A DNA stretch of 64,000 nucleotides from Verrucomicrobiota bacterium (lineage in GTDB: Bacteria; Verrucomicrobiota; Kiritimatiellia; JAAZAB01): NCBI GenBank assembly GCA_018898455.1, contig JAHIJO010000014.1, positions 1,560-65,559 of the forward strand, given 5' to 3'. Shown in pieces: positions 1 through 64,000 of the stretch. Position 1 is the first letter of the stretch, and every line of letters starts with the position of its first letter. The position numbers and the translations under genes were made by a program. The notes beneath the pieces were generated by a model. That model was not told the DNA's origin. It made no database searches and was given only the letters and a program-made list of their open reading frames with translations.

Positions 1-788
1 AGGCGATGATTGCCGAGGATATCGAGCAGGCGCAGGTCGGTCCGGTCACAGGCCGGATTGTGGCGGCCATTTCGCCCCATGCCGGCTATGAATGTTCCGG
101 ACGGGTGGCCGGTTACGTGTTTCGCGCTATTCGCGATCAGGCCAAGAAGGGTGATGCGCCGAAGACCGTCGTGATCCTGGGGGTCAGTCATCAGGTCGGC
201 TTCCGGGGGGTGGCGCTGATGGATGGCGACGCCATGACTACACCCCTGGGCGAATCGGCTTTGGATCGGGAGGCGGCGAGTCTGCTCGTCCGGCAAAGTC
301 CAATGATTCGAATGGACTATAAGCCGCACGTTGGTGAACATTCGGCGGAAAACCAGGTTCCGTTTGTCCAGGCGATTCTGCCCGCCGCCCGGCTGGTGAT
401 CGGATTGATTGGCGATCACGATCCCCAGACCCTGGCGGGGCTCACCAAGGCCCTGGGGGAGTTGGCGCAGAAGCAGGCGATCCTTGTCATTGCCAGCTCG
501 GATATGCTGCACGATCCGGATTATGATCTGGTGACAAAAACGGATCAACAGACGCTGCAAGAAGTGACGGCCATGAACCTGGCGGTTCTGATGAGTGGTT
601 GGAGTCCTCGTCACCAGCTTTTCTGCGGCATGTCCGCCGTGGCGGCGACGCTGGATTTTGCGAAAGCCGGGGGGTGCAGGGAAGGCACGGTTCTTTTCTA
701 TCGGAACAGCGGCGATTATTTTCCGGAAGGCCGCGGCCAATGGGTTGTCGGCTATGGCGCGGTGGTGTTCACCGTGCCGGGAAAATGA
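1..788 (+). CDS. MEMO1-family protein (AmmeMemoRadiSam system protein B), probably 5'-truncated by window edge
   Basis: ORF 6..788. The SPHAGYxxSG motif sits unusually close to the N-terminus, and the downstream His/Asp-rich core is typical of the MEMO1/AmmeMemoRadiSam B family. Confidence 0.7.
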   Translation, partial: AMIAEDIEQAQVGPVTGRIVAAISPHAGYECSGRVAGYVFRAIRDQAKKGDAPKTVVILGVSHQVGFRGVALMDGDAMTTPLGESALDREAASLLVRQSPMIRMDYKPHVGEHSAENQVPFVQAILPAARLVIGLIGDHDPQTLAGLTKALGELAQKQAILVIASSDMLHDPDYDLVTKTDQQTLQEVTAMNLAVLMSGWSPRHQLFCGMSAVAATLDFAKAGGCREGTVLFYRNSGDYFPEGRGQWVVGYGAVVFTVPGK

Positions 789-974
789 CATGATGCCGGG
801 CTGGATTTGCCGCTTGGAATATCTTTGCGTATAGGGAGTTTCAATCCGTTGCAGTTCTCGCCGCCCAAAGCGGCGGCTCGAACCGCCGCTCCACCTGCCC
901 GCAGTCGCAATCCGTCAGCTGACGGATTGCGGCGAAGCCGCCTAATTCAGTGTGGCGGCGGGCGCCTCCGTCAT

Positions 975-1934
975 TCAGGCGGTGATCTTCCGGCGTTCCA
1001 GGTATTCCTGCACGAGTCCGTCGCGCAGGCTTCGGTTGCTTATTGTGAGGGCCTGCATATCCAGTTCCGCCATTAACGTGTCCAGGATGGCGGCGCCGCC
1101 GATGATAATATCGGCCCGGTCCGGCTGGAGGCCGGGCACCTGCCGGCGCTGAGCCAGGGAGAGGGCGCATAAATGGCGGATGATCTGCCTCAGGCGCGCC
1201 ATACTGACGGGTTCCGGGCATTGCAAACGCCGATTAAAGTGGCGGCGCACGGCGATATTGCCCAGAGCCATGATGGTTCCGGAACTCCCCAACACGATAT
1301 CCACGCGATAACGGCGGAGCCGTTGCAGAACCTTTTGCGCGCGCCCGCGAACATATTCCTGGATGCGCCGGTACAGCTCCGGGGATACCGGCTGATCCAT
1401 TCCGGGCTTCAGAAACTGATTGCTCAGACGAACCGCGCCCAGGTTCAGCATTGCCAGATAATGGGGCTTATGCTGATTGCCGACACTCACTTCCGTACTG
1501 CCGCCTCCGATATCCAGAAATAAAGCCTGCCGGTTCTTCAGGTCCATAGTCCGGGATACGCCACGGTGAATCAGGCGGGCTTCATCTTCGCCGGACAATA
1601 TGCGGACCTCCAGGCCGACCTGGGTCCGCAGACGTCGCAGGAAGGCCCGTCGGTTTTTGGCATCCCGTATGGCGGAAGTGGCGACTGCCACGATGTCGCC
1701 GGCTCCGGTTGCGCGCGCCGCCTTGATCCATTGGCGGCAGAGAAGCGCGGCCCGATTCATGGCGTCATTGTCGAGTTGTTGGGCCGTGAAGGCATCCTCA
1801 CCCAGCCGCACGACCTGCCGGCGTTGTTCCAGGATATGATACTCGCCGGAGGCGCGCAGGCGGACGACCAGCATCCGGATGGCGTTGGTGCCGATATCCA
1901 GGAATGCGGCGATGGGCTGATCGTGAGTTGTCAT
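975..1934 (-). CDS. ppx: Ppx/GppA family exopolyphosphatase
   Basis: 319 aa ORF with an N-terminal actin-like ATPase fold (FLDIGTNAIRMLV ... DIGGGSTE) characteristic of Ppx/GppA. It lies adjacent to ppk1. Confidence 0.8.
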   Translation of the reverse strand: MTTHDQPIAAFLDIGTNAIRMLVVRLRASGEYHILEQRRQVVRLGEDAFTAQQLDNDAMNRAALLCRQWIKAARATGAGDIVAVATSAIRDAKNRRAFLRRLRTQVGLEVRILSGEDEARLIHRGVSRTMDLKNRQALFLDIGGGSTEVSVGNQHKPHYLAMLNLGAVRLSNQFLKPGMDQPVSPELYRRIQEYVRGRAQKVLQRLRRYRVDIVLGSSGTIMALGNIAVRRHFNRRLQCPEPVSMARLRQIIRHLCALSLAQRRQVPGLQPDRADIIIGGAAILDTLMAELDMQALTISNRSLRDGLVQEYLERRKITA

Positions 1935-2071
1935 CGAATTGGCATGCCTTAAACGCTTGCCCGTAAAGATACACGTTATTGCGAGTATCTTTCTGGGTAG
2001 CGGGTATTAGCCCGCCTTAATAGTAATTGTCCTGTTTCGGTTGATTCATATTCACGATCTTGCGGTCAATA

Positions 2072-4210
2072 TCAAGCCGGAGCCATTCGTTGGCGCGTCA
2101 ACTGCATCAGCGTTTCGTGAGTGCCCAGCGAGTATTCGGGATGGCAGGGCTGACGTTGAACATAGGATCCATCCGGTTGCATCTCCCAGGCCTGGCGCTC
2201 GTCCCGGATCAGCGTTTGCAGGATTTCCCAACACTTTTCACGCAAGGCCCGTGTTTCGATGGGCGTAATCGCTTCCACCCGTGCCAGCAGATTCCGATAC
2301 ATCCAGTCGGCCGACCCGATGAAAAACTCGCCGTCCAGCGGATCGGCGGCGCCGTTGCGGAAATAAAAAATACGGGAGTGTTCCAGGAAACGCCCGATTA
2401 CGGACAGGACACGGATGTTTTCGCTGACGCCCGGTACGCCGGGGCTCAGACAGCAGAAGCCCCGCACGAGCAGGGTGATCTCCACGCCGGCCTGCGAAGC
2501 GCAATAGAGCGCCCGGCAGATTTTGTCTTCTTCCAGGCTGTTCATCTTGGCGATAATCCCGGCGGGCCGGCCCGCCTGCCGATGGCCGATCTCACGCTCG
2601 ATCAGCGCCAGGAAGCGCTCCCGCATGTTGACGGGCGCAATGAGCAGTTTGCGATAATTCCGGTTCAGCGAGCGACCGGTGAGATAGTTGAAGAGCTCGA
2701 TAATTTCTTCGGTCAATTCGGGCCGGCAGGTCAACAGTCCAAGATCCGTGTAGAGTTTGGCCGTTTGACTGTGGTAATTGCCGGTGCCGATATGGGCGTA
2801 GGATCGGAGACCCTCGGCCTCTTCGCGAATGACCAGCGTGATCTTGGCATGAGTTTTCAGACCCACCAGGCCATACACGACATGGATGCCTGCTTTTTCC
2901 ATCAATTGGGCCCAGTAAATATTACGTTCCTCGTCGAACCGGGCTTTCAGCTCCACGAGGCATACGATCTGCTTTCCTTCCTCGGCGGCCTGGATGAGCG
3001 TGCGGATAAAGGGGCTTTCATCGCTGATGCGATACAGGGTCATCTTGATGGCCAGGACTTTCGGGTCCTCGGCGGCGGCGCGGATGAACCGCTCGACGCT
3101 GGCGGTGAAATCCTCGTAGGGATGATGCACCAGGATGTCGCTGCCGCGGATAAGGCTGAAGATGTCGCTTTGTTCGGCGGCCAGGGCCGGTGGTACCAGC
3201 GGAGTCCATGGCGCATAGTGCAGTGCCGGCAGGTTCAGCTCGGCGATCGTCTGCAGGTCGGTGTAATCGAGTCCGCCGGCAATTTCATACAAGTCATCGG
3301 GGGCGATTTCCAACTCATCGATCAGAAGCTTCAGCATCTCGGGGTGAGGGTTCGGGCCATGTTCCATGCGGACCACCTTTTCGAACCGGCGCTGGCGAAT
3401 TTCCTGTTCTATCAGTGCCAGCAGGTCTTCCGTGTCTTCTTCGTCCCGCTCCACATCGGCGTTGCGCGTGATCCGGAACGGCATGACCTGCCGAACGTCC
3501 ATTTCCGGGAAGAGCATGTCCAGGTTGTGCCGGATCAGATCGATCAGGCTGACAAAAAGAAAACGGTCGTTGCCGTCGGCCGTTTCCAGCCGGATCCATT
3601 GGGGCAGGACCTTGGGGATTTTGATCCTGGCAAAAAAATCTTCGGCGGTGTCGGGATGCTTCAGCATGACGCCCAGCGAGGTGGAGAGGTTGGAGATAAA
3701 GGGGAACGGATGTCCCGGATCCACGGCCAGGGGCGTAAGCACCGGGAAGACGCGGGTTTTAAAATAACCATGCGCCGCCTCACGTTCGGGGCCGGTGAGT
3801 TTGGCCCAGGGCGTCAGGTCGATATGGCGCTGGGCCAGCGCCGGCTTGATGTCGCGCTCGAAACAGGTTGCCTGCAGGCGAAGCATGGGAAGCACCTGGT
3901 TCCGGATGGCGGCTAACTGCTGTTCCGGCCGCATGCCGTCCGCAGATCGATGCGTGACCCCTGCCAGAATCTGCCGTTTGAATCCGCCCACCCGCTTCAT
4001 AAAGAACTCGTCCAGGTTGAATGTGAAGATGCCCAGAAATTTGATCCGCTCCAGTAGCGGTGTGCGCGGGTCGCAGGCCTCGTGGAGAACCCGGCGATTG
4101 AATTCCAGCCACATCAGTTCGCGGTTGAGGAACGGGGCGGATTCGGGGCTGGCGCTCTCTGCGGCGGGCGTTACCGCTTCCGGGACTCTGGATTTCTTTA
4201 TTTTTTTCAT
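2072..4210 (-). CDS. ppk: polyphosphate kinase 1
   Basis: 712 aa ORF with the PPK1 N-terminal and two PLD-like C-terminal domains, full PPK1 length and an FNLDEFF-containing N-terminal domain. Confidence 0.9.
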   Translation of the reverse strand: MKKIKKSRVPEAVTPAAESASPESAPFLNRELMWLEFNRRVLHEACDPRTPLLERIKFLGIFTFNLDEFFMKRVGGFKRQILAGVTHRSADGMRPEQQLAAIRNQVLPMLRLQATCFERDIKPALAQRHIDLTPWAKLTGPEREAAHGYFKTRVFPVLTPLAVDPGHPFPFISNLSTSLGVMLKHPDTAEDFFARIKIPKVLPQWIRLETADGNDRFLFVSLIDLIRHNLDMLFPEMDVRQVMPFRITRNADVERDEEDTEDLLALIEQEIRQRRFEKVVRMEHGPNPHPEMLKLLIDELEIAPDDLYEIAGGLDYTDLQTIAELNLPALHYAPWTPLVPPALAAEQSDIFSLIRGSDILVHHPYEDFTASVERFIRAAAEDPKVLAIKMTLYRISDESPFIRTLIQAAEEGKQIVCLVELKARFDEERNIYWAQLMEKAGIHVVYGLVGLKTHAKITLVIREEAEGLRSYAHIGTGNYHSQTAKLYTDLGLLTCRPELTEEIIELFNYLTGRSLNRNYRKLLIAPVNMRERFLALIEREIGHRQAGRPAGIIAKMNSLEEDKICRALYCASQAGVEITLLVRGFCCLSPGVPGVSENIRVLSVIGRFLEHSRIFYFRNGAADPLDGEFFIGSADWMYRNLLARVEAITPIETRALREKCWEILQTLIRDERQAWEMQPDGSYVQRQPCHPEYSLGTHETLMQLTRQRMAPA

Positions 4211-4225
4211 GGCGAAAAATCCAAG

Positions 4226-5656
4226 CTAACCTTTGACGCAGATTACCGGCGCCAGCTTGGCTACGGGCCGGGCCAGGCGTGCCTGGGCGGTGGCCGCCAC
4301 AACGTCATGGATGTCCTTGTAGGCGCCGGGCGCCTCTTCGGCGACGCCGCGTAACGAACGGGTGCGGATCAGGATGTTTTTCAGCGCCAGATTTTTGATG
4401 ACGTCCTTGCCTTGCCACTGCTTCGCGGCCTGGGTCCGGCTCATTTTCCGTCCGGCGCCATGACAGGCAGAGCTGAAGGAAAGCGACTCGCTTTCGGCGG
4501 TGCCCGTCAGGATATAGGATGCGGTGCCCATACTGCCGCCAACCAAAACAGGCTGGCCGATGGTTCGCAGTTCTGGGGGGAGTTCCGGATGGCCGGGACC
4601 GAGAGCTCGCGTAGCCCCCTTCCGATGCACATACAACGTTTTTGTCCTGCCGGCGACGGTATGGTTTTCCAGATTACAGGTATTGTGGGATACGTCATAC
4701 AGCAGGGGCAAGGTCATGTTTCCAAACAGCTTGCAGAAAGTTTCCCGGACCAGGCTGGACAGGATTTGACGATTGGCCAGGGCGCAGTTGATGGCGGCCC
4801 GCATGGCGCCCAGATACGCCTGGCCCTCGGATGAATTAATCGGTGCGCAGGCCAGTTCCCGGTCGGTGATGGCGATGCCGTGGACGTGAGCGGCTTGAAG
4901 CATGGATCGGGAAAACTCCGTTGCTACTTGATGGCCCAGTCCGCGGGAGCCGCAATGGATACTGACGACGATTTCGTTCTCGCGCAGGCCGAACGCACCG
5001 GCCGCTTTGGGATCGATGATATCAATGACCTGCTGGATTTCAAGATAATGGTTGCCGGAGCCGAGTGTGCCCATTTCATCCTGTTGCCGCTTGCGGGCCT
5101 GCTCAGAGATGGTTTCCGGGCGGGCCTCGGTGTTTTCGCCGCGATTTTCAATCCGTTCCAGATCATCTTGGACGCCATACCCCCGTTGCACGGCCCAGCG
5201 GGCTCCTCCCGTCAGCATGGCGTCCATTTCCCTGCGGTTGAGGGATAATGCGCCGGTACTGCCGATGCCGGCGGGGATGTTGTTGAACAGCGCGTCGGCC
5301 AGCGTGTCCTTTTTCGGGAGCAATTCGTCAGATGACAGGCCGGTGAGGAGGGTGCGGACACCGCAGGAAATATCGAAGCCAACACCGCCGGCGGAGACCA
5401 CTCCGCCACGGTCGGCGTCAAAAGCCGCCACGCCGCCGATGGGGAAGCCATACCCCCAGTGAGCATCGGGCATGCAATAGGCCGCGCTTTCGATACCCGG
5501 CAGGGCGGCCACGCGGCTGATTTGGTCCAGGACCTTGGCGTCCATTTCGCGGATCAGGGTTTCCGATGCATACAGGATGGCCGGGACGCGCATCGGTCCC
5601 GCGGGAGGTATCAGCCATTGACATTCGTCTTTACGCTGGAGCAATGCAATATCCAT
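4226..5656 (-). CDS. rtcB: RNA-splicing ligase RtcB
   Basis: 476 aa ORF with a conserved RtcB active-site region (DAHWGYGFPIGGV, metal-binding His/Cys). Confidence 0.9.
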   Translation of the reverse strand: MDIALLQRKDECQWLIPPAGPMRVPAILYASETLIREMDAKVLDQISRVAALPGIESAAYCMPDAHWGYGFPIGGVAAFDADRGGVVSAGGVGFDISCGVRTLLTGLSSDELLPKKDTLADALFNNIPAGIGSTGALSLNRREMDAMLTGGARWAVQRGYGVQDDLERIENRGENTEARPETISEQARKRQQDEMGTLGSGNHYLEIQQVIDIIDPKAAGAFGLRENEIVVSIHCGSRGLGHQVATEFSRSMLQAAHVHGIAITDRELACAPINSSEGQAYLGAMRAAINCALANRQILSSLVRETFCKLFGNMTLPLLYDVSHNTCNLENHTVAGRTKTLYVHRKGATRALGPGHPELPPELRTIGQPVLVGGSMGTASYILTGTAESESLSFSSACHGAGRKMSRTQAAKQWQGKDVIKNLALKNILIRTRSLRGVAEEAPGAYKDIHDVVAATAQARLARPVAKLAPVICVKG

Positions 5657-5808
5657 GGTATCTTGTCCCTATCCACACGGCGCAGGATATCATTTTGTTT
5701 TTCAGTTTCAAAGACGTTTCTCGTTGCGTGGGGGGATTGACAGGTGCGGGGTAAACATGCTTAGTATTATTTGGTATTCAGACAGATGAATTTCCGCATG
5801 GCATCCGG

Positions 5809-8085
5809 ATGAAAAATAAGCCGATCACGACCATTGACAAATTGCGGGCCATTCCCTGGGTGTATGGGTTTAGCGCCGGTAATATGGTTTTCTGCCTGCT
5901 GACGGTGTTCGGTCCGATTTTCCCTTTGTATTTGACCGGCTTGGGCATGCCCTACACCAAGATCGGCTTTATCGTTTCGCTGATTCCCTTTTGCGGGCTC
6001 GTATCATTGGTGCTCTCGCGTTGGGTCACACGCGTCGGTCCCAAGCGGATTTTCATTACCTTCTACAGCGTGAGGAAATTGGTTGTTGGTCTCCTGCTGA
6101 TCTCTCCATGGATCATGGCCCGGTTTGGGAGCACGGCCGTTTTTTACTGGGTCGCAGGAATCATTGTGTTATTTGCGCTTTGCCGCGGTATTGCGGAAAT
6201 TGGGTATTTACCCTGGGCGCAGGAATTTGTTCCCAATCGAATCCGGGGGAAGGTGGACGCAATCAATTCCCTGATTTCAGGGGTGGTGGCGTTGCTGGTT
6301 GCCTTGGGGGCCTCCTGGATCGTGAAGCAGGTAACGGGTTTGACGGGCTATTCGCTGTTGATCGGGGTGGGGGTTCTGGTCGGGCTAATTTCTGTTGTTT
6401 TGATGGGCTTTGTTCCCGGGGGCCGGCCTATGCCGGTGGAACAAAAGGAAACACCATTTTGGGAGGAAATGCTGGGACCCATCCGAGACCGCAATTTCCA
6501 GTATTACCTTGGCGGGGTTGCCCTGTTTTCTCTCGGCATCGGTTTTTTTTCATTTTTGCCGATATTTTTAAAAAATCAGATTGGTTTGGGATCCGATAAA
6601 ATCCTGCTTCTGGATGCCGTGATGAGAATAGGTATCCTCAGCTCCAGTTTTTTATGGGGCTGGAGTGTGGATCGTTTTGGCGGAAAACCCGTGCAGATTT
6701 CCGGCCTGATCATCATGCTGCTTTTTCCCCTGATTCTGATATTCATGCCGCGTGAACAGGGGGGAGTTCTGGCCTGGGTGATGACGGCTTATGTCATTTT
6801 GGGCGTGGGACTTCAGGGGTATATGGCGGGGGCCAATCGCTATTTTTTTATCAGGGCAGTTCCTCCCGGGAACCGGAATCAATCTTATTATTCCCTGAAT
6901 TACGCTTGCCTCAGTTTGTTTTCAGCTTTGGGTCCGCTGGGGGCTGGATGCCTTCTGGATATGGGGCGATTCCTCCAGATCCACCACTGGGGCATCGTGG
7001 TGGACGCATTTATGATCCTTTTTGCGTCCAGCACAGCGGTCTTGATCGCTTCGGCCTGGATGTTTCATCGGATGGGTAATGATGGGGTGGTGCGCACCGG
7101 AGAATTTCTTTCCATGTTCATTCAAGGCAATCCTCTATTGGCGTTTGAATCCATGGTCCGGTATCGGCTGGCAAGGGACGAGGGCCACCGAATCTCCGTG
7201 ACGGAGCAAATGGGGCAGACGAAAAATGCATTAAGCGCAGACGACCTGCTGGAGGCTTTGTCGGATCCGAGTTTTAACGTCAGATATGAGGCGATTGTCT
7301 CCGCGGCCCATATGCCCCCGCACTCGAAACTGACTGAGGCCCTGATTCACATTCTGCGTCGGAAAGAACCGGACCTGAGCGTTGTAGCGGGATGGGCGCT
7401 GGGCCGGATTGGTGACCGGCGCGCCGTCCCTGCGTTGCGGGAAATGCTGGTCTCGGAATACGCCCTTTTACGTTCGCGGAGTGCGCGATCGCTGGCGAAC
7501 CTGGGTGACACCGAGAGCGTGCCCCTGCTGTTGAAGGCCTTTAAGAATGAACTCCATGATGGCATTCGCGTGGCTTACGCGTCGGCGCTGGGGGTCTTCA
7601 AGGCCGAGGCCGCATTGGACGACCTGATAGGTCTCCTGCATCGTTTGACGGAAGAACCTTTACGCAATGAGGTTGCGCTGGCTCTGGCCAGGATCATCGG
7701 CGGGGAGCATCATTATATTCGTCTCTGGCGCGCCACGCGATCGGATTTCGGGACGGCCGGCGCGCAGACGATTATGGACTTAAAAGAAAAGATGTTCAAA
7801 CAGGACTTTGCGACGTCGCCGGTCATGGCGCTGATGGATGATTGTGCCCAGCATCTGGGCGGCCAGGATTTGGATCTGGCTGCCCTGGCGATGTGCCGCC
7901 TGCTTGATGATCTGGCGCCGGAGCCGTGGGGTATGACTATTCATAAATTATTGCGGGAATGCGCGCGGTATTTACTGGAATTCAAGGGGGAGCGTGCGGA
8001 ATATATGTTGTTGGCTTTTACCGCGCTGGAAGCGGGCATCGTCGCGATCCGACGCCGGAAAAGCATCCGGGTTGAACCTCGATGA
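5809..8085 (+). CDS. MFS-type transporter fused to C-terminal HEAT/PBS-lyase-like repeat domain
   Basis: 758 aa ORF. The N-terminal ~430 aa hold about 12 hydrophobic helices (MFS-like). The C-terminal ~300 aa hold repeated RAVPALxxxL and DxxVRxxA helical repeats typical of HEAT/PBS lyase repeats. Confidence 0.65.
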   Translation: MKNKPITTIDKLRAIPWVYGFSAGNMVFCLLTVFGPIFPLYLTGLGMPYTKIGFIVSLIPFCGLVSLVLSRWVTRVGPKRIFITFYSVRKLVVGLLLISPWIMARFGSTAVFYWVAGIIVLFALCRGIAEIGYLPWAQEFVPNRIRGKVDAINSLISGVVALLVALGASWIVKQVTGLTGYSLLIGVGVLVGLISVVLMGFVPGGRPMPVEQKETPFWEEMLGPIRDRNFQYYLGGVALFSLGIGFFSFLPIFLKNQIGLGSDKILLLDAVMRIGILSSSFLWGWSVDRFGGKPVQISGLIIMLLFPLILIFMPREQGGVLAWVMTAYVILGVGLQGYMAGANRYFFIRAVPPGNRNQSYYSLNYACLSLFSALGPLGAGCLLDMGRFLQIHHWGIVVDAFMILFASSTAVLIASAWMFHRMGNDGVVRTGEFLSMFIQGNPLLAFESMVRYRLARDEGHRISVTEQMGQTKNALSADDLLEALSDPSFNVRYEAIVSAAHMPPHSKLTEALIHILRRKEPDLSVVAGWALGRIGDRRAVPALREMLVSEYALLRSRSARSLANLGDTESVPLLLKAFKNELHDGIRVAYASALGVFKAEAALDDLIGLLHRLTEEPLRNEVALALARIIGGEHHYIRLWRATRSDFGTAGAQTIMDLKEKMFKQDFATSPVMALMDDCAQHLGGQDLDLAALAMCRLLDDLAPEPWGMTIHKLLRECARYLLEFKGERAEYMLLAFTALEAGIVAIRRRKSIRVEPR

Positions 8086-8094
8086 AAACCAGTG

Positions 8095-8122
8095 TTGACT
8101 TTCAGATGGAAACGCGTACTTT
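8095..8122 (+). promoter_or_regulatory. candidate sigma70-like promoter for SGNH hydrolase gene
   Basis: TTGACT (8095-8100), a 16-nt spacer, then TACTTT (8117-8122). AAGGAG follows at 8150-8155. Confidence 0.3.
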
Positions 8123-8166
8123 TTCATACCGGCGTGTTGTAAATAAAAGAAGGAGATTTGACGGAA

Positions 8167-8811
8167 ATGAAGACCAGGATACAAGGTGGCCAGAAGATCG
8201 TTTTTATCGGTGACAGCATCACGGATTGCGGGCGACGCGGCGCGGAACGTCCGCTGGGTTCGGGGTATGTCAAACTGTTTCATGACCTGATGATCCTGCG
8301 GGAGCCGGAGAAACGCGTCATGTTCATCAACAAGGGAATCGGCGGCGATACCGTGGTCGGATTATCGAATCGCTGGTCGGATGACGTGCTGCGCCATAAG
8401 CCGGACTGGCTGTCGATCAAGATCGGCATCAATGACTTGCACGGAATGTTGCGTGATCCGCAGAATGGAATAACACCCCGGCGTTTTTTGAAGGAATACA
8501 CGGCGATCCTGGAACGGACGGTGTCTCAGTTGCCGAAATGCCGCATCCTGCTTATTGACCCGTTTTACATCAGCACGGATAATTCGCCGAACAGTTTCCG
8601 TCATAAAGTCCTGGAATTGCTTCCCGAGTATCTGGCGGTGGTTCACCAGATAAGTCGGAAATTTAAAACGCGCCTGATCCGAACCCATGAGCTTTTCGGC
8701 GCCCAACTCAAGTATCACGATCCGGATACGTTCTGTCCGGAACCCGTGCATCCCAATCTGATCGGGCACCTGTTGATTGCCGAGGCCGTTTATCAAGCCT
8801 TTTGCCGGTGA
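8167..8811 (+). CDS. SGNH/GDSL-family hydrolase
   Basis: ORF 8158..8811 has an IVFIGDSITD block (GDSx catalytic Ser motif) near the N-terminus. The ATG at 8167 is preceded by AAGGAG. Confidence 0.75.
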   Translation: MKTRIQGGQKIVFIGDSITDCGRRGAERPLGSGYVKLFHDLMILREPEKRVMFINKGIGGDTVVGLSNRWSDDVLRHKPDWLSIKIGINDLHGMLRDPQNGITPRRFLKEYTAILERTVSQLPKCRILLIDPFYISTDNSPNSFRHKVLELLPEYLAVVHQISRKFKTRLIRTHELFGAQLKYHDPDTFCPEPVHPNLIGHLLIAEAVYQAFCR

Positions 8812-9079
8812 TCATTGACCAATTAGATCATGCCGCCTGCTATTTTGGGATCGGATCACGGGTTGCAGCCGGTCTGCAGTTCCTCCGCGAAACGAATCTG
8901 GCCGGCTTGGATAATGGCCGGCATGAAATTGACGGCGATGCCATCCAGTCCCTGGTATGCGAGTATCAGACGAAACCCATGGGGCAGAGTCAATGGGAAG
9001 CGCGCCGGCGCTGGTTAAAAAAGTTGTGATCAAGGTTCTTGTTTAAATGATTCCAATTCGATAAATTATGGAGATAAAC

Positions 9080-9253
9080 ATGGAAAAGAAGATTTGCAAG
9101 GGGGCGCATCGGGGGCATTTGTGTGTGCTGGCCAGCGCCGATAAATTGGATGAAATAAAAAAACTAGCTTGCAAACCGCGCTATATCTGTTTTAATTGTG
9201 GCCGCGTGGCTAATTGCGGGGAAAATCTCTGCAATCCCATGGCGTTGGACTAG
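9080..9253 (+). CDS. small cysteine-rich protein (7 Cys in 57 aa, CxxC-type)
   Basis: ORF 9068..9253. The second ATG is preceded by GGAGA at a 6-nt spacing. It contains CFNC and CGENLC motifs. No recognisable family, so confidence is low. Confidence 0.3.
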   Translation: MEKKICKGAHRGHLCVLASADKLDEIKKLACKPRYICFNCGRVANCGENLCNPMALD

Positions 9254-9282
9254 TCGAAGTAACCAAACGAAAGGAGGGCGGT

Positions 9283-9603
9283 ATGCGGAAACTGTTAAGC
9301 GGATTGAGTCTCGTGGCGGTTGCGGGCGCGCTCGCAGTAGTGATGGGGTGCGCGTCACCGGCGCCCGTCGGCGTGTTGTACACTGAAATCACATTGCCGG
9401 CGATCGCCACCTCGAATGCTCAGGCGACTAAGGTGGGTGTGTCGGAATGCACCTCCATCCTGGCGCTCGTAGCTATGGGCGATGCCAGCATTGATGCGGC
9501 GGCGAAAAATGGCGGGATCACGAAGATTCACAGCGTGGATTGGGAAGCCAAGAGCATCCTGGGAATCTATGGTACTTACCGCACTATCGTTCGCGGCGAA
9601 TAA
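9283..9603 (+). CDS. TRL-like lipoprotein (signal peptide + GC lipobox)
   Basis: ORF 9214..9603. The internal start MRKLLSGLSLVAVAGALAVVMGC gives a lipoprotein signal. The GVLYTEITxP and GIYGTY region resembles the TRL domain family. Confidence 0.55.
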   Translation: MRKLLSGLSLVAVAGALAVVMGCASPAPVGVLYTEITLPAIATSNAQATKVGVSECTSILALVAMGDASIDAAAKNGGITKIHSVDWEAKSILGIYGTYRTIVRGE

Positions 9604-9634
9604 TCAACTATTGCTCTCGGATTACGTAACCTTA

Positions 9635-9680
9635 AAGCGGGTAGTCGTCCGGTCTGCACGGGCGATTACCCGCTTTTTTT
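9635..9680 (+). terminator. rho-independent terminator
   Basis: Stem AGCGGGTA...TACCCGCT followed by a T7 run directly after the TRL gene stop. Confidence 0.6.
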
Positions 9681-9768
9681 GTCACGGATAATGTGGAGCT
9701 GGCGGACAACGGGCGGAAGGATACTCCCCACGAATTCAGGACAACCACGAATGCTGCAACCGGCAGAA

Positions 9769-10638
9769 CTACTCCTTCTTCGTTGAATACGTCATCTTGA
9801 CGTCGAGTTGTTTCTTGCCGAAATTGACAATCATTCCCCATGACACATGGAGTAGCCGGATATAGGTCTGCATGATGGCACGATCGGCGGCGCGAATGCT
9901 TTCGTGAAGCGCCAGGATGATCGCAGCGCCATGGTCCCCTATCTTCATGCAGTCCAAAAGTGTGTGTCCCAGGGTGTATTCTCCTGAAGCCACATCCGTT
10001 TCGGGATTAAGATGGAAAGATACACCTTTCATCCGAAGATCGGCGGACAGTAAGCCTCGATAGGTTGTATCCCGATATCCCAAGCCATACTCTAAATAAA
10101 TTTGGCGTATAGATTCTGTGCAACCGTCCAGCATGGTTTTTTCAGGACAAGCCTCAAGAACTATGGGTAAAGTATCAAGGACATCGTTGTTTGCCCGATC
10201 AGGAGCGTCAAAGATAACGCGTTTTCGTACTAAGCTCTCTTTGCCAAAGTCAATGAGCCAGCCCGTTCTAATTGCCCAGAACTTCTGATAACACATCAGT
10301 TGCGCGTAATGTTCGGGTGCCAGGGGGCCGCGCAACGCTTTTAACTCCAGCACCAGTTTCCCTTCGACAATTAAATCCCCCTCAAATTCGTCGGCGACAA
10401 TGCCGTGGTGCTTCAATTGCCCCTTCGGCTTGAATTGATGCTCAATTCCCTTCGCGGCCAATTTATCCGCCAATAAACGGTGATAGAAGATTTCGTCCAA
10501 GCCAGGCCCAAGTTCCCGATGGACAGCCATCGCCTGTCCTATGACGGCATAGCTCAACTTATCTTCGCCCGCTTTCATCATTCGTGGTTGTCCTGAATTC
10601 GTGGGGGGGGATATCTTCATTCTTTGTCCGGTCAGCAT
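9769..10638 (-). CDS. GxxExxY protein (tandem PD-(D/E)XK-like GxxExxY domains)
   Basis: 289 aa ORF. The first half has GPGLDEIFY (a GxxExxY motif) with downstream E/K catalytic-like residues. The second half is a diverged repeat of the same fold. Confidence 0.7.
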   Translation of the reverse strand: MLTGQRMKISPPTNSGQPRMMKAGEDKLSYAVIGQAMAVHRELGPGLDEIFYHRLLADKLAAKGIEHQFKPKGQLKHHGIVADEFEGDLIVEGKLVLELKALRGPLAPEHYAQLMCYQKFWAIRTGWLIDFGKESLVRKRVIFDAPDRANNDVLDTLPIVLEACPEKTMLDGCTESIRQIYLEYGLGYRDTTYRGLLSADLRMKGVSFHLNPETDVASGEYTLGHTLLDCMKIGDHGAAIILALHESIRAADRAIMQTYIRLLHVSWGMIVNFGKKQLDVKMTYSTKKE

Positions 10639-10657
10639 GCCTTGCTGCGTATGATTG

Positions 10658-11530
10658 TCACGAGCGGTCCAAGTTGTTCGAGCTTATTTCAAAATATCGT
10701 TCCATCGCGGACAGCCCCTCGGGGGTGCCCATGTCCAGGAGCGGCGGTGGAACGGGGAAGGCACGCAACTGGCCTTGCGCCGCCAGTTCGGGAAAGATGT
10801 CCGTTTCGAGCGATATCTTCTTGCCGACTGCGAACGGGGCCAGGGCCTTCTTGTCCATCAGATAGGCGCCACCATTGACCCATCCTTCCTGGCGCTCCGC
10901 CTTTTCATGGAATGCGCTGATCCTGCGATCCGGATCGAATTCAATCGTTCCATAGCGGCCGGTTTCACGAATTGTGGTCACGGCAAGGCTCGCGAGTGGG
11001 CCAGCCTGCTCATGGGCTTGTCGAAATGCCGCGAAATCCAGATGGGGCAGGAACGAATCGCCGTTCAACACCAGGAATGGATCGGAGCGAATGTGTTTTT
11101 CCACGTGTTTCAGTCCTCCGCCGGTGCCCAGGGGCGAGGGTTCGGCGGAGAAAGAAAGCGAGAGATCAGAGGAGAAAGGAAAAAAAATAGCCTTGCTGAT
11201 GCGAAATAATTGCCCGTGAATTCCATCGGTCTTTTTGCTGATTTCTGACCCACCTTCGCCCCTTGACGGCTGGCTATGGCGGGCGAGCCTCTGACCTCTG
11301 ACTTCTGATTTCTGACTTCTAGCTTCTGCCGGGCACAGCCATTCTTGAATGGCTTCGCTCATATGGCCGGAGGCCAGATGGATATCGCGCACCCCGCCTT
11401 GGCTCAGCCAAGCCAACTGATGCTCCAGGAACGGTATTCCGGCGACCGGGATAAGGGCCTTCGGCCGATCCGGATATAACCGGCTGATGCGGATTCCTTT
11501 GCCGCCAACAAGAATGATCGCTTGAACCAT
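10658..11530 (-). CDS. sugar-1-phosphate nucleotidyltransferase (HddC/mannose-1-P guanylyltransferase-like) carrying ~40 aa low-complexity in-frame insertion
   Basis: The N-terminus ILVGGKGIRISRLYPDRPKALIPVAG matches the GGxGxRLxxLT-type motif, and EPSPLGTGGGL matches the EPLGTAG motif. The segment between them is about 40 aa longer than usual. It is encoded by a repeat-like insert containing an A8 tract and TCTGAYT heptamers. Confidence 0.6.
   Translation of the reverse strand: MVQAIILVGGKGIRISRLYPDRPKALIPVAGIPFLEHQLAWLSQGGVRDIHLASGHMSEAIQEWLCPAEARSQKSEVRGQRLARHSQPSRGEGGSEISKKTDGIHGQLFRISKAIFFPFSSDLSLSFSAEPSPLGTGGGLKHVEKHIRSDPFLVLNGDSFLPHLDFAAFRQAHEQAGPLASLAVTTIRETGRYGTIEFDPDRRISAFHEKAERQEGWVNGGAYLMDKKALAPFAVGKKISLETDIFPELAAQGQLRAFPVPPPLLDMGTPEGLSAMERYFEISSNNLDRS
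11290..11331. repeat. imperfect heptanucleotide tandem repeat (TCTGACC/TCTGACT/TCTGATT/TCTGACT/TCTAGCT/TCTGCCG) inside CDS
   Basis: Read directly from the sequence: 6 units with a 7-bp period. Confidence 0.8.
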
Positions 11531-11605
11531 GACGCTTCAGATAATATACTTATATGCCTTTTTGTCAAAAAGGGATTTCACGCGGATTAATTGCCTCCAA
11601 AGCTT

Positions 11606-12634
11606 ATGGCAGATGCTAACAGACCCGATCTTTCGGTTGTGATCCCGACACTGGGCCGTCCTTTTGTCGTCCGCACGCTGACGTCCTTGGCGGCAGCTCA
11701 TGGATTTTCGAAACTGGAAATCCTCCTGATCGGCAAGATTCCGGATGTTTCTGTGGCCGAGCGGGTGCGGGCCATTTCGATGCAGTATCCGCAGATTCGC
11801 CATATCGCTGTTTCGTTTGAGACCGGCGATTCCAGCGAAAAGAAGAATGCCGGCCTTCGGGCAGCGAGCGCGGATATCGTGGCGTTTCTTGATGACGACG
11901 TCATCGTGGCGCCGGACTGGGCAGAAAAAATACTGACGCCGTTTTCACAGCCTGATGTCGGATTGGTCAGCGGTCCCAGCCTGGTGCCCGCTGATATCCC
12001 GTTGCCGGGGCGTCTGGCCGGCCTGGCGCTGTCGTCATATGCGGCCGGTTACGTTGCCCGGCGCTACCTGCGACAACAGGAGGGGCCGCATGCCGCCACC
12101 TGGTCGCAGATTATCGGCTGTAATATGGTTTACCGGAAATCCGTGCTGATTGACATCGGTGGGTTCAATCCGAGATTCTGGCCCGGGGAGGAAATGATCG
12201 CGTCGTATCGGACGGCTCAGCGCGGCTATCGGATTATTTTTCATCCGCAGGCCTGTGTCGACCATTATCCCCGGACATCGGTGATGGGCTTTATGCGTCA
12301 GATGTTTGGATACGGGGCCACGCGCATTCGGCTTATCCGGGCGGGCGTTACATTGGAACCGATGACGCTGATTCCCGGGCTATGGTTGTTGTCGTTGGTG
12401 ATATTGCTGCCGGGGGCCTGGGTCTCGTATTGGGTTGCGATGTTGCTGGCGGTCAACATTGGAGCTTACGCCCTGATCGATATCGCCATAACCATGATGA
12501 AGGTAATGGCCACCCGCCGCGCGATTGACCTATTGCTATTGGGCTACATTCCGCTCATGCACTTGAGTTACGGACTGGGGGAATGGATAGAATTGCTGAT
12601 GCCAGGCCGGGATTTGAGCGAGCAACGCGGTTAG
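11606..12634 (+). CDS. family 2 glycosyltransferase with C-terminal membrane segments
   Basis: ORF 11591..12634 has DLSVVIPTLGRP and DDD motifs of GT-A/GT2 followed by 3-4 hydrophobic helices. The start is ATG 11606 or TTG 11591. Confidence 0.75.
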   Translation: MADANRPDLSVVIPTLGRPFVVRTLTSLAAAHGFSKLEILLIGKIPDVSVAERVRAISMQYPQIRHIAVSFETGDSSEKKNAGLRAASADIVAFLDDDVIVAPDWAEKILTPFSQPDVGLVSGPSLVPADIPLPGRLAGLALSSYAAGYVARRYLRQQEGPHAATWSQIIGCNMVYRKSVLIDIGGFNPRFWPGEEMIASYRTAQRGYRIIFHPQACVDHYPRTSVMGFMRQMFGYGATRIRLIRAGVTLEPMTLIPGLWLLSLVILLPGAWVSYWVAMLLAVNIGAYALIDIAITMMKVMATRRAIDLLLLGYIPLMHLSYGLGEWIELLMPGRDLSEQRG

Positions 12635-12850
12635 CCCGGGATTATTCCGTTGATTTTGTCATTATCCCATGATGGGCCGAAAGGGGTAATCGCATTCCGG
12701 CAAAGACGCCATGGGAATACTCGTCACGGTCTTCGCTATTGGATGTCTGGGCCTGGGTCAGCCAATGGTTCCACCAGCGCGTCAATTCTTCATGAGACAG
12801 ATGGCGGATATCCAAATCCTCTTCGCTGAGAAATTCATCTGCGACGGGAA

Positions 12851-13660
12851 TCATGGCATTGCCTCCGGCAAAGGATTGAAAGGCAATAGAGACACAGCGT
12901 GTTGAGCAAGAAGGTTGTGCGCTTTGGTCAAAGGCATGGCTTGGCATTCCTCTTGCAGTTTCGGCCAGGCATTCAGCCATGCTTGAGCGGCGTCACGATA
13001 AACCGATAGTCTTTTCTCGTTGGCATGGATCAATGCCCGGCGTTCGGCGTCCAGCTTTTCCTCAAGGCGCTCACGACCCTCTGATATTGCGGCCAGTATA
13101 GGACGTTGAGAAATGAGCCGGTTTGCCAAATCCGGGTTCAGGGCCGCCAGCTCGATTAAGTCCCCCGCGCTTCGGGAGAAAATCAGTTGGTCGGCGGGAT
13201 CGTCCATGCGCCGCGCAATTTCCCCGATGATGACATAATCTTTTTCCCGATTGGTCTGTTTGATTTTTGCCAGTTGTTTCAGACTGACGACCGGGATGTC
13301 TTGGGTAGCGGCAGTGTTCCAGAGATTCTGGAGTTCCGGCGATGACAAGCGGGGTGGATGCGAGAAGAAATCAGTACGAACACGTAATTCCTGATATGGA
13401 AACTCAAAATGGGAACTCCAACCATGCGCCAGCCAGCGGATATCCAGCGGCGCTCCAAACCGATAATGGGCACCGTGTTGCTCCAGCACGGACAACACAT
13501 GACGACAGGTATCTTCATCATTATGCAGGATCCAATCGCCGTCCTTGCTCATGATCGCAATGCGATGCAGGACCGCGGCCTGCCCTGAGCAAATCACGGT
13601 TCTCAGTTTGCCGCGATTGAATTCTTCGGTCAATCGGATATAGATATTTTCCATGAACAC
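12851..13660 (-). CDS. hypothetical protein (possible nucleotidyltransferase-fold, AbiEii-like)
   Basis: 269 aa ORF. The CSGQAAVLHRIAIMSKDGDWIL segment weakly resembles the GGxAxxxxxxR.S.D.D nucleotidyltransferase motif. No firm family assignment. Confidence 0.4.
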   Translation of the reverse strand: MFMENIYIRLTEEFNRGKLRTVICSGQAAVLHRIAIMSKDGDWILHNDEDTCRHVLSVLEQHGAHYRFGAPLDIRWLAHGWSSHFEFPYQELRVRTDFFSHPPRLSSPELQNLWNTAATQDIPVVSLKQLAKIKQTNREKDYVIIGEIARRMDDPADQLIFSRSAGDLIELAALNPDLANRLISQRPILAAISEGRERLEEKLDAERRALIHANEKRLSVYRDAAQAWLNAWPKLQEECQAMPLTKAHNLLAQHAVSLLPFNPLPEAMP

Positions 13661-13679
13661 CCTGTCCTGCTAATAAATC

Positions 13680-14981
13680 TTAAATCGGAGCATCCGATTT
13701 GCGGCTTTGCGACTTCACAATCAGAGCAATCCCGGCGCCCAGACAGATCATAATGCCGAGCCATTGCCAGATTAATTGCCTTTTGTCCGGGGCGTATTTC
13801 AACATGACTTCGTGTAATCCCGGCGATGGCACCAGGATTCCCTGGCAAATGAAATCCACCCGCCTGACCGGAACCGGTTCCCCATCAATCCAGGCATGCC
13901 AGTCGCGATCGTATTTTTCCGAAACTCGCAGTATGGACGGGCCATCGGATGAAACCTTGAGTTTCATGTAACCAGGCTTGTATTCAATCAGTTGGACTTG
14001 GCCGACAATCCCGCGGCCGTCCGTCGCCGGCAATCCGGCGACGGATTCGGGGGCCACCAAGACTTTTTCAAAAGGCACAAAGTCGCGCGCGCCCAGCCGG
14101 CGGAGCGCCTCGTCGTCCCCGACTTCCTGCCAACCGGCGATCAGCGCAAAGCGGGGGGCGGGCTTTTTCAGGCGCAGGATCGCGTGCTGGCCCGGCGTGC
14201 TGGGCGTGGCCGGAATGACCTTGACCCCCATTTCCGCCGGCGTCACATTGTAGGCATAAACAAGGTCAAAAGCGTCCTTCATGGCCGGGTCGTTTTGGAT
14301 CTGGCCCCAAACCTGGGACGGCGCCAGAACATAGCCGACGGCCGAGAGTTGCCAATACCTAAGCGCGTGTCCCCCGACGGCTTCCAGGTAGCGTTTGTAG
14401 TCCGCCGGCATCCGCGGCATCTGGGTCACATTCATGGTAAGAATGTGATAATAAGGAAACACATAGGTCAGCCAGAAATTGTAGAATCCATCCTGCGATA
14501 CCAAGGCCACGCGGTGTTCCGGCATATCGGACTTTAATATCCGGATAACGTCATTTTCTTCGAACACCGACATGGGCATGGTTTTGATATAGTGACGGGA
14601 GAGCCAGAGGGCGTCGCCGGCAACGATCAGGACCAGTATCCAAGCCGGTGCCCGGCGCCACATCGAAGCGCGCCTGAGGGGGGATGTAAGAATCCACAGG
14701 CATACGCCTGCGGCCAAAGTCATGAGCGCGGCATGCCATAAAGCCGTCACTTTGTTGCCGACAATTATTGCGGCATACGATCCCCAGCCCTGGGAGTTCA
14801 TCAGGGCCGTTTCCTCGCGAACGGCGCCGGTTTGCATCAGGGCCCAGAGGGCCAGTAGCCCCCCCAGGATGAACACCCCGGTGACAAAATGCCGGACCCA
14901 GCGTGGGATTGTCGTTACCAGGGTATCGAACGCCGGAGCTGACTTTTTCGTTGAAGGCTCAGGTTGTTTCTGTTTCTTCAT
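13680..14981 (-). CDS. membrane protein with large extracytoplasmic C-terminal domain (possible GT-C/YfhO-like C-terminal module)
   Basis: ORF 13680..15086 with an internal start MKKQKQ at 14981. It has four TM helices, then a ~300 aa soluble domain, then a C-terminal TM. Confidence 0.5.
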   Translation of the reverse strand: MKKQKQPEPSTKKSAPAFDTLVTTIPRWVRHFVTGVFILGGLLALWALMQTGAVREETALMNSQGWGSYAAIIVGNKVTALWHAALMTLAAGVCLWILTSPLRRASMWRRAPAWILVLIVAGDALWLSRHYIKTMPMSVFEENDVIRILKSDMPEHRVALVSQDGFYNFWLTYVFPYYHILTMNVTQMPRMPADYKRYLEAVGGHALRYWQLSAVGYVLAPSQVWGQIQNDPAMKDAFDLVYAYNVTPAEMGVKVIPATPSTPGQHAILRLKKPAPRFALIAGWQEVGDDEALRRLGARDFVPFEKVLVAPESVAGLPATDGRGIVGQVQLIEYKPGYMKLKVSSDGPSILRVSEKYDRDWHAWIDGEPVPVRRVDFICQGILVPSPGLHEVMLKYAPDKRQLIWQWLGIMICLGAGIALIVKSQSRKSDAPI

Positions 14982-14988
14982 GAAGAGA

Positions 14989-15100
14989 TTGGCCCGCGAA
15001 ACACGCGAAAGGACCGTGAATATAAATACCTGAAAATTGCACGGAGGCGTGCAATTTTCACCCTCCGGGCCGTCGTAACCCCGCATTAATGCGGGGTTAC
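14989..15100. repeat. palindrome-dense intergenic block
   Basis: It contains a CGCGAA-family repeat at 14989-15020. A perfect 12-bp IR GAAAATTGCACG/CGTGCAATTTTC lies at 15032-15059, and a perfect 26-bp palindrome GTAACCCCGCATTAATGCGGGGTTAC lies at 15075-15100. Homologous CGCGAA-rich copies lie at 38400 and 40837. Confidence 0.7.
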
Positions 15101-15150
15101 AAGGGGTTAACCACTTGCGTTTAGCGTATAACCCATTGGGTTATCCGCCC

Positions 15151-15228
15151 AACGCGACGTCTTTTCGCCAATGCCTTGTCAGCATTGACGAAAAGTGAAT
15201 ATTGCGCAATTTTCGCGCAATATTCAGG
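15151..15228. repeat. ~75-bp intergenic repeat copy A ending in 11-bp perfect IR GAATATTGCGC(N7)GCGCAATATTC
   Basis: About 80% identical to 21390-21456 (copy B). Read directly. Confidence 0.75.
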
Positions 15229-15238
15229 AAATACATAG

Positions 15239-15691
15239 TTAACTTGATATGCTTATCATTTTTTTTCTTGTATTTGCCAGCCGTTCCCATTCCAGCTTGG
15301 GATAATGTCCGAAATTAACCAGTAAGCCGAGCTTAAAGCCAGTCGCTTGGAGATAATTGATTACTTGCGCTCTGTGCTCGTCGGTTAGTTGAGAAACGGC
15401 TTTAATTTCCGCAATTATTTTTTCGTAACAAATAAAATCAGGTTCGTAAGCGTGTTTGAGACGGCGTCCTTTGTATTCCAGAGCAAGCGTTTTCTGGGAG
15501 ACAAAAGGCATGCCTAGTAGCTCGAATTCTATTTCGAGGCATTCCTGATAAACAGGCTCAAGAAATCCGCATCCCTTATTTCCATAAACCTCAAGACATG
15601 CGCCCACAACCTTAAACGCTTCCTCTCTATATATCAGGTTATCCATATTCGCGTTCGTTTCGCGGGCTACATTCTTATCTTGCCTTTCCAT
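15239..15691 (-). CDS. GxxExxY protein (PD-(D/E)XK-like)
   Basis: 150 aa ORF with GCGFLEPVY (a GxxExxY motif) and a typical ~125 aa core. It overlaps the stop of the upstream membrane-protein gene by 25 bp. Confidence 0.75.
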   Translation of the reverse strand: MERQDKNVARETNANMDNLIYREEAFKVVGACLEVYGNKGCGFLEPVYQECLEIEFELLGMPFVSQKTLALEYKGRRLKHAYEPDFICYEKIIAEIKAVSQLTDEHRAQVINYLQATGFKLGLLVNFGHYPKLEWERLANTRKKMISISS

Positions 15692-16992
15692 CTGCAGAGC
15701 AATCCGTCCAATCCATACGCCGCCAGGATACCCAGCGCCAACTGGAATATATGTAAAAACTTGTTCGGATTACGAATGGACGACACCATCGGCAATTTGT
15801 AAAACAAGGCATACAGAGGAAAGAACTTCCCAAACGCCAGCAACAACGTAACCACCGCCACACATCCCCAGAAAATAATCTCCGCTCTCCGCTCCGCATC
15901 TTCCGTGTCATTCGGTGTGTTCCGCGGGTCATTGCGATTCCTGATTCCGGCCGTCGCCATCAGGACGGCAAACAATGCCAGCAGAATGGGAATAGCGCCG
16001 AGATACTGGTTCTCCAGCTTAAAATTCATGAACCCCTGCCGGGTTTGTTCCCACCCTGCCGAACGTCCCATCCGCCCCCAGTACGGACCCGCCGGTTCAC
16101 CACTGCGCCAGCCCATATAGCCCGGGGCGATAAAATCAATGCATTCATCCGGCGGCCAGCTCCATTGCGTCGCGAAATCCCAATTTGCCTTGGGCGATTC
16201 AGTCTGCATACTGACCGCACCCTTGACATTAAATGCATAACTACTGAGCGTTGAGGACGCGGAAATTAACAGGCCAATCCCACCCATTAAGCTGAGAGCA
16301 ATCGCCGATTTTACCCAAGTGCCATTTGCCCGCCCTTGCCGAACAGCCAGGAACAAAGCATAGGCGCCCAGGATAAAGCCGAAAAAAAGGGCCACATCCG
16401 GTTGTTCGAGGAACATGAACCCGATGGCGCCGCCTGCCAGAATGCCCCAAAGCAGACTCGGTTGCCGGGCTAAAGCGCGCGAAATGCAATACAAAGCCAC
16501 ACTGGCCAGCATCAGCACTCCATATTTCCCGAGATGGCCGGCATACGTCAGGGTCAAATTACTACCCAGCCAGAAGGCGGTCAGCAGCCCCAACGCGATG
16601 GATGCCCATCCGGCTTTCTGTTCCCGCATAAACAACACGGAAAAAAATGAGGCAATAATAAGATCAAGAGCATGAACCCAGTTGATATACATCTTGACCG
16701 GCAGGAGCCAGACCAGAAGATAAGCCCATGAATGCGGCATAAACTTGCCCCCATTGCCCAGATAAGGCGTATCGCCCCACGCCCCGAAAAAGGCTTGCGG
16801 CAAAATAGATTTGGATCCTGCGACGCTCCCGATATTGTCGTCCGTGGAAAACAGACAACAGTCCGGGGCCAGGATTTGACGGAACATCAGGAGCGCAAAG
16901 CCGATGAGCGCCAAGGCCATGAGCCATGTCGCCCCGCGACCTGTTGATTCGTTGCTGCGATGCTGGGTTACTTGGTCCATACAGCCAGACAA
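15667..16992 (-). CDS. polytopic membrane protein (~10 TM; possible GT-C/YfhO-like N-terminal module)
   Basis: 441 aa ORF, highly hydrophobic, with an STDDNIG segment in the first loop. Confidence 0.5.
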   Translation of the reverse strand: MSGCMDQVTQHRSNESTGRGATWLMALALIGFALLMFRQILAPDCCLFSTDDNIGSVAGSKSILPQAFFGAWGDTPYLGNGGKFMPHSWAYLLVWLLPVKMYINWVHALDLIIASFFSVLFMREQKAGWASIALGLLTAFWLGSNLTLTYAGHLGKYGVLMLASVALYCISRALARQPSLLWGILAGGAIGFMFLEQPDVALFFGFILGAYALFLAVRQGRANGTWVKSAIALSLMGGIGLLISASSTLSSYAFNVKGAVSMQTESPKANWDFATQWSWPPDECIDFIAPGYMGWRSGEPAGPYWGRMGRSAGWEQTRQGFMNFKLENQYLGAIPILLALFAVLMATAGIRNRNDPRNTPNDTEDAERRAEIIFWGCVAVVTLLLAFGKFFPLYALFYKLPMVSSIRNPNKFLHIFQLALGILAAYGLDGLLCRWKGKIRM

Positions 16993-17093
16993 TCAATGAG
17001 TTTTCTAACTGTGCAATTCCTATGCATCAGGTGAGAACCTACGATATTTATCTGCGGGGAACAAGCACAACCCGGTAATTCTTGAAATATCGT

Positions 17094-17230
17094 AGTTACA
17101 GGGGGAATTTGGTGCAACCGAGTTGGGCAGAGGGCTTCAGTTGTAGCGGCCGTTCGACAGAACGGCAATCCGCGGTTCTCCCCACTCGGAGCGGGACAAG
17201 CTCGAACCGCATCTACACCCCCCTGTAACT
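17094..17230 (+). repeat. ~137-nt structured element closed by 12-bp stem AGTTACAGGGGG/CCCCCTGTAACT (candidate ncRNA or MITE); related copy at 63925-64000
   Basis: The terminal stem and an internal hairpin CCGTTCGACAGAACGG were read directly. The 30-nt core CAGTTGTAGCGGCCGTTCGACAGAACGGCA matches 63971-64000 at 26/30 positions. Confidence 0.5.
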
Positions 17231-17396
17231 CTGAGGCATTACTCTTGCTCATCAGGCAGGCTTGCTTTTACCGCCACCTTCCCCTACAATCATGAGTTCT
17301 GACATCATGGAAACAGTTTCTTATGCTGGACGGGGAATTTCTCCCTGGGGGAGGCCTTGCCTTGCCTATTCATGGCGATTTAATGAAAGAAAAAAT

Positions 17397-17963
17397 ATGA
17401 ACGAATCATATATCGAGAGACTGCGTGTTCTCCACGAAGTGCTTTTGGGACTGCAGGTAACTAACGGACGCGGTTCCAGGTTGGATCCGGCAACGGGCTT
17501 TAACAGACTGCTTCAATTGACCCTCGATGCCAGAAAGAAGCATAGCGCCATTTTTTTGGTCGGCAATGGCGCCAGCGCCTCAATGGCCAGCCATATTGCG
17601 GCGGATCTTTGTAAAAATGCCGACCTGAACACGGAAGTGTTTTCTGATTTCTCGCTGCTGACGGCTGTTGCCAATGATGTCGGCTCCGATCATCTCTATG
17701 CGGTGCCTTTAAAACGCCGGGCGAAAGCAAACGACATCCTGGTTGCCATAAGCAGTTCTGGTAAATCGCGGAATATATTGGAGTCGGTTCGCATGGGCCG
17801 CAAGATGGGGGTGAAAGTGATTACGTTTTCGGCAATGAGCATTAATAATCCCTTGCGTAAAACGGGCGATCTGAATTTTTATATAAGGGCCGGTTCATAT
17901 GGGCTGGCCGAATCCGCTCATGCGGTTTTGCTGCATTACTGGGTTGATATGCTTTCTCGTTGA
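17397..17963 (+). CDS. gmhA: D-sedoheptulose 7-phosphate isomerase (SIS domain, GmhA-like)
   Basis: ORF 17262..17963 with an internal start MNESYIERL. The SIS-domain motifs are present (VGNGASASMASHIAADL, ISSSGKS). Confidence 0.75.
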   Translation: MNESYIERLRVLHEVLLGLQVTNGRGSRLDPATGFNRLLQLTLDARKKHSAIFLVGNGASASMASHIAADLCKNADLNTEVFSDFSLLTAVANDVGSDHLYAVPLKRRAKANDILVAISSSGKSRNILESVRMGRKMGVKVITFSAMSINNPLRKTGDLNFYIRAGSYGLAESAHAVLLHYWVDMLSR

Positions 17964-18003
17964 ATAGGTGATTATCCGGACAGCTTATCCAGGATGTTCG
18001 ATA

Positions 18004-19017
18004 ATGAGTGTCAATTTTAAGAAAGTTCTTGTACTGGGAAGCAATTCATTCACCGGCTCGCATTTGATCAGATGTTTGCTGGACAATACCGAAGCGGAAA
18101 TAGTTGGTATAAGCCGGTCGGCGGAATATAATCCTGTTTTTTTACCGTATCGTTATCTCAAGAATATTCCGGCGCGGTTTAGATTTTGCCGGATTGATTT
18201 GAACAATGATTTTGCCGGAGTTGCCCGGCTTTGCGATGAGTTTCGCCCTGAAATTATCGTGAATTATGCCGCCCAAGGCGAAGTGCGCAATAGCTGGAAC
18301 TGGCCGGAGCAGTGGTATCGGACTAATTGCCTCGCGGTTGTCCGCGTTTCGGAAATTTTTAAAACAAAGGACTATTTGAAAAAATATATTGCTGCTTCCA
18401 CTCCGGAGGTTTATGGCGCAACGGGGCTGAATATAAAAGAAAGCCACAGCTATTATCCAAGTACACCGTATGCCGCTTCAAAGCTTGCGGGGGATTTGCA
18501 TCTTTTTGCTTTGCATAAACGCCATGGGTTCCCGGTTGTGTTTTCAAGGACGGCAAATGTTTATGGCATTCATCAACAGCTTTATCGTATCATTCCACGC
18601 ACGATTATTTTTCTAAAAGCCGGCAAAAAGATTACGCTTCACGGGCGCGGCGAGTCCCGGCGGGCTTTTATTCATGCCCGTGACGTCGCCGATTTTACCT
18701 TACGTTTGATCTTGCGGGGCAAGCCGGGTGAAATTTATCATTTGTCGCCGAAGGAAGGATTAATGCGCATTGCCGATGTGGTGCGGCAGATATGCGGCAT
18801 GATGGGACGCGGCTTTGACGAATCGGTGGAGTTGGTTGACGAAAATTACGGTCAGGATGATCAATACAGCCTTGATTCGACGAAGGCCGGCCGCGAACTT
18901 GGCTGGCGCCAGGCCGTGCCGTTTGAGGAAGGTTTAAAGGAAACAATAACCTGGATATCCGACAATTGGGATTTTATCCGCGCCCAGCCGTTGGAATACA
19001 AGCATATTGCGAGTTAA
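18004..19017 (+). CDS. NDP-sugar 4,6-dehydratase family (NAD-dependent epimerase/dehydratase, extended SDR)
   Basis: ORF 17968..19017 with GSNSFTGSHL (the Rossmann GxxGxxG motif), a YxxxK catalytic motif and the ~340 aa length of RmlB/GDP-heptose dehydratase-like enzymes. Confidence 0.75.
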   Translation: MSVNFKKVLVLGSNSFTGSHLIRCLLDNTEAEIVGISRSAEYNPVFLPYRYLKNIPARFRFCRIDLNNDFAGVARLCDEFRPEIIVNYAAQGEVRNSWNWPEQWYRTNCLAVVRVSEIFKTKDYLKKYIAASTPEVYGATGLNIKESHSYYPSTPYAASKLAGDLHLFALHKRHGFPVVFSRTANVYGIHQQLYRIIPRTIIFLKAGKKITLHGRGESRRAFIHARDVADFTLRLILRGKPGEIYHLSPKEGLMRIADVVRQICGMMGRGFDESVELVDENYGQDDQYSLDSTKAGRELGWRQAVPFEEGLKETITWISDNWDFIRAQPLEYKHIAS

Positions 19018-19023
19018 CCAAAC

Positions 19024-20172
19024 ATGAAAAAAGAGCGCAACTATTTACCCGAGCAATATAGCCGGACCGCCGGCTTGCCCATCAACCATAATTATCTTCG
19101 GCAGCAGTTTGCGGATTACGCGAAAATACTGAAAAAAATCGGGCGCCTCGCGCAGGAGGGCGATTACACGCTCGGGAAACAGGTCGATGAATTCGAAGCC
19201 AATATCAGGAAATTGACCGGCAGCCGGCATGCTATAGGCGTAGGGAGCGGGACGGATGCCATCTTTTTGAGCCTGAAAGCCTCCGGCATCGGGAACGGTG
19301 ACGAAGTTATTACCACGCCCTATACCTTCGTGGCAACCATCGGCGCCATTGTGGCGACCGGCGCCAAGCCGGTGTTCGCGGATATAGGCGAAGATTACAA
19401 CCTTGACCCCGCCTTACTCGTTCCTAGGATTTCGGCCCGGACCAAGGCCATCCTGCCGGTGCACTGGTCAGGGCTTCCTTGCCGGATGGATGCGATTCTG
19501 AATATTGCCCGGCAGCATCATTTGTCGGTCATTGAAGACTCCTGCCATGGCATCCGGGCTTATTTCAAAGGAAAAGCGGCAGGAACATTTGGATTGTGCG
19601 GCTGTTTTAGCATGCATCCCTTGAAAAACCTCAATGTCTGGGGGGATGGGGGATATATCGTCACGGATTCGGACGAAATTTATAAACGGTTAATGCTTCT
19701 TCGCAATCACGGCTTGGCGGACCGCAATGAATGCCGGATATTCGGCTATAACTCGCGCTTGGATTCGATCCAGGCGATTGTGGCCAACCATCTTCTGCAA
19801 AAAATCGACGCCATAACCAAAGCGCGTATCGATAATGCGCGTTTATATGATGAAGTTTTGCGCGAGATTAAGCAGATTATTATTCCCCCGCGCCGGCCGG
19901 ATGCCGTTCAGGTGTATCACCTGTATATTGTCAGGGCGGAGAGGCGCGATGAATTGCAGAAATATTTGCTGAAAAACGGCATTGACGCCAAGGTTCATTA
20001 TCCGGTTCCGATGCATTTACAGCCGGCGGCAAAGATTTATGGATATAAGGCTGGAGATTTTCCGGTCTGCGAGCGGACCTGCAAATCCGTCATTTCATTG
20101 CCGGTCCATGAATTTATTACGGAAAAACAGATCAAAACTGTTGCCAAAAAGATAAAAGAATTTTATGCGTAA
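19024..20172 (+). CDS. DegT/DnrJ/EryC1/StrS-family PLP aminotransferase (sugar aminotransferase)
   Basis: 382 aa ORF with a typical DegT core and Lys-containing PLP region (FSMHPLKNLNVWGDGG). Confidence 0.85.
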   Translation: MKKERNYLPEQYSRTAGLPINHNYLRQQFADYAKILKKIGRLAQEGDYTLGKQVDEFEANIRKLTGSRHAIGVGSGTDAIFLSLKASGIGNGDEVITTPYTFVATIGAIVATGAKPVFADIGEDYNLDPALLVPRISARTKAILPVHWSGLPCRMDAILNIARQHHLSVIEDSCHGIRAYFKGKAAGTFGLCGCFSMHPLKNLNVWGDGGYIVTDSDEIYKRLMLLRNHGLADRNECRIFGYNSRLDSIQAIVANHLLQKIDAITKARIDNARLYDEVLREIKQIIIPPRRPDAVQVYHLYIVRAERRDELQKYLLKNGIDAKVHYPVPMHLQPAAKIYGYKAGDFPVCERTCKSVISLPVHEFITEKQIKTVAKKIKEFYA

Positions 20173-21364
20173 AATACAATTCGTCAATTTAGGACTTCAA
20201 TACCGCTCACTGCGCAGTGAAATTCTGGCTGCGTTTGATCGTGTTTCCCGGCAGGGGGCTTATGTGCTGGGAAAAGAGGTGGGACTATTTGAGGAAGAAT
20301 TCGCCGATTATTGTGGAACAAGGCATGCGGTGAGTGTGGCGAACGGTTCGGATGCTTTGTATCTCGCCTTAATCGCGCTTGGAATCGGGGCTGGCGATGA
20401 GGTGATAACTGTTCCGAACTCATTCCTGGCGACGGCTTGGGCGATCGCGCGGACGGGCGCGCGCATTGTATTCGTTGATGTCGGCAATGATATGAATATT
20501 AACCCGGCCTTGATTGAAAGAGCCTGTACGCGGCGGACAAAGGCGATTATGCCGGTGCATTTGACGGGGCGGGTTGCCGATATGGATGCAATTTTAAAGA
20601 TAGCCAAACGTCGGCGGCTTCATGTTGTTGAGGATGCGGCGCAGGCCGTGGGCGCGCGTTATCACGGTCAATACGCGGGATCATTCGGCGTGTGCGCGGG
20701 CTTTAGTCTGCATCCCTTGAAGAACTTGCATGTCCATGGTGATGGCGGTGTAATAACAACCAGTAACGAAAAAATATATTCAACCCTGATCCAACTTCGG
20801 AATCATGGGCTGGTGAGCCGCGATATCTGTAATCTGATCGGAATTAATTCGCGGTTGGATTCCGTCCAGGCCGCCATAGCCAGAATTAAATTGAGACGTC
20901 TGGAAAAATGGAATAGGCGCATGCGATTTCTTGCCGGGATTTACTCCAGCGGTCTGAGCCGTTTTGTCGTCGTGCCCGAAGAAAAACGCTATGAAGAATC
21001 CTGTTATCATCGGTATATGATCAGGCTTGAGAAGCGGGATGATCTCGGTAAATTTCTGGAAAACAACGGCATAGAAACAAAAGTCAATTATCCCGTGCCG
21101 ATTCATCTCCAGCCGGCCGCAAAAAGTTTGGGATACCGGCGCGGCGATTTTCCGGTCGCCGAAAAGCTGGCCGATACCATATTGAGTTTGCCGCTTTATC
21201 CGGAGATGAAGGATCCTGATGTGACATTCGTTATTGAGATGATAAGGCGGTATTTTGAAAGAAGGGGAAGTTGTGAGAAGGGGCCGGCAGGGCGCGCTCG
21301 CCGCCGCGGTTTCAGGTTCCGCCGGAGCGCGACGTCCAAGCGAGGGTGCTATGCCAAGGCATAG
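20165..21364 (+). CDS. DegT/DnrJ/EryC1/StrS-family PLP aminotransferase, second paralog
   Basis: 399 aa ORF paralogous to the preceding gene (FSLHPLKNLHVHGDGG). Its Arg-rich C-terminal tail probably reads through a GC-rich repeat, so the true stop may be earlier. Confidence 0.8.
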   Translation: MRKIQFVNLGLQYRSLRSEILAAFDRVSRQGAYVLGKEVGLFEEEFADYCGTRHAVSVANGSDALYLALIALGIGAGDEVITVPNSFLATAWAIARTGARIVFVDVGNDMNINPALIERACTRRTKAIMPVHLTGRVADMDAILKIAKRRRLHVVEDAAQAVGARYHGQYAGSFGVCAGFSLHPLKNLHVHGDGGVITTSNEKIYSTLIQLRNHGLVSRDICNLIGINSRLDSVQAAIARIKLRRLEKWNRRMRFLAGIYSSGLSRFVVVPEEKRYEESCYHRYMIRLEKRDDLGKFLENNGIETKVNYPVPIHLQPAAKSLGYRRGDFPVAEKLADTILSLPLYPEMKDPDVTFVIEMIRRYFERRGSCEKGPAGRARRRGFRFRRSATSKRGCYAKA

Positions 21365-21389
21365 CCGGCGAAGCCGCCCGCCGCGACGT

Positions 21390-21456
21390 CTTTGCGCTAA
21401 TGCGTGGTTATCATTGGCGTAAAGTTAATATTGCGTGATTTTCGCGCAATATATTA
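21390..21456. repeat. ~70-bp intergenic repeat copy B (palindromic AATATTGCGTGATTTTCGCGCAATAT end)
   Basis: About 80% identity to 15151-15228. Read directly. Confidence 0.75.
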
Positions 21457-21479
21457 TTGATTAAAAAGCAAAACTATTA

Positions 21480-23036
21480 TTGACTGTCCGTGCCATGGGA
21501 ACCGCAAATAAAATAATTCATTTCAACGAGGCGCACGCTTTCTTTGCGAAATTGCGCAAGGCGGGCAAGAAGATCGTACAATGTCACGGCACGTTTGATT
21601 TGCTGCATCCCGGCCATGTTATTCATTTTGAGGAAGCGAAGAGGCTGGGCGATGTTTTGGTGGTGACCGTCACTGGCGCCAGGCATGTCAATAAGGGGCC
21701 CGGTCGGCCGTGTTTTAACGATGAATTGCGGCTTAAATCAATCGCCGCTTTGGAATGCGTCGATTTTGTGGTTTTGATTCCATATCCGGCGGCCGTAGAA
21801 GCCATTGAGTGTGTCGGGCCTCATTTTTATTGCAAAGGCAAGGAATATGAACGTGCCGATACGGATGTTACCGGCAATTTTTACGATGACATTCAAACGG
21901 TTGAAAGCCTGGGAGGTAAAGTCTGCTATGTCGGTTCGGTCGTGTTCAGCTCAAGCAAACTGCTGAATTTGCATTTTGATACGCATAATCCAAAGATAAA
22001 AAGCTTCTGCCGGCAGGTTGCGAAAGAAATTCCTTTTCAACAATGTCGTACCATTGTGGAAGATTTTAAAAAACTTAGGGTTCTCATTATCGGTGATATC
22101 ATCTTTGACCGCTACTCAACAATGTCCGTTCAGGGCTTGACTTCAAAAAACAGGATCATTTCCGGACGGTTTGTTGGCGAAGATCTTCAGGCCGGAGGGG
22201 CTTTGGCAGTTTTGCGTCATATCCGCGAGTTCGCGCCAAAAGTCAAATTAATTAGCTTGGTAGGAACAGAACCATGGGTCGAAAGTTCTTTGCGGAATTT
22301 TATTAAGCCGGAAGAAGATAACATCCTGCGCGTAAATGATTTTACGACCATCGTCAAACAGCGTTTTGTTGAATCTCAGCAAGAAGGAAAAGAATTATCC
22401 AAATTATTTGCGGTTAATTACATTGACGCCTTACATCCCAAGGCACCGCTGCTCAAGAGGGTTCTTGAAAGGATTCGTAAGACAATTAAAACGTATGACT
22501 TGATTGTCGTGATGGATTTCGGGCATGGGTTGATGGGCGATGCGATCAGGGAAATGGTCCAGGCCAAAGCGCCTTTCCTGGCACTCAATTGCCAGACGAA
22601 CAGTAATAATCACGGATTCAATATCATCAATCGCCAATACCAGAGAGCCGACTCATTTTCACTTGATCAGACGGAAATCCGGCTGGCTTTTGGCAAGCGT
22701 GAAATCAACGGACTGCCAGAACTGGCCGATCTTCGTAAACAATTAAAAGCACAATACGGATGGTTGACCCGCGGCGATATTGAGACCATCGGAATTAAAC
22801 ATGACGGCACAACATGCGCCTGTCCTCCGCTCGAGGTCAATATCGTAGATACGGTCGGAGCCGGCGATGCGTTCAGCGCCGTCGCCTCCCTAGCCGCCGT
22901 GAGCGGGCTCCCGATCGAATTGGCGACTTTCATGGGGCAACTGGCGGGTGCCCATGCAGTCCGCATCGTCGGAAATTCTGAGGCAATAAAGAAGTCTGTA
23001 TTTCTAAAGGGCTGTGAAGCATTGTTGAATTACTGA
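21480..23036 (+). CDS. hldE: bifunctional heptose-1-P adenylyltransferase / heptose-7-P kinase (HldE-like) with reversed domain order
   Basis: The N-terminal ~160 aa form a cytidylyltransferase-like domain with CHGTFDLLHPGH (the HxGH-type nucleotidyltransferase motif of HldE domain II). The C-terminal ~330 aa form a PfkB ribokinase-like domain with DTVGAGDAF (HldE domain I). Confidence 0.75.
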   Translation: MTVRAMGTANKIIHFNEAHAFFAKLRKAGKKIVQCHGTFDLLHPGHVIHFEEAKRLGDVLVVTVTGARHVNKGPGRPCFNDELRLKSIAALECVDFVVLIPYPAAVEAIECVGPHFYCKGKEYERADTDVTGNFYDDIQTVESLGGKVCYVGSVVFSSSKLLNLHFDTHNPKIKSFCRQVAKEIPFQQCRTIVEDFKKLRVLIIGDIIFDRYSTMSVQGLTSKNRIISGRFVGEDLQAGGALAVLRHIREFAPKVKLISLVGTEPWVESSLRNFIKPEEDNILRVNDFTTIVKQRFVESQQEGKELSKLFAVNYIDALHPKAPLLKRVLERIRKTIKTYDLIVVMDFGHGLMGDAIREMVQAKAPFLALNCQTNSNNHGFNIINRQYQRADSFSLDQTEIRLAFGKREINGLPELADLRKQLKAQYGWLTRGDIETIGIKHDGTTCACPPLEVNIVDTVGAGDAFSAVASLAAVSGLPIELATFMGQLAGAHAVRIVGNSEAIKKSVFLKGCEALLNY

Positions 23037-23514
23037 CCAGGCAGGAGACGGAATTCAGCAGTCAGAATATCTTTGCATTATTCCGACTACTGACTACGGA
23101 TTGCTGGCTTCTGGGCATCTTGTTTTTTAGGGCCTTCCACAGATTTTTCCGCCTCGGGAGGAATCTTCGGGAAAATATTGGGAATAATTTCCGCCGAAGG
23201 CGGATCTGCCTATGGCAGACACCACGGAGGCATCCGCCTTTGTGCGATGCAACGGCAGGACAGGCGGAGGTATGGACCTGCCTGCCCACAACACTTCGTG
23301 CAGCAACCCGTCTGCAAGGCTGTGCATAGCACTGCGGGCAGGCGTGGGCAGGGTGACCCCTACCTTTTGAGCTTTCTTAGGGAATGGTAGGGCGCGGCGT
23401 CTCGCCAAGCCGTCTGAAAACACCTTTTACCCAAGAATGATACAGGACGTGAGGCGAGTAGTACTACCTGAATATTTGTTTGATGTTCCGTAAGTTTATG
23501 TTACTATCGCTGTT

Positions 23515-23841
23515 ATGAAACATCTCGATGAAATAATACTGCATAATATGACCGATAGGTTGGTCGCTGAGTTTGACCCGGACCAGATTATTCTATTCGG
23601 TTCACACGCATGGGGTACTCCTTCTGAAGACAGCGATGTTGACTTATATGTGATCGTACCGGAGAGCAGCGAACGTCCGCTGCGGCGGGCACGACGTGCA
23701 ATTGCCTGCCTTGGGGGCATGCGGATTTCCAAGGATATTCTGGTGCGAACACGGACAGAGGCGGAAAAGTACCGGCATGTGTATGCCTCGTTGGAAAGTC
23801 AAGTTTTCGAGAAGGGGCGTGTTCTGTATGAGCGGCACTAA
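23515..23841 (+). CDS. nucleotidyltransferase (MNT) domain protein, antitoxin-type
   Basis: 108 aa ORF with the GSxxxGxxxxxSDxD motif of minimal nucleotidyltransferases (GSHAWGTPSEDSDVDL). Confidence 0.75.
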   Translation: MKHLDEIILHNMTDRLVAEFDPDQIILFGSHAWGTPSEDSDVDLYVIVPESSERPLRRARRAIACLGGMRISKDILVRTRTEAEKYRHVYASLESQVFEKGRVLYERH

Positions 23842-24235
23842 AGAAAAGCTTGCCAGAAACTGGCTTATTAAGGCCAATCGCGATCTCCTCTCGGCACGTG
23901 AATTGGCGGAGGCGGATATTCCGTTGCTGGATACTGCCGCATACCATTGTCAGCAGGCCGCTGAAAAAGCCATCAAGGCCTTTCTGCTCTTTCATGATGT
24001 TCGTTTTGAAAAAACTCATGATATCGAAGTGTTGATATTGCAGGCTATAGATATTAATCCTGATTTTAGGAGTTGCCATGAAGCAGCAAGCATTCTTACT
24101 CCGTTTGCTGTCGAGTTTCGTTACCCTGGCAACGATATGGAACCGGAAGCGGATGAGTACGGGGATGCTTTTGAAGTAGCTGCTGGTGTCTATCAGTTTG
24201 TTCTTCAGAAGCTTCCAGCGGTAGTCCATCCATAG
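23828..24235 (+). CDS. HEPN domain protein (toxin-type partner of MNT)
   Basis: ORF 23696..24235 with an internal start MSGTKEK overlapping the MNT stop by 14 nt. It is helical with an Rx4-6H-like HEPN signature region. Confidence 0.65.
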   Translation: MSGTKEKLARNWLIKANRDLLSARELAEADIPLLDTAAYHCQQAAEKAIKAFLLFHDVRFEKTHDIEVLILQAIDINPDFRSCHEAASILTPFAVEFRYPGNDMEPEADEYGDAFEVAAGVYQFVLQKLPAVVHP

Positions 24236-24374
24236 AAGATTACGGATTATCGTACTCCGGGGATCAGGGTAAAAATAATAGTAAGTGCTCACAAGCAAAA
24301 CTGTGAAATAATCGTCCGTTGGGGTCACCGGGTCTACAAAACGGCCATAGATTTGGCGGAGGAGCCATTTTGAA

Positions 24375-25325
24375 ATGCGCATTTTATTAACAGGCGGCTG
24401 CGGATATGTGGGTTCGGTGTTAACCCCGAAACTGCTTGAGCGGGGACACGAGGTAACCGTCTACGACATCATGTGGTTTGGAAATTTCCTGAAAGAGCAT
24501 CCGAATCTAACAATCATCCAGGGGGATATCAGAGACATTGACGCCGTTCCGATGGATGGCATGGATACCGTCATTCATCTCGCCAATATTGCCAACGATC
24601 CGTGCAGTGAGTTAAACCCGAAATTATCATGGGAAGTCAATGTCCTGGCCATGATGCAGCTGGTGGAGCGGGCGATAGCCTGCGGAGTCGGCCAGTTTGT
24701 TTACGCCAGTTCCGGCAGTGTTTACGGCGTTAAGGATGAACCCGAAGTGACGGAGAATCTTTCCCTGTTGCCCATTTCCGATTACAACAAAACAAAAATG
24801 ATCAGCGAGCGGGTTCTCCTGAGTTACCAGGATAAAATCATCGTTCAAATCGTTCGTCCGGCAACTATTTGCGGTTATTCCCCGAGAATGCGTCTTGACC
24901 TTTCCGTAAACATGTTGACCATGCAGGCTTTAACAAAGGGGAAGATCACCGTATTTGGCGGAAATCAAACCCGTCCTAATATTCACATTCAGGATATTAC
25001 GAATGTATTTATCCACTTTCTCGGATTGGGCGACAAAGTAACAGGCATTTACAACGCCGGCTTTGAAAACATATCCATTTTAGACATCGCCCGAATGGCC
25101 GCCGAATTTATTCCCGCCAAGATCATTGTTACGGAATCAAACGATCCGCGCTCCTACCGCCTCAATGCGGATAAATTACTGAACACCGGTTTCAGGCCAA
25201 CATTCAAAGTTGTTGATGCCATTAAGGAAATAATTGCCGCCTTCCGGACGGGCAAACTCAAAGATGAAGACGGATGCTATAATATCAGGACCATGAGGCG
25301 AATGGAAAGCAATGGGAAAATGTAA
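24375..25325 (+). CDS. NAD-dependent NDP-sugar epimerase/dehydratase (extended SDR)
   Basis: 316 aa ORF with LLTGGCGYVGS Rossmann motif and a YxxxK motif. Confidence 0.8.
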   Translation: MRILLTGGCGYVGSVLTPKLLERGHEVTVYDIMWFGNFLKEHPNLTIIQGDIRDIDAVPMDGMDTVIHLANIANDPCSELNPKLSWEVNVLAMMQLVERAIACGVGQFVYASSGSVYGVKDEPEVTENLSLLPISDYNKTKMISERVLLSYQDKIIVQIVRPATICGYSPRMRLDLSVNMLTMQALTKGKITVFGGNQTRPNIHIQDITNVFIHFLGLGDKVTGIYNAGFENISILDIARMAAEFIPAKIIVTESNDPRSYRLNADKLLNTGFRPTFKVVDAIKEIIAAFRTGKLKDEDGCYNIRTMRRMESNGKM

Positions 25326-25332
25326 TAACGTT

Positions 25333-26301
25333 ATGAATCCTGATTTGAAAAAAAAACTATTATTTAACATGCTCCGTATCCGGCTTGTGGAGGAGGCGAT
25401 TGCCGAACGCTATAGTGAGAAAAAGATGCGATGCCCTGTTCACCTTTGTATAGGACAGGAAGCCATCGCCATCGGCGTTTGCGCGCATCTATCAACAAAG
25501 GATTATGTAATGAGTGCCCATCGTTCTCATGGTCATTATCTGGCAAAAGGCGGTGATCTGAAGGCCATGCTGGCTGAAATTTATGGAAAAGTTACAGGAT
25601 GTTCCTTGGGCAGAGGCGGTTCGATGCACCTCGTTGATTTAGATGCTGGATTCCTGGGAGCTACGCCAATTGTCGGTGGTACCATCCCGATAGCTGTGGG
25701 TGCGGCATTTGGGTCCCAGATGAAAGGGGAAAGCAGAATATCCGTAGTTTTCATGGGGGAAGCCGCGACCGAAGAAGGGGTATTCAGCGAAAGTATCAAT
25801 TTTGCCTCATTGAAAAAACTTCCAGTCATTTTCGTTTGTGAAAATAATTTGTATTCTGTCTATTCCCCGTTATCCGTTCGACAATCGGCAGAAAGGAATA
25901 ATAGCGCCATTGTCAAAGGGTATGGAATTTATACCGATAAGGGTGACGGCAATGACGTTATTGAAATTTATCAAAAGATGGAAAATGCTGTTGGACATGC
26001 GCGTCAGGGCCTTGGACCGGCTTATCTGGAGTTTGATACATATCGCTGGCGGGAACACTGCGGGCCAAACTATGACAATAACATCGGCTATCGGTCGGAA
26101 GAGGAGTATTTGGATTGGCGGAAACGATGTCCCATTACATGCTTTGAAGAAATATTGAAACAGGAAAAGGTTCTTTCCGACCTGGAAGTTAAAGAAACGG
26201 TAAAGAAAATTACCGCTGAAATTGAGGGAGCTTTTAACTTCGCCGTATCCAGCCCTTTCCCTCCTGAAAAAGACCTTTACCATCATCTTTACGCCTATTG
26301 A
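25333..26301 (+). CDS. TPP-dependent dehydrogenase E1 component alpha subunit (pyruvate/acetoin dehydrogenase E1alpha-like)
   Basis: ORF 25312..26301 with the TPP-binding GDG...N fold signature and E1alpha length. Confidence 0.8.
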   Translation: MNPDLKKKLLFNMLRIRLVEEAIAERYSEKKMRCPVHLCIGQEAIAIGVCAHLSTKDYVMSAHRSHGHYLAKGGDLKAMLAEIYGKVTGCSLGRGGSMHLVDLDAGFLGATPIVGGTIPIAVGAAFGSQMKGESRISVVFMGEAATEEGVFSESINFASLKKLPVIFVCENNLYSVYSPLSVRQSAERNNSAIVKGYGIYTDKGDGNDVIEIYQKMENAVGHARQGLGPAYLEFDTYRWREHCGPNYDNNIGYRSEEEYLDWRKRCPITCFEEILKQEKVLSDLEVKETVKKITAEIEGAFNFAVSSPFPPEKDLYHHLYAY

Positions 26302-26316
26302 GTCAGATGGGTTTTT

Positions 26317-27378
26317 ATGGAACGCGAAATAAGCTACGTAAAAGCTATTTTGGAAGCAACGGCCCAGAGCATGGCCGAAGACGCATCGGTTTATATCATG
26401 GGGTTGGGCGTTCCTGACCCGAAAGGCATTTTCGGGACAACCCTTGGTCTCAAAGAGCAATTTGGAAACCAGAGAATAATGGACATGCCGGTATCAGAAA
26501 GTGCCATGACCGGCGTGGCTATCGGTTCGGCCATGGTCGGGATGCGGCCGATATTGACTCATCAGCGACTTGATTTCATACTCGTGTCCCTGGATCAAAT
26601 TATCAATAATGCGGCCAAGTGGCACTATATGTTCGGCGGAAAAATGAGCGTGCCAATCGTGATTCGCCTGATTGTTGGGCGGGGCTGGGGGCAGGGTCCT
26701 CAACATTCGCAAAGCCTGCAATCTTTATTTGCCCATATCCCGGGATTAAAAGTTGTCATGCCTTTCACCCCTTATGACGCCAAGGGGTTGCTCGTTTCCG
26801 CCATTAGGGATAATAATCCGGTTATCTATATTGAACATCGCTGGCTTCACAATATTACAGGTATTGTTCCGGAAAAGATCTACACCGTACCCTTGGGGAA
26901 GGCCAGGGTCGTAAAAGAAGGAAAAGATATCACCATTGCGGCGTCATCATACATGGTTTTAGAATCCATGAAAGCGGCGGATTATTTAGGTAAAGATGGC
27001 ATCTTCGCCGAAGTGCTTGATCTGCGCACGTTACAACCTCTTGACCGGGAAAGCATCATTAATTCCGTAGAAAAGACCGGCCGCCTCCTCGTTGTTGATG
27101 GCGCCTGCCATACCGCCGGCTTTGCTGCGGAAGTTATGGCCACAGCAACAGAAAAAGCCTTCGGTCATCTAAAGGTATCGCCCCAAAGAATAACTTACCC
27201 GGACCTGCCGACGCCGACCAGCCCGGCCCTGGCGAATGTGTATTATCCTCGTGTTATCAACATCATCAATGCCGTCCGGTCTATGTTCAGACTTCCGGGA
27301 AGAACGGAAGATGAATTAGGCATAAAGCATGATCAGCCTTTGGACGTGCCGGACAAGTCGTTCACGGGACCTTTCTGA
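26317..27378 (+). CDS. TPP-dependent dehydrogenase E1 component beta subunit (transketolase-like pyrimidine-binding + C-terminal domain)
   Basis: 353 aa ORF with E1beta architecture, immediately downstream of the E1alpha gene. Confidence 0.8.
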   Translation: MEREISYVKAILEATAQSMAEDASVYIMGLGVPDPKGIFGTTLGLKEQFGNQRIMDMPVSESAMTGVAIGSAMVGMRPILTHQRLDFILVSLDQIINNAAKWHYMFGGKMSVPIVIRLIVGRGWGQGPQHSQSLQSLFAHIPGLKVVMPFTPYDAKGLLVSAIRDNNPVIYIEHRWLHNITGIVPEKIYTVPLGKARVVKEGKDITIAASSYMVLESMKAADYLGKDGIFAEVLDLRTLQPLDRESIINSVEKTGRLLVVDGACHTAGFAAEVMATATEKAFGHLKVSPQRITYPDLPTPTSPALANVYYPRVINIINAVRSMFRLPGRTEDELGIKHDQPLDVPDKSFTGPF

Positions 27379-27502
27379 TAAACGCGACGAAATGATTAGA
27401 ACCCATAACACAAATTAATTTTTAAAAAACATACTGCGAGATATTTGCCGGGAAGGGAAATATAAATGGAAACAATCGACAGCACATGATGTAGAAAAAG
27501 GC

Positions 27503-28597
27503 TTGATTCTGGATGGAACAAAAATTCAATGGCACACAGACCGGGTAAAAGCATGGATGAACGGAGAAAGAATTGCTCCGATTACAGTTGATATGGCATT
27601 GACAAGGGCTTGCAATTATAAATGCGAGTTCTATTATGGAAAGCTTCAAGAGAATCCGAGAATGAAAATAACCAAAGATACAATTTACCGTTTTCTTGAC
27701 GATGCAGCTGAGATTGGAGTAAAGGGGGTTAGTTTTGTAAGTGACGGAGAAAGTTCATGTGCCCCATTTTTTGTTGAAGCAATTATCAGAGGTAGCAAAA
27801 ATGGTTTGTCAATGGCTATGGCTTCGAATGGGCACCTGGTTACCAAAGAGAAACTGGAGCAAATACTTCTACATTTAACATATTTTCGCTTCAACATATC
27901 AGCGGGAGAATCGCGAAGATACGCTGATATTATGGGGGTTCCAGAATCATATATTTTCACAGTTTGCCAAAACATTCAAGATGCGATGGAGATTAAAAAC
28001 AAATACAATCTTAACGTAACTATTGGCATGCAAATGGTTCTTATGCCGCGGTATGGCGATCAAATTCTTCCGCTTGCAAAGCTAGGCTCAAAACTAAAGC
28101 CCGATTATCTTGTTATAAAACACACTTCTGACGATGAAAAGGGAAGCCTTGGCGTGAATTATAAAGGATATCGCGAATTATACAAAGACCTCAAAAAAGC
28201 TGAATCATTAAGCACGGATAAATATATTGTAAAAGTAAAATGGTCGAAAATTCAAGATGAAGGAAAAAGAAGATATAGCCAATGCTACGGCCCTCCTTTT
28301 TTAATACAACTATCAGGCGGTGGATTGGTTGCCCCCTGCGGAATGTTATTTGGCGAAGATTATCGTAAATATTGGATTGGCAATATAGTTGACCAGCCTT
28401 TCAAGGCAATTTGGAATTCCGAACGTTATTGGTCAGTAATGCATGAGATAGCTTCAAATAGATTTAATGCAAGAACAATGTGCGGATGTTTATGCGTTCA
28501 ACACAAATCAAATGAATTCCTTTGGGATTTGAAACAAGGGAAGGCAACCATGGGGCATCCCGTCGGGTCAGCGCCGATGCATATCAACTTTGTATAG
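27503..28597 (+). CDS. SPASM/twitch-type radical SAM-like protein with noncanonical CX3CX2Y motif
   Basis: ITVDMALTRACNYKCEFYYG aligns to the rSAM CNLxCxYC cluster, but the third Cys is Tyr. A GNIVDQPFKAIWNSERY block is typical of SPASM-domain enzymes. No in-frame ATG exists before M at 27557 (otherwise TTG 27503). Confidence 0.6.
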   Translation: MILDGTKIQWHTDRVKAWMNGERIAPITVDMALTRACNYKCEFYYGKLQENPRMKITKDTIYRFLDDAAEIGVKGVSFVSDGESSCAPFFVEAIIRGSKNGLSMAMASNGHLVTKEKLEQILLHLTYFRFNISAGESRRYADIMGVPESYIFTVCQNIQDAMEIKNKYNLNVTIGMQMVLMPRYGDQILPLAKLGSKLKPDYLVIKHTSDDEKGSLGVNYKGYRELYKDLKKAESLSTDKYIVKVKWSKIQDEGKRRYSQCYGPPFLIQLSGGGLVAPCGMLFGEDYRKYWIGNIVDQPFKAIWNSERYWSVMHEIASNRFNARTMCGCLCVQHKSNEFLWDLKQGKATMGHPVGSAPMHINFV

Positions 28598-28687
28598 CCT
28601 GAAGCAGGATTGCCCAGAGGGTTTTCCTGTAATCTGACCATGCCGTTCTAATCCAATAAAACAAACGGGAAGGTTTGATCTGCACGT

Positions 28688-29968
28688 ATGCCAGTCAAGA
28701 AGTTGATTAATTCACCGATCTTCTATTTTATACGGGGATATTTTACCGGAGATAATGTGGCTTACTATCTGCCGGCAAAATATCTCTGGACGGTTTGCAA
28801 TGTAACCAAAACCGGATTTCACCAACCGGTCTATGATTTTAAGCTGGATGGCCCGATCACGTTGGATTTCATGTTTTATCCGGAACAGCCACAACACAAG
28901 TATTTTAAAAAACCGGACTGGATCAACGAGTTCATTGTAGCTGGTGACACGGTCGCAGCACAACAGATCGCTGGACACTATGACTATTGCATCAATAATT
29001 ATCGCAATCGTGGCGCACAACCGGCCGAATTGAACTGGGGATATCCACCCGGCATGCAAGCGATCGAGCTATATGCTTACCCCTATTCCTATAAAGCTAT
29101 TTACGAACAGAGCATTTATCTTGACGACCTGTTTCTGACTGATGAATACCAGGAATATTTACAGTCGGTAAACCAGGCAGTCAATCCGGATCGGCGCCCG
29201 GTAATCGCCTTGCATCACCGCGGCGGCGATCGTTGGAAACGCCATCTGCCGAACAGCGCCGCTCTTTCCGAAGTATTATTGCGCAATTTACTGGACGCCT
29301 ATCCGGAACATCAGATCGTGCTGCTGGGTGAATCCTGGCGCTATCATCGTCACCCAAGGATCAAATACCTTGAAGATTCCATCAATCTCCGCAATCTGAA
29401 AAAGCGATTCGAGGATTATTCGGCTTGTTTGCAATTTATCCTGGCTGCTTATTTTTGCCGCGATGCCGATATGGTATTTTGCGGCATATCCGGTTTTAGC
29501 GCTTTCATCGAAAGCATTCGTCCGTTGGATAAAACACCGCCGATCCCGATTTTCTGGGGACCAAAGACTTTTACCGGCACCTGTACCTTCATGAAAAAGA
29601 TGAACTGGAATTGCTGCGCCGAATTGGCCGATTACCGCAAAGCTCACCCCGAAGACGCAGCGTTTCTGCACGATACCCCGAATTTTCTTTATTACAATCG
29701 GAATGAAGTCCTGCTAAAGCCCTATTGTCTGGATTATCCTAATAACTTGGACAAAATATTTACCCTCCTGAAACAAATATCGGAAGTGAAGGAATATAAA
29801 ATTGAGATTCGCACTCTACAGCAGGGGTTTAGTGAACGGTTGATTACTTATTTCTGGCATTTCAAGTCGTATGTAAGGCTATTAAAGCGTTTATGTCAGA
29901 TTATATTTTTAGAAAAAGCGGGGTGGGGACGGATTATGCTAATCGTAAAAGAGTTAATGACGAAGTGA
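28688..29968 (+). CDS. putative GT-B glycosyltransferase, GT9 (heptosyltransferase)-like C-terminal half
   Basis: The segment IVLLGESW...NLRNLKKRFEDYSACLQFILAAYFCRDADMVFCGISGFSAFIE...IPIFWGPK matches the GT9 C-terminal pattern (vvl.G...nl.G.t.l.e.aal...a.l.ig.DSG..H.a.a....lfGp). Confidence 0.4.
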   Translation: MPVKKLINSPIFYFIRGYFTGDNVAYYLPAKYLWTVCNVTKTGFHQPVYDFKLDGPITLDFMFYPEQPQHKYFKKPDWINEFIVAGDTVAAQQIAGHYDYCINNYRNRGAQPAELNWGYPPGMQAIELYAYPYSYKAIYEQSIYLDDLFLTDEYQEYLQSVNQAVNPDRRPVIALHHRGGDRWKRHLPNSAALSEVLLRNLLDAYPEHQIVLLGESWRYHRHPRIKYLEDSINLRNLKKRFEDYSACLQFILAAYFCRDADMVFCGISGFSAFIESIRPLDKTPPIPIFWGPKTFTGTCTFMKKMNWNCCAELADYRKAHPEDAAFLHDTPNFLYYNRNEVLLKPYCLDYPNNLDKIFTLLKQISEVKEYKIEIRTLQQGFSERLITYFWHFKSYVRLLKRLCQIIFLEKAGWGRIMLIVKELMTK

Positions 29969-30058
29969 ATATAATATTTACTCTCGCTATGCGGACGCAA
30001 GCTGAGCGACGGCAATTCCGTTTCCACTATTTTCCAATGAGGACGAAAGCGACGCTTA

Positions 30059-31795
30059 ATGAATTTTCTTTTTGTTAACCCAAAAGTGGCCGCACGTGGG
30101 CAGTATTATGATTTCCCTCTTGGCCTGGCGTATGTTTCCGCTTACATGAAACATTCGGGGTTCGCCACATACTGCCTTAACCTATGTCACGATGACAGCC
30201 CCATTGAGAGGCAGTTGCTTAATGCGATCACAAGTAACAACATAAATGTTGTGTGCACGGGCGGCATGTCGGTTAACTTCAATGCCATCAAAGAGGTCGT
30301 TCAGGCGGCCAGAAAGGTAAGTCCGGATATCAAGATTGTTGTCGGCGGAGCGGTTGTAACGGCGGATCCCGCTTTGGCAGCCGAGCTTTTGCAGTTTGAT
30401 TATGGGGTTGTCGGTGAAGGCGAAATCACTATGGCGGAATTGGCCGGTGTGCTAACCGGCAACGGAGATGCTTCACAAGTTGCAGGTCTGATCTATCGCG
30501 ATGGGCAGGGGAATTCCCGCGTGCCCGTGATAGAACGTCTGGATCGTTACATTACCACGGGGCAACGTCAGCCGATCATGGACTTGGATTCACTCCCCTT
30601 CCCGGATTGCGCGGGGCTTGGCTATGTCGAATATTTAAAGACTTTCGCGCCCAATTGCTCGAACAATATGTTTACCATCAATGACGCTCCGCGTGCTGCG
30701 TTTGTGATTGCCTCGCGATCATGCCCGTTCGACTGCACCTTCTGTTACCATCCGCTCGGAAGGAAATATCGGCAGCGGAGTCTCGACAGTGTCATGGCGG
30801 AAATCGATCACATGAAGCGGAAGTATGACATCAATGTTCTGGTACTGATGGATGAGTTGTTTTCCACTTCCATTGAACGGCTTCTCCTGTTCTGTAAAAG
30901 AGTAAAGGATTATCACCTCCAGTGGATGGTGCAACTCAGGGTTTCAGACGTGACCGAAGAAGTCCTTCGCGCCATGAAAGAATCAGGAGTGTATGCGGTC
31001 AGTTACGGCGTGGAGAGCATGAGCGACGACATTCTTAAGAGTATGAATAAGAAAACAACTTCAACCCAAATTGAAAAAGCCTTGAGTATGACACGTTCAC
31101 TAGGCATTGGCGTATTCGCGAATCTGATCTTTGGCGACCCGGAAGAAACGGATTTAACGGTGAAAAAGTCACTAGACTGGTGGTTTGCCCATATTGAGTA
31201 TGGCGTCACGCTGTATATGATCAGGGTTGTTCCAGATTCGCCCATCTATAGATATGCGCTGGAAAGCGGCATTATCAAGGATAAGGCAAAGTTTATGAAG
31301 GATGGTTTTCCGATCATAAACATAAGCAAACTCTCGCCCTCCGCCTTTACTCGTCTCTGTCATCTCATAGACTGGTATACCTTTGCGAAAATTCCAGGTC
31401 AACCGGGGCAGGTCATGCAATCATCCGTGATAGGCTGGGACACCTTTAACCGGCGTATATATTCAGTTGATATCCTGTGTCCTCAATGTAATGCCCGGAC
31501 TACTTATACTAATCTAGCGCAGATGGACTACTTTGGTTTTAGGGGTTACCTTCAAGTGTTTTGCCGGAATTGTCACCACCGCGTGAATGTGTCGCCCAAG
31601 CAAGTGTTTGGTGAAAACTACAAGTTGAGAAATAATTCAATCTTCAGGTTCATCGCGGTGAATTCCATAGATATGCTTTTCCGGTCACGTATTATTTTTA
31701 CTATTTTGAACATTATTCGCCTCCAGTTCTTTGATATCCGTCGCTTGCACAGGCTTTTCCGGAAACTGGCGGTGTCCCGTCCTGCAGAAACATGA
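30059..31795 (+). CDS. B12-binding domain radical SAM protein (class B rSAM) #1
   Basis: It has an N-terminal cobalamin-binding-like domain, then CPFDCTFC (a CX3CX2C motif). Confidence 0.8.
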   Translation: MNFLFVNPKVAARGQYYDFPLGLAYVSAYMKHSGFATYCLNLCHDDSPIERQLLNAITSNNINVVCTGGMSVNFNAIKEVVQAARKVSPDIKIVVGGAVVTADPALAAELLQFDYGVVGEGEITMAELAGVLTGNGDASQVAGLIYRDGQGNSRVPVIERLDRYITTGQRQPIMDLDSLPFPDCAGLGYVEYLKTFAPNCSNNMFTINDAPRAAFVIASRSCPFDCTFCYHPLGRKYRQRSLDSVMAEIDHMKRKYDINVLVLMDELFSTSIERLLLFCKRVKDYHLQWMVQLRVSDVTEEVLRAMKESGVYAVSYGVESMSDDILKSMNKKTTSTQIEKALSMTRSLGIGVFANLIFGDPEETDLTVKKSLDWWFAHIEYGVTLYMIRVVPDSPIYRYALESGIIKDKAKFMKDGFPIINISKLSPSAFTRLCHLIDWYTFAKIPGQPGQVMQSSVIGWDTFNRRIYSVDILCPQCNARTTYTNLAQMDYFGFRGYLQVFCRNCHHRVNVSPKQVFGENYKLRNNSIFRFIAVNSIDMLFRSRIIFTILNIIRLQFFDIRRLHRLFRKLAVSRPAET

Positions 31796-32008
31796 CAGGG
31801 ACGGCCAAAGAGATCGGGCGTCGTGAAATAACAGCACAATCACGACCGATAATCCATAGATATTGATTGCATCATACCGTGCCAGCGCCTGTTCCATATC
31901 GCCGCGTTACGGCTTTGATGCTTTGCATTCCCACATCTTAACCATTTTTACCTTTCTGCTTGCCTCCAAGCCCCTGCCTTGCCACAATTATGGTCTCGAA
32001 CGCATCTT

Positions 32009-33547
32009 ATGAATACGCAGGACAAGGCATTACGGATTCTCTTTGTTAACCCGCCACTTTCAATAGTGCGCGGGCATTTGTGCACCATGCTTAAGTTCCC
32101 CCTCGGCTTTCTCTATCTCGCCACACCCTTGGAGCGGGATGGGTTCGACGTCAAGATCCTCGATGCCCCGCTATATTACCGGACGACCACCACGGTGGAT
32201 GACAATACGGTCCGCATCGGAATGACGTTTGAACAAATCGCCGAAGAGATCCGGAGCTATGCGCCCCAGATCGTCGGCGTCAGTTGCGCCTATACCATGA
32301 GCGAAGCCGATTCGTTTGCCGTGATTGATTATATCAAGCAAAGGTTCCCATCGGTCCTGCTGGTGGTGGGTGGAGCGCATACTTCGGCGAATCCCGGCTA
32401 TGTTTTGAGGAATCGCAATATTGACTTGGCGGTGATCGGCGAGGGCGAATTGACCATGCTGGAAATTGCGCGGCAATTCCGGTCCGGCAAGTCGCTCCAG
32501 GATATCCCGGGCACAGCCCTTGTCATTGAGGGACAGGTGCGGATCAACGAACGCCGCGAATACATGGCCGACCTGGATGAGTATGGCGCGAGCTGGCACC
32601 TGCTCGATATGGCGCAATATTTCGCGCATCCCAACAATGCCGACGCCACCCTGCGGCGCAATGCGGTGGACTTGGTCACCAGCCGCGGATGTCCGGGAAA
32701 GTGTGTCTTTTGCTCCATTCATACGGTCTGGGGACGCAAGTGGCGGGCCCGTTCGCCCAAAAACGTGGTGGACGAAATGGAGTTGCTTTGCCGCCAATAC
32801 GGCGCGCGGCAATTCCGCATCCAGGACGACAATCTGACCCTGGATAAGCGGCGGATTATAGAAATATGCGATGAAATCGTCCGCCGCAAGCTTGATATCC
32901 GCTGGGACACGCCGAACGGCATCGCATTGTGGACGTTGAACGAGGATGTTCTGAAGAAAATGAAGCAGGCCGGCTGTTACCGCGTGACATTCGGTATCGA
33001 GTCCGCATGTTCCCGTACCCAGCAATACATCGGCAAGATTGTCAATCTCCAGCGGATCAGGGATATTGTAAATTACTGTCACCGCATTGGCTTATGGATC
33101 TGCGGCACTTTTATCATCGGGTTTCCCGATGAGACCCGTGATGAAATTCGGGAAACTGAGCAGTTTATCGTAAAATCACGGTTTAATTTTCCCTTCATCT
33201 ATGTAGCGCAACCGATGCAGGGGACACGGCTGTACGAGGATTTCAAGGCCCACAACCTTCTGCCTGACGAATTCCGTCCCATGAGTTCCGTTGATCAGAC
33301 GCGCTATGACACCCTGCACTTCAATCAGTCTGAATTGAATGACATGGTGCGCAATATTTACATGAGGTTTTACAGGCATAAAGCTCTGTCCTATTTGAAT
33401 CCCCTGCGGTGTTACCGCGAATTCCTTTCGAAAATAAGATCCCGGGAAGACCTGAATTATGTACTGCGCATGGCCGTGGCAATCTGGTATCCTCTCCGGT
33501 TGAAAAAGTTTGCCAAAAAACATGCTGTTGACCAGGTTGGGGAATGA
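32009..33547 (+). CDS. B12-binding domain radical SAM protein (class B rSAM) #2
   Basis: ORF 31979..33547 with an ILFVNPP N-terminal B12-like domain and a CPGKCVFC motif. Confidence 0.8.
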   Translation: MNTQDKALRILFVNPPLSIVRGHLCTMLKFPLGFLYLATPLERDGFDVKILDAPLYYRTTTTVDDNTVRIGMTFEQIAEEIRSYAPQIVGVSCAYTMSEADSFAVIDYIKQRFPSVLLVVGGAHTSANPGYVLRNRNIDLAVIGEGELTMLEIARQFRSGKSLQDIPGTALVIEGQVRINERREYMADLDEYGASWHLLDMAQYFAHPNNADATLRRNAVDLVTSRGCPGKCVFCSIHTVWGRKWRARSPKNVVDEMELLCRQYGARQFRIQDDNLTLDKRRIIEICDEIVRRKLDIRWDTPNGIALWTLNEDVLKKMKQAGCYRVTFGIESACSRTQQYIGKIVNLQRIRDIVNYCHRIGLWICGTFIIGFPDETRDEIRETEQFIVKSRFNFPFIYVAQPMQGTRLYEDFKAHNLLPDEFRPMSSVDQTRYDTLHFNQSELNDMVRNIYMRFYRHKALSYLNPLRCYREFLSKIRSREDLNYVLRMAVAIWYPLRLKKFAKKHAVDQVGE

Positions 33548-33742
33548 ACAACCTCCACAACCCTGTCAAATTCCCTGGGTCTTCCGCAGTTACATGACGT
33601 GAAATGCGGAGAGAGTTGCAATAGGATTTACAGGATTGCCCTGTCTGCGGCAAAAGGGGCCACTTGCCTGGCGACGTGGTAAAATGGAATACTCGGATAG
33701 GATTTTAGACAGGATTAACAGGATTTACATGATTGTCTGATC

Positions 33743-34126
33743 ATGGAATACAAGGAATTAACGGAAAAGATAATTGGTTGCGCCATGAAAGTGCATCAGG
33801 CGCTCGGTCCGGGGTTCCTGGAATCAGTCTATCAGAAAGCGTTAGCTCATGAACTCTGTAAGGCGGGTCTTGCCTTCGAATGTGAAAAGGCCATCCAAGT
33901 TCTCTATGACAGCGTGATCGTTGGCGACTTTTCTGCCGACATGCTGGTTGAAGGCACTGTCATGGTGGAAAATAAATCAGTCCAATCCCTCGTCGCGGCC
34001 CACGAAGTGCAATTAGTGAACTACCTGACCGCCACCGGCATTGAAGTGGGTCTCTTGCTGAACTTTGGCGCAGCCAGTTTGGAAATCAAACGCAAGACCC
34101 GTACCTACCGTCCAAAATCGCCTTAA
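33743..34126 (+). CDS. GxxExxY protein (PD-(D/E)XK-like)
   Basis: 127 aa ORF with GPGFLESVY motif. Confidence 0.75.
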   Translation: MEYKELTEKIIGCAMKVHQALGPGFLESVYQKALAHELCKAGLAFECEKAIQVLYDSVIVGDFSADMLVEGTVMVENKSVQSLVAAHEVQLVNYLTATGIEVGLLLNFGAASLEIKRKTRTYRPKSP

Positions 34127-34198
34127 AATCCTGTAAATCTTGTTAATCCTGTCAAAATTCATGAAATAGTATGCCGGAAAACAAGAAGGGATGGATAT

Positions 34199-34879
34199 AT
34201 GAATCTGCTGCGTATGATCAAGCGAGTGATACTTAAAAGCGGATTCCCTCCGTCTAAACGAGTGGACTTTTGTAACGCGCTCTTATCTCTCGGGCAATGG
34301 CTGAAAGCAAATCCAGCGCCCATCCATTTGGAAAGCAGGGAAAAACTGTATGAATACGTTGCCGGCAAGATGAATGGGGAGCCGTTTGACTACATTGAAG
34401 CCGGCGTTTTTCGCGGCGACTCAATTCGATATTGGGCCCAACTATCAAGTTGCCCGGGATCGCGATTCTTTGGATTCGATACATTTACCGGCCTTCCCGA
34501 AGCCTGGCATGCCGGTCTTACTACGTTCAAGATTGGTCATTTCGACGCTGGGGGCGCCTTGCCGCTGACCCAAGATGAACGCGTTCGTTTTATCAAAGGC
34601 CGCTTCCAGGATACGGTTCCGGATTTCCTCCGTACCTATTGTCGCCCGAAGAACTTAATAATTCATTGTGACGCGGATCTCTATACCTCAACGCTATACT
34701 TCCTGGCGTCCTTCCATAACGTTATGACCGCTGGAACCTACCTGCTGTTCGACAATTTCTCGGTTGCCCCCCACGACTTTCGAGCGTTTTCTGACTATAC
34801 CCAGTCGTTCTGCCGCGCCTATGACGTCGTGGCGACCGCGGAAGTCGACTTCGAAAAAATTGCGTTTCTCTTGAAGTAG
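34199..34879 (+). CDS. TylF/MycF-family SAM-dependent O-methyltransferase (macrocin-O-methyltransferase-like)
   Basis: EAGVFRGDS...FGFDTFTG...HCDADLY blocks resemble the TylF family. Confidence 0.6.
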   Translation: MNLLRMIKRVILKSGFPPSKRVDFCNALLSLGQWLKANPAPIHLESREKLYEYVAGKMNGEPFDYIEAGVFRGDSIRYWAQLSSCPGSRFFGFDTFTGLPEAWHAGLTTFKIGHFDAGGALPLTQDERVRFIKGRFQDTVPDFLRTYCRPKNLIIHCDADLYTSTLYFLASFHNVMTAGTYLLFDNFSVAPHDFRAFSDYTQSFCRAYDVVATAEVDFEKIAFLLK

Positions 34880-34952
34880 AAACGGAGATGAATCTGCTTC
34901 CAATCCTGCCCGTGACAGCGTAGGATAACAATAAACAAAAGGATAAAGACTC

Positions 34953-35180
34953 ATGACCACAGCTACGATCAATATGAAACTTGACGCGGACACGGCCAGT
35001 ATCTTTACGGAGGCGCCGGCAGAGGACCGCAATAAACTCTGTGTTCTGTGGAGCGTGTTATTGCGGGAATATAAGTCGGCCCCCATGCCGTTAAGCAAGC
35101 TCATGGATCAGATCGGCGCCAGGGCAAAGGCACGCGGGCTGACTACCGATAAACTGGAATCCATTCTCGATGCCGACTAA
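34953..35180 (+). CDS. small antitoxin-like protein (possible VapB-type partner)
   Basis: 75 aa ORF overlapping the downstream PIN-like ORF by 11 nt. Family uncertain. Confidence 0.3.
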   Translation: MTTATINMKLDADTASIFTEAPAEDRNKLCVLWSVLLREYKSAPMPLSKLMDQIGARAKARGLTTDKLESILDAD

Positions 35181-35385
35181 ACAGCTAACCAAAGCCGTTG
35201 CAGACTGTCGCGATCCGAAAGACAACATGTATCTTGAGCTTGCCAATGAGGCACGGGCTTCATGTATCATCACGGGTGACAAGGACTTGCTCGATCTCCA
35301 TCCGTATCGAGGCATTGCCATTCTGACTCCCAAGCAGTTCTTCGATGGTTCCCCAGAATCCGATGTTGCAGGTTATTTCCACTGA
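35170..35385 (+). pseudogene. PIN-domain toxin C-terminal fragment (TIGR00305-like), N-terminal catalytic Asp region absent
   Basis: CRDPKDNMYLELANEARASCIITGDKDLL matches the C-terminal half of the PIN-family TA toxin. Only 71 aa remain, against ~130 aa for a full domain. Confidence 0.4.
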
Positions 35386-35418
35386 TCACGATTCTGTAAA
35401 TCACACGAGGAGTCGAAG

Positions 35419-36195
35419 ATGAAAATTCATTTATTTCATATTTACCCCCTGGGCTTGATCCGCATCTTTTACCAGCTTTGGGCGGGCTTGAAATTGTGCC
35501 GGAAATACGGCGTGCCGTTGCGCCGCTACGTGCCCCTCTGCATTAACCCGATGACCTCGGTGTATAATGCCGACCGGATCCTGGCCGACCAGCCTCGTCC
35601 GCGGACGATCATTGATGTCGGCGCCAACGAAAGCCAGATGGCGCGCCTGCTCAGCCTGATAGCCGAACCCGGTGCGCGGGTGCTGTCCTTTGAGCCGATC
35701 CCTGCCCTGAACCCCATCGGGCAGCGGTTCACCCAGGCGCTTGCCGATACGGATGGGACGGCGGACTTTTTTATTCCCGGCAAGAACGATGCTGAATTGG
35801 GAAGTCTGTATTCCGACGTGGTCAGCCGGCCGGGGCAGGAAGGGCGGACAATCCAGGTCCAGACCGCCCGGTTCGATACGCTGGTGTCCAAGGGGGTGGT
35901 TTCCTGGCCTGAACTGCAACGGCCGATCCTGTTAAAACTGGACACGGAGGGCAGTGAACTGAAAGTATTGAAGGGGTTCGGAACATTTCTTCGAGATGTG
36001 GATTATGTCCTGACCGAGGTGGAAAATGATGACGCCCGCGGCCGTCATTACGACCTGATGGAATTGTGCCGCCGGCTGGAGGAAGCGGGCTTCAATCGCT
36101 CCCGCCTGACCCATGCCTGTTTCTGCGGGACCACTGTCCCATCTTATTTTGACCTGCTCTTCTGGCGCGCGCCGGAACAAAATCCACCCACCTGA
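35419..36195 (+). CDS. FkbM-family methyltransferase
   Basis: 258 aa ORF. IIDVGANESQMARLL...LKLDTEGSEL are hallmark FkbM-domain motifs. Confidence 0.75.
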   Translation: MKIHLFHIYPLGLIRIFYQLWAGLKLCRKYGVPLRRYVPLCINPMTSVYNADRILADQPRPRTIIDVGANESQMARLLSLIAEPGARVLSFEPIPALNPIGQRFTQALADTDGTADFFIPGKNDAELGSLYSDVVSRPGQEGRTIQVQTARFDTLVSKGVVSWPELQRPILLKLDTEGSELKVLKGFGTFLRDVDYVLTEVENDDARGRHYDLMELCRRLEEAGFNRSRLTHACFCGTTVPSYFDLLFWRAPEQNPPT

Positions 36196-36331
36196 TCCGT
36201 TCAATGACGATACGGCGCTTCTGGGTTTCGCGTTGGATTTTTCATTGACTCAAAACAGGAATCGATACCATATTAACGGTTAATCATGGCTCGCTCTTTG
36301 TCCGTCATTCCGAGCGAAGTCGAGGAATCTC

Positions 36332-36709
36332 ATGTCCCGCGAGGCATTTTACGTTTACATGATGACCAACAAGGGACAGACGACGCTGTATATCGGAGTC
36401 ACGAACAGCCTGGTGCGTCGGGTGCATCAGCATCGATCGGGTGACGTGTCCGGGTTCACGGAACGATACAACCTGAATCGTCTTGTGTACTACGAGCAGT
36501 ACAACGATCCGCGGGATGCGATTGCGCGAGAGAAGCAGCTGAAGCGTTGGCGCAGAGAGAAGAAGGAGGCCCTGATCGGAAAGATGAATCCGACGTGGGC
36601 GGATTTGGCCGAGAGTGTGCTCGGCCTCGGGTCGGCACCCGCGCCGGGGTGGAAGAGAACGGAGATCCCTCGACAAGCTCGGGATGACGGATGTGGAAGC
36701 TCGGGATGA
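36332..36709 (+). CDS. GIY-YIG nuclease family protein (UPF0213-like) with short repeat-encoded C-terminal tail
   Basis: FYVYMMTN...TLYIGVTNSLVRRVHQH matches the GIY-YIG motif. The 3' end spans a 16-bp direct repeat AAGCTCGGGATGACGG x2 (36675-36690 and 36697-36712). Confidence 0.8.
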   Translation: MSREAFYVYMMTNKGQTTLYIGVTNSLVRRVHQHRSGDVSGFTERYNLNRLVYYEQYNDPRDAIAREKQLKRWRREKKEALIGKMNPTWADLAESVLGLGSAPAPGWKRTEIPRQARDDGCGSSG

Positions 36710-36753
36710 CGGCAGGGGCAGGGGGATATCGCCAATGCTTATCCTTCCGTGTC

Positions 36754-38232
36754 CTATATCCGTTTCGCCCGTCCGAAATCCTTCAGGTGCCCCAGGACCG
36801 CCCTGGCGCCGCGTAAAAGAAACGCGATGTCATCCCATCCGCGGATGGCCTTGAGCCGATGCCACATGTAGCGCGGTGACAGGAAAATGCTGTAAATCTG
36901 GCCGCAGATTTTACGGACCTCCTCCGGGGACATGCGTGTTTTGAGCACCGGTTCGTTCATATCGAAACGTTCATATTCCTGCGGATCGAACAGGAATCCA
37001 TTTTCTTTCAGCGCCTGTTCGTAGAGCGGCGTACCGGGATAAGGAACGACGGTCGTGGCCTGCAGTAAATCAGCTTTCCCGGTGAGCATCAGTTTCCGGG
37101 CCAGTCCCAATGTGCGCAGGGCATCTTCCCGTGTCTCCCAGGGAAAGCCGACGATCATGGTCAGGTGCACGGTCAGCCCGGCTTCCTTGGCCCAGCGACA
37201 GCCTTCCTCGATTTGTTCCACGCGTGTTTTCTTCTGCAGGCGATCCAGCGTCTCCTGATTGGCGGATTCCAGCCCGAACTTCAAGAGCCGAAAACCGGCC
37301 TGGCGCATCATCTCGTAGTCTTTCTTCTCCAGGGCGCCGAAGCGCATATTGCAGGAATACCGGATCTTGCGGGAATAACCGCGCTGTTGTAATCCTTCAC
37401 AAAGGCGGGCCAGCCATGGGCCCGTGTTCAGGGTGCCGGAATCATCGAAGATTTCGGTTACCTGGTACTCGTCAATCAAGCGGCCGATTTCATCCAGAAC
37501 GTTTTCGGGACTGCGTACCCGGAAGCGCGGATACATCACCGTCCAGGCGCAAAAGGTGCACTTGCCATGCCAGCAGTCCCGGCCGGACATGATGTACATG
37601 AAGGGATGTCCGCGTAAATTGTATTCTTTTTGATAGAGATCCCATCGCGTCAGGCGGCGGTCAATAAAGGGGGCCTCATCCAGCTTGTGATTCAGCTCAA
37701 AATGCTTATGGCCGGCGATCTGCCCGTTTTGGCGATAGACAATGCCGCCGGGCAGCGGCGCGCCGGTGGTCAAATGCCGGAGCAGGTCGCCCAGCAGAAA
37801 ATCATAATCGCCCCCGCAGAGCACAAAGTCAACGGGCGCATTTTGCAGAGTTTCTTCCGGACGGGCGGTGACATGATCCCCGCAAACAACTAGTTGCAGG
37901 GCGGGAAATTCCGATTTGAGAGCTTGGGCCGTCAGCCAATGCAGGCGGACAACCGGTGTTTTGGTTTCGAACAGGAACAGATCCGGTTTTTCCCGGCGCA
38001 GAAAGGTCCGAAATTCGTCGGTATCCATGTTTTCGGCAATGGCGTCTTTCCAGATGACCTTGTGGCCGGCTTGTTGAGCCATGGTGGCGGCGCCGGCGAG
38101 CACCACGGGAAATATCCGGGTTTCATGGCTGAACCACTGAAATTGGCGATTCTGGGAAAGCAGGGCCAGTCCTTTGGCGGAACGAGTGGGTGGATATCCG
38201 ACGACAATTTTCATGCTTTCCAACAACCTCAT
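36754..38232 (-). CDS. B12-binding domain radical SAM protein (class B rSAM) #3
   Basis: 492 aa ORF with an N-terminal B12-like domain, a CWHGKCTFC cysteine cluster, and the C-terminal region typical of this family. Confidence 0.7.
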   Translation of the reverse strand: MRLLESMKIVVGYPPTRSAKGLALLSQNRQFQWFSHETRIFPVVLAGAATMAQQAGHKVIWKDAIAENMDTDEFRTFLRREKPDLFLFETKTPVVRLHWLTAQALKSEFPALQLVVCGDHVTARPEETLQNAPVDFVLCGGDYDFLLGDLLRHLTTGAPLPGGIVYRQNGQIAGHKHFELNHKLDEAPFIDRRLTRWDLYQKEYNLRGHPFMYIMSGRDCWHGKCTFCAWTVMYPRFRVRSPENVLDEIGRLIDEYQVTEIFDDSGTLNTGPWLARLCEGLQQRGYSRKIRYSCNMRFGALEKKDYEMMRQAGFRLLKFGLESANQETLDRLQKKTRVEQIEEGCRWAKEAGLTVHLTMIVGFPWETREDALRTLGLARKLMLTGKADLLQATTVVPYPGTPLYEQALKENGFLFDPQEYERFDMNEPVLKTRMSPEEVRKICGQIYSIFLSPRYMWHRLKAIRGWDDIAFLLRGARAVLGHLKDFGRAKRI

Positions 38233-38399
38233 TTAAGTATTCAAATTGCAGTGAATTATGTATACCATTTGACATGTTTGAGCAAGCGGTAAAGCGACGG
38301 GAATGGTAATGTGGAACAACAACTGTGAGCGGGATATAATCCACACCTTAAGTATCCGGGACGACGAAGAAAACCTAGCAAAGGGGAAAAGCCTTACAA

Positions 38400-38521
38400 T
38401 TGCCCGCGAACCACGCGAAAGGAACGCGAAAACTGATTACTCAACTGGCTTGAATTTCCTATTCATCGATTTGGATATATAAAATTTACTATTCGTGTCC
38501 TTTTGCTTGTTTCGCGGGCAA
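38400..38521. mobile_element. MITE-like 122-bp element with 13-bp terminal inverted repeats TTGCCCGCGAACC / GTTTCGCGGGCAA
   Basis: TIRs read directly with 12/13 complementarity. The internal motif CGCGAAAGGAACGCGAAAACTGATTAC is shared with 40837-40876 and 14989-15012. Confidence 0.6.
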
Positions 38522-38559
38522 ACTCTTTGGGGTTTCAGCCGCCCCTGGCGGATTTGACT

Positions 38560-39789
38560 ATGACAGCACCTGCATCCAATGATCGGAAACTGCGCGTGGC
38601 CTTGCTTTACCGGTATGGGGTTCACGATCACAAGGAATTGTATCCAATCATTCCCGAGGTGCTGCGGCAGTTGGGCCGGCAGTGTGAAGCGCTCTATATG
38701 GGACCTAATCGCCGGCGGGCGGGCATTCAATACCGGTTCCCAGGCGTCAGCTATCGCTTTCTGCCTTTTACCGTGAACCGGGCCAGCACCTTCGACAAGA
38801 TAACCAAGGCTTTGCTCTGGTATGCCTGTCTGCCTTTTGTGGCGTTTTTCTTTCGTTTTGTTTGGCGCGCTGATTTGATTTGGATTGATGAAAGCAGTCT
38901 GCCGGCGCAGGGACGCCTGATGCAGATGATTTCCGGCCGGCCGCTGGCCATAACGGTCTGCGATTTTTTTCTTAGCATCTACAGCGAAAAAATTTCCTGG
39001 TTGCGTCCTTGGGGGATATGGCTCAACGCCATTGACCAGAAGAGCTGGCTTAAGGCGGCCGGTCTGTTTACGCGATCGGAAAGCCTGCGGCGCTATCTGC
39101 TTGCGCGGGGAGTATCGCCCGAGCGCGTGGTGGTGGCCCGGGATGCCGTGTTGCCTGATTTGTTTGTGCCCGGTGACGCCGCGGCGCTGCGACGCAAACT
39201 GGGGTTTGGCGATGCGGATGTGGTGCTTTGTCATCACGGCATCCTGCATCCGAACAAAGGCATTCTGCGCGTTGTCCGCTGGATGCTCCCGATAATGAAG
39301 TCGGATCCGCATCTGAAACTGTTGATTATCGGAGGCGGACCGGACTTGGAACCGCTGCGGGAACTGGTTCGGAAGAATCAACTCCAGAATCAAATCATTC
39401 TTACCGGCTGGCTGGCATCCCATGCGGAAGTGAATGCGCATCTTAATGCCGCGGATATTGGGCTGGTCATGCGGGTCGGGCAAAGCTCGGATCATTTCCA
39501 TGTGACCGGCGCCTTGATCCACAGCATGATGTGCGCCCTGCCGGTGCTGGCGTGCCGGCTGGAGGGCATCCAGGAGATAGTCACGGAAGGTCAGGAAGGC
39601 GTGCTGTTCGATCCGGATTCGGCCGGGGAATTTCTACAAAAACTGGATGTGCTTAAACAGAATGCCGCGCGGCGGCGCGAGATGGGGCAGAAGGGACGGA
39701 CCAAGGCGCTGGCTGAATTCAATCCCGAGCATATTGCGAAGCAAACCGTGGAGACCTTGATCCGGTTTGCCCGCCGGGGCCGGCCGTGA
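38560..39789 (+). CDS. family 4 (GT-B) glycosyltransferase
   Basis: ORF 38503..39789 with an internal start MTAPASN. The C-terminal EGxxGVLFDP motif (E-x7-E region) matches GT4. Confidence 0.8.
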   Translation: MTAPASNDRKLRVALLYRYGVHDHKELYPIIPEVLRQLGRQCEALYMGPNRRRAGIQYRFPGVSYRFLPFTVNRASTFDKITKALLWYACLPFVAFFFRFVWRADLIWIDESSLPAQGRLMQMISGRPLAITVCDFFLSIYSEKISWLRPWGIWLNAIDQKSWLKAAGLFTRSESLRRYLLARGVSPERVVVARDAVLPDLFVPGDAAALRRKLGFGDADVVLCHHGILHPNKGILRVVRWMLPIMKSDPHLKLLIIGGGPDLEPLRELVRKNQLQNQIILTGWLASHAEVNAHLNAADIGLVMRVGQSSDHFHVTGALIHSMMCALPVLACRLEGIQEIVTEGQEGVLFDPDSAGEFLQKLDVLKQNAARRREMGQKGRTKALAEFNPEHIAKQTVETLIRFARRGRP

Positions 39790-39797
39790 TGGAATCC

Positions 39798-40802
39798 TTA
39801 TCCGGGCTTTGCCGCCGCCACGCTGGGTTCATAAAAAATAATTTGGCTGCCCAGCGATTCGAATTCAAAGGGCACATGGAGCAATGGCGCCATCTGCCGG
39901 CGGAAATGAACCTGCTTGTCCGGCGGCACAAAGAACAGCATGAATCCGCCGCCGCCGGCGCCCAGTAGTTTGCCGCCGATCGCGCCCGCGGCCAGACCCC
40001 TGGCATAGATATCGTCCAAGTAGGCGTTCGATATTTTTGCGCTGAGGGAGCGCTTGATTTCCCAGCCTTCGTGCAAGAGCCGGCCAAAATCACCGATATC
40101 GCCGCTGCCAATGATTTTCATGGCCTCATCCACCATGGCTTGGATGGCCTGCAGTTCCTTTTCCATTTTCGGTGTGTTCCGGATCTGGTCGGCGGCAATT
40201 TCGGAAGCGTTCCGGGAGAAGCCGGTAAAATACAGCAATAGATGGTTTTGCAGTAAATGGATGCGATCGAGCGGCAGGGTTACGGGATGGATTGTTATCC
40301 GGTCGCCCGGTGAAAACCGGATCACGTTCAGTCCGCCGAAGGCGGCAGTCACCTGGTCCTGGGCCCCCACATTCTCGCCGATAAGGTCCCGCTCGACATG
40401 AATCGCTTCCTGGGCCAGTTGCATCCGGGTGCACATTTCACCGCGCATCCCATGCAGGGCGTGTAAAAGCCCCACCGTGAACGAGGAACTGGATCCCAAT
40501 CCCGCCCGGGCCGGCAGGTCGCTGTCATTATGGATCTCAACGCCATCGGTTATTCGCATGAATTGCAGGCCTTTTCGTACGGCCGGGTGCTTGATGTCCT
40601 CAATGGTTCGGACGTCCTCAACCATCGAATACACAATGCGAAACTTGTGTTCGAAGAACGGCGGCAGGTAACGGCAATTGATATAACAGTAGCGATTGAT
40701 ACTGGTGGCGAGCACGGCGCCGCCATGTTCATTGTACCAGACCGGGTAATCCGTGCCTCCGCCAAAAAACGAGATGCGAAAAGGTGTGCGGCTGATGATC
40801 AT
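39798..40802 (-). CDS. hddA: GHMP-family sugar kinase, D-glycero-D-manno-heptose 7-phosphate kinase (HddA)-like
   Basis: The N-terminus RISFFGGGTDYP and the GHMP motif PARAGLGSSSSF have the architecture of GDP-heptose-pathway HddA kinases. Confidence 0.7.
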   Translation of the reverse strand: MIISRTPFRISFFGGGTDYPVWYNEHGGAVLATSINRYCYINCRYLPPFFEHKFRIVYSMVEDVRTIEDIKHPAVRKGLQFMRITDGVEIHNDSDLPARAGLGSSSSFTVGLLHALHGMRGEMCTRMQLAQEAIHVERDLIGENVGAQDQVTAAFGGLNVIRFSPGDRITIHPVTLPLDRIHLLQNHLLLYFTGFSRNASEIAADQIRNTPKMEKELQAIQAMVDEAMKIIGSGDIGDFGRLLHEGWEIKRSLSAKISNAYLDDIYARGLAAGAIGGKLLGAGGGGFMLFFVPPDKQVHFRRQMAPLLHVPFEFESLGSQIIFYEPSVAAAKPG

Positions 40803-40836
40803 GATCCTTCTCCGTGTTGTGAAATTGAGCGGAATC

Positions 40837-40922
40837 TTGCCCGCGAACTACGCAAAAGGAATGCGAAATGATTACATAAAAAAACGGATTTATTCGCGTC
40901 TCATTCGCGTAATTCGCGGTTA
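40837..40922. repeat. CGCGAA-family intergenic repeat copy (TTGCCCGCGAACTACGCAAAAGGAATGCGAAATGATTAC ... TTCGCG x3)
   Basis: Read directly, similar to 38400-38440. Confidence 0.6.
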
Positions 40923-40951
40923 ATATGTTTTATTGTGGTCAATGGCGGAAT

Positions 40952-41893
40952 TTATGAGTGAATCTTGTTGTTGCGATACAGGAGATACCATTTCACGGTT
41001 TTTTCAATGCCCTGTTTAAGCGTATATTTCGGTTTCCAGTTAGTTTTTGCAATAAAGCGTTTGTTGTCAAGCACTTTGTGTTTTACGCCGGTGTATCTGT
41101 CTTTATTAAAAAACAGATTTCCCCGATAACCGACCGCATCGCGGATGATCTCGGCAACTTCCCGAATCGGATATCCTTTTCCATTGCTTATATTTACAAT
41201 CTCATTTTCAAAATGTTCCGCGGCCAGCAGCATCGCGTCGATTTGATCGTCGACATAAAGCAATTCCCGGATTTGCGTTCCATCGCCCCATATCTCAACC
41301 TGCGGCTCATGCTGCTCCTTGGCCTTGATAAACTTGATAATTAGCGCCGCCATGACATGGGTACGGATCGGATCGCCAAAGTAGTCGTCGGGACCAAACG
41401 GGGTCGCATAAATCACATGCACGTACTTTAAATTGTATTGTAAACTATATGCCCGCAATCCTACATCCGCCATGCGCTTGGTATTGGCATAATAAAACAC
41501 CGATTCATCAACCGGTCCCTGATGAAAGTCCGGCTCATACAACAGGCTCATGCTGGCCGGGTACGCGCAGCTGGTTCCGACAAAGATGAGTTTTGCCTGC
41601 GGCTGATACCGGCGCCAGGCCTCCATCGTGTTCGTGTGAATCTGTCCATTGTCATGGACGAGTGACGCGGCCATGCCTTTCTGAAATTCGGGAGCTCCGC
41701 CGCCTTGAATTGCAGCCATGTGGATGATCCGGTCGAATTTATCGAGGGTCCGGAAAAAGGCGAATGTCTGTTCTTCGTTACGCAAGTCGCATTCCCGGCT
41801 ATGGAAGACCCGATAACGGATCGCGCGGTCCGTAAGGATTCGGGCAAGGTTTTTCCCGATAAAACCGGTGCCGCCGGTGATTAATATGTTCAT
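40952..41893 (-). CDS. NAD-dependent epimerase/reductase (extended SDR; GDP-sugar 3,5-epimerase/4-reductase-like)
   Basis: 313 aa ORF. ILITGGTGFIGKNL Rossmann motif and YxxxK (YYANTK) motif. Confidence 0.75.
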   Translation of the reverse strand: MNILITGGTGFIGKNLARILTDRAIRYRVFHSRECDLRNEEQTFAFFRTLDKFDRIIHMAAIQGGGAPEFQKGMAASLVHDNGQIHTNTMEAWRRYQPQAKLIFVGTSCAYPASMSLLYEPDFHQGPVDESVFYYANTKRMADVGLRAYSLQYNLKYVHVIYATPFGPDDYFGDPIRTHVMAALIIKFIKAKEQHEPQVEIWGDGTQIRELLYVDDQIDAMLLAAEHFENEIVNISNGKGYPIREVAEIIRDAVGYRGNLFFNKDRYTGVKHKVLDNKRFIAKTNWKPKYTLKQGIEKTVKWYLLYRNNKIHS

Positions 41894-41917
41894 TCAAGAC
41901 TCCTGATTGCCGTGTGT

Positions 41918-42634
41918 TTATCGCTTATCCGGCGCTGTTTTCAATAACTCTTGCCTGACATATTTCCAGACTTCCTGCGAACTGGGCATTCCCGCTTCCA
42001 CCCGGTCGGAATATACGATTTCCTTTTTTCCTTCGTACTCAACTTCGGGCCACGCCTCTTGCGCAATTTCAGCCAGGGTAATCGTATCGCGCGCCGCAAT
42101 TTCTTTTATCCCGGTTTGATTAATATTATCGATGATCCAGGCCGCGGCAAAGTCAACGTCAAGATAATTATATGCGCTGTGAATATCGACATACACTTTC
42201 TTGCGATGGATCAGGTCATGGAGTGCGCCTTTGTTGAATCCTTTTCCATATAGCGCCGCCAGCCGGATAATTAATGAATGCTCATGGGTTTCAACCAGCG
42301 ATTCGGCCGTCCGTTTGTTAATGCCATAAGGAACATCGAGCTGGGTCCTTGCCGAAAGAGAGCTGATCTGCACGAATTTGCCGTATTTCCATTCGTAGAT
42401 CAATTCCGCTGTCAAGCGGACCGTTGCGTCAAAATCAAGCAGGGGGTTCTGGAACGCCCAAAACCTTTTGGAGGGCATGGCGGTGTTGATTAAAACATCA
42501 TATTCTTGCGCCTTATGCTGGGCGTAAGTTTGGCGGGAAATCATGACTGGTTCCAAGACCGCCGGATGTGTTGCTACCGCTCGACACAATGCCTGGCCGA
42601 TAAAACCATTGGCTCCGACAATACCTACCTTCAT
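41918..42634 (-). CDS. NAD(P)-binding SDR-type oxidoreductase (RmlD-like reductase candidate)
   Basis: 238 aa ORF. VGIVGANGFIGQAL Rossmann motif. Confidence 0.5.
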   Translation of the reverse strand: MKVGIVGANGFIGQALCRAVATHPAVLEPVMISRQTYAQHKAQEYDVLINTAMPSKRFWAFQNPLLDFDATVRLTAELIYEWKYGKFVQISSLSARTQLDVPYGINKRTAESLVETHEHSLIIRLAALYGKGFNKGALHDLIHRKKVYVDIHSAYNYLDVDFAAAWIIDNINQTGIKEIAARDTITLAEIAQEAWPEVEYEGKKEIVYSDRVEAGMPSSQEVWKYVRQELLKTAPDKR

Positions 42635-42660
42635 GATGACAAGGTTCCCTTATGTTACTG

Positions 42661-43116
42661 TTAATGAATATGCTTGGCGATTTTGTTTTGTTCTTTGAAA
42701 TAAGCGCTCTTGGGATCGCCATGGTCGCCTTCGCCCATACCCAGATTCTCGTGGATAATTGGTTTTTTGCAGTCGTTCCAGCGCTTGGTCAGAAAAGACA
42801 CGGATTGGCAATCGGTGATTGCAAGGAAAACATGGTACGTGCCGCGTGGGATATAGATGCAATCGCCCTTGGCCATCGAGATAAAATACTCCTTGCCGTT
42901 CTTCGTGTCCTTTTCTACCTCCACGCCGTTACCGTCCACGAGCAGGATATATTCGTCGAATTCAGGATGGCAGTGATTTCCCCGAATCTTGCCGGTCTTG
43001 ATGAACTGATGCGTGAATTCCCGGATTGGCTGATTCGGCGCAAAGGAAAAAATAGCGCCGCGTCCATCGCGAATGGTGTTCAGGTTGCAGGCCGGCTTGA
43101 AAGACTTCATTTTCAT
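42661..43116 (-). CDS. cupin-fold sugar-nucleotide epimerase/ketoisomerase-like protein (RmlC/FdtA/WxcM-like)
   Basis: 151 aa ORF with a beta-rich cupin pattern and conserved His (GNHCHPEFDEY). Confidence 0.45.
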   Translation of the reverse strand: MKMKSFKPACNLNTIRDGRGAIFSFAPNQPIREFTHQFIKTGKIRGNHCHPEFDEYILLVDGNGVEVEKDTKNGKEYFISMAKGDCIYIPRGTYHVFLAITDCQSVSFLTKRWNDCKKPIIHENLGMGEGDHGDPKSAYFKEQNKIAKHIH

Positions 43117-43207
43117 GATTGGGCTCCTTCATCATAACAGTCGAATGTAATATCATTCTACTATGTCGGCCAATCCAGGCAAGCCTGCGTTCGGTCTCTT
43201 CGCAGTT

Positions 43208-44470
43208 CTAGGTCTGTATCGGTGTCCGTAATCTGCGGATGTGAATTCCAAGGCCTTTAATCAGGACCAGCAACGTCAAGACACTGACGATCGCAAGGAC
43301 AGCAACGATTTCCAGGACGGAAGTGTGCCGGATCGAGACCCCGATCAAGTACCCGCCGGCGCACAGGATTAACGGCACGGTCATGCGGAAGCGGTTTTGG
43401 GCCAGTTCAAAAGACATGATGATAAAGGCAAGTCCCAGGGGGCTCATGGCCCAGATCGTACAGCGGACCAGCCGGCACATGGCGATGCTGGGAGTCCAGT
43501 CGCGGTACAGAATGCCGAGCGGCAATTGCGGCAGAACGCTGCATACCAGGAGCGCGGGCACAATGATCAGGCCGGCATAGGCCAGGGCGCGCGCCAGCAG
43601 TTTTCCGTGCTGGGCGCTCATGGCGCCGTTCGACACCGTTTTGGGGAAAAGGGCTCCGGCAATCGGCATAGGGAGAAAAATGATCATGCGTCCGATCGTG
43701 CCCGCCCGCGCAAAAAGTCCCGCTTGATCCTCGGGAAAATAATGTTTCACGATCAGCACGTCGGCGTTCATGAGGAAGGCGAAAGAGGCCAGCACCACAA
43801 ATGTGCGTAGAAAATACGTATGGGTTCCCGGCAGGGGCTTATCCGATGGCGATGCGTTTCGGAGGATTATCCAAATACCGGCCAGCCCGAGCGCGCCGCC
43901 GGCGATGATGCCCAAGCCTTGTCCCACCAGCGCCCACTGGGCGGCGGCGGCGATAAAATACACCAGGGCGCCGCCGGCGATCAGCCGGACAATGCTCCAG
44001 ATTGTGCCTGAAAAGGATGCCCAGACGAAAGCCTGGATGCCCTGCAGAACTCCCCCGATAACCGGCGGAAAGAATGACAAGGCCAGAATGGTCAGCGCCA
44101 GGATGATGGCGTACCGATCCGGCAATTGGAAAAATTGCGCCAGCGGGTGGCTTAACAGGATACCGGCCGCAAGCAAAGGAACGGCGATCAGCAGGAGTTT
44201 CCACGACCAGGAGCGCACGAGCGGAAAAATGTCTCCGGCGCGATCCTGCTGAAGCAGTTGCGCGGAAAAGAATGCCAGGGCATTGCTCAGGGCGCTTAAC
44301 GGCATGCCGGCAATCAGGACCACGCCCAGCATGGATGAGAGAATGCCGTATTCCGCGGGCAAAAGCCACCGGCCCATGGCCATGTGAAAAAGCACGTTGC
44401 AGAGGTTGCTCACCTGGCCGGCTGCCATCAGCAAGAGACTATGCCGCAGAAGATGGTCTTTAATATGCAC
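43208..44470 (-). CDS. Wzx-like oligosaccharide flippase (MOP/MATE-like polysaccharide transporter)
   Basis: 420 aa ORF with about 12 TM helices and a polysaccharide-locus context. Confidence 0.7.
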   Translation of the reverse strand: MHIKDHLLRHSLLLMAAGQVSNLCNVLFHMAMGRWLLPAEYGILSSMLGVVLIAGMPLSALSNALAFFSAQLLQQDRAGDIFPLVRSWSWKLLLIAVPLLAAGILLSHPLAQFFQLPDRYAIILALTILALSFFPPVIGGVLQGIQAFVWASFSGTIWSIVRLIAGGALVYFIAAAAQWALVGQGLGIIAGGALGLAGIWIILRNASPSDKPLPGTHTYFLRTFVVLASFAFLMNADVLIVKHYFPEDQAGLFARAGTIGRMIIFLPMPIAGALFPKTVSNGAMSAQHGKLLARALAYAGLIIVPALLVCSVLPQLPLGILYRDWTPSIAMCRLVRCTIWAMSPLGLAFIIMSFELAQNRFRMTVPLILCAGGYLIGVSIRHTSVLEIVAVLAIVSVLTLLVLIKGLGIHIRRLRTPIQT

Positions 44471-44539
44471 GGTAATTACCGGAGTATCCGGCGCCTGATC
44501 CGGGCGCTAAATGGAGTCAGGAAAAAGCATGGGCGCCGG

Positions 44540-45091
44540 TTATAGAAATGTTTTTGAACATAACGAAAACTGTTTCCGAATTTCCGGGATATCCGGAATA
44601 CGGGCCTTCTCCAGAAGTGCGCGAACATCCTGGCGGGTCATGCCGGAACGCTCAAGGATGAATTGGGCATCGCCCAGGTCCAGGGGGTCATAACGCATGA
44701 GTTTGGTCAAAAAAAGATCCTGATCGCTCAGCCGCATGAGGCAAAGATTCTGCCATGAGCCATTAATCGGCATGCGCTGTTGACGCCATTGTGCAGTTAA
44801 AATCAGCTGGGATTCTTCAAAGAAGTGGCTGATGTAGAGCCCTTGCGGGGCGAGTTCCCGATTAGTGATCTCAACAGCCTCCCAAAAATTACCGATCCGC
44901 ATTAAGGACTCGGCTTGCCCCATCCAGAATACGCCGTCGACATCCATGCTTTGCGCGTATTCAGAAGGCGGTTTGGAAAAACCTAATTGCAGGGCCGCCC
45001 GTCCATACAGGGTTAATTCAACCCTTGCGGTGAGGTGCTTGTCTAATGCTCGGAGGATTGTTTCAGCGTTGTTCATGACACGAGCTTCCAA
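44540..45091 (-). CDS. hypothetical protein, weak nucleotidyltransferase-fold signature
   Basis: 183 aa ORF. VELTLYGRAALQLGF...SMDVDGVF resembles the GGxAxxxxG...DxD motif. Weak. Confidence 0.3.
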   Translation of the reverse strand: MEARVMNNAETILRALDKHLTARVELTLYGRAALQLGFSKPPSEYAQSMDVDGVFWMGQAESLMRIGNFWEAVEITNRELAPQGLYISHFFEESQLILTAQWRQQRMPINGSWQNLCLMRLSDQDLFLTKLMRYDPLDLGDAQFILERSGMTRQDVRALLEKARIPDIPEIRKQFSLCSKTFL

Positions 45092-45627
45092 TATTTCGCG
45101 TTACAGCCCCTGTCATCTGGAACGGGCACAGCCAATCGGGTCCAGTGCAGCAGGGGGGACGAGAGGGGGGGGGTCTTAGATAAGGCTTGATGAATCCTCT
45201 GCCAGACGAAGTGTTCCGGCGCAACACGGATGGCTTGGCGAGACAGTTCAGCCAGGACCAGTTCCGCCCGTTCGCGGCGCGCCGCTGCCAGTAAAGTGTC
45301 CGCATTCACGGCTTGCATGGAAACTAACTGCGCGGCGGCGCGCAACATTTGCGGCCGATCCTGGTTGTTCGGTTGGCAAATGGCGACAACCAGTTCCTCA
45401 TTGGAAAGCAGGCTTAACGGCGGCGGAACGAAGTCCGGGCTGGCTGGCGGCCAGCGGGTTACAAACCGTGCCCCTCTAGCATTAATGACATCCAAAAGCC
45501 AGTCTTCCAAACATTGCGCGCCCGCGGAAGGATATGCCCGCATTAGACTTCCCAGCCGAATCCGCAAAGCCGAAACGTGTATGGTCACGCCCAGCCGTTG
45601 GGCAAGGATGAGTGGGCGTTGATTCAT
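45073..45627 (-). CDS. hypothetical protein (possible partner of downstream NTase-like gene)
   Basis: 184 aa ORF overlapping the next gene by 19 bp. No family recognised. Confidence 0.3.
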   Translation of the reverse strand: MNQRPLILAQRLGVTIHVSALRIRLGSLMRAYPSAGAQCLEDWLLDVINARGARFVTRWPPASPDFVPPPLSLLSNEELVVAICQPNNQDRPQMLRAAAQLVSMQAVNADTLLAAARRERAELVLAELSRQAIRVAPEHFVWQRIHQALSKTPPLSSPLLHWTRLAVPVPDDRGCNAKYWKLVS

Positions 45628-45822
45628 GAAATATCGCTTCCGGTCCCGAGGTGGAACTCCACAAGTTTCTCCAAATTGTGAATGAATGGGAATTCCATTT
45701 TGCGGAACGTCATATGTGCCTTGAGATATTTTTCCGCCGCCTGCGGTTTGACTTGCTCAATCATTTTCGTGAAAGCCAATCACTACTATGTGTCTTTGTG
45801 CCTTGGTGGCATATTATCCAAG

Positions 45823-46758
45823 CTAGACATTGGCGTATTGGTTGCGCCGGATCACTTGATAGCCCTTGATGAGTTCCGCAATGCCCGTTTGCAGGCCGAC
45901 CTGCGGCTTATAGCCGGTGTGCTCAATTTTTTCGTTGCTGACGTTGTAATTCCGCTGATCTGGATCCACGCCAATCTTGGATTCCAGGATATGGAATTCA
46001 GGGACCTGTTTCTTGATTTCCAGACAAAGTTCCATCTTGGACAGATTGGCATCGCTGAGTCCCACGTTGTACGTCTCGTTGCGCATCGCATCGAAATGCT
46101 CGATGGCATGGATAAAGGCGCGCGCCACATCCCGGACGTGGATGTAATTACGCTTGAAATGGGCTTCGAAAAGAACCACAAACCGGTCCGTGACCGCGCG
46201 ATATGTAAAATCATTCACCAGCAGGTCCAGCCGCATACGGGGGCTGATCCCGAATGCGGTGGCCAGGCGCAGGGAAATGGCGTGGCCTGAATCCAGGAGA
46301 TATTTTTCCAGGTCCACTTTTAAGCGCCCGTACAGGGAAACAGGCCTCAAAGGCGTTTTTTCGGTGCAATACCCGCTCTTTTTTCCGATGCCGTACCCGC
46401 TGTTCGTGGTCGGGGAAACGATCATCTGACTTCGACTGCTCAACCCCGCCAGCAGTTTCACAGCCTCCAGGTTGATCGCTCGCGCTTCGATGGGTCGTTG
46501 TGCGCACACGGGAGCTCCCACAAGACAAGCCAGGGGAATCAGAACATCCGCTTTCCGTAGATGACTTTTTAGAAGAGCCTTGTCCCGCGCGTCACCGCGA
46601 ATAATGGTCAGGCGGGGCTGATGACAGCAATCCAGCAGTGAGGTCTGGCCATACAGGAAATTATCAATGACGGTGACCGCGTGTCCGTCAATTAAAAGCA
46701 TGGGAACCAGGACAGATCCGATATAGCCGGCGCCGCCGGTCACGAGAATGTTCATCAT
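45823..46758 (-). CDS. NAD-dependent epimerase/dehydratase (UDP-glucose 4-epimerase-like extended SDR)
   Basis: 311 aa ORF. ILVTGGAGYIGS Rossmann motif and YxxxK. Confidence 0.8.
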   Translation of the reverse strand: MMNILVTGGAGYIGSVLVPMLLIDGHAVTVIDNFLYGQTSLLDCCHQPRLTIIRGDARDKALLKSHLRKADVLIPLACLVGAPVCAQRPIEARAINLEAVKLLAGLSSRSQMIVSPTTNSGYGIGKKSGYCTEKTPLRPVSLYGRLKVDLEKYLLDSGHAISLRLATAFGISPRMRLDLLVNDFTYRAVTDRFVVLFEAHFKRNYIHVRDVARAFIHAIEHFDAMRNETYNVGLSDANLSKMELCLEIKKQVPEFHILESKIGVDPDQRNYNVSNEKIEHTGYKPQVGLQTGIAELIKGYQVIRRNQYANV

Positions 46759-46823
46759 GGGGCCTCCTAATGGGCGTTACACTATCGGGTATCAAGACGG
46801 ATGTCAACAGCCGGTTTAGCGAA

Positions 46824-46852
46824 TTGACATTAACGGGCTCCGGGCATATGCT
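46824..46852 (+). promoter_or_regulatory. candidate sigma70 promoter (TTGACA-17-TATGCT) giving near-leaderless transcript for downstream gene
   Basis: TTGACA at 46824-46829 and TATGCT at 46847-46852. The ATG at 46859 lies 7 nt downstream. Confidence 0.35.
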
Positions 46853-46858
46853 TGCAAC

Positions 46859-49141
46859 ATGAAAAAGACAGGCATGGTGCGGGTGGCGGGGCTGGGGTTG
46901 GGCTTGGTCATGGCGTGTTGTGTTGGGTGTCGGGAATGGTTTCCCCGGCGTGTCGTCACATGGGCGGATTTGGTCAAACAGCTGGGTGATTTCGATCGTA
47001 TCGCCCGGTTGGATGTTCCCTCCTCCTTGATCATTACATCCTTTGACCCCAAGGGCGGTAATGACGATTATAACAACTTCGTGCGGAAAAGCAAAACGCC
47101 CGGGTGGGTCGTGCTGGCTGATTTGAAAGGGCCGGGCTATATGTCCCGGTTCTGGTTCACGGGGGCGGGTGGTGAGCGCCCTCTTCGATTCTACTTTGAC
47201 GGCGAAAAAAAACCGAGAATTGAAACTACCCTCGACGAGTTTTGCGCAAAAAATGGGCCATTTTTCCCGATTCTGGCGGGTAATGAGAATATTTGCTGGT
47301 ATTCTTTTGTTCCTATTCCCTATCACAACCGATTGATCATCGAAGCCAAAGAGGGGGGGGATCAACCGGGTGGCTGGCCGAGGCTGTTCTACCAGGTCAA
47401 TTATGCCTCCCTGCCACCGGGACAAACCGTCGCCAGTTTCCCCGCCGCATTATCAGCCGAGGATCTTGCCCTGCTCCAAAAAATCCGTGATCGCTGGAAG
47501 GCGTTTTCCACAGAACGTCCGTTGCCGGGTCCGGTATCGGCTGAAACCAACGTCCTGTTAAAGGCGGGTATGGCATTGGATTTGTTTCAGATACCGGGTC
47601 CCGCCCTGCTCCGTTCGCTTTGGATTCAGCCCGACTTTGATGCGATCACGGCGTCGGCCTTGGCCCGGGAAAATATTCTAAGAGAAGTGGTGCTTCGCAT
47701 TCGATGGAACCGTTTGCCAGCCGCCAGCGTGGAGGTGCCCTTGGGCGATTTCTTCGGGAGTTGCTGGCAGAGATCCCGGTATCAATGTCTCTACTTCGGC
47801 TTGACGAATGACACGTTGATCAGCCGCTTTCCGATGCCGTTCGAAGCGTCCGCCCGAATCAGCCTTGAGAATCAGGGAACTCAGACGATTGCCCTGAAAG
47901 CGGGCGTTGGATTTGAACCGCTGAAGCAGTGGGACCCCGCCTGGGGATATTTCCATAGCGGCTGGCATCGGACCGGTCCGGAAGATTTGGGTAAGCCGCA
48001 TCCGGTTCTGCGAGCGAAAGGCAGGGGGAAATACGTGGGCTGTATCATGGCCGTGTCCAGCGCCGACCGCAGTTACTGGATGTTGGAAGGGGATGAGACC
48101 ATTCGGAAAGATAACGAGGAGATGCCGGCGTGGCGCGGCACCGGGCTTGAAGATTATTTCAACGGAGGCTGGTATTATCGCAATGTCCTGATTCGTCCGC
48201 TTCATGGGCTTCCATTCAAGGTTCCCTTTCGCACCGTGCAATACAGCTTGCATTTGATGAATCCGACGCTGTTCCGGTCCTCTCTTGACATGGTGTTTGA
48301 ACGCGGTCCCGACCATGCCAGCCGCGGATGGATGGAAAGCGTGGCCTTTTATTATATGGCCCAACCATGCCAGGCGTTTGCGCGGCTGGGCGCGCCGGCT
48401 GAAAGACTGGCGCCGATCGAAGACTTGGCCCGCATGACTCTCATGACGGAACTATGGAATTGCGAGCGGCTTGGCGATTTCAAAGGAGCCAATGACTATC
48501 TTGACCGTTACCTGGAACGCTATCCCGATTTTCCGTTTGCGGGAGTCTTACGATTACGTCAATTGGCTTATGCTGAACGGGAAAAAGGATTTGATACTGT
48601 GCGCCCAGCGTATGAACGAATTGTGGCGACGGAAACCAATGAGCTGGTACGTCAGTATGCCAACATCCTGTTGTGGTATCAGCAATCTTCATCCAATGCT
48701 CTCCTGATGGCTTTTGCCAACACGCGAACAAAGGTATATCTGGATGGAAGGGAGATCGGCGAATCAGGCGATCCGGAGCGCCTCATGGTATGGGGGCTTC
48801 AGGTGGGGTCCGGCAGGCATGTTCTGGCGATGCAGGCCCAGTGGAGGCAGTATCCGGACTGGAATCAGGCCATGCTCCGGACCCACCAGGGCGATGTGTT
48901 TACCACGATGGATTGGAAGAATGCCATCAATCCGACGCCCGGCTGGCTTTCTCCTGACTATGACGACCGGTCATGGAAATCGGCGGGAACATGCAAAGGG
49001 CCTCCGGATGAACCTTATGTCTGGGTGATGCCGGATCCATTGGTGGATGTGCAGTCAAAAGCCGTTGGCTTGAGTCCCGGCAGTGAATGGCCGGACCATC
49101 GGGGGATGATCGTGTATCGCAAAGTGTTTGATTTGCCCTAG
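46859..49141 (+). CDS. secreted/lipoprotein-like large protein, DUF2961 (GH172)-like region (tentative)
   Basis: It has a signal peptide ending in a Cys cluster (LVMACCVGC). GTGLEDYFNGGWYY and EGDE blocks recall DUF2961. Tentative. Confidence 0.45.
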   Translation: MKKTGMVRVAGLGLGLVMACCVGCREWFPRRVVTWADLVKQLGDFDRIARLDVPSSLIITSFDPKGGNDDYNNFVRKSKTPGWVVLADLKGPGYMSRFWFTGAGGERPLRFYFDGEKKPRIETTLDEFCAKNGPFFPILAGNENICWYSFVPIPYHNRLIIEAKEGGDQPGGWPRLFYQVNYASLPPGQTVASFPAALSAEDLALLQKIRDRWKAFSTERPLPGPVSAETNVLLKAGMALDLFQIPGPALLRSLWIQPDFDAITASALARENILREVVLRIRWNRLPAASVEVPLGDFFGSCWQRSRYQCLYFGLTNDTLISRFPMPFEASARISLENQGTQTIALKAGVGFEPLKQWDPAWGYFHSGWHRTGPEDLGKPHPVLRAKGRGKYVGCIMAVSSADRSYWMLEGDETIRKDNEEMPAWRGTGLEDYFNGGWYYRNVLIRPLHGLPFKVPFRTVQYSLHLMNPTLFRSSLDMVFERGPDHASRGWMESVAFYYMAQPCQAFARLGAPAERLAPIEDLARMTLMTELWNCERLGDFKGANDYLDRYLERYPDFPFAGVLRLRQLAYAEREKGFDTVRPAYERIVATETNELVRQYANILLWYQQSSSNALLMAFANTRTKVYLDGREIGESGDPERLMVWGLQVGSGRHVLAMQAQWRQYPDWNQAMLRTHQGDVFTTMDWKNAINPTPGWLSPDYDDRSWKSAGTCKGPPDEPYVWVMPDPLVDVQSKAVGLSPGSEWPDHRGMIVYRKVFDLP

Positions 49142-49368
49142 CAGCCTGTCGGGCTTAAGCCCTCCAGTCTGCTTCAACAAGGAGGATGGCGGACGTGGCG
49201 AAGCCAAAGTCCGACAGCCTCCTAACTTGATTGTATGGTGCTGACGTCGCATCGGCAGAGCGCGGCGTGTCTGCGACGGGGCATAGCCCCACACAGGCTA
49301 TGTCCTCGCGCACAGAACGCGGCTCTGCCGGATGCGCTGCTGCATCCTTTTGTGAAAGGACGTTCCCT

Positions 49369-50521
49369 ATGCCCGATGATCTCAAAGAACGAGTCAAGCG
49401 TTTCGAAGTCCATGTCTTGGAGATGCGGGGGTATCTTTGACGTCGCCAGCCGCGAAAAGGTACTGGCAGAGCTGGAGGTTCGGATGGCCGCCGCCGATTT
49501 CTGGAACAATCAGACCGCTGCCAGGGGAATCATTGACCAAGCGAATGCCCAGCGGGCGGTGCTGAATCCGTTCAAGGTTCTTCAGTCCGGTCTTGACGAT
49601 AACCGAACCCTCTTGGAACTGGCGGAATCCGAGCCCGATGAAGCCCAGCGGCAAAGCACGTGGGATATGATTGCACAGGATCTGGGCCGGCTGGAAACCG
49701 CGTTCCGGAAGCTGGAAATCGAATCGCTGTTCGATGGACGACTGGACCGGCATAATGCCTTCTTGAGCCTGCATGCCGGAGCCGGCGGCACTGAAGCCTG
49801 CGATTGGACTGAAATGTTGTACCGCATGTATCGCCGGTATTGTGAAGAGCATGGGTTTGAAGTCAGCCTGTTGGATATTCTGCCCGGCGAAGAAGCGGGT
49901 CTGAAGAACGTAACGTTCGCCGTGACCGGCGATTGTGCCTATGGCTACCTGTCGGCGGAACGCGGTGTGCATCGCCTGGTGAGAATCAGCCCGTTTGACA
50001 CGAACAAGCGGCGCCATACCTCGTTTGCCTCGCTGGATGTCGTTGCGGAGCTTGACGATGATGCCGAGGTTGAAATCAAGGATGACGATCTGCGGGTGGA
50101 TACCTACCGGTCGGGGGGGGCCGGCGGCCAGCATGTCAATAAGACGGATTCGGCGGTGCGGCTGACCCATCTGCCCACGGGAATTGTCGTGGCCTGTCAG
50201 ACCGAGCGGTCCCAGCATGCGAACCGGACCCGCGCCTTGAAGCTCCTGCGCGCCCGACTCTATGAATGGACGCAGGATCAGAAACGCCGCGAGATGGAAA
50301 AGTTTTATGGGGAGAAGGGCGAAATTGCCTGGGGCCGGCAAATCCGATCCTATGTGCTCCAGCCCTATACCATGGCCAAGGATCATCGGACCGACGTGGA
50401 GATCGGCAATGTCATGGGAGTCCTGGAGGGTCATCTGGATCCGTTCATTGAGGCTTACTTGAAGTTCAAGCGGAGTTCGGCGACAGTGGAGAGCAAGCCG
50501 TCCAGTGGAATACTGGAATGA
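49369..50521 (+). CDS. prfB: peptide chain release factor 2 with programmed +1 ribosomal frameshift (join 49369..49437, 49439..50521)
   Basis: ORF0 is MPDDLKERVKRFEVHVLEMRGYL, ending at the in-frame UGA at 49438-49440. The +1 frame continues DVASREK... and carries SPF and GGQ motifs. Confidence 0.9.
49426..49440 (+). promoter_or_regulatory. prfB autoregulatory +1 frameshift site (internal SD-like GGGGG + CUU UGA C)
   Basis: The sequence GGGGGTATCTTTGAC was read directly. It is the canonical RF2 recoding signal. Confidence 0.85.
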
Positions 50522-50630
50522 TGGGGTAATGGATTGAAAATTAAGCCATAGCTGGTATAAAACCGACTCTACCAGCATGATGCATCAGGAGGTAGAGCAG
50601 GCTTTACGCCTGCTATTTTCAGGAGACTTG

Positions 50631-51515
50631 ATGGCAATTCACAGCATGACGGGATTTGGACGGGGGACAGCGGCTGCCCGGGGCATCCGGGTGATGGTGG
50701 AATTGAAGTCCGTCAACCATCGGCAGTTTGACTGCCGCATTGACCTGCCGCCGCCGCTGGGAGAGTGGGAGGTCGCCGTCCGCGAACAAATTCATGAATC
50801 CATTGCCCGCGGTTCCATCGCGTGCAAGGTTGTGTTGGATGTCTCACCGGTAATTCGAAGGCAATCGGCAACGGTGGATGAGGCGCTGGCCCGGGCCTAC
50901 CTGGCCCGCTTGCGGCAAATCGCCGGCCGGCTTGGCCTGAAAGATGACCTGAGTTCCGCATCCCTGCTGAATCTGCCGGGAGTGGTTAGTTTTGAAAGCC
51001 CGGCGGCCGGCTTTCGATCCTGCCGCACGCTGATCCGGATCGGTTTGAACAAAGCCATCAAGGCTCTCAATGCCATGCGGGAGCGGGAAGGCCGGACGCT
51101 GGGGCGCGATATTGCCGACCGACTTAAGCGCCTGCAGGCGCTTATGCTTCGAATCGAACGCCGGGCGCCGGGTGTTGCCCCATATTACCGTCAGGCGCTC
51201 TTGAAACGCATTCACGAGGCCGGCCTGAATGTCAATGCCGAGGATCCGCGTTTGTTGAAGGAAATTGCCTTGTATGCCGATCGTTCGGATATTTCAGAAG
51301 AAATTACGCGGTTGCGCAGTCACTTCCAGCAATGCGTTGCCGTGATTGCAACGGGAGAATTGGCGGGACGCCCGCTGGATTTCCTGGTCCAGGAACTGTT
51401 TCGCGAAATCAACACCATCGGCTCCAAGGCCAATGACCGGGTGATCGCTTCTGAAGTGATCCGGTTCAAGGCGGAATTGGAACGCATCCGGGAACAGGTG
51501 CAGAATATCGCATGA
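50631..51515 (+). CDS. YicC-family protein (DUF1732)
   Basis: ORF 50577..51515 with an internal start giving MAIHSMTGFGRG, the N-terminus typical of YicC. Confidence 0.8.
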   Translation: MAIHSMTGFGRGTAAARGIRVMVELKSVNHRQFDCRIDLPPPLGEWEVAVREQIHESIARGSIACKVVLDVSPVIRRQSATVDEALARAYLARLRQIAGRLGLKDDLSSASLLNLPGVVSFESPAAGFRSCRTLIRIGLNKAIKALNAMREREGRTLGRDIADRLKRLQALMLRIERRAPGVAPYYRQALLKRIHEAGLNVNAEDPRLLKEIALYADRSDISEEITRLRSHFQQCVAVIATGELAGRPLDFLVQELFREINTIGSKANDRVIASEVIRFKAELERIREQVQNIA

Positions 51516-52120
51516 TCTCACGGCCCCAGAGACCGCTATGCATCGTTATCTCCTCGCCGTCCGGCGGAGGCAAAACCACGTTGTGCGGCCGATTATTGCG
51601 CGAGTTTCCGTCCATGGTGTATTCCATCTCCTGCACGACGCGCGCCCCGCGGCCGGGAGAGGTCGAGGGGGAAAATTACTATTTTTTGGCGGAGCCGGAA
51701 TTTCAGCGCCGAGTCAAGGCGGGAGACTTTATCGAGTATGCGCAGGTGCATGCCCACTGGTATGGTACGCCGAAACAACGCATTGAAAAGGCCTTGAATG
51801 AGGGGCGGGATGCCTTGCTGGCCATTGATGTGCAGGGCGCCGAACGCATTCGGACCTTGATTTCCGGGCCGGTCTCGGATATCCTTAAAACTGCGTTGGT
51901 GGATATTTTCGTTGTTCCGCCGAGCATCAATGTCTTGCAGCAGCGGCTGGATGGGCGTGGCCAGGACACGGAGGAAACGATTGCCCTGCGGCTTGCCAAC
52001 GCGGAAAAGGAAATGGCCTGCCGGGATCGGTACAAGTATGTGATTGTCAATGACCGGCTGGACGATGCCTTTGAACGTCTTAAGGTCATTATCGAGGCCG
52101 AACATCGTCGGGTGGTGTAA
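51512..52120 (+). CDS. gmk: guanylate kinase
   Basis: 202 aa ORF with a P-loop SPSGGGKTT, Gmk length and motifs. It overlaps the yicC stop (ATGA). Confidence 0.85.
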   Translation: MISRPQRPLCIVISSPSGGGKTTLCGRLLREFPSMVYSISCTTRAPRPGEVEGENYYFLAEPEFQRRVKAGDFIEYAQVHAHWYGTPKQRIEKALNEGRDALLAIDVQGAERIRTLISGPVSDILKTALVDIFVVPPSINVLQQRLDGRGQDTEETIALRLANAEKEMACRDRYKYVIVNDRLDDAFERLKVIIEAEHRRVV

Positions 52121-52123
52121 ATC

Positions 52124-52696
52124 ATGAAAACAAATCCGCACATTGTATTGGGAGTCACCGGGTCCATTGCGGCCTACAAGGCCGCGGAACTGGTTCGCCT
52201 GATGGTTAAAAAGGAATGGGATGTGTCGGTGATCATGACCGGGGCCGCAACCCGCTTTGTGAGTGAGTTGACGTTTCGAACGCTCTCCCGTCGACCGGTC
52301 GTTGTAGATATGTTTGAGGAAACCGACGCTTGGCGGCCCACGCATATTTCCCTGGCCGATCTGGCGGACGTGCTGGTGATTGCTCCCTGCACCGCCAATG
52401 TCATGGCCAAACTGGCGCAGGGCTTGGCGGATGACGCTCTGGCCGCGACGGCGCTGGCCTGCGCCGCGCCGCTGGTCATCGCTCCGGCCATGAATGATAA
52501 GATGTGGGATCATCCGGCAACCCGGGAGAATCTCCGTATTTTAAAGTCGCGCAAATCGGTCGTCGTGGACGTGGGGCAAGGCGACTTGGCCTGCGGCTGC
52601 GAGGGACGGGGCCGGATGGCGCCGGTGGAAGTCATCCTGGCGGCTGTGGAGAAGGCGCTGAAATCCAAAATAAGTACTAGATATTCGGCTAAATAA
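52124..52696 (+). CDS. coaC: phosphopantothenoylcysteine decarboxylase (flavoprotein, CoaC)
   Basis: 190 aa ORF with the N-terminal flavoprotein motif GVTGSIAAYKA and PAMN motif. Confidence 0.85.
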   Translation: MKTNPHIVLGVTGSIAAYKAAELVRLMVKKEWDVSVIMTGAATRFVSELTFRTLSRRPVVVDMFEETDAWRPTHISLADLADVLVIAPCTANVMAKLAQGLADDALAATALACAAPLVIAPAMNDKMWDHPATRENLRILKSRKSVVVDVGQGDLACGCEGRGRMAPVEVILAAVEKALKSKISTRYSAK

Positions 52697-52721
52697 TGGT
52701 ATCGGAAACACTAGAGCGACG

Positions 52722-52988
52722 TTGAAAACGATAATCCAACGGCTCAAGCTTGAACTCCGGGTTTATCGCCTGGTAATGAAGGATCAACGGACGCCGCGCC
52801 GGGCCAAGTGGTTTGTATGGCTGGCGCTGGCATACGTGGTTTCGCCGTTCGATCTCATTCCAGACTTCATCCCGGGCGTCGGTTGGCTGGATGAACTGGT
52901 TGTCGTACCGATCCTGCTGGGGCTGGCGCGAGTTTGGATCCCCGCTGAAGTTCTGGCCGATTGCCGGACGCGGGCGGAATGGATGTAA
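52722..52988 (+). CDS. DUF1232 (YkvA-like) small membrane protein
   Basis: 88 aa ORF. SPFDLIPDFIPGVGWLDE is the signature motif of DUF1232. Confidence 0.6.
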   Translation: MKTIIQRLKLELRVYRLVMKDQRTPRRAKWFVWLALAYVVSPFDLIPDFIPGVGWLDELVVVPILLGLARVWIPAEVLADCRTRAEWM

Positions 52989-52994
52989 TAGAAA

Positions 52995-53200
52995 ATTGTT
53001 ATGTAGGGGCTGAGCTCTTGTCACGCCGTAGTGCGCCACGGCGAACGAAGGGGGATGCTCAGCCCAGGGTTTTGAACCATAAAGACGGGTTCAACCACGT
53101 CGCCTCAAAACGAGGCAAGTGGTCCCTTGGCCGCTGACGGGACAAGCTGAACCCCTGCATTGATCCGGAAATCCGCCCCGCTTGGGGGCCTAAGAATTAA
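52995..53200. other. structured non-coding spacer between coaC/DUF1232 and coaB with weak similarity to repeat X/Z
   Basis: Nested stems (GGGGCTGAGC...GCTCAGCCC; GCCGT...ACGGC). TGTAGGGGCTG and CGGGACAAGCTGAACC are shared with 63978 and 17196. Confidence 0.3.
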
Positions 53201-53203
53201 TTC

Positions 53204-53914
53204 ATGAAAATACTCGTGACAGCCGGGCCCACTCGCGAGCCCATTGATCCGGTTCGGTTCATCAGTAACCGCTCAAGCGGTAAGATGGGCTATGCCGTGG
53301 CAGGCGCCGCCGTGCGGTTGGGCCATGAAACAGTCTTGGTGTCCGGGCCGGTGGCGTTGACCCCGCCGGAAAAGGTGGAAGTGATTTCCGTTGTTACTGC
53401 CGAGGAAATGCTGGCTGCCGTCCAACAGCGCATCGGATGGTGTGATGCGCTGGTCATGGCGGCCGCCGTGTGCGATTGGCGGCCTCGCTCCCCCTGCCTT
53501 CAGAAAATCAAAAAATTGGAAATGTCCCGGGGTCTGCAATTGAAGGCAACGCCGGATATTCTCCGGATCGTGCGGTCCCGGAAGGAGAATCGGATCTTTG
53601 TCGGATTTGCCGCCGAGACCCGGGATGTGACCAAAGAAGCCCAACGTAAACTCGCTGAAAAAGGGCTCGATTTAATCGTGGCCAATGATGTCAGTCAGAA
53701 GGATGCCGGGTTTGAAGTGGATACCAACCGGGTCAAGCTTATTTCTGCCGATGGAAAGTGTGACAGCCTGCCATTGATGTCGAAGAATGAAGTGGCGGAG
53801 CGAATCATAAACTGGATTATGTCCAAAGATAAGAATTGTCCGCCAGACGCGGGTTCCGCCAAAGGACGGACAAGCTCGCCTCCGGCGGACATTTCTATAG
53901 ATGGGAAGCGGTGA
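53204..53914 (+). CDS. coaB: phosphopantothenate--cysteine ligase (CoaB)
   Basis: 236 aa ORF. ILVTAGPTREPIDPVRFISNRSSGKMG is the CoaB N-terminal signature. Confidence 0.85.
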   Translation: MKILVTAGPTREPIDPVRFISNRSSGKMGYAVAGAAVRLGHETVLVSGPVALTPPEKVEVISVVTAEEMLAAVQQRIGWCDALVMAAAVCDWRPRSPCLQKIKKLEMSRGLQLKATPDILRIVRSRKENRIFVGFAAETRDVTKEAQRKLAEKGLDLIVANDVSQKDAGFEVDTNRVKLISADGKCDSLPLMSKNEVAERIINWIMSKDKNCPPDAGSAKGRTSSPPADISIDGKR

Positions 53915-53958
53915 TCCCGCGCCTGCCCTGTTCCGGGCGGGGCCAAATTCCAGACGCC

Positions 53959-56298
53959 ATGAACACGTTTCTTCTTGGATTGTCTTTGATAATGGGTATT
54001 TTTGCCGGGATCCGGACCCCGGCGCTGACGGCTGATGATCTTTCCGGATCCGGAACTTCGAATGGTTTGTCCTTGTCGATGTCAATCCTCAAGTCTTCCT
54101 CACTTCAGTTGGGCGGCCCGGGATATGCGCCTGTTGCCGGTGATTTCGACGGCGACGGCAAGGCCGATCCCGCTGTGTATAAAACATCAAACGGTACGTG
54201 GCAGGTGCTGTTGTCCGCCAATGGATATGCGCCGGCGTCAACTGTGCTGGGAACAAATGGCTGGCAAGCGGTGGCCGGTGATTTTGATGGCGACGGTAAA
54301 TCCGATCCCGCAATTTATCAAGCGGCAAGTGGGCGATGGAATGTGATGTTGTCGGCCGGCGGATATGCCTTGGCTTCAACTGTATTCGGCGATCTTGGCT
54401 TCCAGGCGATTCCTGGTGATTTCGACGGTGATGGCCAGGCCGACCCGGCCGTCTATTCCCAGTCCAACAGGCTGTGGGCCGTCATGCTGTCCGGTTCCGG
54501 TTATGCCGTTGCCACCGTGACATTCGGCGGTGAGGGTTGTCAGCCTGTCCCCGGCGATTATGACGGCGACCGCAAAACCGATCCGGGTGTGTATGATGAA
54601 TCAAGCGGTAACTGGCAGGCGCTCCTGTCGGCCAGTGGTTATGCGGCGGCCTCCGTTCAATTCAACTGTAGCCCCGGCGCTCTGTCGCCGGGTCAGCCTG
54701 TTCAATCTGATTACGATGGCGATGGTAAAGTGGATCCCGCCGTCTTTGAAACCGCAATCGGCAAGTGGGAAGTGATGCTCTCCAGCATGGGGTATCCCGT
54801 GGCTTCCACGAACTTTGGCTCCGGCGGCATGCCCGTGTCGGCGGACTACGACGGCAACCGGGCGGCGGAATTGGGCGTGTATTACGCCGCCTCTGGTGTC
54901 TGGAGCGTAGCCATCGGCGCTTCCGATGACGGAAGCACCGGCAATACTTACTATGTCGCCCCGACGGGCGATGACAGTCATCCGGGATCCCTGGCCGAGC
55001 CGTGGGCCACGCCGGGATACGGCTCGCGCCGGTTACAGCCCGGCGAGACGTTGATTATCATGGGCGGGATATACAATATCAGCCAATATGACGCCGACGA
55101 TATTGTGCCGCCTTCCGGCGCGCCCGGCGCCTGGGTAACCGTCAGGGGCGAAACCGGGAACCGGCCGGTTCTGCGCGGAAGCGATGGATTGCGCGCGGCT
55201 GTGGATATCGGCGGAAAAAGCTATGTGGCCATCGAGAATCTGGAATTCACCAGTCTGATTGACAGTCCCTATTCGGGTGGGCTGGGGCTGGGGATCGAAG
55301 GGGGCGGTTCCGGGGCCGGCGCGGCGGATATCAGCAATGTTCGAATCAAGGATGTCTATATCCATCATGTGGAAAGCGGGGGAATCAATTTCTCCGGCGA
55401 TATGAATGCCGTGGTCGTCAGCGGCACACGCATCGATCATGCCTGCCTGGGCGGTATCGGCGCGCCGACCTCCTACGGCCGCGGCGGCTGGAGGAACGTG
55501 GTCATTTCCAACTGCTACTTTGGCTATTCAGGCCATTTTTACCAGGGCCAGGAACACGACGACGTTTCGCTCTATGATCGGCCTGACGGGTTCGGGATCG
55601 AGCCGTCGGATGGTCCGATCGAGATTACAGGCACCACAGCGGAACATAATTTCGGCGACGGCCTGGATTCCAAGTCGCGGAACACCACGATCCGCAACTG
55701 CATTGTGGCGAATAATTCCTGTGATGGCGTGAAACTGTGGGGTGGGGGTAGCCAGGTGGAAAACACCTTAATTTATGGCAGGGGCGACGGAAACACGACG
55801 ACCACTCCATGGTCCGCCATCGTCATTGGCACCGAACAGACGAATGCGACGTTTGAAATCGTCAACGTCACGGTAGATGATGAGTTGGGCGGGAACTATC
55901 TCATGTATGTTCAGTATGATAATCCCCAAATCCCGATCTCACTGACGATTCGAAACACAATTTTCAGCAGTCGTGGCGCTAATGCCGGCATCTACCTCGG
56001 CGGCGCCGTCACCGGCGCGCTGGAATATAACCTGTTCTATTTCCCGAATAGCGGCACGGTGCTGGAGCGCGGTTCGACCAGCTATGACAGCGCCCACGTT
56101 GGCGATTTGGGAACGGGCAACCTGTACGGCGATCCGTTGTTCATGGCAACCGGCTTCGGCGCAACCGGCGACTACCATGTGGCGGCGTCGAGTCCGGCTG
56201 TCAAGCACGGGGCCGCGTCCTATGCGCCGGCAACCGACCTGGATGGCCGCTCCCGCCCGCAAACCGGCGCCGGTGACATCGGCTGCTATGAGCAATAA
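53959..56298 (+). CDS. secreted protein with 7 FG-GAP/VCBS-like repeats followed by right-handed parallel beta-helix domain
   Basis: ORF 53836..56298 with an internal start MNTFLLGLSLIMGIFAG (signal peptide). It has seven GDFDGDGKxDPAVY-type repeats, then a beta-helix region with NxxI/V repeats. Confidence 0.7.
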   Translation: MNTFLLGLSLIMGIFAGIRTPALTADDLSGSGTSNGLSLSMSILKSSSLQLGGPGYAPVAGDFDGDGKADPAVYKTSNGTWQVLLSANGYAPASTVLGTNGWQAVAGDFDGDGKSDPAIYQAASGRWNVMLSAGGYALASTVFGDLGFQAIPGDFDGDGQADPAVYSQSNRLWAVMLSGSGYAVATVTFGGEGCQPVPGDYDGDRKTDPGVYDESSGNWQALLSASGYAAASVQFNCSPGALSPGQPVQSDYDGDGKVDPAVFETAIGKWEVMLSSMGYPVASTNFGSGGMPVSADYDGNRAAELGVYYAASGVWSVAIGASDDGSTGNTYYVAPTGDDSHPGSLAEPWATPGYGSRRLQPGETLIIMGGIYNISQYDADDIVPPSGAPGAWVTVRGETGNRPVLRGSDGLRAAVDIGGKSYVAIENLEFTSLIDSPYSGGLGLGIEGGGSGAGAADISNVRIKDVYIHHVESGGINFSGDMNAVVVSGTRIDHACLGGIGAPTSYGRGGWRNVVISNCYFGYSGHFYQGQEHDDVSLYDRPDGFGIEPSDGPIEITGTTAEHNFGDGLDSKSRNTTIRNCIVANNSCDGVKLWGGGSQVENTLIYGRGDGNTTTTPWSAIVIGTEQTNATFEIVNVTVDDELGGNYLMYVQYDNPQIPISLTIRNTIFSSRGANAGIYLGGAVTGALEYNLFYFPNSGTVLERGSTSYDSAHVGDLGTGNLYGDPLFMATGFGATGDYHVAASSPAVKHGAASYAPATDLDGRSRPQTGAGDIGCYEQ

Positions 56299-56360
56299 AC
56301 TCAAGGATTAGCCATGGTGGCTGATCGTGAGTTGAATTAGGCAGGTGGTTTTCCAAAGTT

Positions 56361-57215
56361 ATGAATATCGCCTTCGGAATCGCGGGTTGGTCGTATCCGG
56401 ACTGGACCGGCACGGTCTATCCTCCCGGGATCAAGGATAAATTGGCCTATGCTGCCCGGTATGTTGATCTGATCGAGATCAACAGCACATTTTACCGTCC
56501 GCCCTCGACGCGCGACAGCGCATCCTGGCTCCAGCGGGTTGGCCCATATCCGGACTTTTATTTCACTGCCAAGCTCCATCAGGATATTACTCATGGCGGC
56601 GCACTGGAGGAAGGCATGGCCGCGCAATTCCATGAAGGGTTTCGGCCGCTGGCAGAAGCCGGCCGCTTGCGCCATCTTCTGGCTCAGTTCAAGTACGACT
56701 TCAACGATACTCCCGGGCATCGGGAGCATCTCCGGCGCATCCGGGACCGGTTCATGAGCTTGGCCCATGTGACCTTGGAACTTCGCCACAAATCCTGGCA
56801 ATTGCCGGAAGCCCTGGCCTTCCTCGAGTCGCTGGAGGTCACCGTAACCAACCTGGATTATCCGCTGTCGCAGACCGCCTTCAGTCTCCAGGAATGCAAC
56901 GTGGGCAACCATCGCTATCTGCGCTTGCACGGACGCAACCGCGCCGCCTGGTTTGACAAGAAGGCAGGGCGAGACGAGACCTATAATTACCTCTATTCTC
57001 GCGCCGAGCTTGAAGATATCGGCCGGCGCGCGGCGGGATTGGCGGCATCGGCCCAGAGCCTGACCGTCGTGGGCAACAATCATTACCAGGGCAAGGAGCT
57101 GGCCAACATCCTGCAATTGAAATCCATGCTGATAAATACCAAAATTCCAGTGCCGCCTCTCTTGATCGGCCATTACCCGGATCTGAAGGATATTGCTTTG
57201 CCGGAAAATGAATGA
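56361..57215 (+). CDS. DUF72 family protein
   Basis: 284 aa ORF with the N-terminal IAGWSYPDW motif typical of DUF72. Confidence 0.8.
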   Translation: MNIAFGIAGWSYPDWTGTVYPPGIKDKLAYAARYVDLIEINSTFYRPPSTRDSASWLQRVGPYPDFYFTAKLHQDITHGGALEEGMAAQFHEGFRPLAEAGRLRHLLAQFKYDFNDTPGHREHLRRIRDRFMSLAHVTLELRHKSWQLPEALAFLESLEVTVTNLDYPLSQTAFSLQECNVGNHRYLRLHGRNRAAWFDKKAGRDETYNYLYSRAELEDIGRRAAGLAASAQSLTVVGNNHYQGKELANILQLKSMLINTKIPVPPLLIGHYPDLKDIALPENE

Positions 57216-57218
57216 AAT

Positions 57219-57638
57219 TCATTTTACGATTACGGTGAAAACATTGGTCCTGGCTGGCGCCACATCTTTCTCCCACGGCCGGACGTATTTCAGCGAAATG
57301 GCGGCCTGCCCCTGTCCGATTGCCTTGAAGATCCACACTTCATGGCCGCCGCCACCGACTCTCAGCATGTCGGTTTGATCCTGAACGTAGCTGTTTGTGA
57401 TCAAGACAGCCACGGTCTCATCCATCGGCTTAGCCAACTGCCAGCCATAGCCGGTCGTGGGATTGGCCGCGATGCTTATGGAAAACTTCCGTCCGGCGGT
57501 AACTCGGATCGGCTCGCCCGGATTCAGGTACTCCTCGATTCTTTCGGCCGCGGAGTTTGCAGCCATGCTCCGGACTGAAGCGCCAGAATTCGTTGCCGTC
57601 AATGTTGGGGTTTCCTGTGCCCCGGTCATCATGACCAT
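57219..57638 (-). CDS. chagasin-family (I42) cysteine-peptidase inhibitor
   Basis: NPTTGYGW motif and beta-rich ~110 aa core. A signal-peptide-like segment is encoded in frame upstream of the first ATG. Confidence 0.7.
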   Translation of the reverse strand: MVMMTGAQETPTLTATNSGASVRSMAANSAAERIEEYLNPGEPIRVTAGRKFSISIAANPTTGYGWQLAKPMDETVAVLITNSYVQDQTDMLRVGGGGHEVWIFKAIGQGQAAISLKYVRPWEKDVAPARTNVFTVIVK

Positions 57639-57787
57639 GGCCAGGATTATGAGACCGGTGATGAATCGTTGTGTGATATTACCCTCCGCTATTCGATTTA
57701 CTCGTCTTGGAAATCAGCCCATGAAAGGATTGTATCGGCCTGCCCAGGCAAAACAAGTCGATAAAAAACCGATGTTGGGTCAACCGG

Positions 57788-59749
57788 TCAAGGAGCTGGA
57801 GGGCCATGCTTACTGCGCCCCTGACCGGAATGGGCACAGACGGGTTCAGCATCCTCCTCCGCCAGCTTTTCCCATTCGGCGACCAGGATGGCCAGGGATT
57901 CGACCACCCCGGTGAGTTCCCGGTTGATGGCCATCGGTTTCCCCGAGCTGTTTTCATAAGTGGCCGGATTTTCAAGTTCGCCGGTCAGCGCCTGCTGACG
58001 CGCTTCCAGGCTTTCAATCTCCGCTTCCAGCTTGGCCAGTTTCCGCTGATGTTCCCGTAACGCCTTGGCCCGTGTTTGCCGGGTTACCGCCTCCATTCGG
58101 CGTTGGGTTTTCCGGGAGGGTGTGTTTGGCTTCGGGCGGCTGTCGGTAAGTGTTTTGCCGGCTCTCAGTAAGACGTTGGCGGTCTGGGCCCTGGTCCGTT
58201 CCAGGTAATAATCGTAATTGCCGGCATAGGGCGTGAGCTGACCGGCCTGAATATGCAGGACCGTCGTGGCGATGGCGCGGATGAAATAGACGTCATGGCT
58301 GATGAAGATCAGCGTGCCGTTATATTGTTTCAAGGCCTCGATCAGGGCGTCGATGCTCGCCATGTCGAGGTGGGTTGTCGGCTCGTCCATCAGCAGGCAA
58401 TTGGGAGGATTGAGAAGCATTTTGACCAGGGCAAGCCGGCTTTTTTCGCCGCCGCTCAGGACGCTGACGCGCTTGAAGGCGTCATCCCCCGGGAACAAGA
58501 ACGATCCCAGCACGGTGCGCGCCTTTTGTTCGGCGAGGGGATGGGGCGTGTCAAGCGCCTCCTCCAGAACCGTCCGTCCCGCCTTCAACATGTCGATGCG
58601 ATGCTGGGCGTAGTAGCCCAAGCGGACATGCAATCCGAGTTCGCGGGCGCCGGCCTGGAATGGAATTGCGCCGGCAAGCAGTTTCAACAAGGTGGATTTG
58701 CCGGATCCGTTCGGGCCGACGAGGACGGTGCGCTGGCCCCGTTCTACGGTATAATTCAGGTCGCGATAAACCTCCACGGAACCATAGGCCTGATCAATAT
58801 GGTTCAAGGTGATGACCTTCTGCCCGGTCCGCGGCGGCTGGGGCCATTGAAAATGGATTATACGGGTAGCCGCCGCCGGCGCCTCGATGATGTCCATGCG
58901 TTCGATCTGCTTGAGTTTGCTCTGCGCCTGGGCAGCTTTGCTGGCTTTGGCGCGGAACCGGTCGGCAAAGTGCTGAAGCGACTGGATTTGCCTTTGCTGG
59001 TTCTTGTAGGCTGCCAGATGTTGTTCTTCACGGGCGGCTCGCTGGGACAAATAGACGTCGTAATTGCCCCGGTAATGGATGATGGCGGTCCGGTTGATTT
59101 CAAGAATATCGCCGACCAGCTGATTGAGAAATTCCCGGTCATGGGAAATCAGCAGAATGGCGCCTGAATAGGCGCGCAGGTAGTCCTGGAGCCAGATCAG
59201 CGATTCGATATCCATGTGGTTGGTCGGCTCGTCCAGCAGGAGCAGGTCCGGCGCCTGCACGAGCAATCGCGCGAGGTGGGCGCGCATAATCCAGCCGCCG
59301 CTGAGCGAACGCGTCAGCCGGTTAAAATCGGATTGCCGGAACGCCAGTCCTGCCAGGATGCGCCGGGCCTTGGGCTCCAATTCATATAGCCGTAACTCAT
59401 CCAGCTGTGCCTGGGCCCACTGGTGCGATTCGGAGTCCGTGGGGTTAGAGCGCAGGTTATGGCGCAGCGCCGTGATTTCCGGGGAGACAGCCGTGGCCAG
59501 TTCCAGCACCGTTTCGTCGCCGCTGGGCGCAATTTCCTGGGGAAGATAGCCAATCCGGCTTCCATTCCGGAACGCGATCTTGCCGGCATCAGGTTCCAGA
59601 TCGCCCAGGATCAGGCGGAACAGGGTGGATTTTCCCGAGCCATTGGGGCCCACCAGACCGATCCGGTCGGATCGGTTCACGTGAAATGACGCCGCCCGGA
59701 ACAGGACCCGGTCGCTGAATGATTTGCTTAGTTGTGAAACCGTGAGCAT
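57788..59749 (-). CDS. ABC-F family ATPase (tandem ABC domains, no TMD; C-terminal coiled coil)
   Basis: It has two Walker A motifs (GPNGSGKST x2), two ABC signature motifs, and a charged C-terminal helix. Confidence 0.85.
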   Translation of the reverse strand: MLTVSQLSKSFSDRVLFRAASFHVNRSDRIGLVGPNGSGKSTLFRLILGDLEPDAGKIAFRNGSRIGYLPQEIAPSGDETVLELATAVSPEITALRHNLRSNPTDSESHQWAQAQLDELRLYELEPKARRILAGLAFRQSDFNRLTRSLSGGWIMRAHLARLLVQAPDLLLLDEPTNHMDIESLIWLQDYLRAYSGAILLISHDREFLNQLVGDILEINRTAIIHYRGNYDVYLSQRAAREEQHLAAYKNQQRQIQSLQHFADRFRAKASKAAQAQSKLKQIERMDIIEAPAAATRIIHFQWPQPPRTGQKVITLNHIDQAYGSVEVYRDLNYTVERGQRTVLVGPNGSGKSTLLKLLAGAIPFQAGARELGLHVRLGYYAQHRIDMLKAGRTVLEEALDTPHPLAEQKARTVLGSFLFPGDDAFKRVSVLSGGEKSRLALVKMLLNPPNCLLMDEPTTHLDMASIDALIEALKQYNGTLIFISHDVYFIRAIATTVLHIQAGQLTPYAGNYDYYLERTRAQTANVLLRAGKTLTDSRPKPNTPSRKTQRRMEAVTRQTRAKALREHQRKLAKLEAEIESLEARQQALTGELENPATYENSSGKPMAINRELTGVVESLAILVAEWEKLAEEDAEPVCAHSGQGRSKHGPPAP

Positions 59750-59814
59750 CGTTTGTTATTCAAATCCAGTGCGGCGCTTTAATCGGTCCTGGTTGGGTTC
59801 GATTCCCACTCGCT

Positions 59815-61329
59815 CTATAAAACCGGCATCAGCAGGTGGCAGAAATTCTCCAGCAGGCGGTGAAAGGCCGGTCGGGTCTGCCAAGTCGGCAGGTTAATTT
59901 CACGGCTCTGGGCAATGTCGGCCAGCACGATACGCTTAAGGGCATTGACGGATTCGGTGTCGAAAACCAGCAGGTTGGTTTCATAATTCAGGCGCAGACT
60001 GCGCACATCCACGTTGGCGCTTCCAACCAGCGCCAGCTTGTCGTCCATGATTAACGCCTTGGCATGCATAAACGGCGGCTGCCGCTCGAAAATCCGGATG
60101 CCGGCGGCCAGCATTTCCTCGTAGAGCGCTTTCCCGGCCAGGCCGGCGTAAAAATGATTGTTATCTTCGGGAACCACGAGGCGGACATCCACGCCCCGCG
60201 ATGCGGCTGTGCGGAACGCATGCAAAATGTCCTGAGGCGGCACAAAGTAGGGGGTCACCACCAGCAGTTGTTTCCGGGCTGAGACCAGGCATTCGAATAA
60301 TACATCGGCAATGTTTTCCATTTCATCGGGCGTGGGGCCGCTGTTGACCAGCCGGGCCTGCGCCGATCCCATCGCCGGCACGTGCGGAAAATGCGTTTTC
60401 TGGAGCAGGATTTCCGGGTCTTCATCCGTCATGAAATACCAGTCGCGCAGAAAGGAGTATTGCAGTTCCTGGACAATGGGACCCTGGACGGCAAAATGAT
60501 AGTCGCGGATTGCCGGTCGGCCGGGCTGGGTCACGTTCTCGCTGTGGAGATTGATTCCGCCGAAAAAGGCTTCCTGTCCGTCAACCACGAGAATTTTTCG
60601 ATGGTTTCTCAAGTTAATCTGGAATTGGCGCTTGAATGCATTGGCCTGTGTCCAGCCGCAGATATGCAGATTGGGCACATGCCGGTAACAGGAAAAGAGC
60701 CGGCTGATGACGGCGCCGGTGGATCCGAACTGGTCATAGAGAACCCGCACCGTGATGCCGTCCCGGGCTTTTTGGGCCAGTAAGTCGAGGAATTCCCGGC
60801 CGACGGCATCGTTGCGGATAATGAAGGATTGCAGGTGCACGTGATGCCGGGCCCGCCGGATGGCCTCAAGCATGGAGGGGTAGGCCTCATCGCCATCCAC
60901 CAGTGGGCGGATCCGGTTGCCGCCCAGGAGCGGATGGTTTGGCAAGAGATGATCCATGGCGCCATTAATTTCCCGCGCATCGGGATCGTCGGGTTCCGCG
61001 GCGAGCGCTTCATGCACGGCCTGCCAGTAGACCATGGGCAATGCTTCATCTTCCCTTGCCTGGCGCTCAGCGAGAAACTCACTGTCGGCGCGTTGTTTGC
61101 GCCACGCCTTGCGGGGCATCCGGTTAATGCCGAAGATGAAATACAACCCGGCGCCGATCAGAGGAAAAGACCAGGCCATGAAGATCCACAGGAGCGCGGA
61201 GGTTGACTCCCGCCGGGTTCTCAGGCAATGAAGGCTGACGAGCAGAAAAAGCATGAGATGCAGAGCCAGGTCCAGCCAGAGCCACGGCGAAACTGCCGCC
61301 ACTAAAACTGTGTTCGGGTCGGTCATCAT
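59815..61329 (-). CDS. cls: cardiolipin synthase (two PLD/HKD domains, N-terminal TM helices)
   Basis: 504 aa ORF with two HxKxxxxD motifs (HICGW.., HAKALIMDD) and N-terminal TM helices. Confidence 0.85.
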   Translation of the reverse strand: MMTDPNTVLVAAVSPWLWLDLALHLMLFLLVSLHCLRTRRESTSALLWIFMAWSFPLIGAGLYFIFGINRMPRKAWRKQRADSEFLAERQAREDEALPMVYWQAVHEALAAEPDDPDAREINGAMDHLLPNHPLLGGNRIRPLVDGDEAYPSMLEAIRRARHHVHLQSFIIRNDAVGREFLDLLAQKARDGITVRVLYDQFGSTGAVISRLFSCYRHVPNLHICGWTQANAFKRQFQINLRNHRKILVVDGQEAFFGGINLHSENVTQPGRPAIRDYHFAVQGPIVQELQYSFLRDWYFMTDEDPEILLQKTHFPHVPAMGSAQARLVNSGPTPDEMENIADVLFECLVSARKQLLVVTPYFVPPQDILHAFRTAASRGVDVRLVVPEDNNHFYAGLAGKALYEEMLAAGIRIFERQPPFMHAKALIMDDKLALVGSANVDVRSLRLNYETNLLVFDTESVNALKRIVLADIAQSREINLPTWQTRPAFHRLLENFCHLLMPVL

Positions 61330-61416
61330 CGGGCCTTATTTATGACGTCCTTCGGCGTGGTTGTCAACCTTGTTTACAGCTTGATTCCGGGATGCTCTTG
61401 TCCTATTTTGCAGACC

Positions 61417-62421
61417 ATGACCTCGACCATCCATACGCTGTGTGTGTTAAACCCGACCGCCGGGAACGGCGAACCGCTTCAGCGCTGGCCCCGGGTCGCC
61501 TCCTTGATGGAGTCGTTCGGTATAACCTGCGATCTGTTGTCGCGCTATGAGGAATCGCCCGGCGCCCAGGTTGTCCGCCGGCTGGAACAGGAAGGTGCGG
61601 GTCGGTATGCGGCCATTGTCGGGGTGGGCGGGGACGGCACCCATTCGAATGTCATGAACGCGCTCATGGCCTTCCGGTCGTCCCGGCCGGAGATCACATT
61701 GCCGCCGTACGCCATGATCCCGATGGGCACCGGAAACTCCATCGCCAAATCTTTCGGCTTGGATTCGCACGAGGATATTTTTACCAGCGATCTGCGCCGC
61801 GCGGTGGCGACCATCCGCTATGGCGCCGATTACCTCATGGACCTCGGACGGCTGGATCAGGCCTGGTTTGTGAACGCCTTAACGATTGGACTGGATTCCA
61901 GCATTCTCCGGGAACACAATCGCCGCAAGGAGGAGATGTCAAAAGTGCCCCTGTTGCGCCGCCTGATCAGGGGTAACCTGCTGTACACCTGGTGCGCGGG
62001 CGTCCGGTTGTGGCGTCAGCGCCTGATCGAAGCGCAGATCGATGTGGACGGCAATCCCTGGTATTCCGGAACGGTCGTCAACCTGGTCATCAACAACACG
62101 CGTGTTTATGCCGGTGAATTCGTGCTTTGCCCGGATGCCTTTGCCAACGATGGCCTGCTGGAAGTCGTGGTGATCGCGGGGCATACCGACTACCTGAAAA
62201 AATACTTATTGTCGTTCCGCACCCATCCCCGCCAGATCCGGACCATGCCGGAACGCTTCCGGCGGGAGTCCGCCATGAAACAAGGGAAACGGATTGAGGT
62301 GCGCCTGTCACGACCGGAGCCGGCCCAGTTCGACGGCGAGGAACTGCCCGCCAGTGTTCGGTTTGAAGTGGAGGTGGCCCCCCGCGCCCTGCGCATCAAA
62401 ATCCCCGCCGAACCGGTGTAG
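61417..62421 (+). CDS. diacylglycerol-kinase catalytic-domain lipid kinase (YegS/BmrU-like)
   Basis: ORF 61342..62421 with an internal start MTSTIHTLCVLNPTAG and a GGDGT motif (GVGGDGTHSNV). Confidence 0.8.
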   Translation: MTSTIHTLCVLNPTAGNGEPLQRWPRVASLMESFGITCDLLSRYEESPGAQVVRRLEQEGAGRYAAIVGVGGDGTHSNVMNALMAFRSSRPEITLPPYAMIPMGTGNSIAKSFGLDSHEDIFTSDLRRAVATIRYGADYLMDLGRLDQAWFVNALTIGLDSSILREHNRRKEEMSKVPLLRRLIRGNLLYTWCAGVRLWRQRLIEAQIDVDGNPWYSGTVVNLVINNTRVYAGEFVLCPDAFANDGLLEVVVIAGHTDYLKKYLLSFRTHPRQIRTMPERFRRESAMKQGKRIEVRLSRPEPAQFDGEELPASVRFEVEVAPRALRIKIPAEPV

Positions 62422-62437
62422 CCTGGTGGAAGATTCA

Positions 62438-62675
62438 CCACGGAGGCACGGAGAGGAAAATAGAAGAGGAGATTCAATCAAATCCTAGATTGACGGGGCT
62501 CCAATCCCAGATTTGATGGAACAGTCTGTATTGGGAAGGAAGTCAAAAAGTTTTTATAGAACCATTCAGAGAATTCTAAATATCAACAGCGAGTAAACGG
62601 ACGCACCGGTTGGCCGGGGCGTCCGTTTGCGAGTCTCGGTGTCATGTATATTTCGTGTCCTCCGTGCCTCCGTGG
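62438..62675. mobile_element. 238-bp element bounded by 16-bp perfect inverted repeats CCACGGAGGCACGGAG (MITE-like) between convergent genes
   Basis: The IRs are at 62438-62453 and 62660-62675 (reverse complement), read directly. An internal 9-bp-stem hairpin AACGGACGC...GCGTCCGTT lies at ~62599-62633. Confidence 0.55.
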
Positions 62676-62747
62676 TAAATACTTGCCGATCTACCCGTAG
62701 CTTCTGGTAAGGAACCGGAAAAAGTTGTCCGGCGGTTGCCTAATGGT

Positions 62748-63857
62748 TCATTCCTCGCGTACACCGAACACCGTGATTTCCCGCCGATCGTGGTAAAGCT
62801 GGCGCATCTGGAAGCGCAGGCCGGGAATTCGACGCAGGTAATCTTCAATGGGTTTTAAAACGGGGTAGGGATGCTGTTGCGGCAGTTTGACGTTGAATAC
62901 AAAGCGGCGGGTCAGGGGTTCCTCCAGCCATTTACGGATCATTCCCAGGGTCTTTCCCGGCGGGATCAGCATGTCGCTGACCAGCCAGTCAACCGGTGGT
63001 TGGTCTGCAGGCGGCCGGAACGAAATGCCGTTTTCCCGCAGATGAACAAGCCGGCCGCCTGCATCGCCGTGCGATTTTAACTTCATCGGACCATGATCGA
63101 CGGCCAGCACCTGACAGCCCCGCTTGAGGAACGCATAGCTCCAGCCGCCCGGCGCGGCGCCAAGGTCCACCACGCGTTGCCGGGACTTTGGCATCTGGCC
63201 CATCCGTTCAAAGACTTCTTCGATTTTCAAATAGGAACGTGACGGCGCCTGGGGATCAAAGTGCATGCGATGGATGCCCCCGGGACAGGGGTCCGTCAAC
63301 TGGGAGAGCGGCATAACCGATCCCCAAAGTCCCTGCGGCGCCAGGCACAACTGCAGGACGAGCAGGGGGGGCTGTGTCGCGGCCCGTTCGGGCGGGCGAT
63401 ACCGTTTAACAACAACCGTAAAGCGTTGGGCACAGAACTCCAGGAAAATATCCCGCAAATTCGCGGCGCGCCGCGTCAGCGGCTGATCGCTGTCGGGGTT
63501 GGCCGCGAAGGTATGCAGGCTCCAGGGCAGGTGGCTTCGGGAAATATCGGGAAGAAGCCGGACGGCAATCTCGCGGGCCAGGCGCTTCAGCGGCAGATTC
63601 TCCAACCAGACGGCCTGATTCAGTCTCTGCCTTTCGAAGATGAAAGCGGAGGGTAAGGTGTCCGTCACGGGCCGGGTGGTTCCGCTGATCTTAACCAGTC
63701 CCTGGCCGGCTTCGACGGTGAGTCGGGTGGTTGTGTCCCGCTGTTGTGCGTTGAGTTTGGCGCGGACCTCTTCCAGAAGAGCCTGTTCGAAGGTTTCCCG
63801 GCAGAGCAGGATCAGCGGTCTTGTTGCGGTGATAGGGGAAGTTATCATGGGATTCAT
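62748..63857 (-). CDS. rlmM: 23S rRNA (cytidine2498-2'-O)-methyltransferase RlmM
   Basis: 369 aa ORF. It has an N-terminal THUMP-like domain, a C-terminal SAM-MTase with SRSYLKIEE...VDLGAAPGGWS, and RlmM length. Confidence 0.8.
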   Translation of the reverse strand: MNPMITSPITATRPLILLCRETFEQALLEEVRAKLNAQQRDTTTRLTVEAGQGLVKISGTTRPVTDTLPSAFIFERQRLNQAVWLENLPLKRLAREIAVRLLPDISRSHLPWSLHTFAANPDSDQPLTRRAANLRDIFLEFCAQRFTVVVKRYRPPERAATQPPLLVLQLCLAPQGLWGSVMPLSQLTDPCPGGIHRMHFDPQAPSRSYLKIEEVFERMGQMPKSRQRVVDLGAAPGGWSYAFLKRGCQVLAVDHGPMKLKSHGDAGGRLVHLRENGISFRPPADQPPVDWLVSDMLIPPGKTLGMIRKWLEEPLTRRFVFNVKLPQQHPYPVLKPIEDYLRRIPGLRFQMRQLYHDRREITVFGVREE

Positions 63858-63924
63858 GGGTCAACATGATTCATGCCGCCGGACTTGTCAACGCCAAAAG
63901 CCGCGGAGGCCGCGATTCTCAGTA

Positions 63925-64000
63925 ATGCGTTATTGGAGGGCAAACTGGTTGTATGGTATCCAGTTTTTCCAGTTGTAGGGGCTGTTCGATAGAACGGCAT
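63925..64000 (+). repeat. second copy (Z, truncated by window end) of the structured repeat seen at 17094-17230
   Basis: CAGTTGTAGGGGCTGTTCGATAGAACGGCA matches the 30-nt core of the 17094-17230 repeat at 26/30 positions. The hairpin CTGTTCGATAGAACGG is conserved. Confidence 0.5.

Follow-up and report, generated by a model that had tools for sequence, protein, structure and literature searches.

Most of the class-B radical SAM enzymes that have been characterized are C-methylases, among them the sugar methylases GenK, GenD1, Fms7 and MoeK5 (PMC9204698; PMC12931638). Other members of this part of the superfamily have different substrates or chemistry. HpnJ (TIGR03471) is a hopanoid-associated enzyme for which the contraction of a glucosamine ring to a cyclitol ether has been proposed (PMC13459092, PMC9204698); it acts on the sugar installed by the adjacent GT2 enzyme HpnI and has an LPG_synthase_TM protein nearby. 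AprD4 (PDB 6FD2), a radical SAM 1,2-diol dehydratase of paromamine, has a B12-like N-terminal domain and works without cobalamin. MgmA/QCMT (PDB 9CCB), a compact class-B methylase of ca. 450 aa, is a cobalamin-dependent enzyme that C-methylates a glutamine of methyl-coenzyme M reductase. Finally, PhpK and Sden_1168 are class-B P-methyltransferases, the physiological substrate of the second being itself unknown (PMC9204698).

The window (the whole stretch of 64,000 nucleotides of DNA that was analyzed) comes from an uncultured Kiritimatiellae MAG and contains a low-GC glycan locus of ca. 35 kb (about 11.6 to 46.8 kb). A sequence-only reading had claimed three class-B radical SAM enzymes here, and this stands: all three ORFs exist and combine a B12-binding-like Rossmann domain with a radical SAM core. 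We refer to them as A, B and C.

30059-31795, plus strand: class-B radical SAM enzyme A, 578 aa, Pfam B12-binding and Radical_SAM
32009-33547, plus strand: class-B radical SAM enzyme B, 512 aa, Pfam B12-binding and Radical_SAM
36754-38214 (ORF to 38232), minus strand: class-B-type radical SAM enzyme C, 486 aa from Met7, Radical_SAM

Two of the gene boundaries first given require comment. The ORF of B opens at a TTG at 31979, but independent gene calls begin the protein at the ATG at 32009 (512 aa). In the case of C, the ORF 36754-38232 exists, and the start is most likely Met7 (window position 38214), in agreement with both the alignment of the family and the record at NCBI.

The HMM scan suggested earlier (PF02310 and PF04055) gave 72-82 bits for PF04055 in all three enzymes, with PF02310 below threshold only in C. 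The B12-binding and Radical_SAM domains score 74.2 and 75.8 bits in A, 70.0 and 82.4 bits in B, and 29.9 (just under the Pfam gathering score of 32.1) and 72.4 bits in C. With per-domain E-values near 1e-20, chance is no issue for these assignments. The AlphaFold model of C (pLDDT 84.7) has the Rossmann N-domain, and its Foldseek matches are AprD4, TsrM, MgmA, OxsB, TokK and CysS, the last five aligning over the full length; this confirms the class-B architecture of C despite the sub-threshold Pfam score. We infer the cobalamin use, substrate and reaction type of A, B and C; the fold alone would be no proof of the first, since AprD4 has the same fold without cobalamin. At 22-25% mutual identity, the three proteins represent separate lineages and not duplicates. 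Their cysteine motifs are CX3CX2C in A (CPFDCTFC) and B (CPGKCVFC) and CX4CX2C in C (CWHGKCTFC). The spacing in C, already singled out as atypical, is real and proves characteristic of the family, being carried by 120 of its 120 closest database homologues.

None of the three reaches the cutoff of a curated NCBIfam family, HpnJ, BchE, PhpK, Sden_1168, the RiPP methylases, AprD4 and KedN5 included. Scores against HpnJ were 171.9 (C), 168.3 (B) and 110.2 (A) bits for a cutoff of 577.6, and against the non-methylating BchE (TIGR02026) 180.5 (B), 133.8 (C) and 110.2 (A) bits for a cutoff of 481. The AprD4 family (NF033070) gave 64.4, 71.6 and 38.6 bits (cutoff 500), the KedN5 C-methylase model 63, 62 and 31 bits (cutoff 700), TIGR04295 (B12_rSAM_oligo) 63.2, 70.8 and 52.5 bits (cutoff 400), and the MgmA model TIGR04014 61-126 bits (cutoff 360). 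The idea that all three are methylases, allowing up to five methylations together with the conventional methyltransferases, was not borne out, as none falls in a characterized methylase family among the NCBIfam models. Clustering with non-methylating B12 radical SAM enzymes had been named as grounds against that idea, and here the outcome is ambiguous: C is best matched by HpnJ and BchE, neither of which methylates, B by Sden_1168 and A by PhpK, all far below cutoff. A, B and C are evolutionarily separate members of three large families, without any characterized member, that are tied to glycan loci.

The glycan setting of the three genes, also part of the sequence-only reading, is confirmed by the neighboring genes, which include sugar-nucleotide enzymes, aminotransferases, GT2 and GT4 glycosyltransferases, a Wzx-like flippase and two conventional SAM methyltransferases.

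11591-12634, plus strand: GT2 glycosyltransferase (Pfam GT2), homologue of the GT2 directly preceding C orthologues elsewhere
17262-17963, plus strand: SIS-domain protein, weakly GmhA-like sugar-phosphate isomerase
17968-19017, plus strand: NDP-sugar 4,6-dehydratase-like SDR (dTDP-glucose 4,6-dehydratase model 191 bits, below cutoff)
19024-20172 and 20165-21364, plus strand: two DegT/PseC-like sugar aminotransferases
21480-23036, plus strand: nucleotidyltransferase-PfkB kinase fusion, HldE-like with the domain order reversed
24375-25325, plus strand: SDR epimerase/reductase
25312-26301, plus strand: pyruvate-dehydrogenase-type E1 alpha, a TPP enzyme
26317-27378, plus strand: pyruvate-dehydrogenase-type E1 beta, a TPP enzyme
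27503-28597, plus strand: Radical SAM/SPASM-like protein (Pfam Radical_SAM 37 bits, SPASM 29 bits)
28688-29968, plus strand: 426-aa protein, no TM segments by hydropathy
34199-34879, plus strand: TylF-like methyltransferase (Methyltransf_24), kept beside A and B in related locus L009
35419-36195, plus strand: FkbM-family methyltransferase, traveling with C and GT4 in L009, L016 and L100
38560-39789, plus strand: GT4 glycosyltransferase, divergent from C
39798-40802, minus strand: HddA-like GHMP sugar kinase
40952-41893, minus strand: Fcl-like SDR
41918-42634, minus strand: short SDR-like protein
43208-44470, minus strand: Wzx-like flippase with 10 predicted TM segments, BLAST homologues forming a Polysacc_synt cluster
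45823-46758, minus strand: SDR epimerase, marking the end of the locus

The TylF-like and FkbM methyltransferases, named in that reading, were both recovered by domain search. The gene order A-B-TylF-FkbM-C-GT4-GHMP is kept in L009 at 77-85% identity, and the module made of the GHMP kinase and the two following SDRs (39798-42634) in L009, L010, L016 and L100. Homologues of the GT4 (54-86% identical) adjoin C in L017, L018, L020, L009, L016 and L100, and the terminal epimerase is 63-74% identical to those of L010 and L016. The GT2 at 11591 is 58% identical to the GT2 of L016 and has 55 BLAST matches among the neighbors of C orthologues, 40 of them at position -1. A carbohydrate-pathway context was found for all three enzymes, both in the window and in the related loci of each family. 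L010 and L011 also carry ABC-type exporters, as is usual in glycan loci. Of the two proteins encoded just upstream of A, the Radical SAM/SPASM-like one has a degenerate motif (CNYKCEFY), with Tyr replacing the third Cys, identical in four independent contigs, and the 426-aa one has no Pfam or NCBIfam match. The Wzx-like protein itself has no Pfam match either. The window showed no cobalamin riboswitch, no other B12 marker and no genes for hopanoids, and neither a bacteriochlorophyll nor an MCR context surrounds A, B and C.

The genes also lack a peptide substrate. A nearby precursor-peptide gene had been put forward as something that would speak against sugar methylation; we found no conserved small ORF or precursor peptide between or beside A, B and C, and no RiPP peptidase in the window or the related loci. 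The nearest solved structure by sequence for both B (E = 1e-20) and C (E = 2e-7) is MgmA, whose substrate is a protein, and RiPP methylase models do match the three enzymes (TIGR03975, 84-110 bits; ApyD, 80-168 bits), so that one could think of RiPP- or protein-tailoring enzymes like PoyC, MgmA or rSAM_ocin_1 that lie in a glycan locus by happenstance. However, these scores are well under the cutoffs (282 and 750 bits, respectively), there is no peptide context, and the glycan context persists across dozens of phyla. We find this explanation barely credible.

Enzyme A has a double CxxC, zinc-ribbon-like, at C-terminal residues 474-505, and two C-terminal CxxC motifs are present in 116 of 120 homologues. 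Its orthologues (41-44% identity) are found in glycan loci of Brocadiaceae and Planctomycetes, together with a TPP enzyme and at least two additional class-B enzymes. The family is common in Brocadiaceae. Its top NCBIfam match is the PhpK subfamily (139.4 bits, cutoff 600), and the ladderane-lipid B12 radical SAM model gives 131 bits, far below cutoff. Many class-B enzymes act on lipids (PMC13459092), and the ladderane match, with the frequency of the family in Brocadiaceae, would suit a lipid or glycolipid substrate (a polyprenol carrier, a lipid A-like molecule or a membrane lipid head group), with the glycosyltransferases making a glycolipid. The GT4 is weakly similar to GlcNAc-phosphatidylglycerol synthase, and the LPG_synthase_TM neighbors of the C family resemble a GlcN-PG flippase and HpnL, which would fit as well. 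Nevertheless, all the model scores behind this proposal are far below their cutoffs, and the full sugar-nucleotide pathways, Wzx flippase, initiating transferases and archaeal AglB/STT3 point to the assembly of an oligo- or polysaccharide. The DPANN archaea that carry these enzymes are probably largely devoid of lipid synthesis, which would also count against a lipid, and we regard such a substrate as improbable.

Enzyme B has Sden_1168 as its top NCBIfam match (220.4 bits, cutoff 575), followed by BchE and HpnJ. Its orthologues (55-63% identity) occur in Pacearchaeota and Nanoarchaeota (DPANN archaea) and in Verrucomicrobia, in the context of archaeal or bacterial glycan loci, and a class I methyltransferase domain is fused to some of them. 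That P-methyltransferase models are the best for both A (PhpK) and B (Sden_1168), and that Phosphodiest-family genes are found in 15 of 73 C-family loci, would be compatible with one or more of the enzymes decorating the glycan with a phosphinate or phosphonate. Yet both scores are less than half of the cutoffs, the substrate of Sden_1168 is no guide, and neither PEP mutase nor phosphonopyruvate decarboxylase was found among the scanned ORFs of the window, all of which makes P-methylation very improbable. The plus-strand genes that follow immediately after the E1 alpha/beta TPP pair form one run, to which both A and B belong. TPP enzymes, whether E1 or others, are repeatedly found beside A and B orthologues, and in L100 the B orthologue is flanked by E1 alpha on one side and E1 beta on the other. 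The E1 pair of the window is likely the donor of a two-carbon branch.

The family of C is the most widespread. Orthologues with 48-91% identity were found in at least 590 species genomes, the motif C-W-[WHY]-G-[KR]-C-x-F-C is invariant, and mean column identity in the family alignment (A1) is 74%. A GT2 gene lies directly upstream of the C orthologue in 44 of 67 loci, and among 73 loci there is STT3/AglB nearby in 19, an LPG_synthase_TM flippase-like protein in 25 and a polysaccharide deacetylase in 12. HpnJ is the nearest named relative of C (172 bits, less than a third of the cutoff), and among annotated proteins of the plasmid collection it is again the best match (32% identity, with 77% of the protein covered). 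These data raise the question of whether C, and possibly A or B, is a methylase at all, or whether it carries out an HpnJ- or OxsB-like ring contraction or an AprD4-like 1,2-diol dehydration of a sugar. The former, acting on the lipid-linked sugar made by the partner GT2, would give a pseudo-sugar that is carbocyclic or contracted, and the latter would give a deoxy sugar. The gene order hpnI (GT2)-hpnJ-hpnK-LPG_synthase_TM resembles at the Pfam level the pattern around C orthologues, the B12-binding score of C is sub-threshold, and the top structural match of its model is AprD4 (TM 0.68-0.73). AprD4 is also the best sequence match to A among solved structures, so that the structures closest to the three enzymes include a sugar dehydratase besides methylases. 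On the other hand, the identity between AprD4 and C is only 15%, HpnJ has the canonical CX3CX2C motif, unlike C, and the likeness of neighborhoods is limited to the Pfam level: HpnI, HpnK and HpnL gave no BLAST match among the neighbors of C orthologues, so that their partner proteins are not detectably orthologous. In addition, neighboring class-B paralogues match HpnJ equally well or better than C does (188 versus 144 bits), which indicates that the resemblance is generic to that part of the superfamily, and the chemistry of HpnJ has itself been proposed without demonstration. That one locus has several distinct class-B paralogues is more easily reconciled with a series of tailoring steps than with one rearrangement. 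Overall, we consider a non-methylating reaction unlikely, if less so than the other alternatives.

That these class-B enzymes tailor a glycan is well supported. The best explanation for the whole, to which we incline with modest confidence, is that A, B and C tailor sugars of one cell-surface glycan made by the ca. 35-kb locus. The closest functional analogy would be the radical methylation of unactivated sugar carbons by GenK, GenD1, Fms7 and MoeK5 (PMC9204698), which have in common with A, B and C the class-B architecture, a carbohydrate substrate and a cluster of sugar-nucleotide and glycosyltransferase genes, but belong to antibiotic pathways of actinomycetes, whereas ours are found in loci for surface glycans or N-glycosylation, in PVC bacteria, in DPANN archaea and in many other anaerobes. 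By analogy with GenK, Fom3, TokK and MgmA, a reduced [4Fe-4S] cluster would cleave SAM to a 5'-deoxyadenosyl radical, which would abstract a hydrogen from an unactivated C-H of the sugar; a methyl group would then pass from methylcobalamin to the sugar radical, and a second SAM would regenerate methylcobalamin. Methylation is the most likely chemistry of A and B, which would C-methylate a sugar of the branched or amino(deoxy) kind, acting on its nucleotide-bound or its lipid-linked form. Enzyme C may partner with a glycosyltransferase (the divergent GT4 and the conserved GT2 at 11591) and modify the sugar of that enzyme, by methylation or by an HpnJ-like rearrangement. We found no report of a C-methyl sugar from the carrier lineages in the searchable literature. 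A more specific version, which we offer only tentatively and think could well be wrong, is that the C family performs an undescribed radical change (either C-methylation or conversion to a carbocyclic or contracted form) on a lipid-linked or nucleotide sugar that is built into the N-glycans of archaea, DPANN and others (AglB/STT3 clusters), and into the surface glycans of PVC bacteria and many further anaerobic bacteria, with A and B adding steps coupled to TPP-dependent two-carbon branching.

To our knowledge, sugar-modifying cobalamin-type radical SAM enzymes come from a handful of antibiotic pathways, and not from ordinary surface glycans or archaeal N-glycosylation. The families of A, B and C are consistently found in glycan loci of uncultured organisms (DPANN archaea, Kiritimatiellae, anammox Planctomycetes and Dehalococcoidia), which suggests that a radical modification of cell-surface sugars, so far undescribed, is widespread. 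If this is C-methylation or rearrangement, surface glycans would hold sugars that current glycoproteomics misreads, for instance by calling every +14 Da an O-methyl, and envelope synthesis would depend on vitamin B12, a dependence of consequence to symbionts whose genomes are tiny. Highly conserved and well defined, the C family is a target for a first biochemical characterization. If it does modify sugars as we suggest, there would be an unrecognized class of monosaccharides in the cell envelopes of a large part of all uncultured anaerobes.

The three open reading frames that the sequence-only reading had taken for class-B radical SAM enzymes (a B12-binding-like Rossmann domain plus a radical SAM core), here A, B and C, are present as claimed. 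They belong to a glycan locus that spans ca. 11.6 to 46.8 kb of the window.

Genes of the glycan locus, in locus order
11591-12634, GT2 glycosyltransferase
SIS isomerase, then an NDP-sugar 4,6-dehydratase-like SDR
two DegT aminotransferases
21480-23036, + strand, HldE-like nucleotidyltransferase/kinase, then an epimerase
pyruvate-dehydrogenase-type E1 alpha/beta pair
27503-28597, + strand, radical SAM/SPASM-like protein
28688-29968, + strand, 426-aa protein without known family
30059-31795, + strand, A, 578 aa
32009-33547, + strand, B, 512 aa (the ORF opens at TTG 31979; independent metagenome gene calls take ATG 32009)
TylF-like methyltransferase, then FkbM methyltransferase
36754-38232, - strand, C (ORF), likely start Met7 at window 38214, 486 aa
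GT4 glycosyltransferase, HddA-like GHMP kinase, Fcl-like and other SDRs
10-TM Wzx-like flippase, then the last epimerase

The start of C at Met7 is indicated by the family alignment and by the NCBI record of a 100% identical protein from a Kiritimatiellae bacterium MAG. Pfam recovered the Radical_SAM domain in all three proteins (72 to 82 bits) and the B12-binding domain in A (74 bits) and B (70 bits); in C the latter scored 29.9 bits, slightly below the gathering score of 32.1. The AlphaFold2 model of C, with a 19-sequence alignment as input, is confident (pLDDT 84.7, pTM 0.86), and its full-length fold matches are AprD4, TsrM, MgmA, OxsB, TokK and CysS (TM 0.6 to 0.7). Together, the Pfam domains and the fold search with the model of C confirm a class-B architecture for A, B and C. 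The cluster motif of A is CPFDCTFC and that of B CPGKCVFC; C has CWHGKCTFC, with the CX4CX2C spacing that had been read from the sequence. Pairwise identity is only 22 to 25%, and the three are no duplicates of one another. Identical copies of A and of C were found in metagenome contigs only.

GC content is 0.43 to 0.48 over 24 to 32 kb (24001-32000), against 0.55 to 0.60 in the flanks, which suggests that the segment from the E1 pair to A was acquired horizontally. A closely related locus (L009) carries A, B and C and lacks the upstream DegT-E1-SPASM segment. Scattered through the window locus are small genes of the toxin-antitoxin, PDDEXK_3 and GIY-YIG kinds; low GC and such interspersed small genes are typical of exchangeable surface-polysaccharide loci. 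These selfish or defence-type genes lie at 23515-24235, 33743-34126, 34953-35385 and 36332-36709 (the types being an NTP_transf_2/HEPN pair, a PDDEXK_3 protein, a PIN_3 pair and a GIY-YIG protein), and we consider them recent insertions because L009 is free of them. A DUF2961/GH172-family gene (46859-49141, + strand) marks a conserved chromosomal insertion point of the cluster, since the same family also flanks the related locus L016. An Rfam scan of the whole window detected no family, cobalamin riboswitch included.

Several other genes of the locus have unusual features. In the SPASM-like protein the cluster motif is CNYKCEFY, with Tyr in place of the third Cys; this is no sequencing error, as four independent metagenome contigs carry the very same sequence. 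The protein matches weakly the “pseudo-SAM/SPASM” model TIGR04347 and could be an inactive radical SAM protein or a non-canonical one. Three related glycan loci (L014, L099 and L101) also have SPASM radical SAM genes. The soluble 426-aa protein has no Pfam or NCBIfam match, and its gene is kept between the SPASM-like gene and A on every A-carrying contig. Its HHRGGDRW segment presumably resembles motif I of fucosyltransferase-superfamily glycosyltransferases. The HldE-like protein has a reversed domain order (nucleotidyltransferase N-terminal, PfkB kinase C-terminal) and scores well under the HldE cutoff; taken with the SIS isomerase and the HddA-like GHMP kinase, it is a hint of an unusual activated sugar, of the heptose type or another.

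Family C is the most striking of the three. It has more than 4,600 homologues at E <= 1e-10; the best 120 are all at least 60% identical, and the few of these with a named source are mostly DPANN archaea. Across the 19-sequence alignment, from Kiritimatiellae to Pacearchaeota, mean column identity is 74%. The motif C-W-[WHY]-G-[KR]-C-x-F-C is found in 120/120 of the best homologues, so the CX4CX2C spacing is a hallmark of the family and no local oddity. A scan of one genome per species gave at least 590 carriers (48 to 91% identity), including Kiritimatiellae, Lentisphaerae, Verrucomicrobiota, Woese-, Pace-, Nano-, Aenigm- and Micrarchaeota, Bathyarchaeia and Archaeoglobus, as well as Dehalococcoidia, anaerobic Actinomycetota, Latescibacterota, Desulfosudaceae, Spirochaetia and Saccharibacteria.

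The neighbours of C are those of glycan loci. Clustering the genes within six positions of the C orthologue in 73 loci placed a GT2 in 63, another class-B enzyme in 27, Glycos_transf_4 and a flippase-like LPG_synthase_TM in 25 each, a ca. 393-aa protein without family in 22, STT3/AglB in 19, Wzx in 17, Phosphodiest in 15, class I methyltransferases in 13, polysaccharide deacetylase in 12 and PMT_2 in 8. Directly upstream of C, Pfam assigned 44 of 67 genes to GT2, two to GT4 and two to PMT_2. The order in Pacearchaeota is STT3, Glycos_transf_4, (LPG_synthase_TM), GT2, C. In DPANN N-glycosylation clusters (e.g., L014 and L015), C is followed by a recurrent protein of ca. 390 to 430 aa without family and by a Phosphodiest (PF01663) protein, a feature of about 22 of the 73 loci. 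In Kiritimatiellae, C is adjoined by a GT4 (54 to 86% identical), with FkbM, GHMP kinase and SDRs, and the conserved GT2 is still within the same locus. The GT2 of the window is 58% identical to that of L016, and 40 of its 55 BLAST matches are upstream partner genes of C orthologues.

Family A comprises at least 717 homologues at E <= 1e-10, the closest (40 to 50% identity) in Brocadiaceae, Planctomycetes and Omnitrophica, with the canonical CX3CX2C motif. A C-terminal CxxC pair (CPQC ... CRNC in A, residues 474-505, window 31478-31573) is present in 116 of the best 120 members; its four Cys columns are invariant in the family alignment (A3), and it could be a zinc ribbon or an auxiliary-cluster site. 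The neighbourhoods are again glycan loci. A Brocadiaceae contig has three class-B enzymes, a split transketolase/E1-like TPP enzyme, a GHMP kinase, epimerases and a GT2, and a Planctomycetes contig has three tandem class-B enzymes, a YerE-like TPP enzyme, GT11, GT2, GT4s and an initiating sugar transferase. A metagenome pattern scan proved too generic, returning mostly distant class-B paralogues; it gave seven usable new A orthologues, whose neighbours include class-B and SPASM radical SAM enzymes, Wzx, GT2, FkbM, class I methyltransferases, DegT, a TPP enzyme and Bac_transf.

For family B we found 1808 homologues, with orthologues of 55 to 63% identity in Pacearchaeota, Nanoarchaeota, Verrucomicrobia and one Paceibacterota-labelled genome, in glycan loci with GT2, GT4, GT9, PMT_2, Wzx, Glycos_transf_4, SPASM radical SAM and further class-B paralogues. 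In several members, a class I methyltransferase domain is fused to the C-terminus. Three such fusions (P0331, P0333 and P0357, e.g., L101:9001-11121) measure ca. 705 aa, and the one in L101 adjoins a PMT_2 glycosyltransferase. In L100, from a close PVC relative (GCA_018823155.1 contig, 7873-11699), the B orthologue (62% identity) sits between E1 alpha and E1 beta genes; its locus has two E1 alpha/beta pairs and, in all, four class-B radical SAM genes. The window has its own E1 alpha/beta pair a short distance upstream of A and B, and such repeated linkage suggests that B may act on, or next to, a two-carbon branch installed by the TPP enzyme.

None of the three proteins reached the curated cutoff of any NCBIfam model, so function transfer from a curated family was ruled out. 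The best scores were to a PhpK subfamily for A (139 bits, cutoff 600; then ladderane-type 131, HpnJ 110 and BchE 110), Sden_1168 for B (220, cutoff 575; then BchE 180 and HpnJ 168) and HpnJ for C (172, cutoff 578; then BchE 134). All three fell far under the thresholds of the RiPP methylase, AprD4, KedN5, MgmA-type and TIGR04295 models. The nearest solved structures by sequence were AprD4, MgmA (PDB 9CCB) and TsrM for A, MgmA for B, and MgmA and AprD4 for C. The structure matches confirm the architecture; as the top ones mix methylases (TsrM, MgmA, TokK and CysS) with the ring-contracting OxsB and the dehydratase AprD4, they do not tell one chemistry from another.

That A, B and C tailor a glycan is well supported, and so is that they are not peptide-tailoring enzymes, as no conserved small ORF accompanies them. 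The sequence-only reading had itself named a nearby precursor-peptide gene as evidence against its proposal. The A-B gap holds no conserved small ORF, a 31-codon call in L009 is unconserved, and the RiPP reading was rejected. The same reading had proposed up to five methylations by the three enzymes together with TylF and FkbM; its placement of class-B enzymes in a glycan locus stands, while its blanket methylase assignment is not supported, given the nearest named relative (HpnJ) and best fold match (AprD4) of C. Several lines count for methylation. C-methylation is what most characterised class-B enzymes catalyse, among them GenK, GenD1, Fms7 and MoeK5, which act on sugars (PMC9204698, PMC12931638). 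The methyltransferase fusions of family B point the same way, and the presence of three to five different class-B paralogues in a locus fits multiple tailoring steps. A further argument is the one well-studied glycan from a lineage carrying family A, the S-layer O-glycan of the anammox bacterium Kuenenia: its six sugars bear up to five methyl groups and include a 174-Da “dimethyl-deoxyhexose”, the methyl positions having been assumed, not determined. Later glycoproteomics and nucleotide-sugar preprints leave this unsettled and mention no radical SAM genes; heavy methylation is reported in anammox S-layer glycan papers, with the responsible genes unnamed.

For C, a non-methylating radical rearrangement or elimination on a sugar has to be weighed. 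HpnJ (32% identity) is proposed to contract the ring of a glucosamine attached by HpnI, the GT2 encoded next to it (PMC13459092, PMC9204698), and the order hpnI-hpnJ-hpnK-LPG_synthase_TM resembles the GT2, C and flippase-like pattern. AprD4, the best structural match, is a sugar diol-dehydratase that works without cobalamin. However, the HpnJ parallel is confined to the Pfam level and was given less weight, since HpnI, HpnK and HpnL had no BLAST match among the neighbours of C orthologues and the partner proteins show no detectable orthology. HpnJ also has the canonical CX3CX2C motif, in contrast to C, and paralogues neighbouring C match HpnJ equally well or better, so that the resemblance is generic. 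On balance, C-methylation is the most likely chemistry for A and B, and for C it stands roughly even with rearrangement or elimination.

Class-B radical SAM enzymes acting on carbohydrates are already known as a kind. In the literature searched, no paper connects cobalamin-type radical SAM enzymes with the biosynthesis of O-antigen, capsule, S-layer glycan or archaeal N-glycans. Families A, B and C, their motif variant, their breadth across bacteria and archaea and their regular occurrence in primary surface-glycan and AglB clusters appear to be undescribed. A glycan-type cluster is also found on the 27-kb plasmid 1 of a cultured pathogen, Lawsonia intracellularis (L098; NC_008012.1, 10157-23437). 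Besides a class-B-like radical SAM gene (28% identity with C, motif CPFKCFFC), it encodes another radical SAM protein, GT2s, GalE, a SIS protein and five class I methyltransferases, and could be a tractable model.
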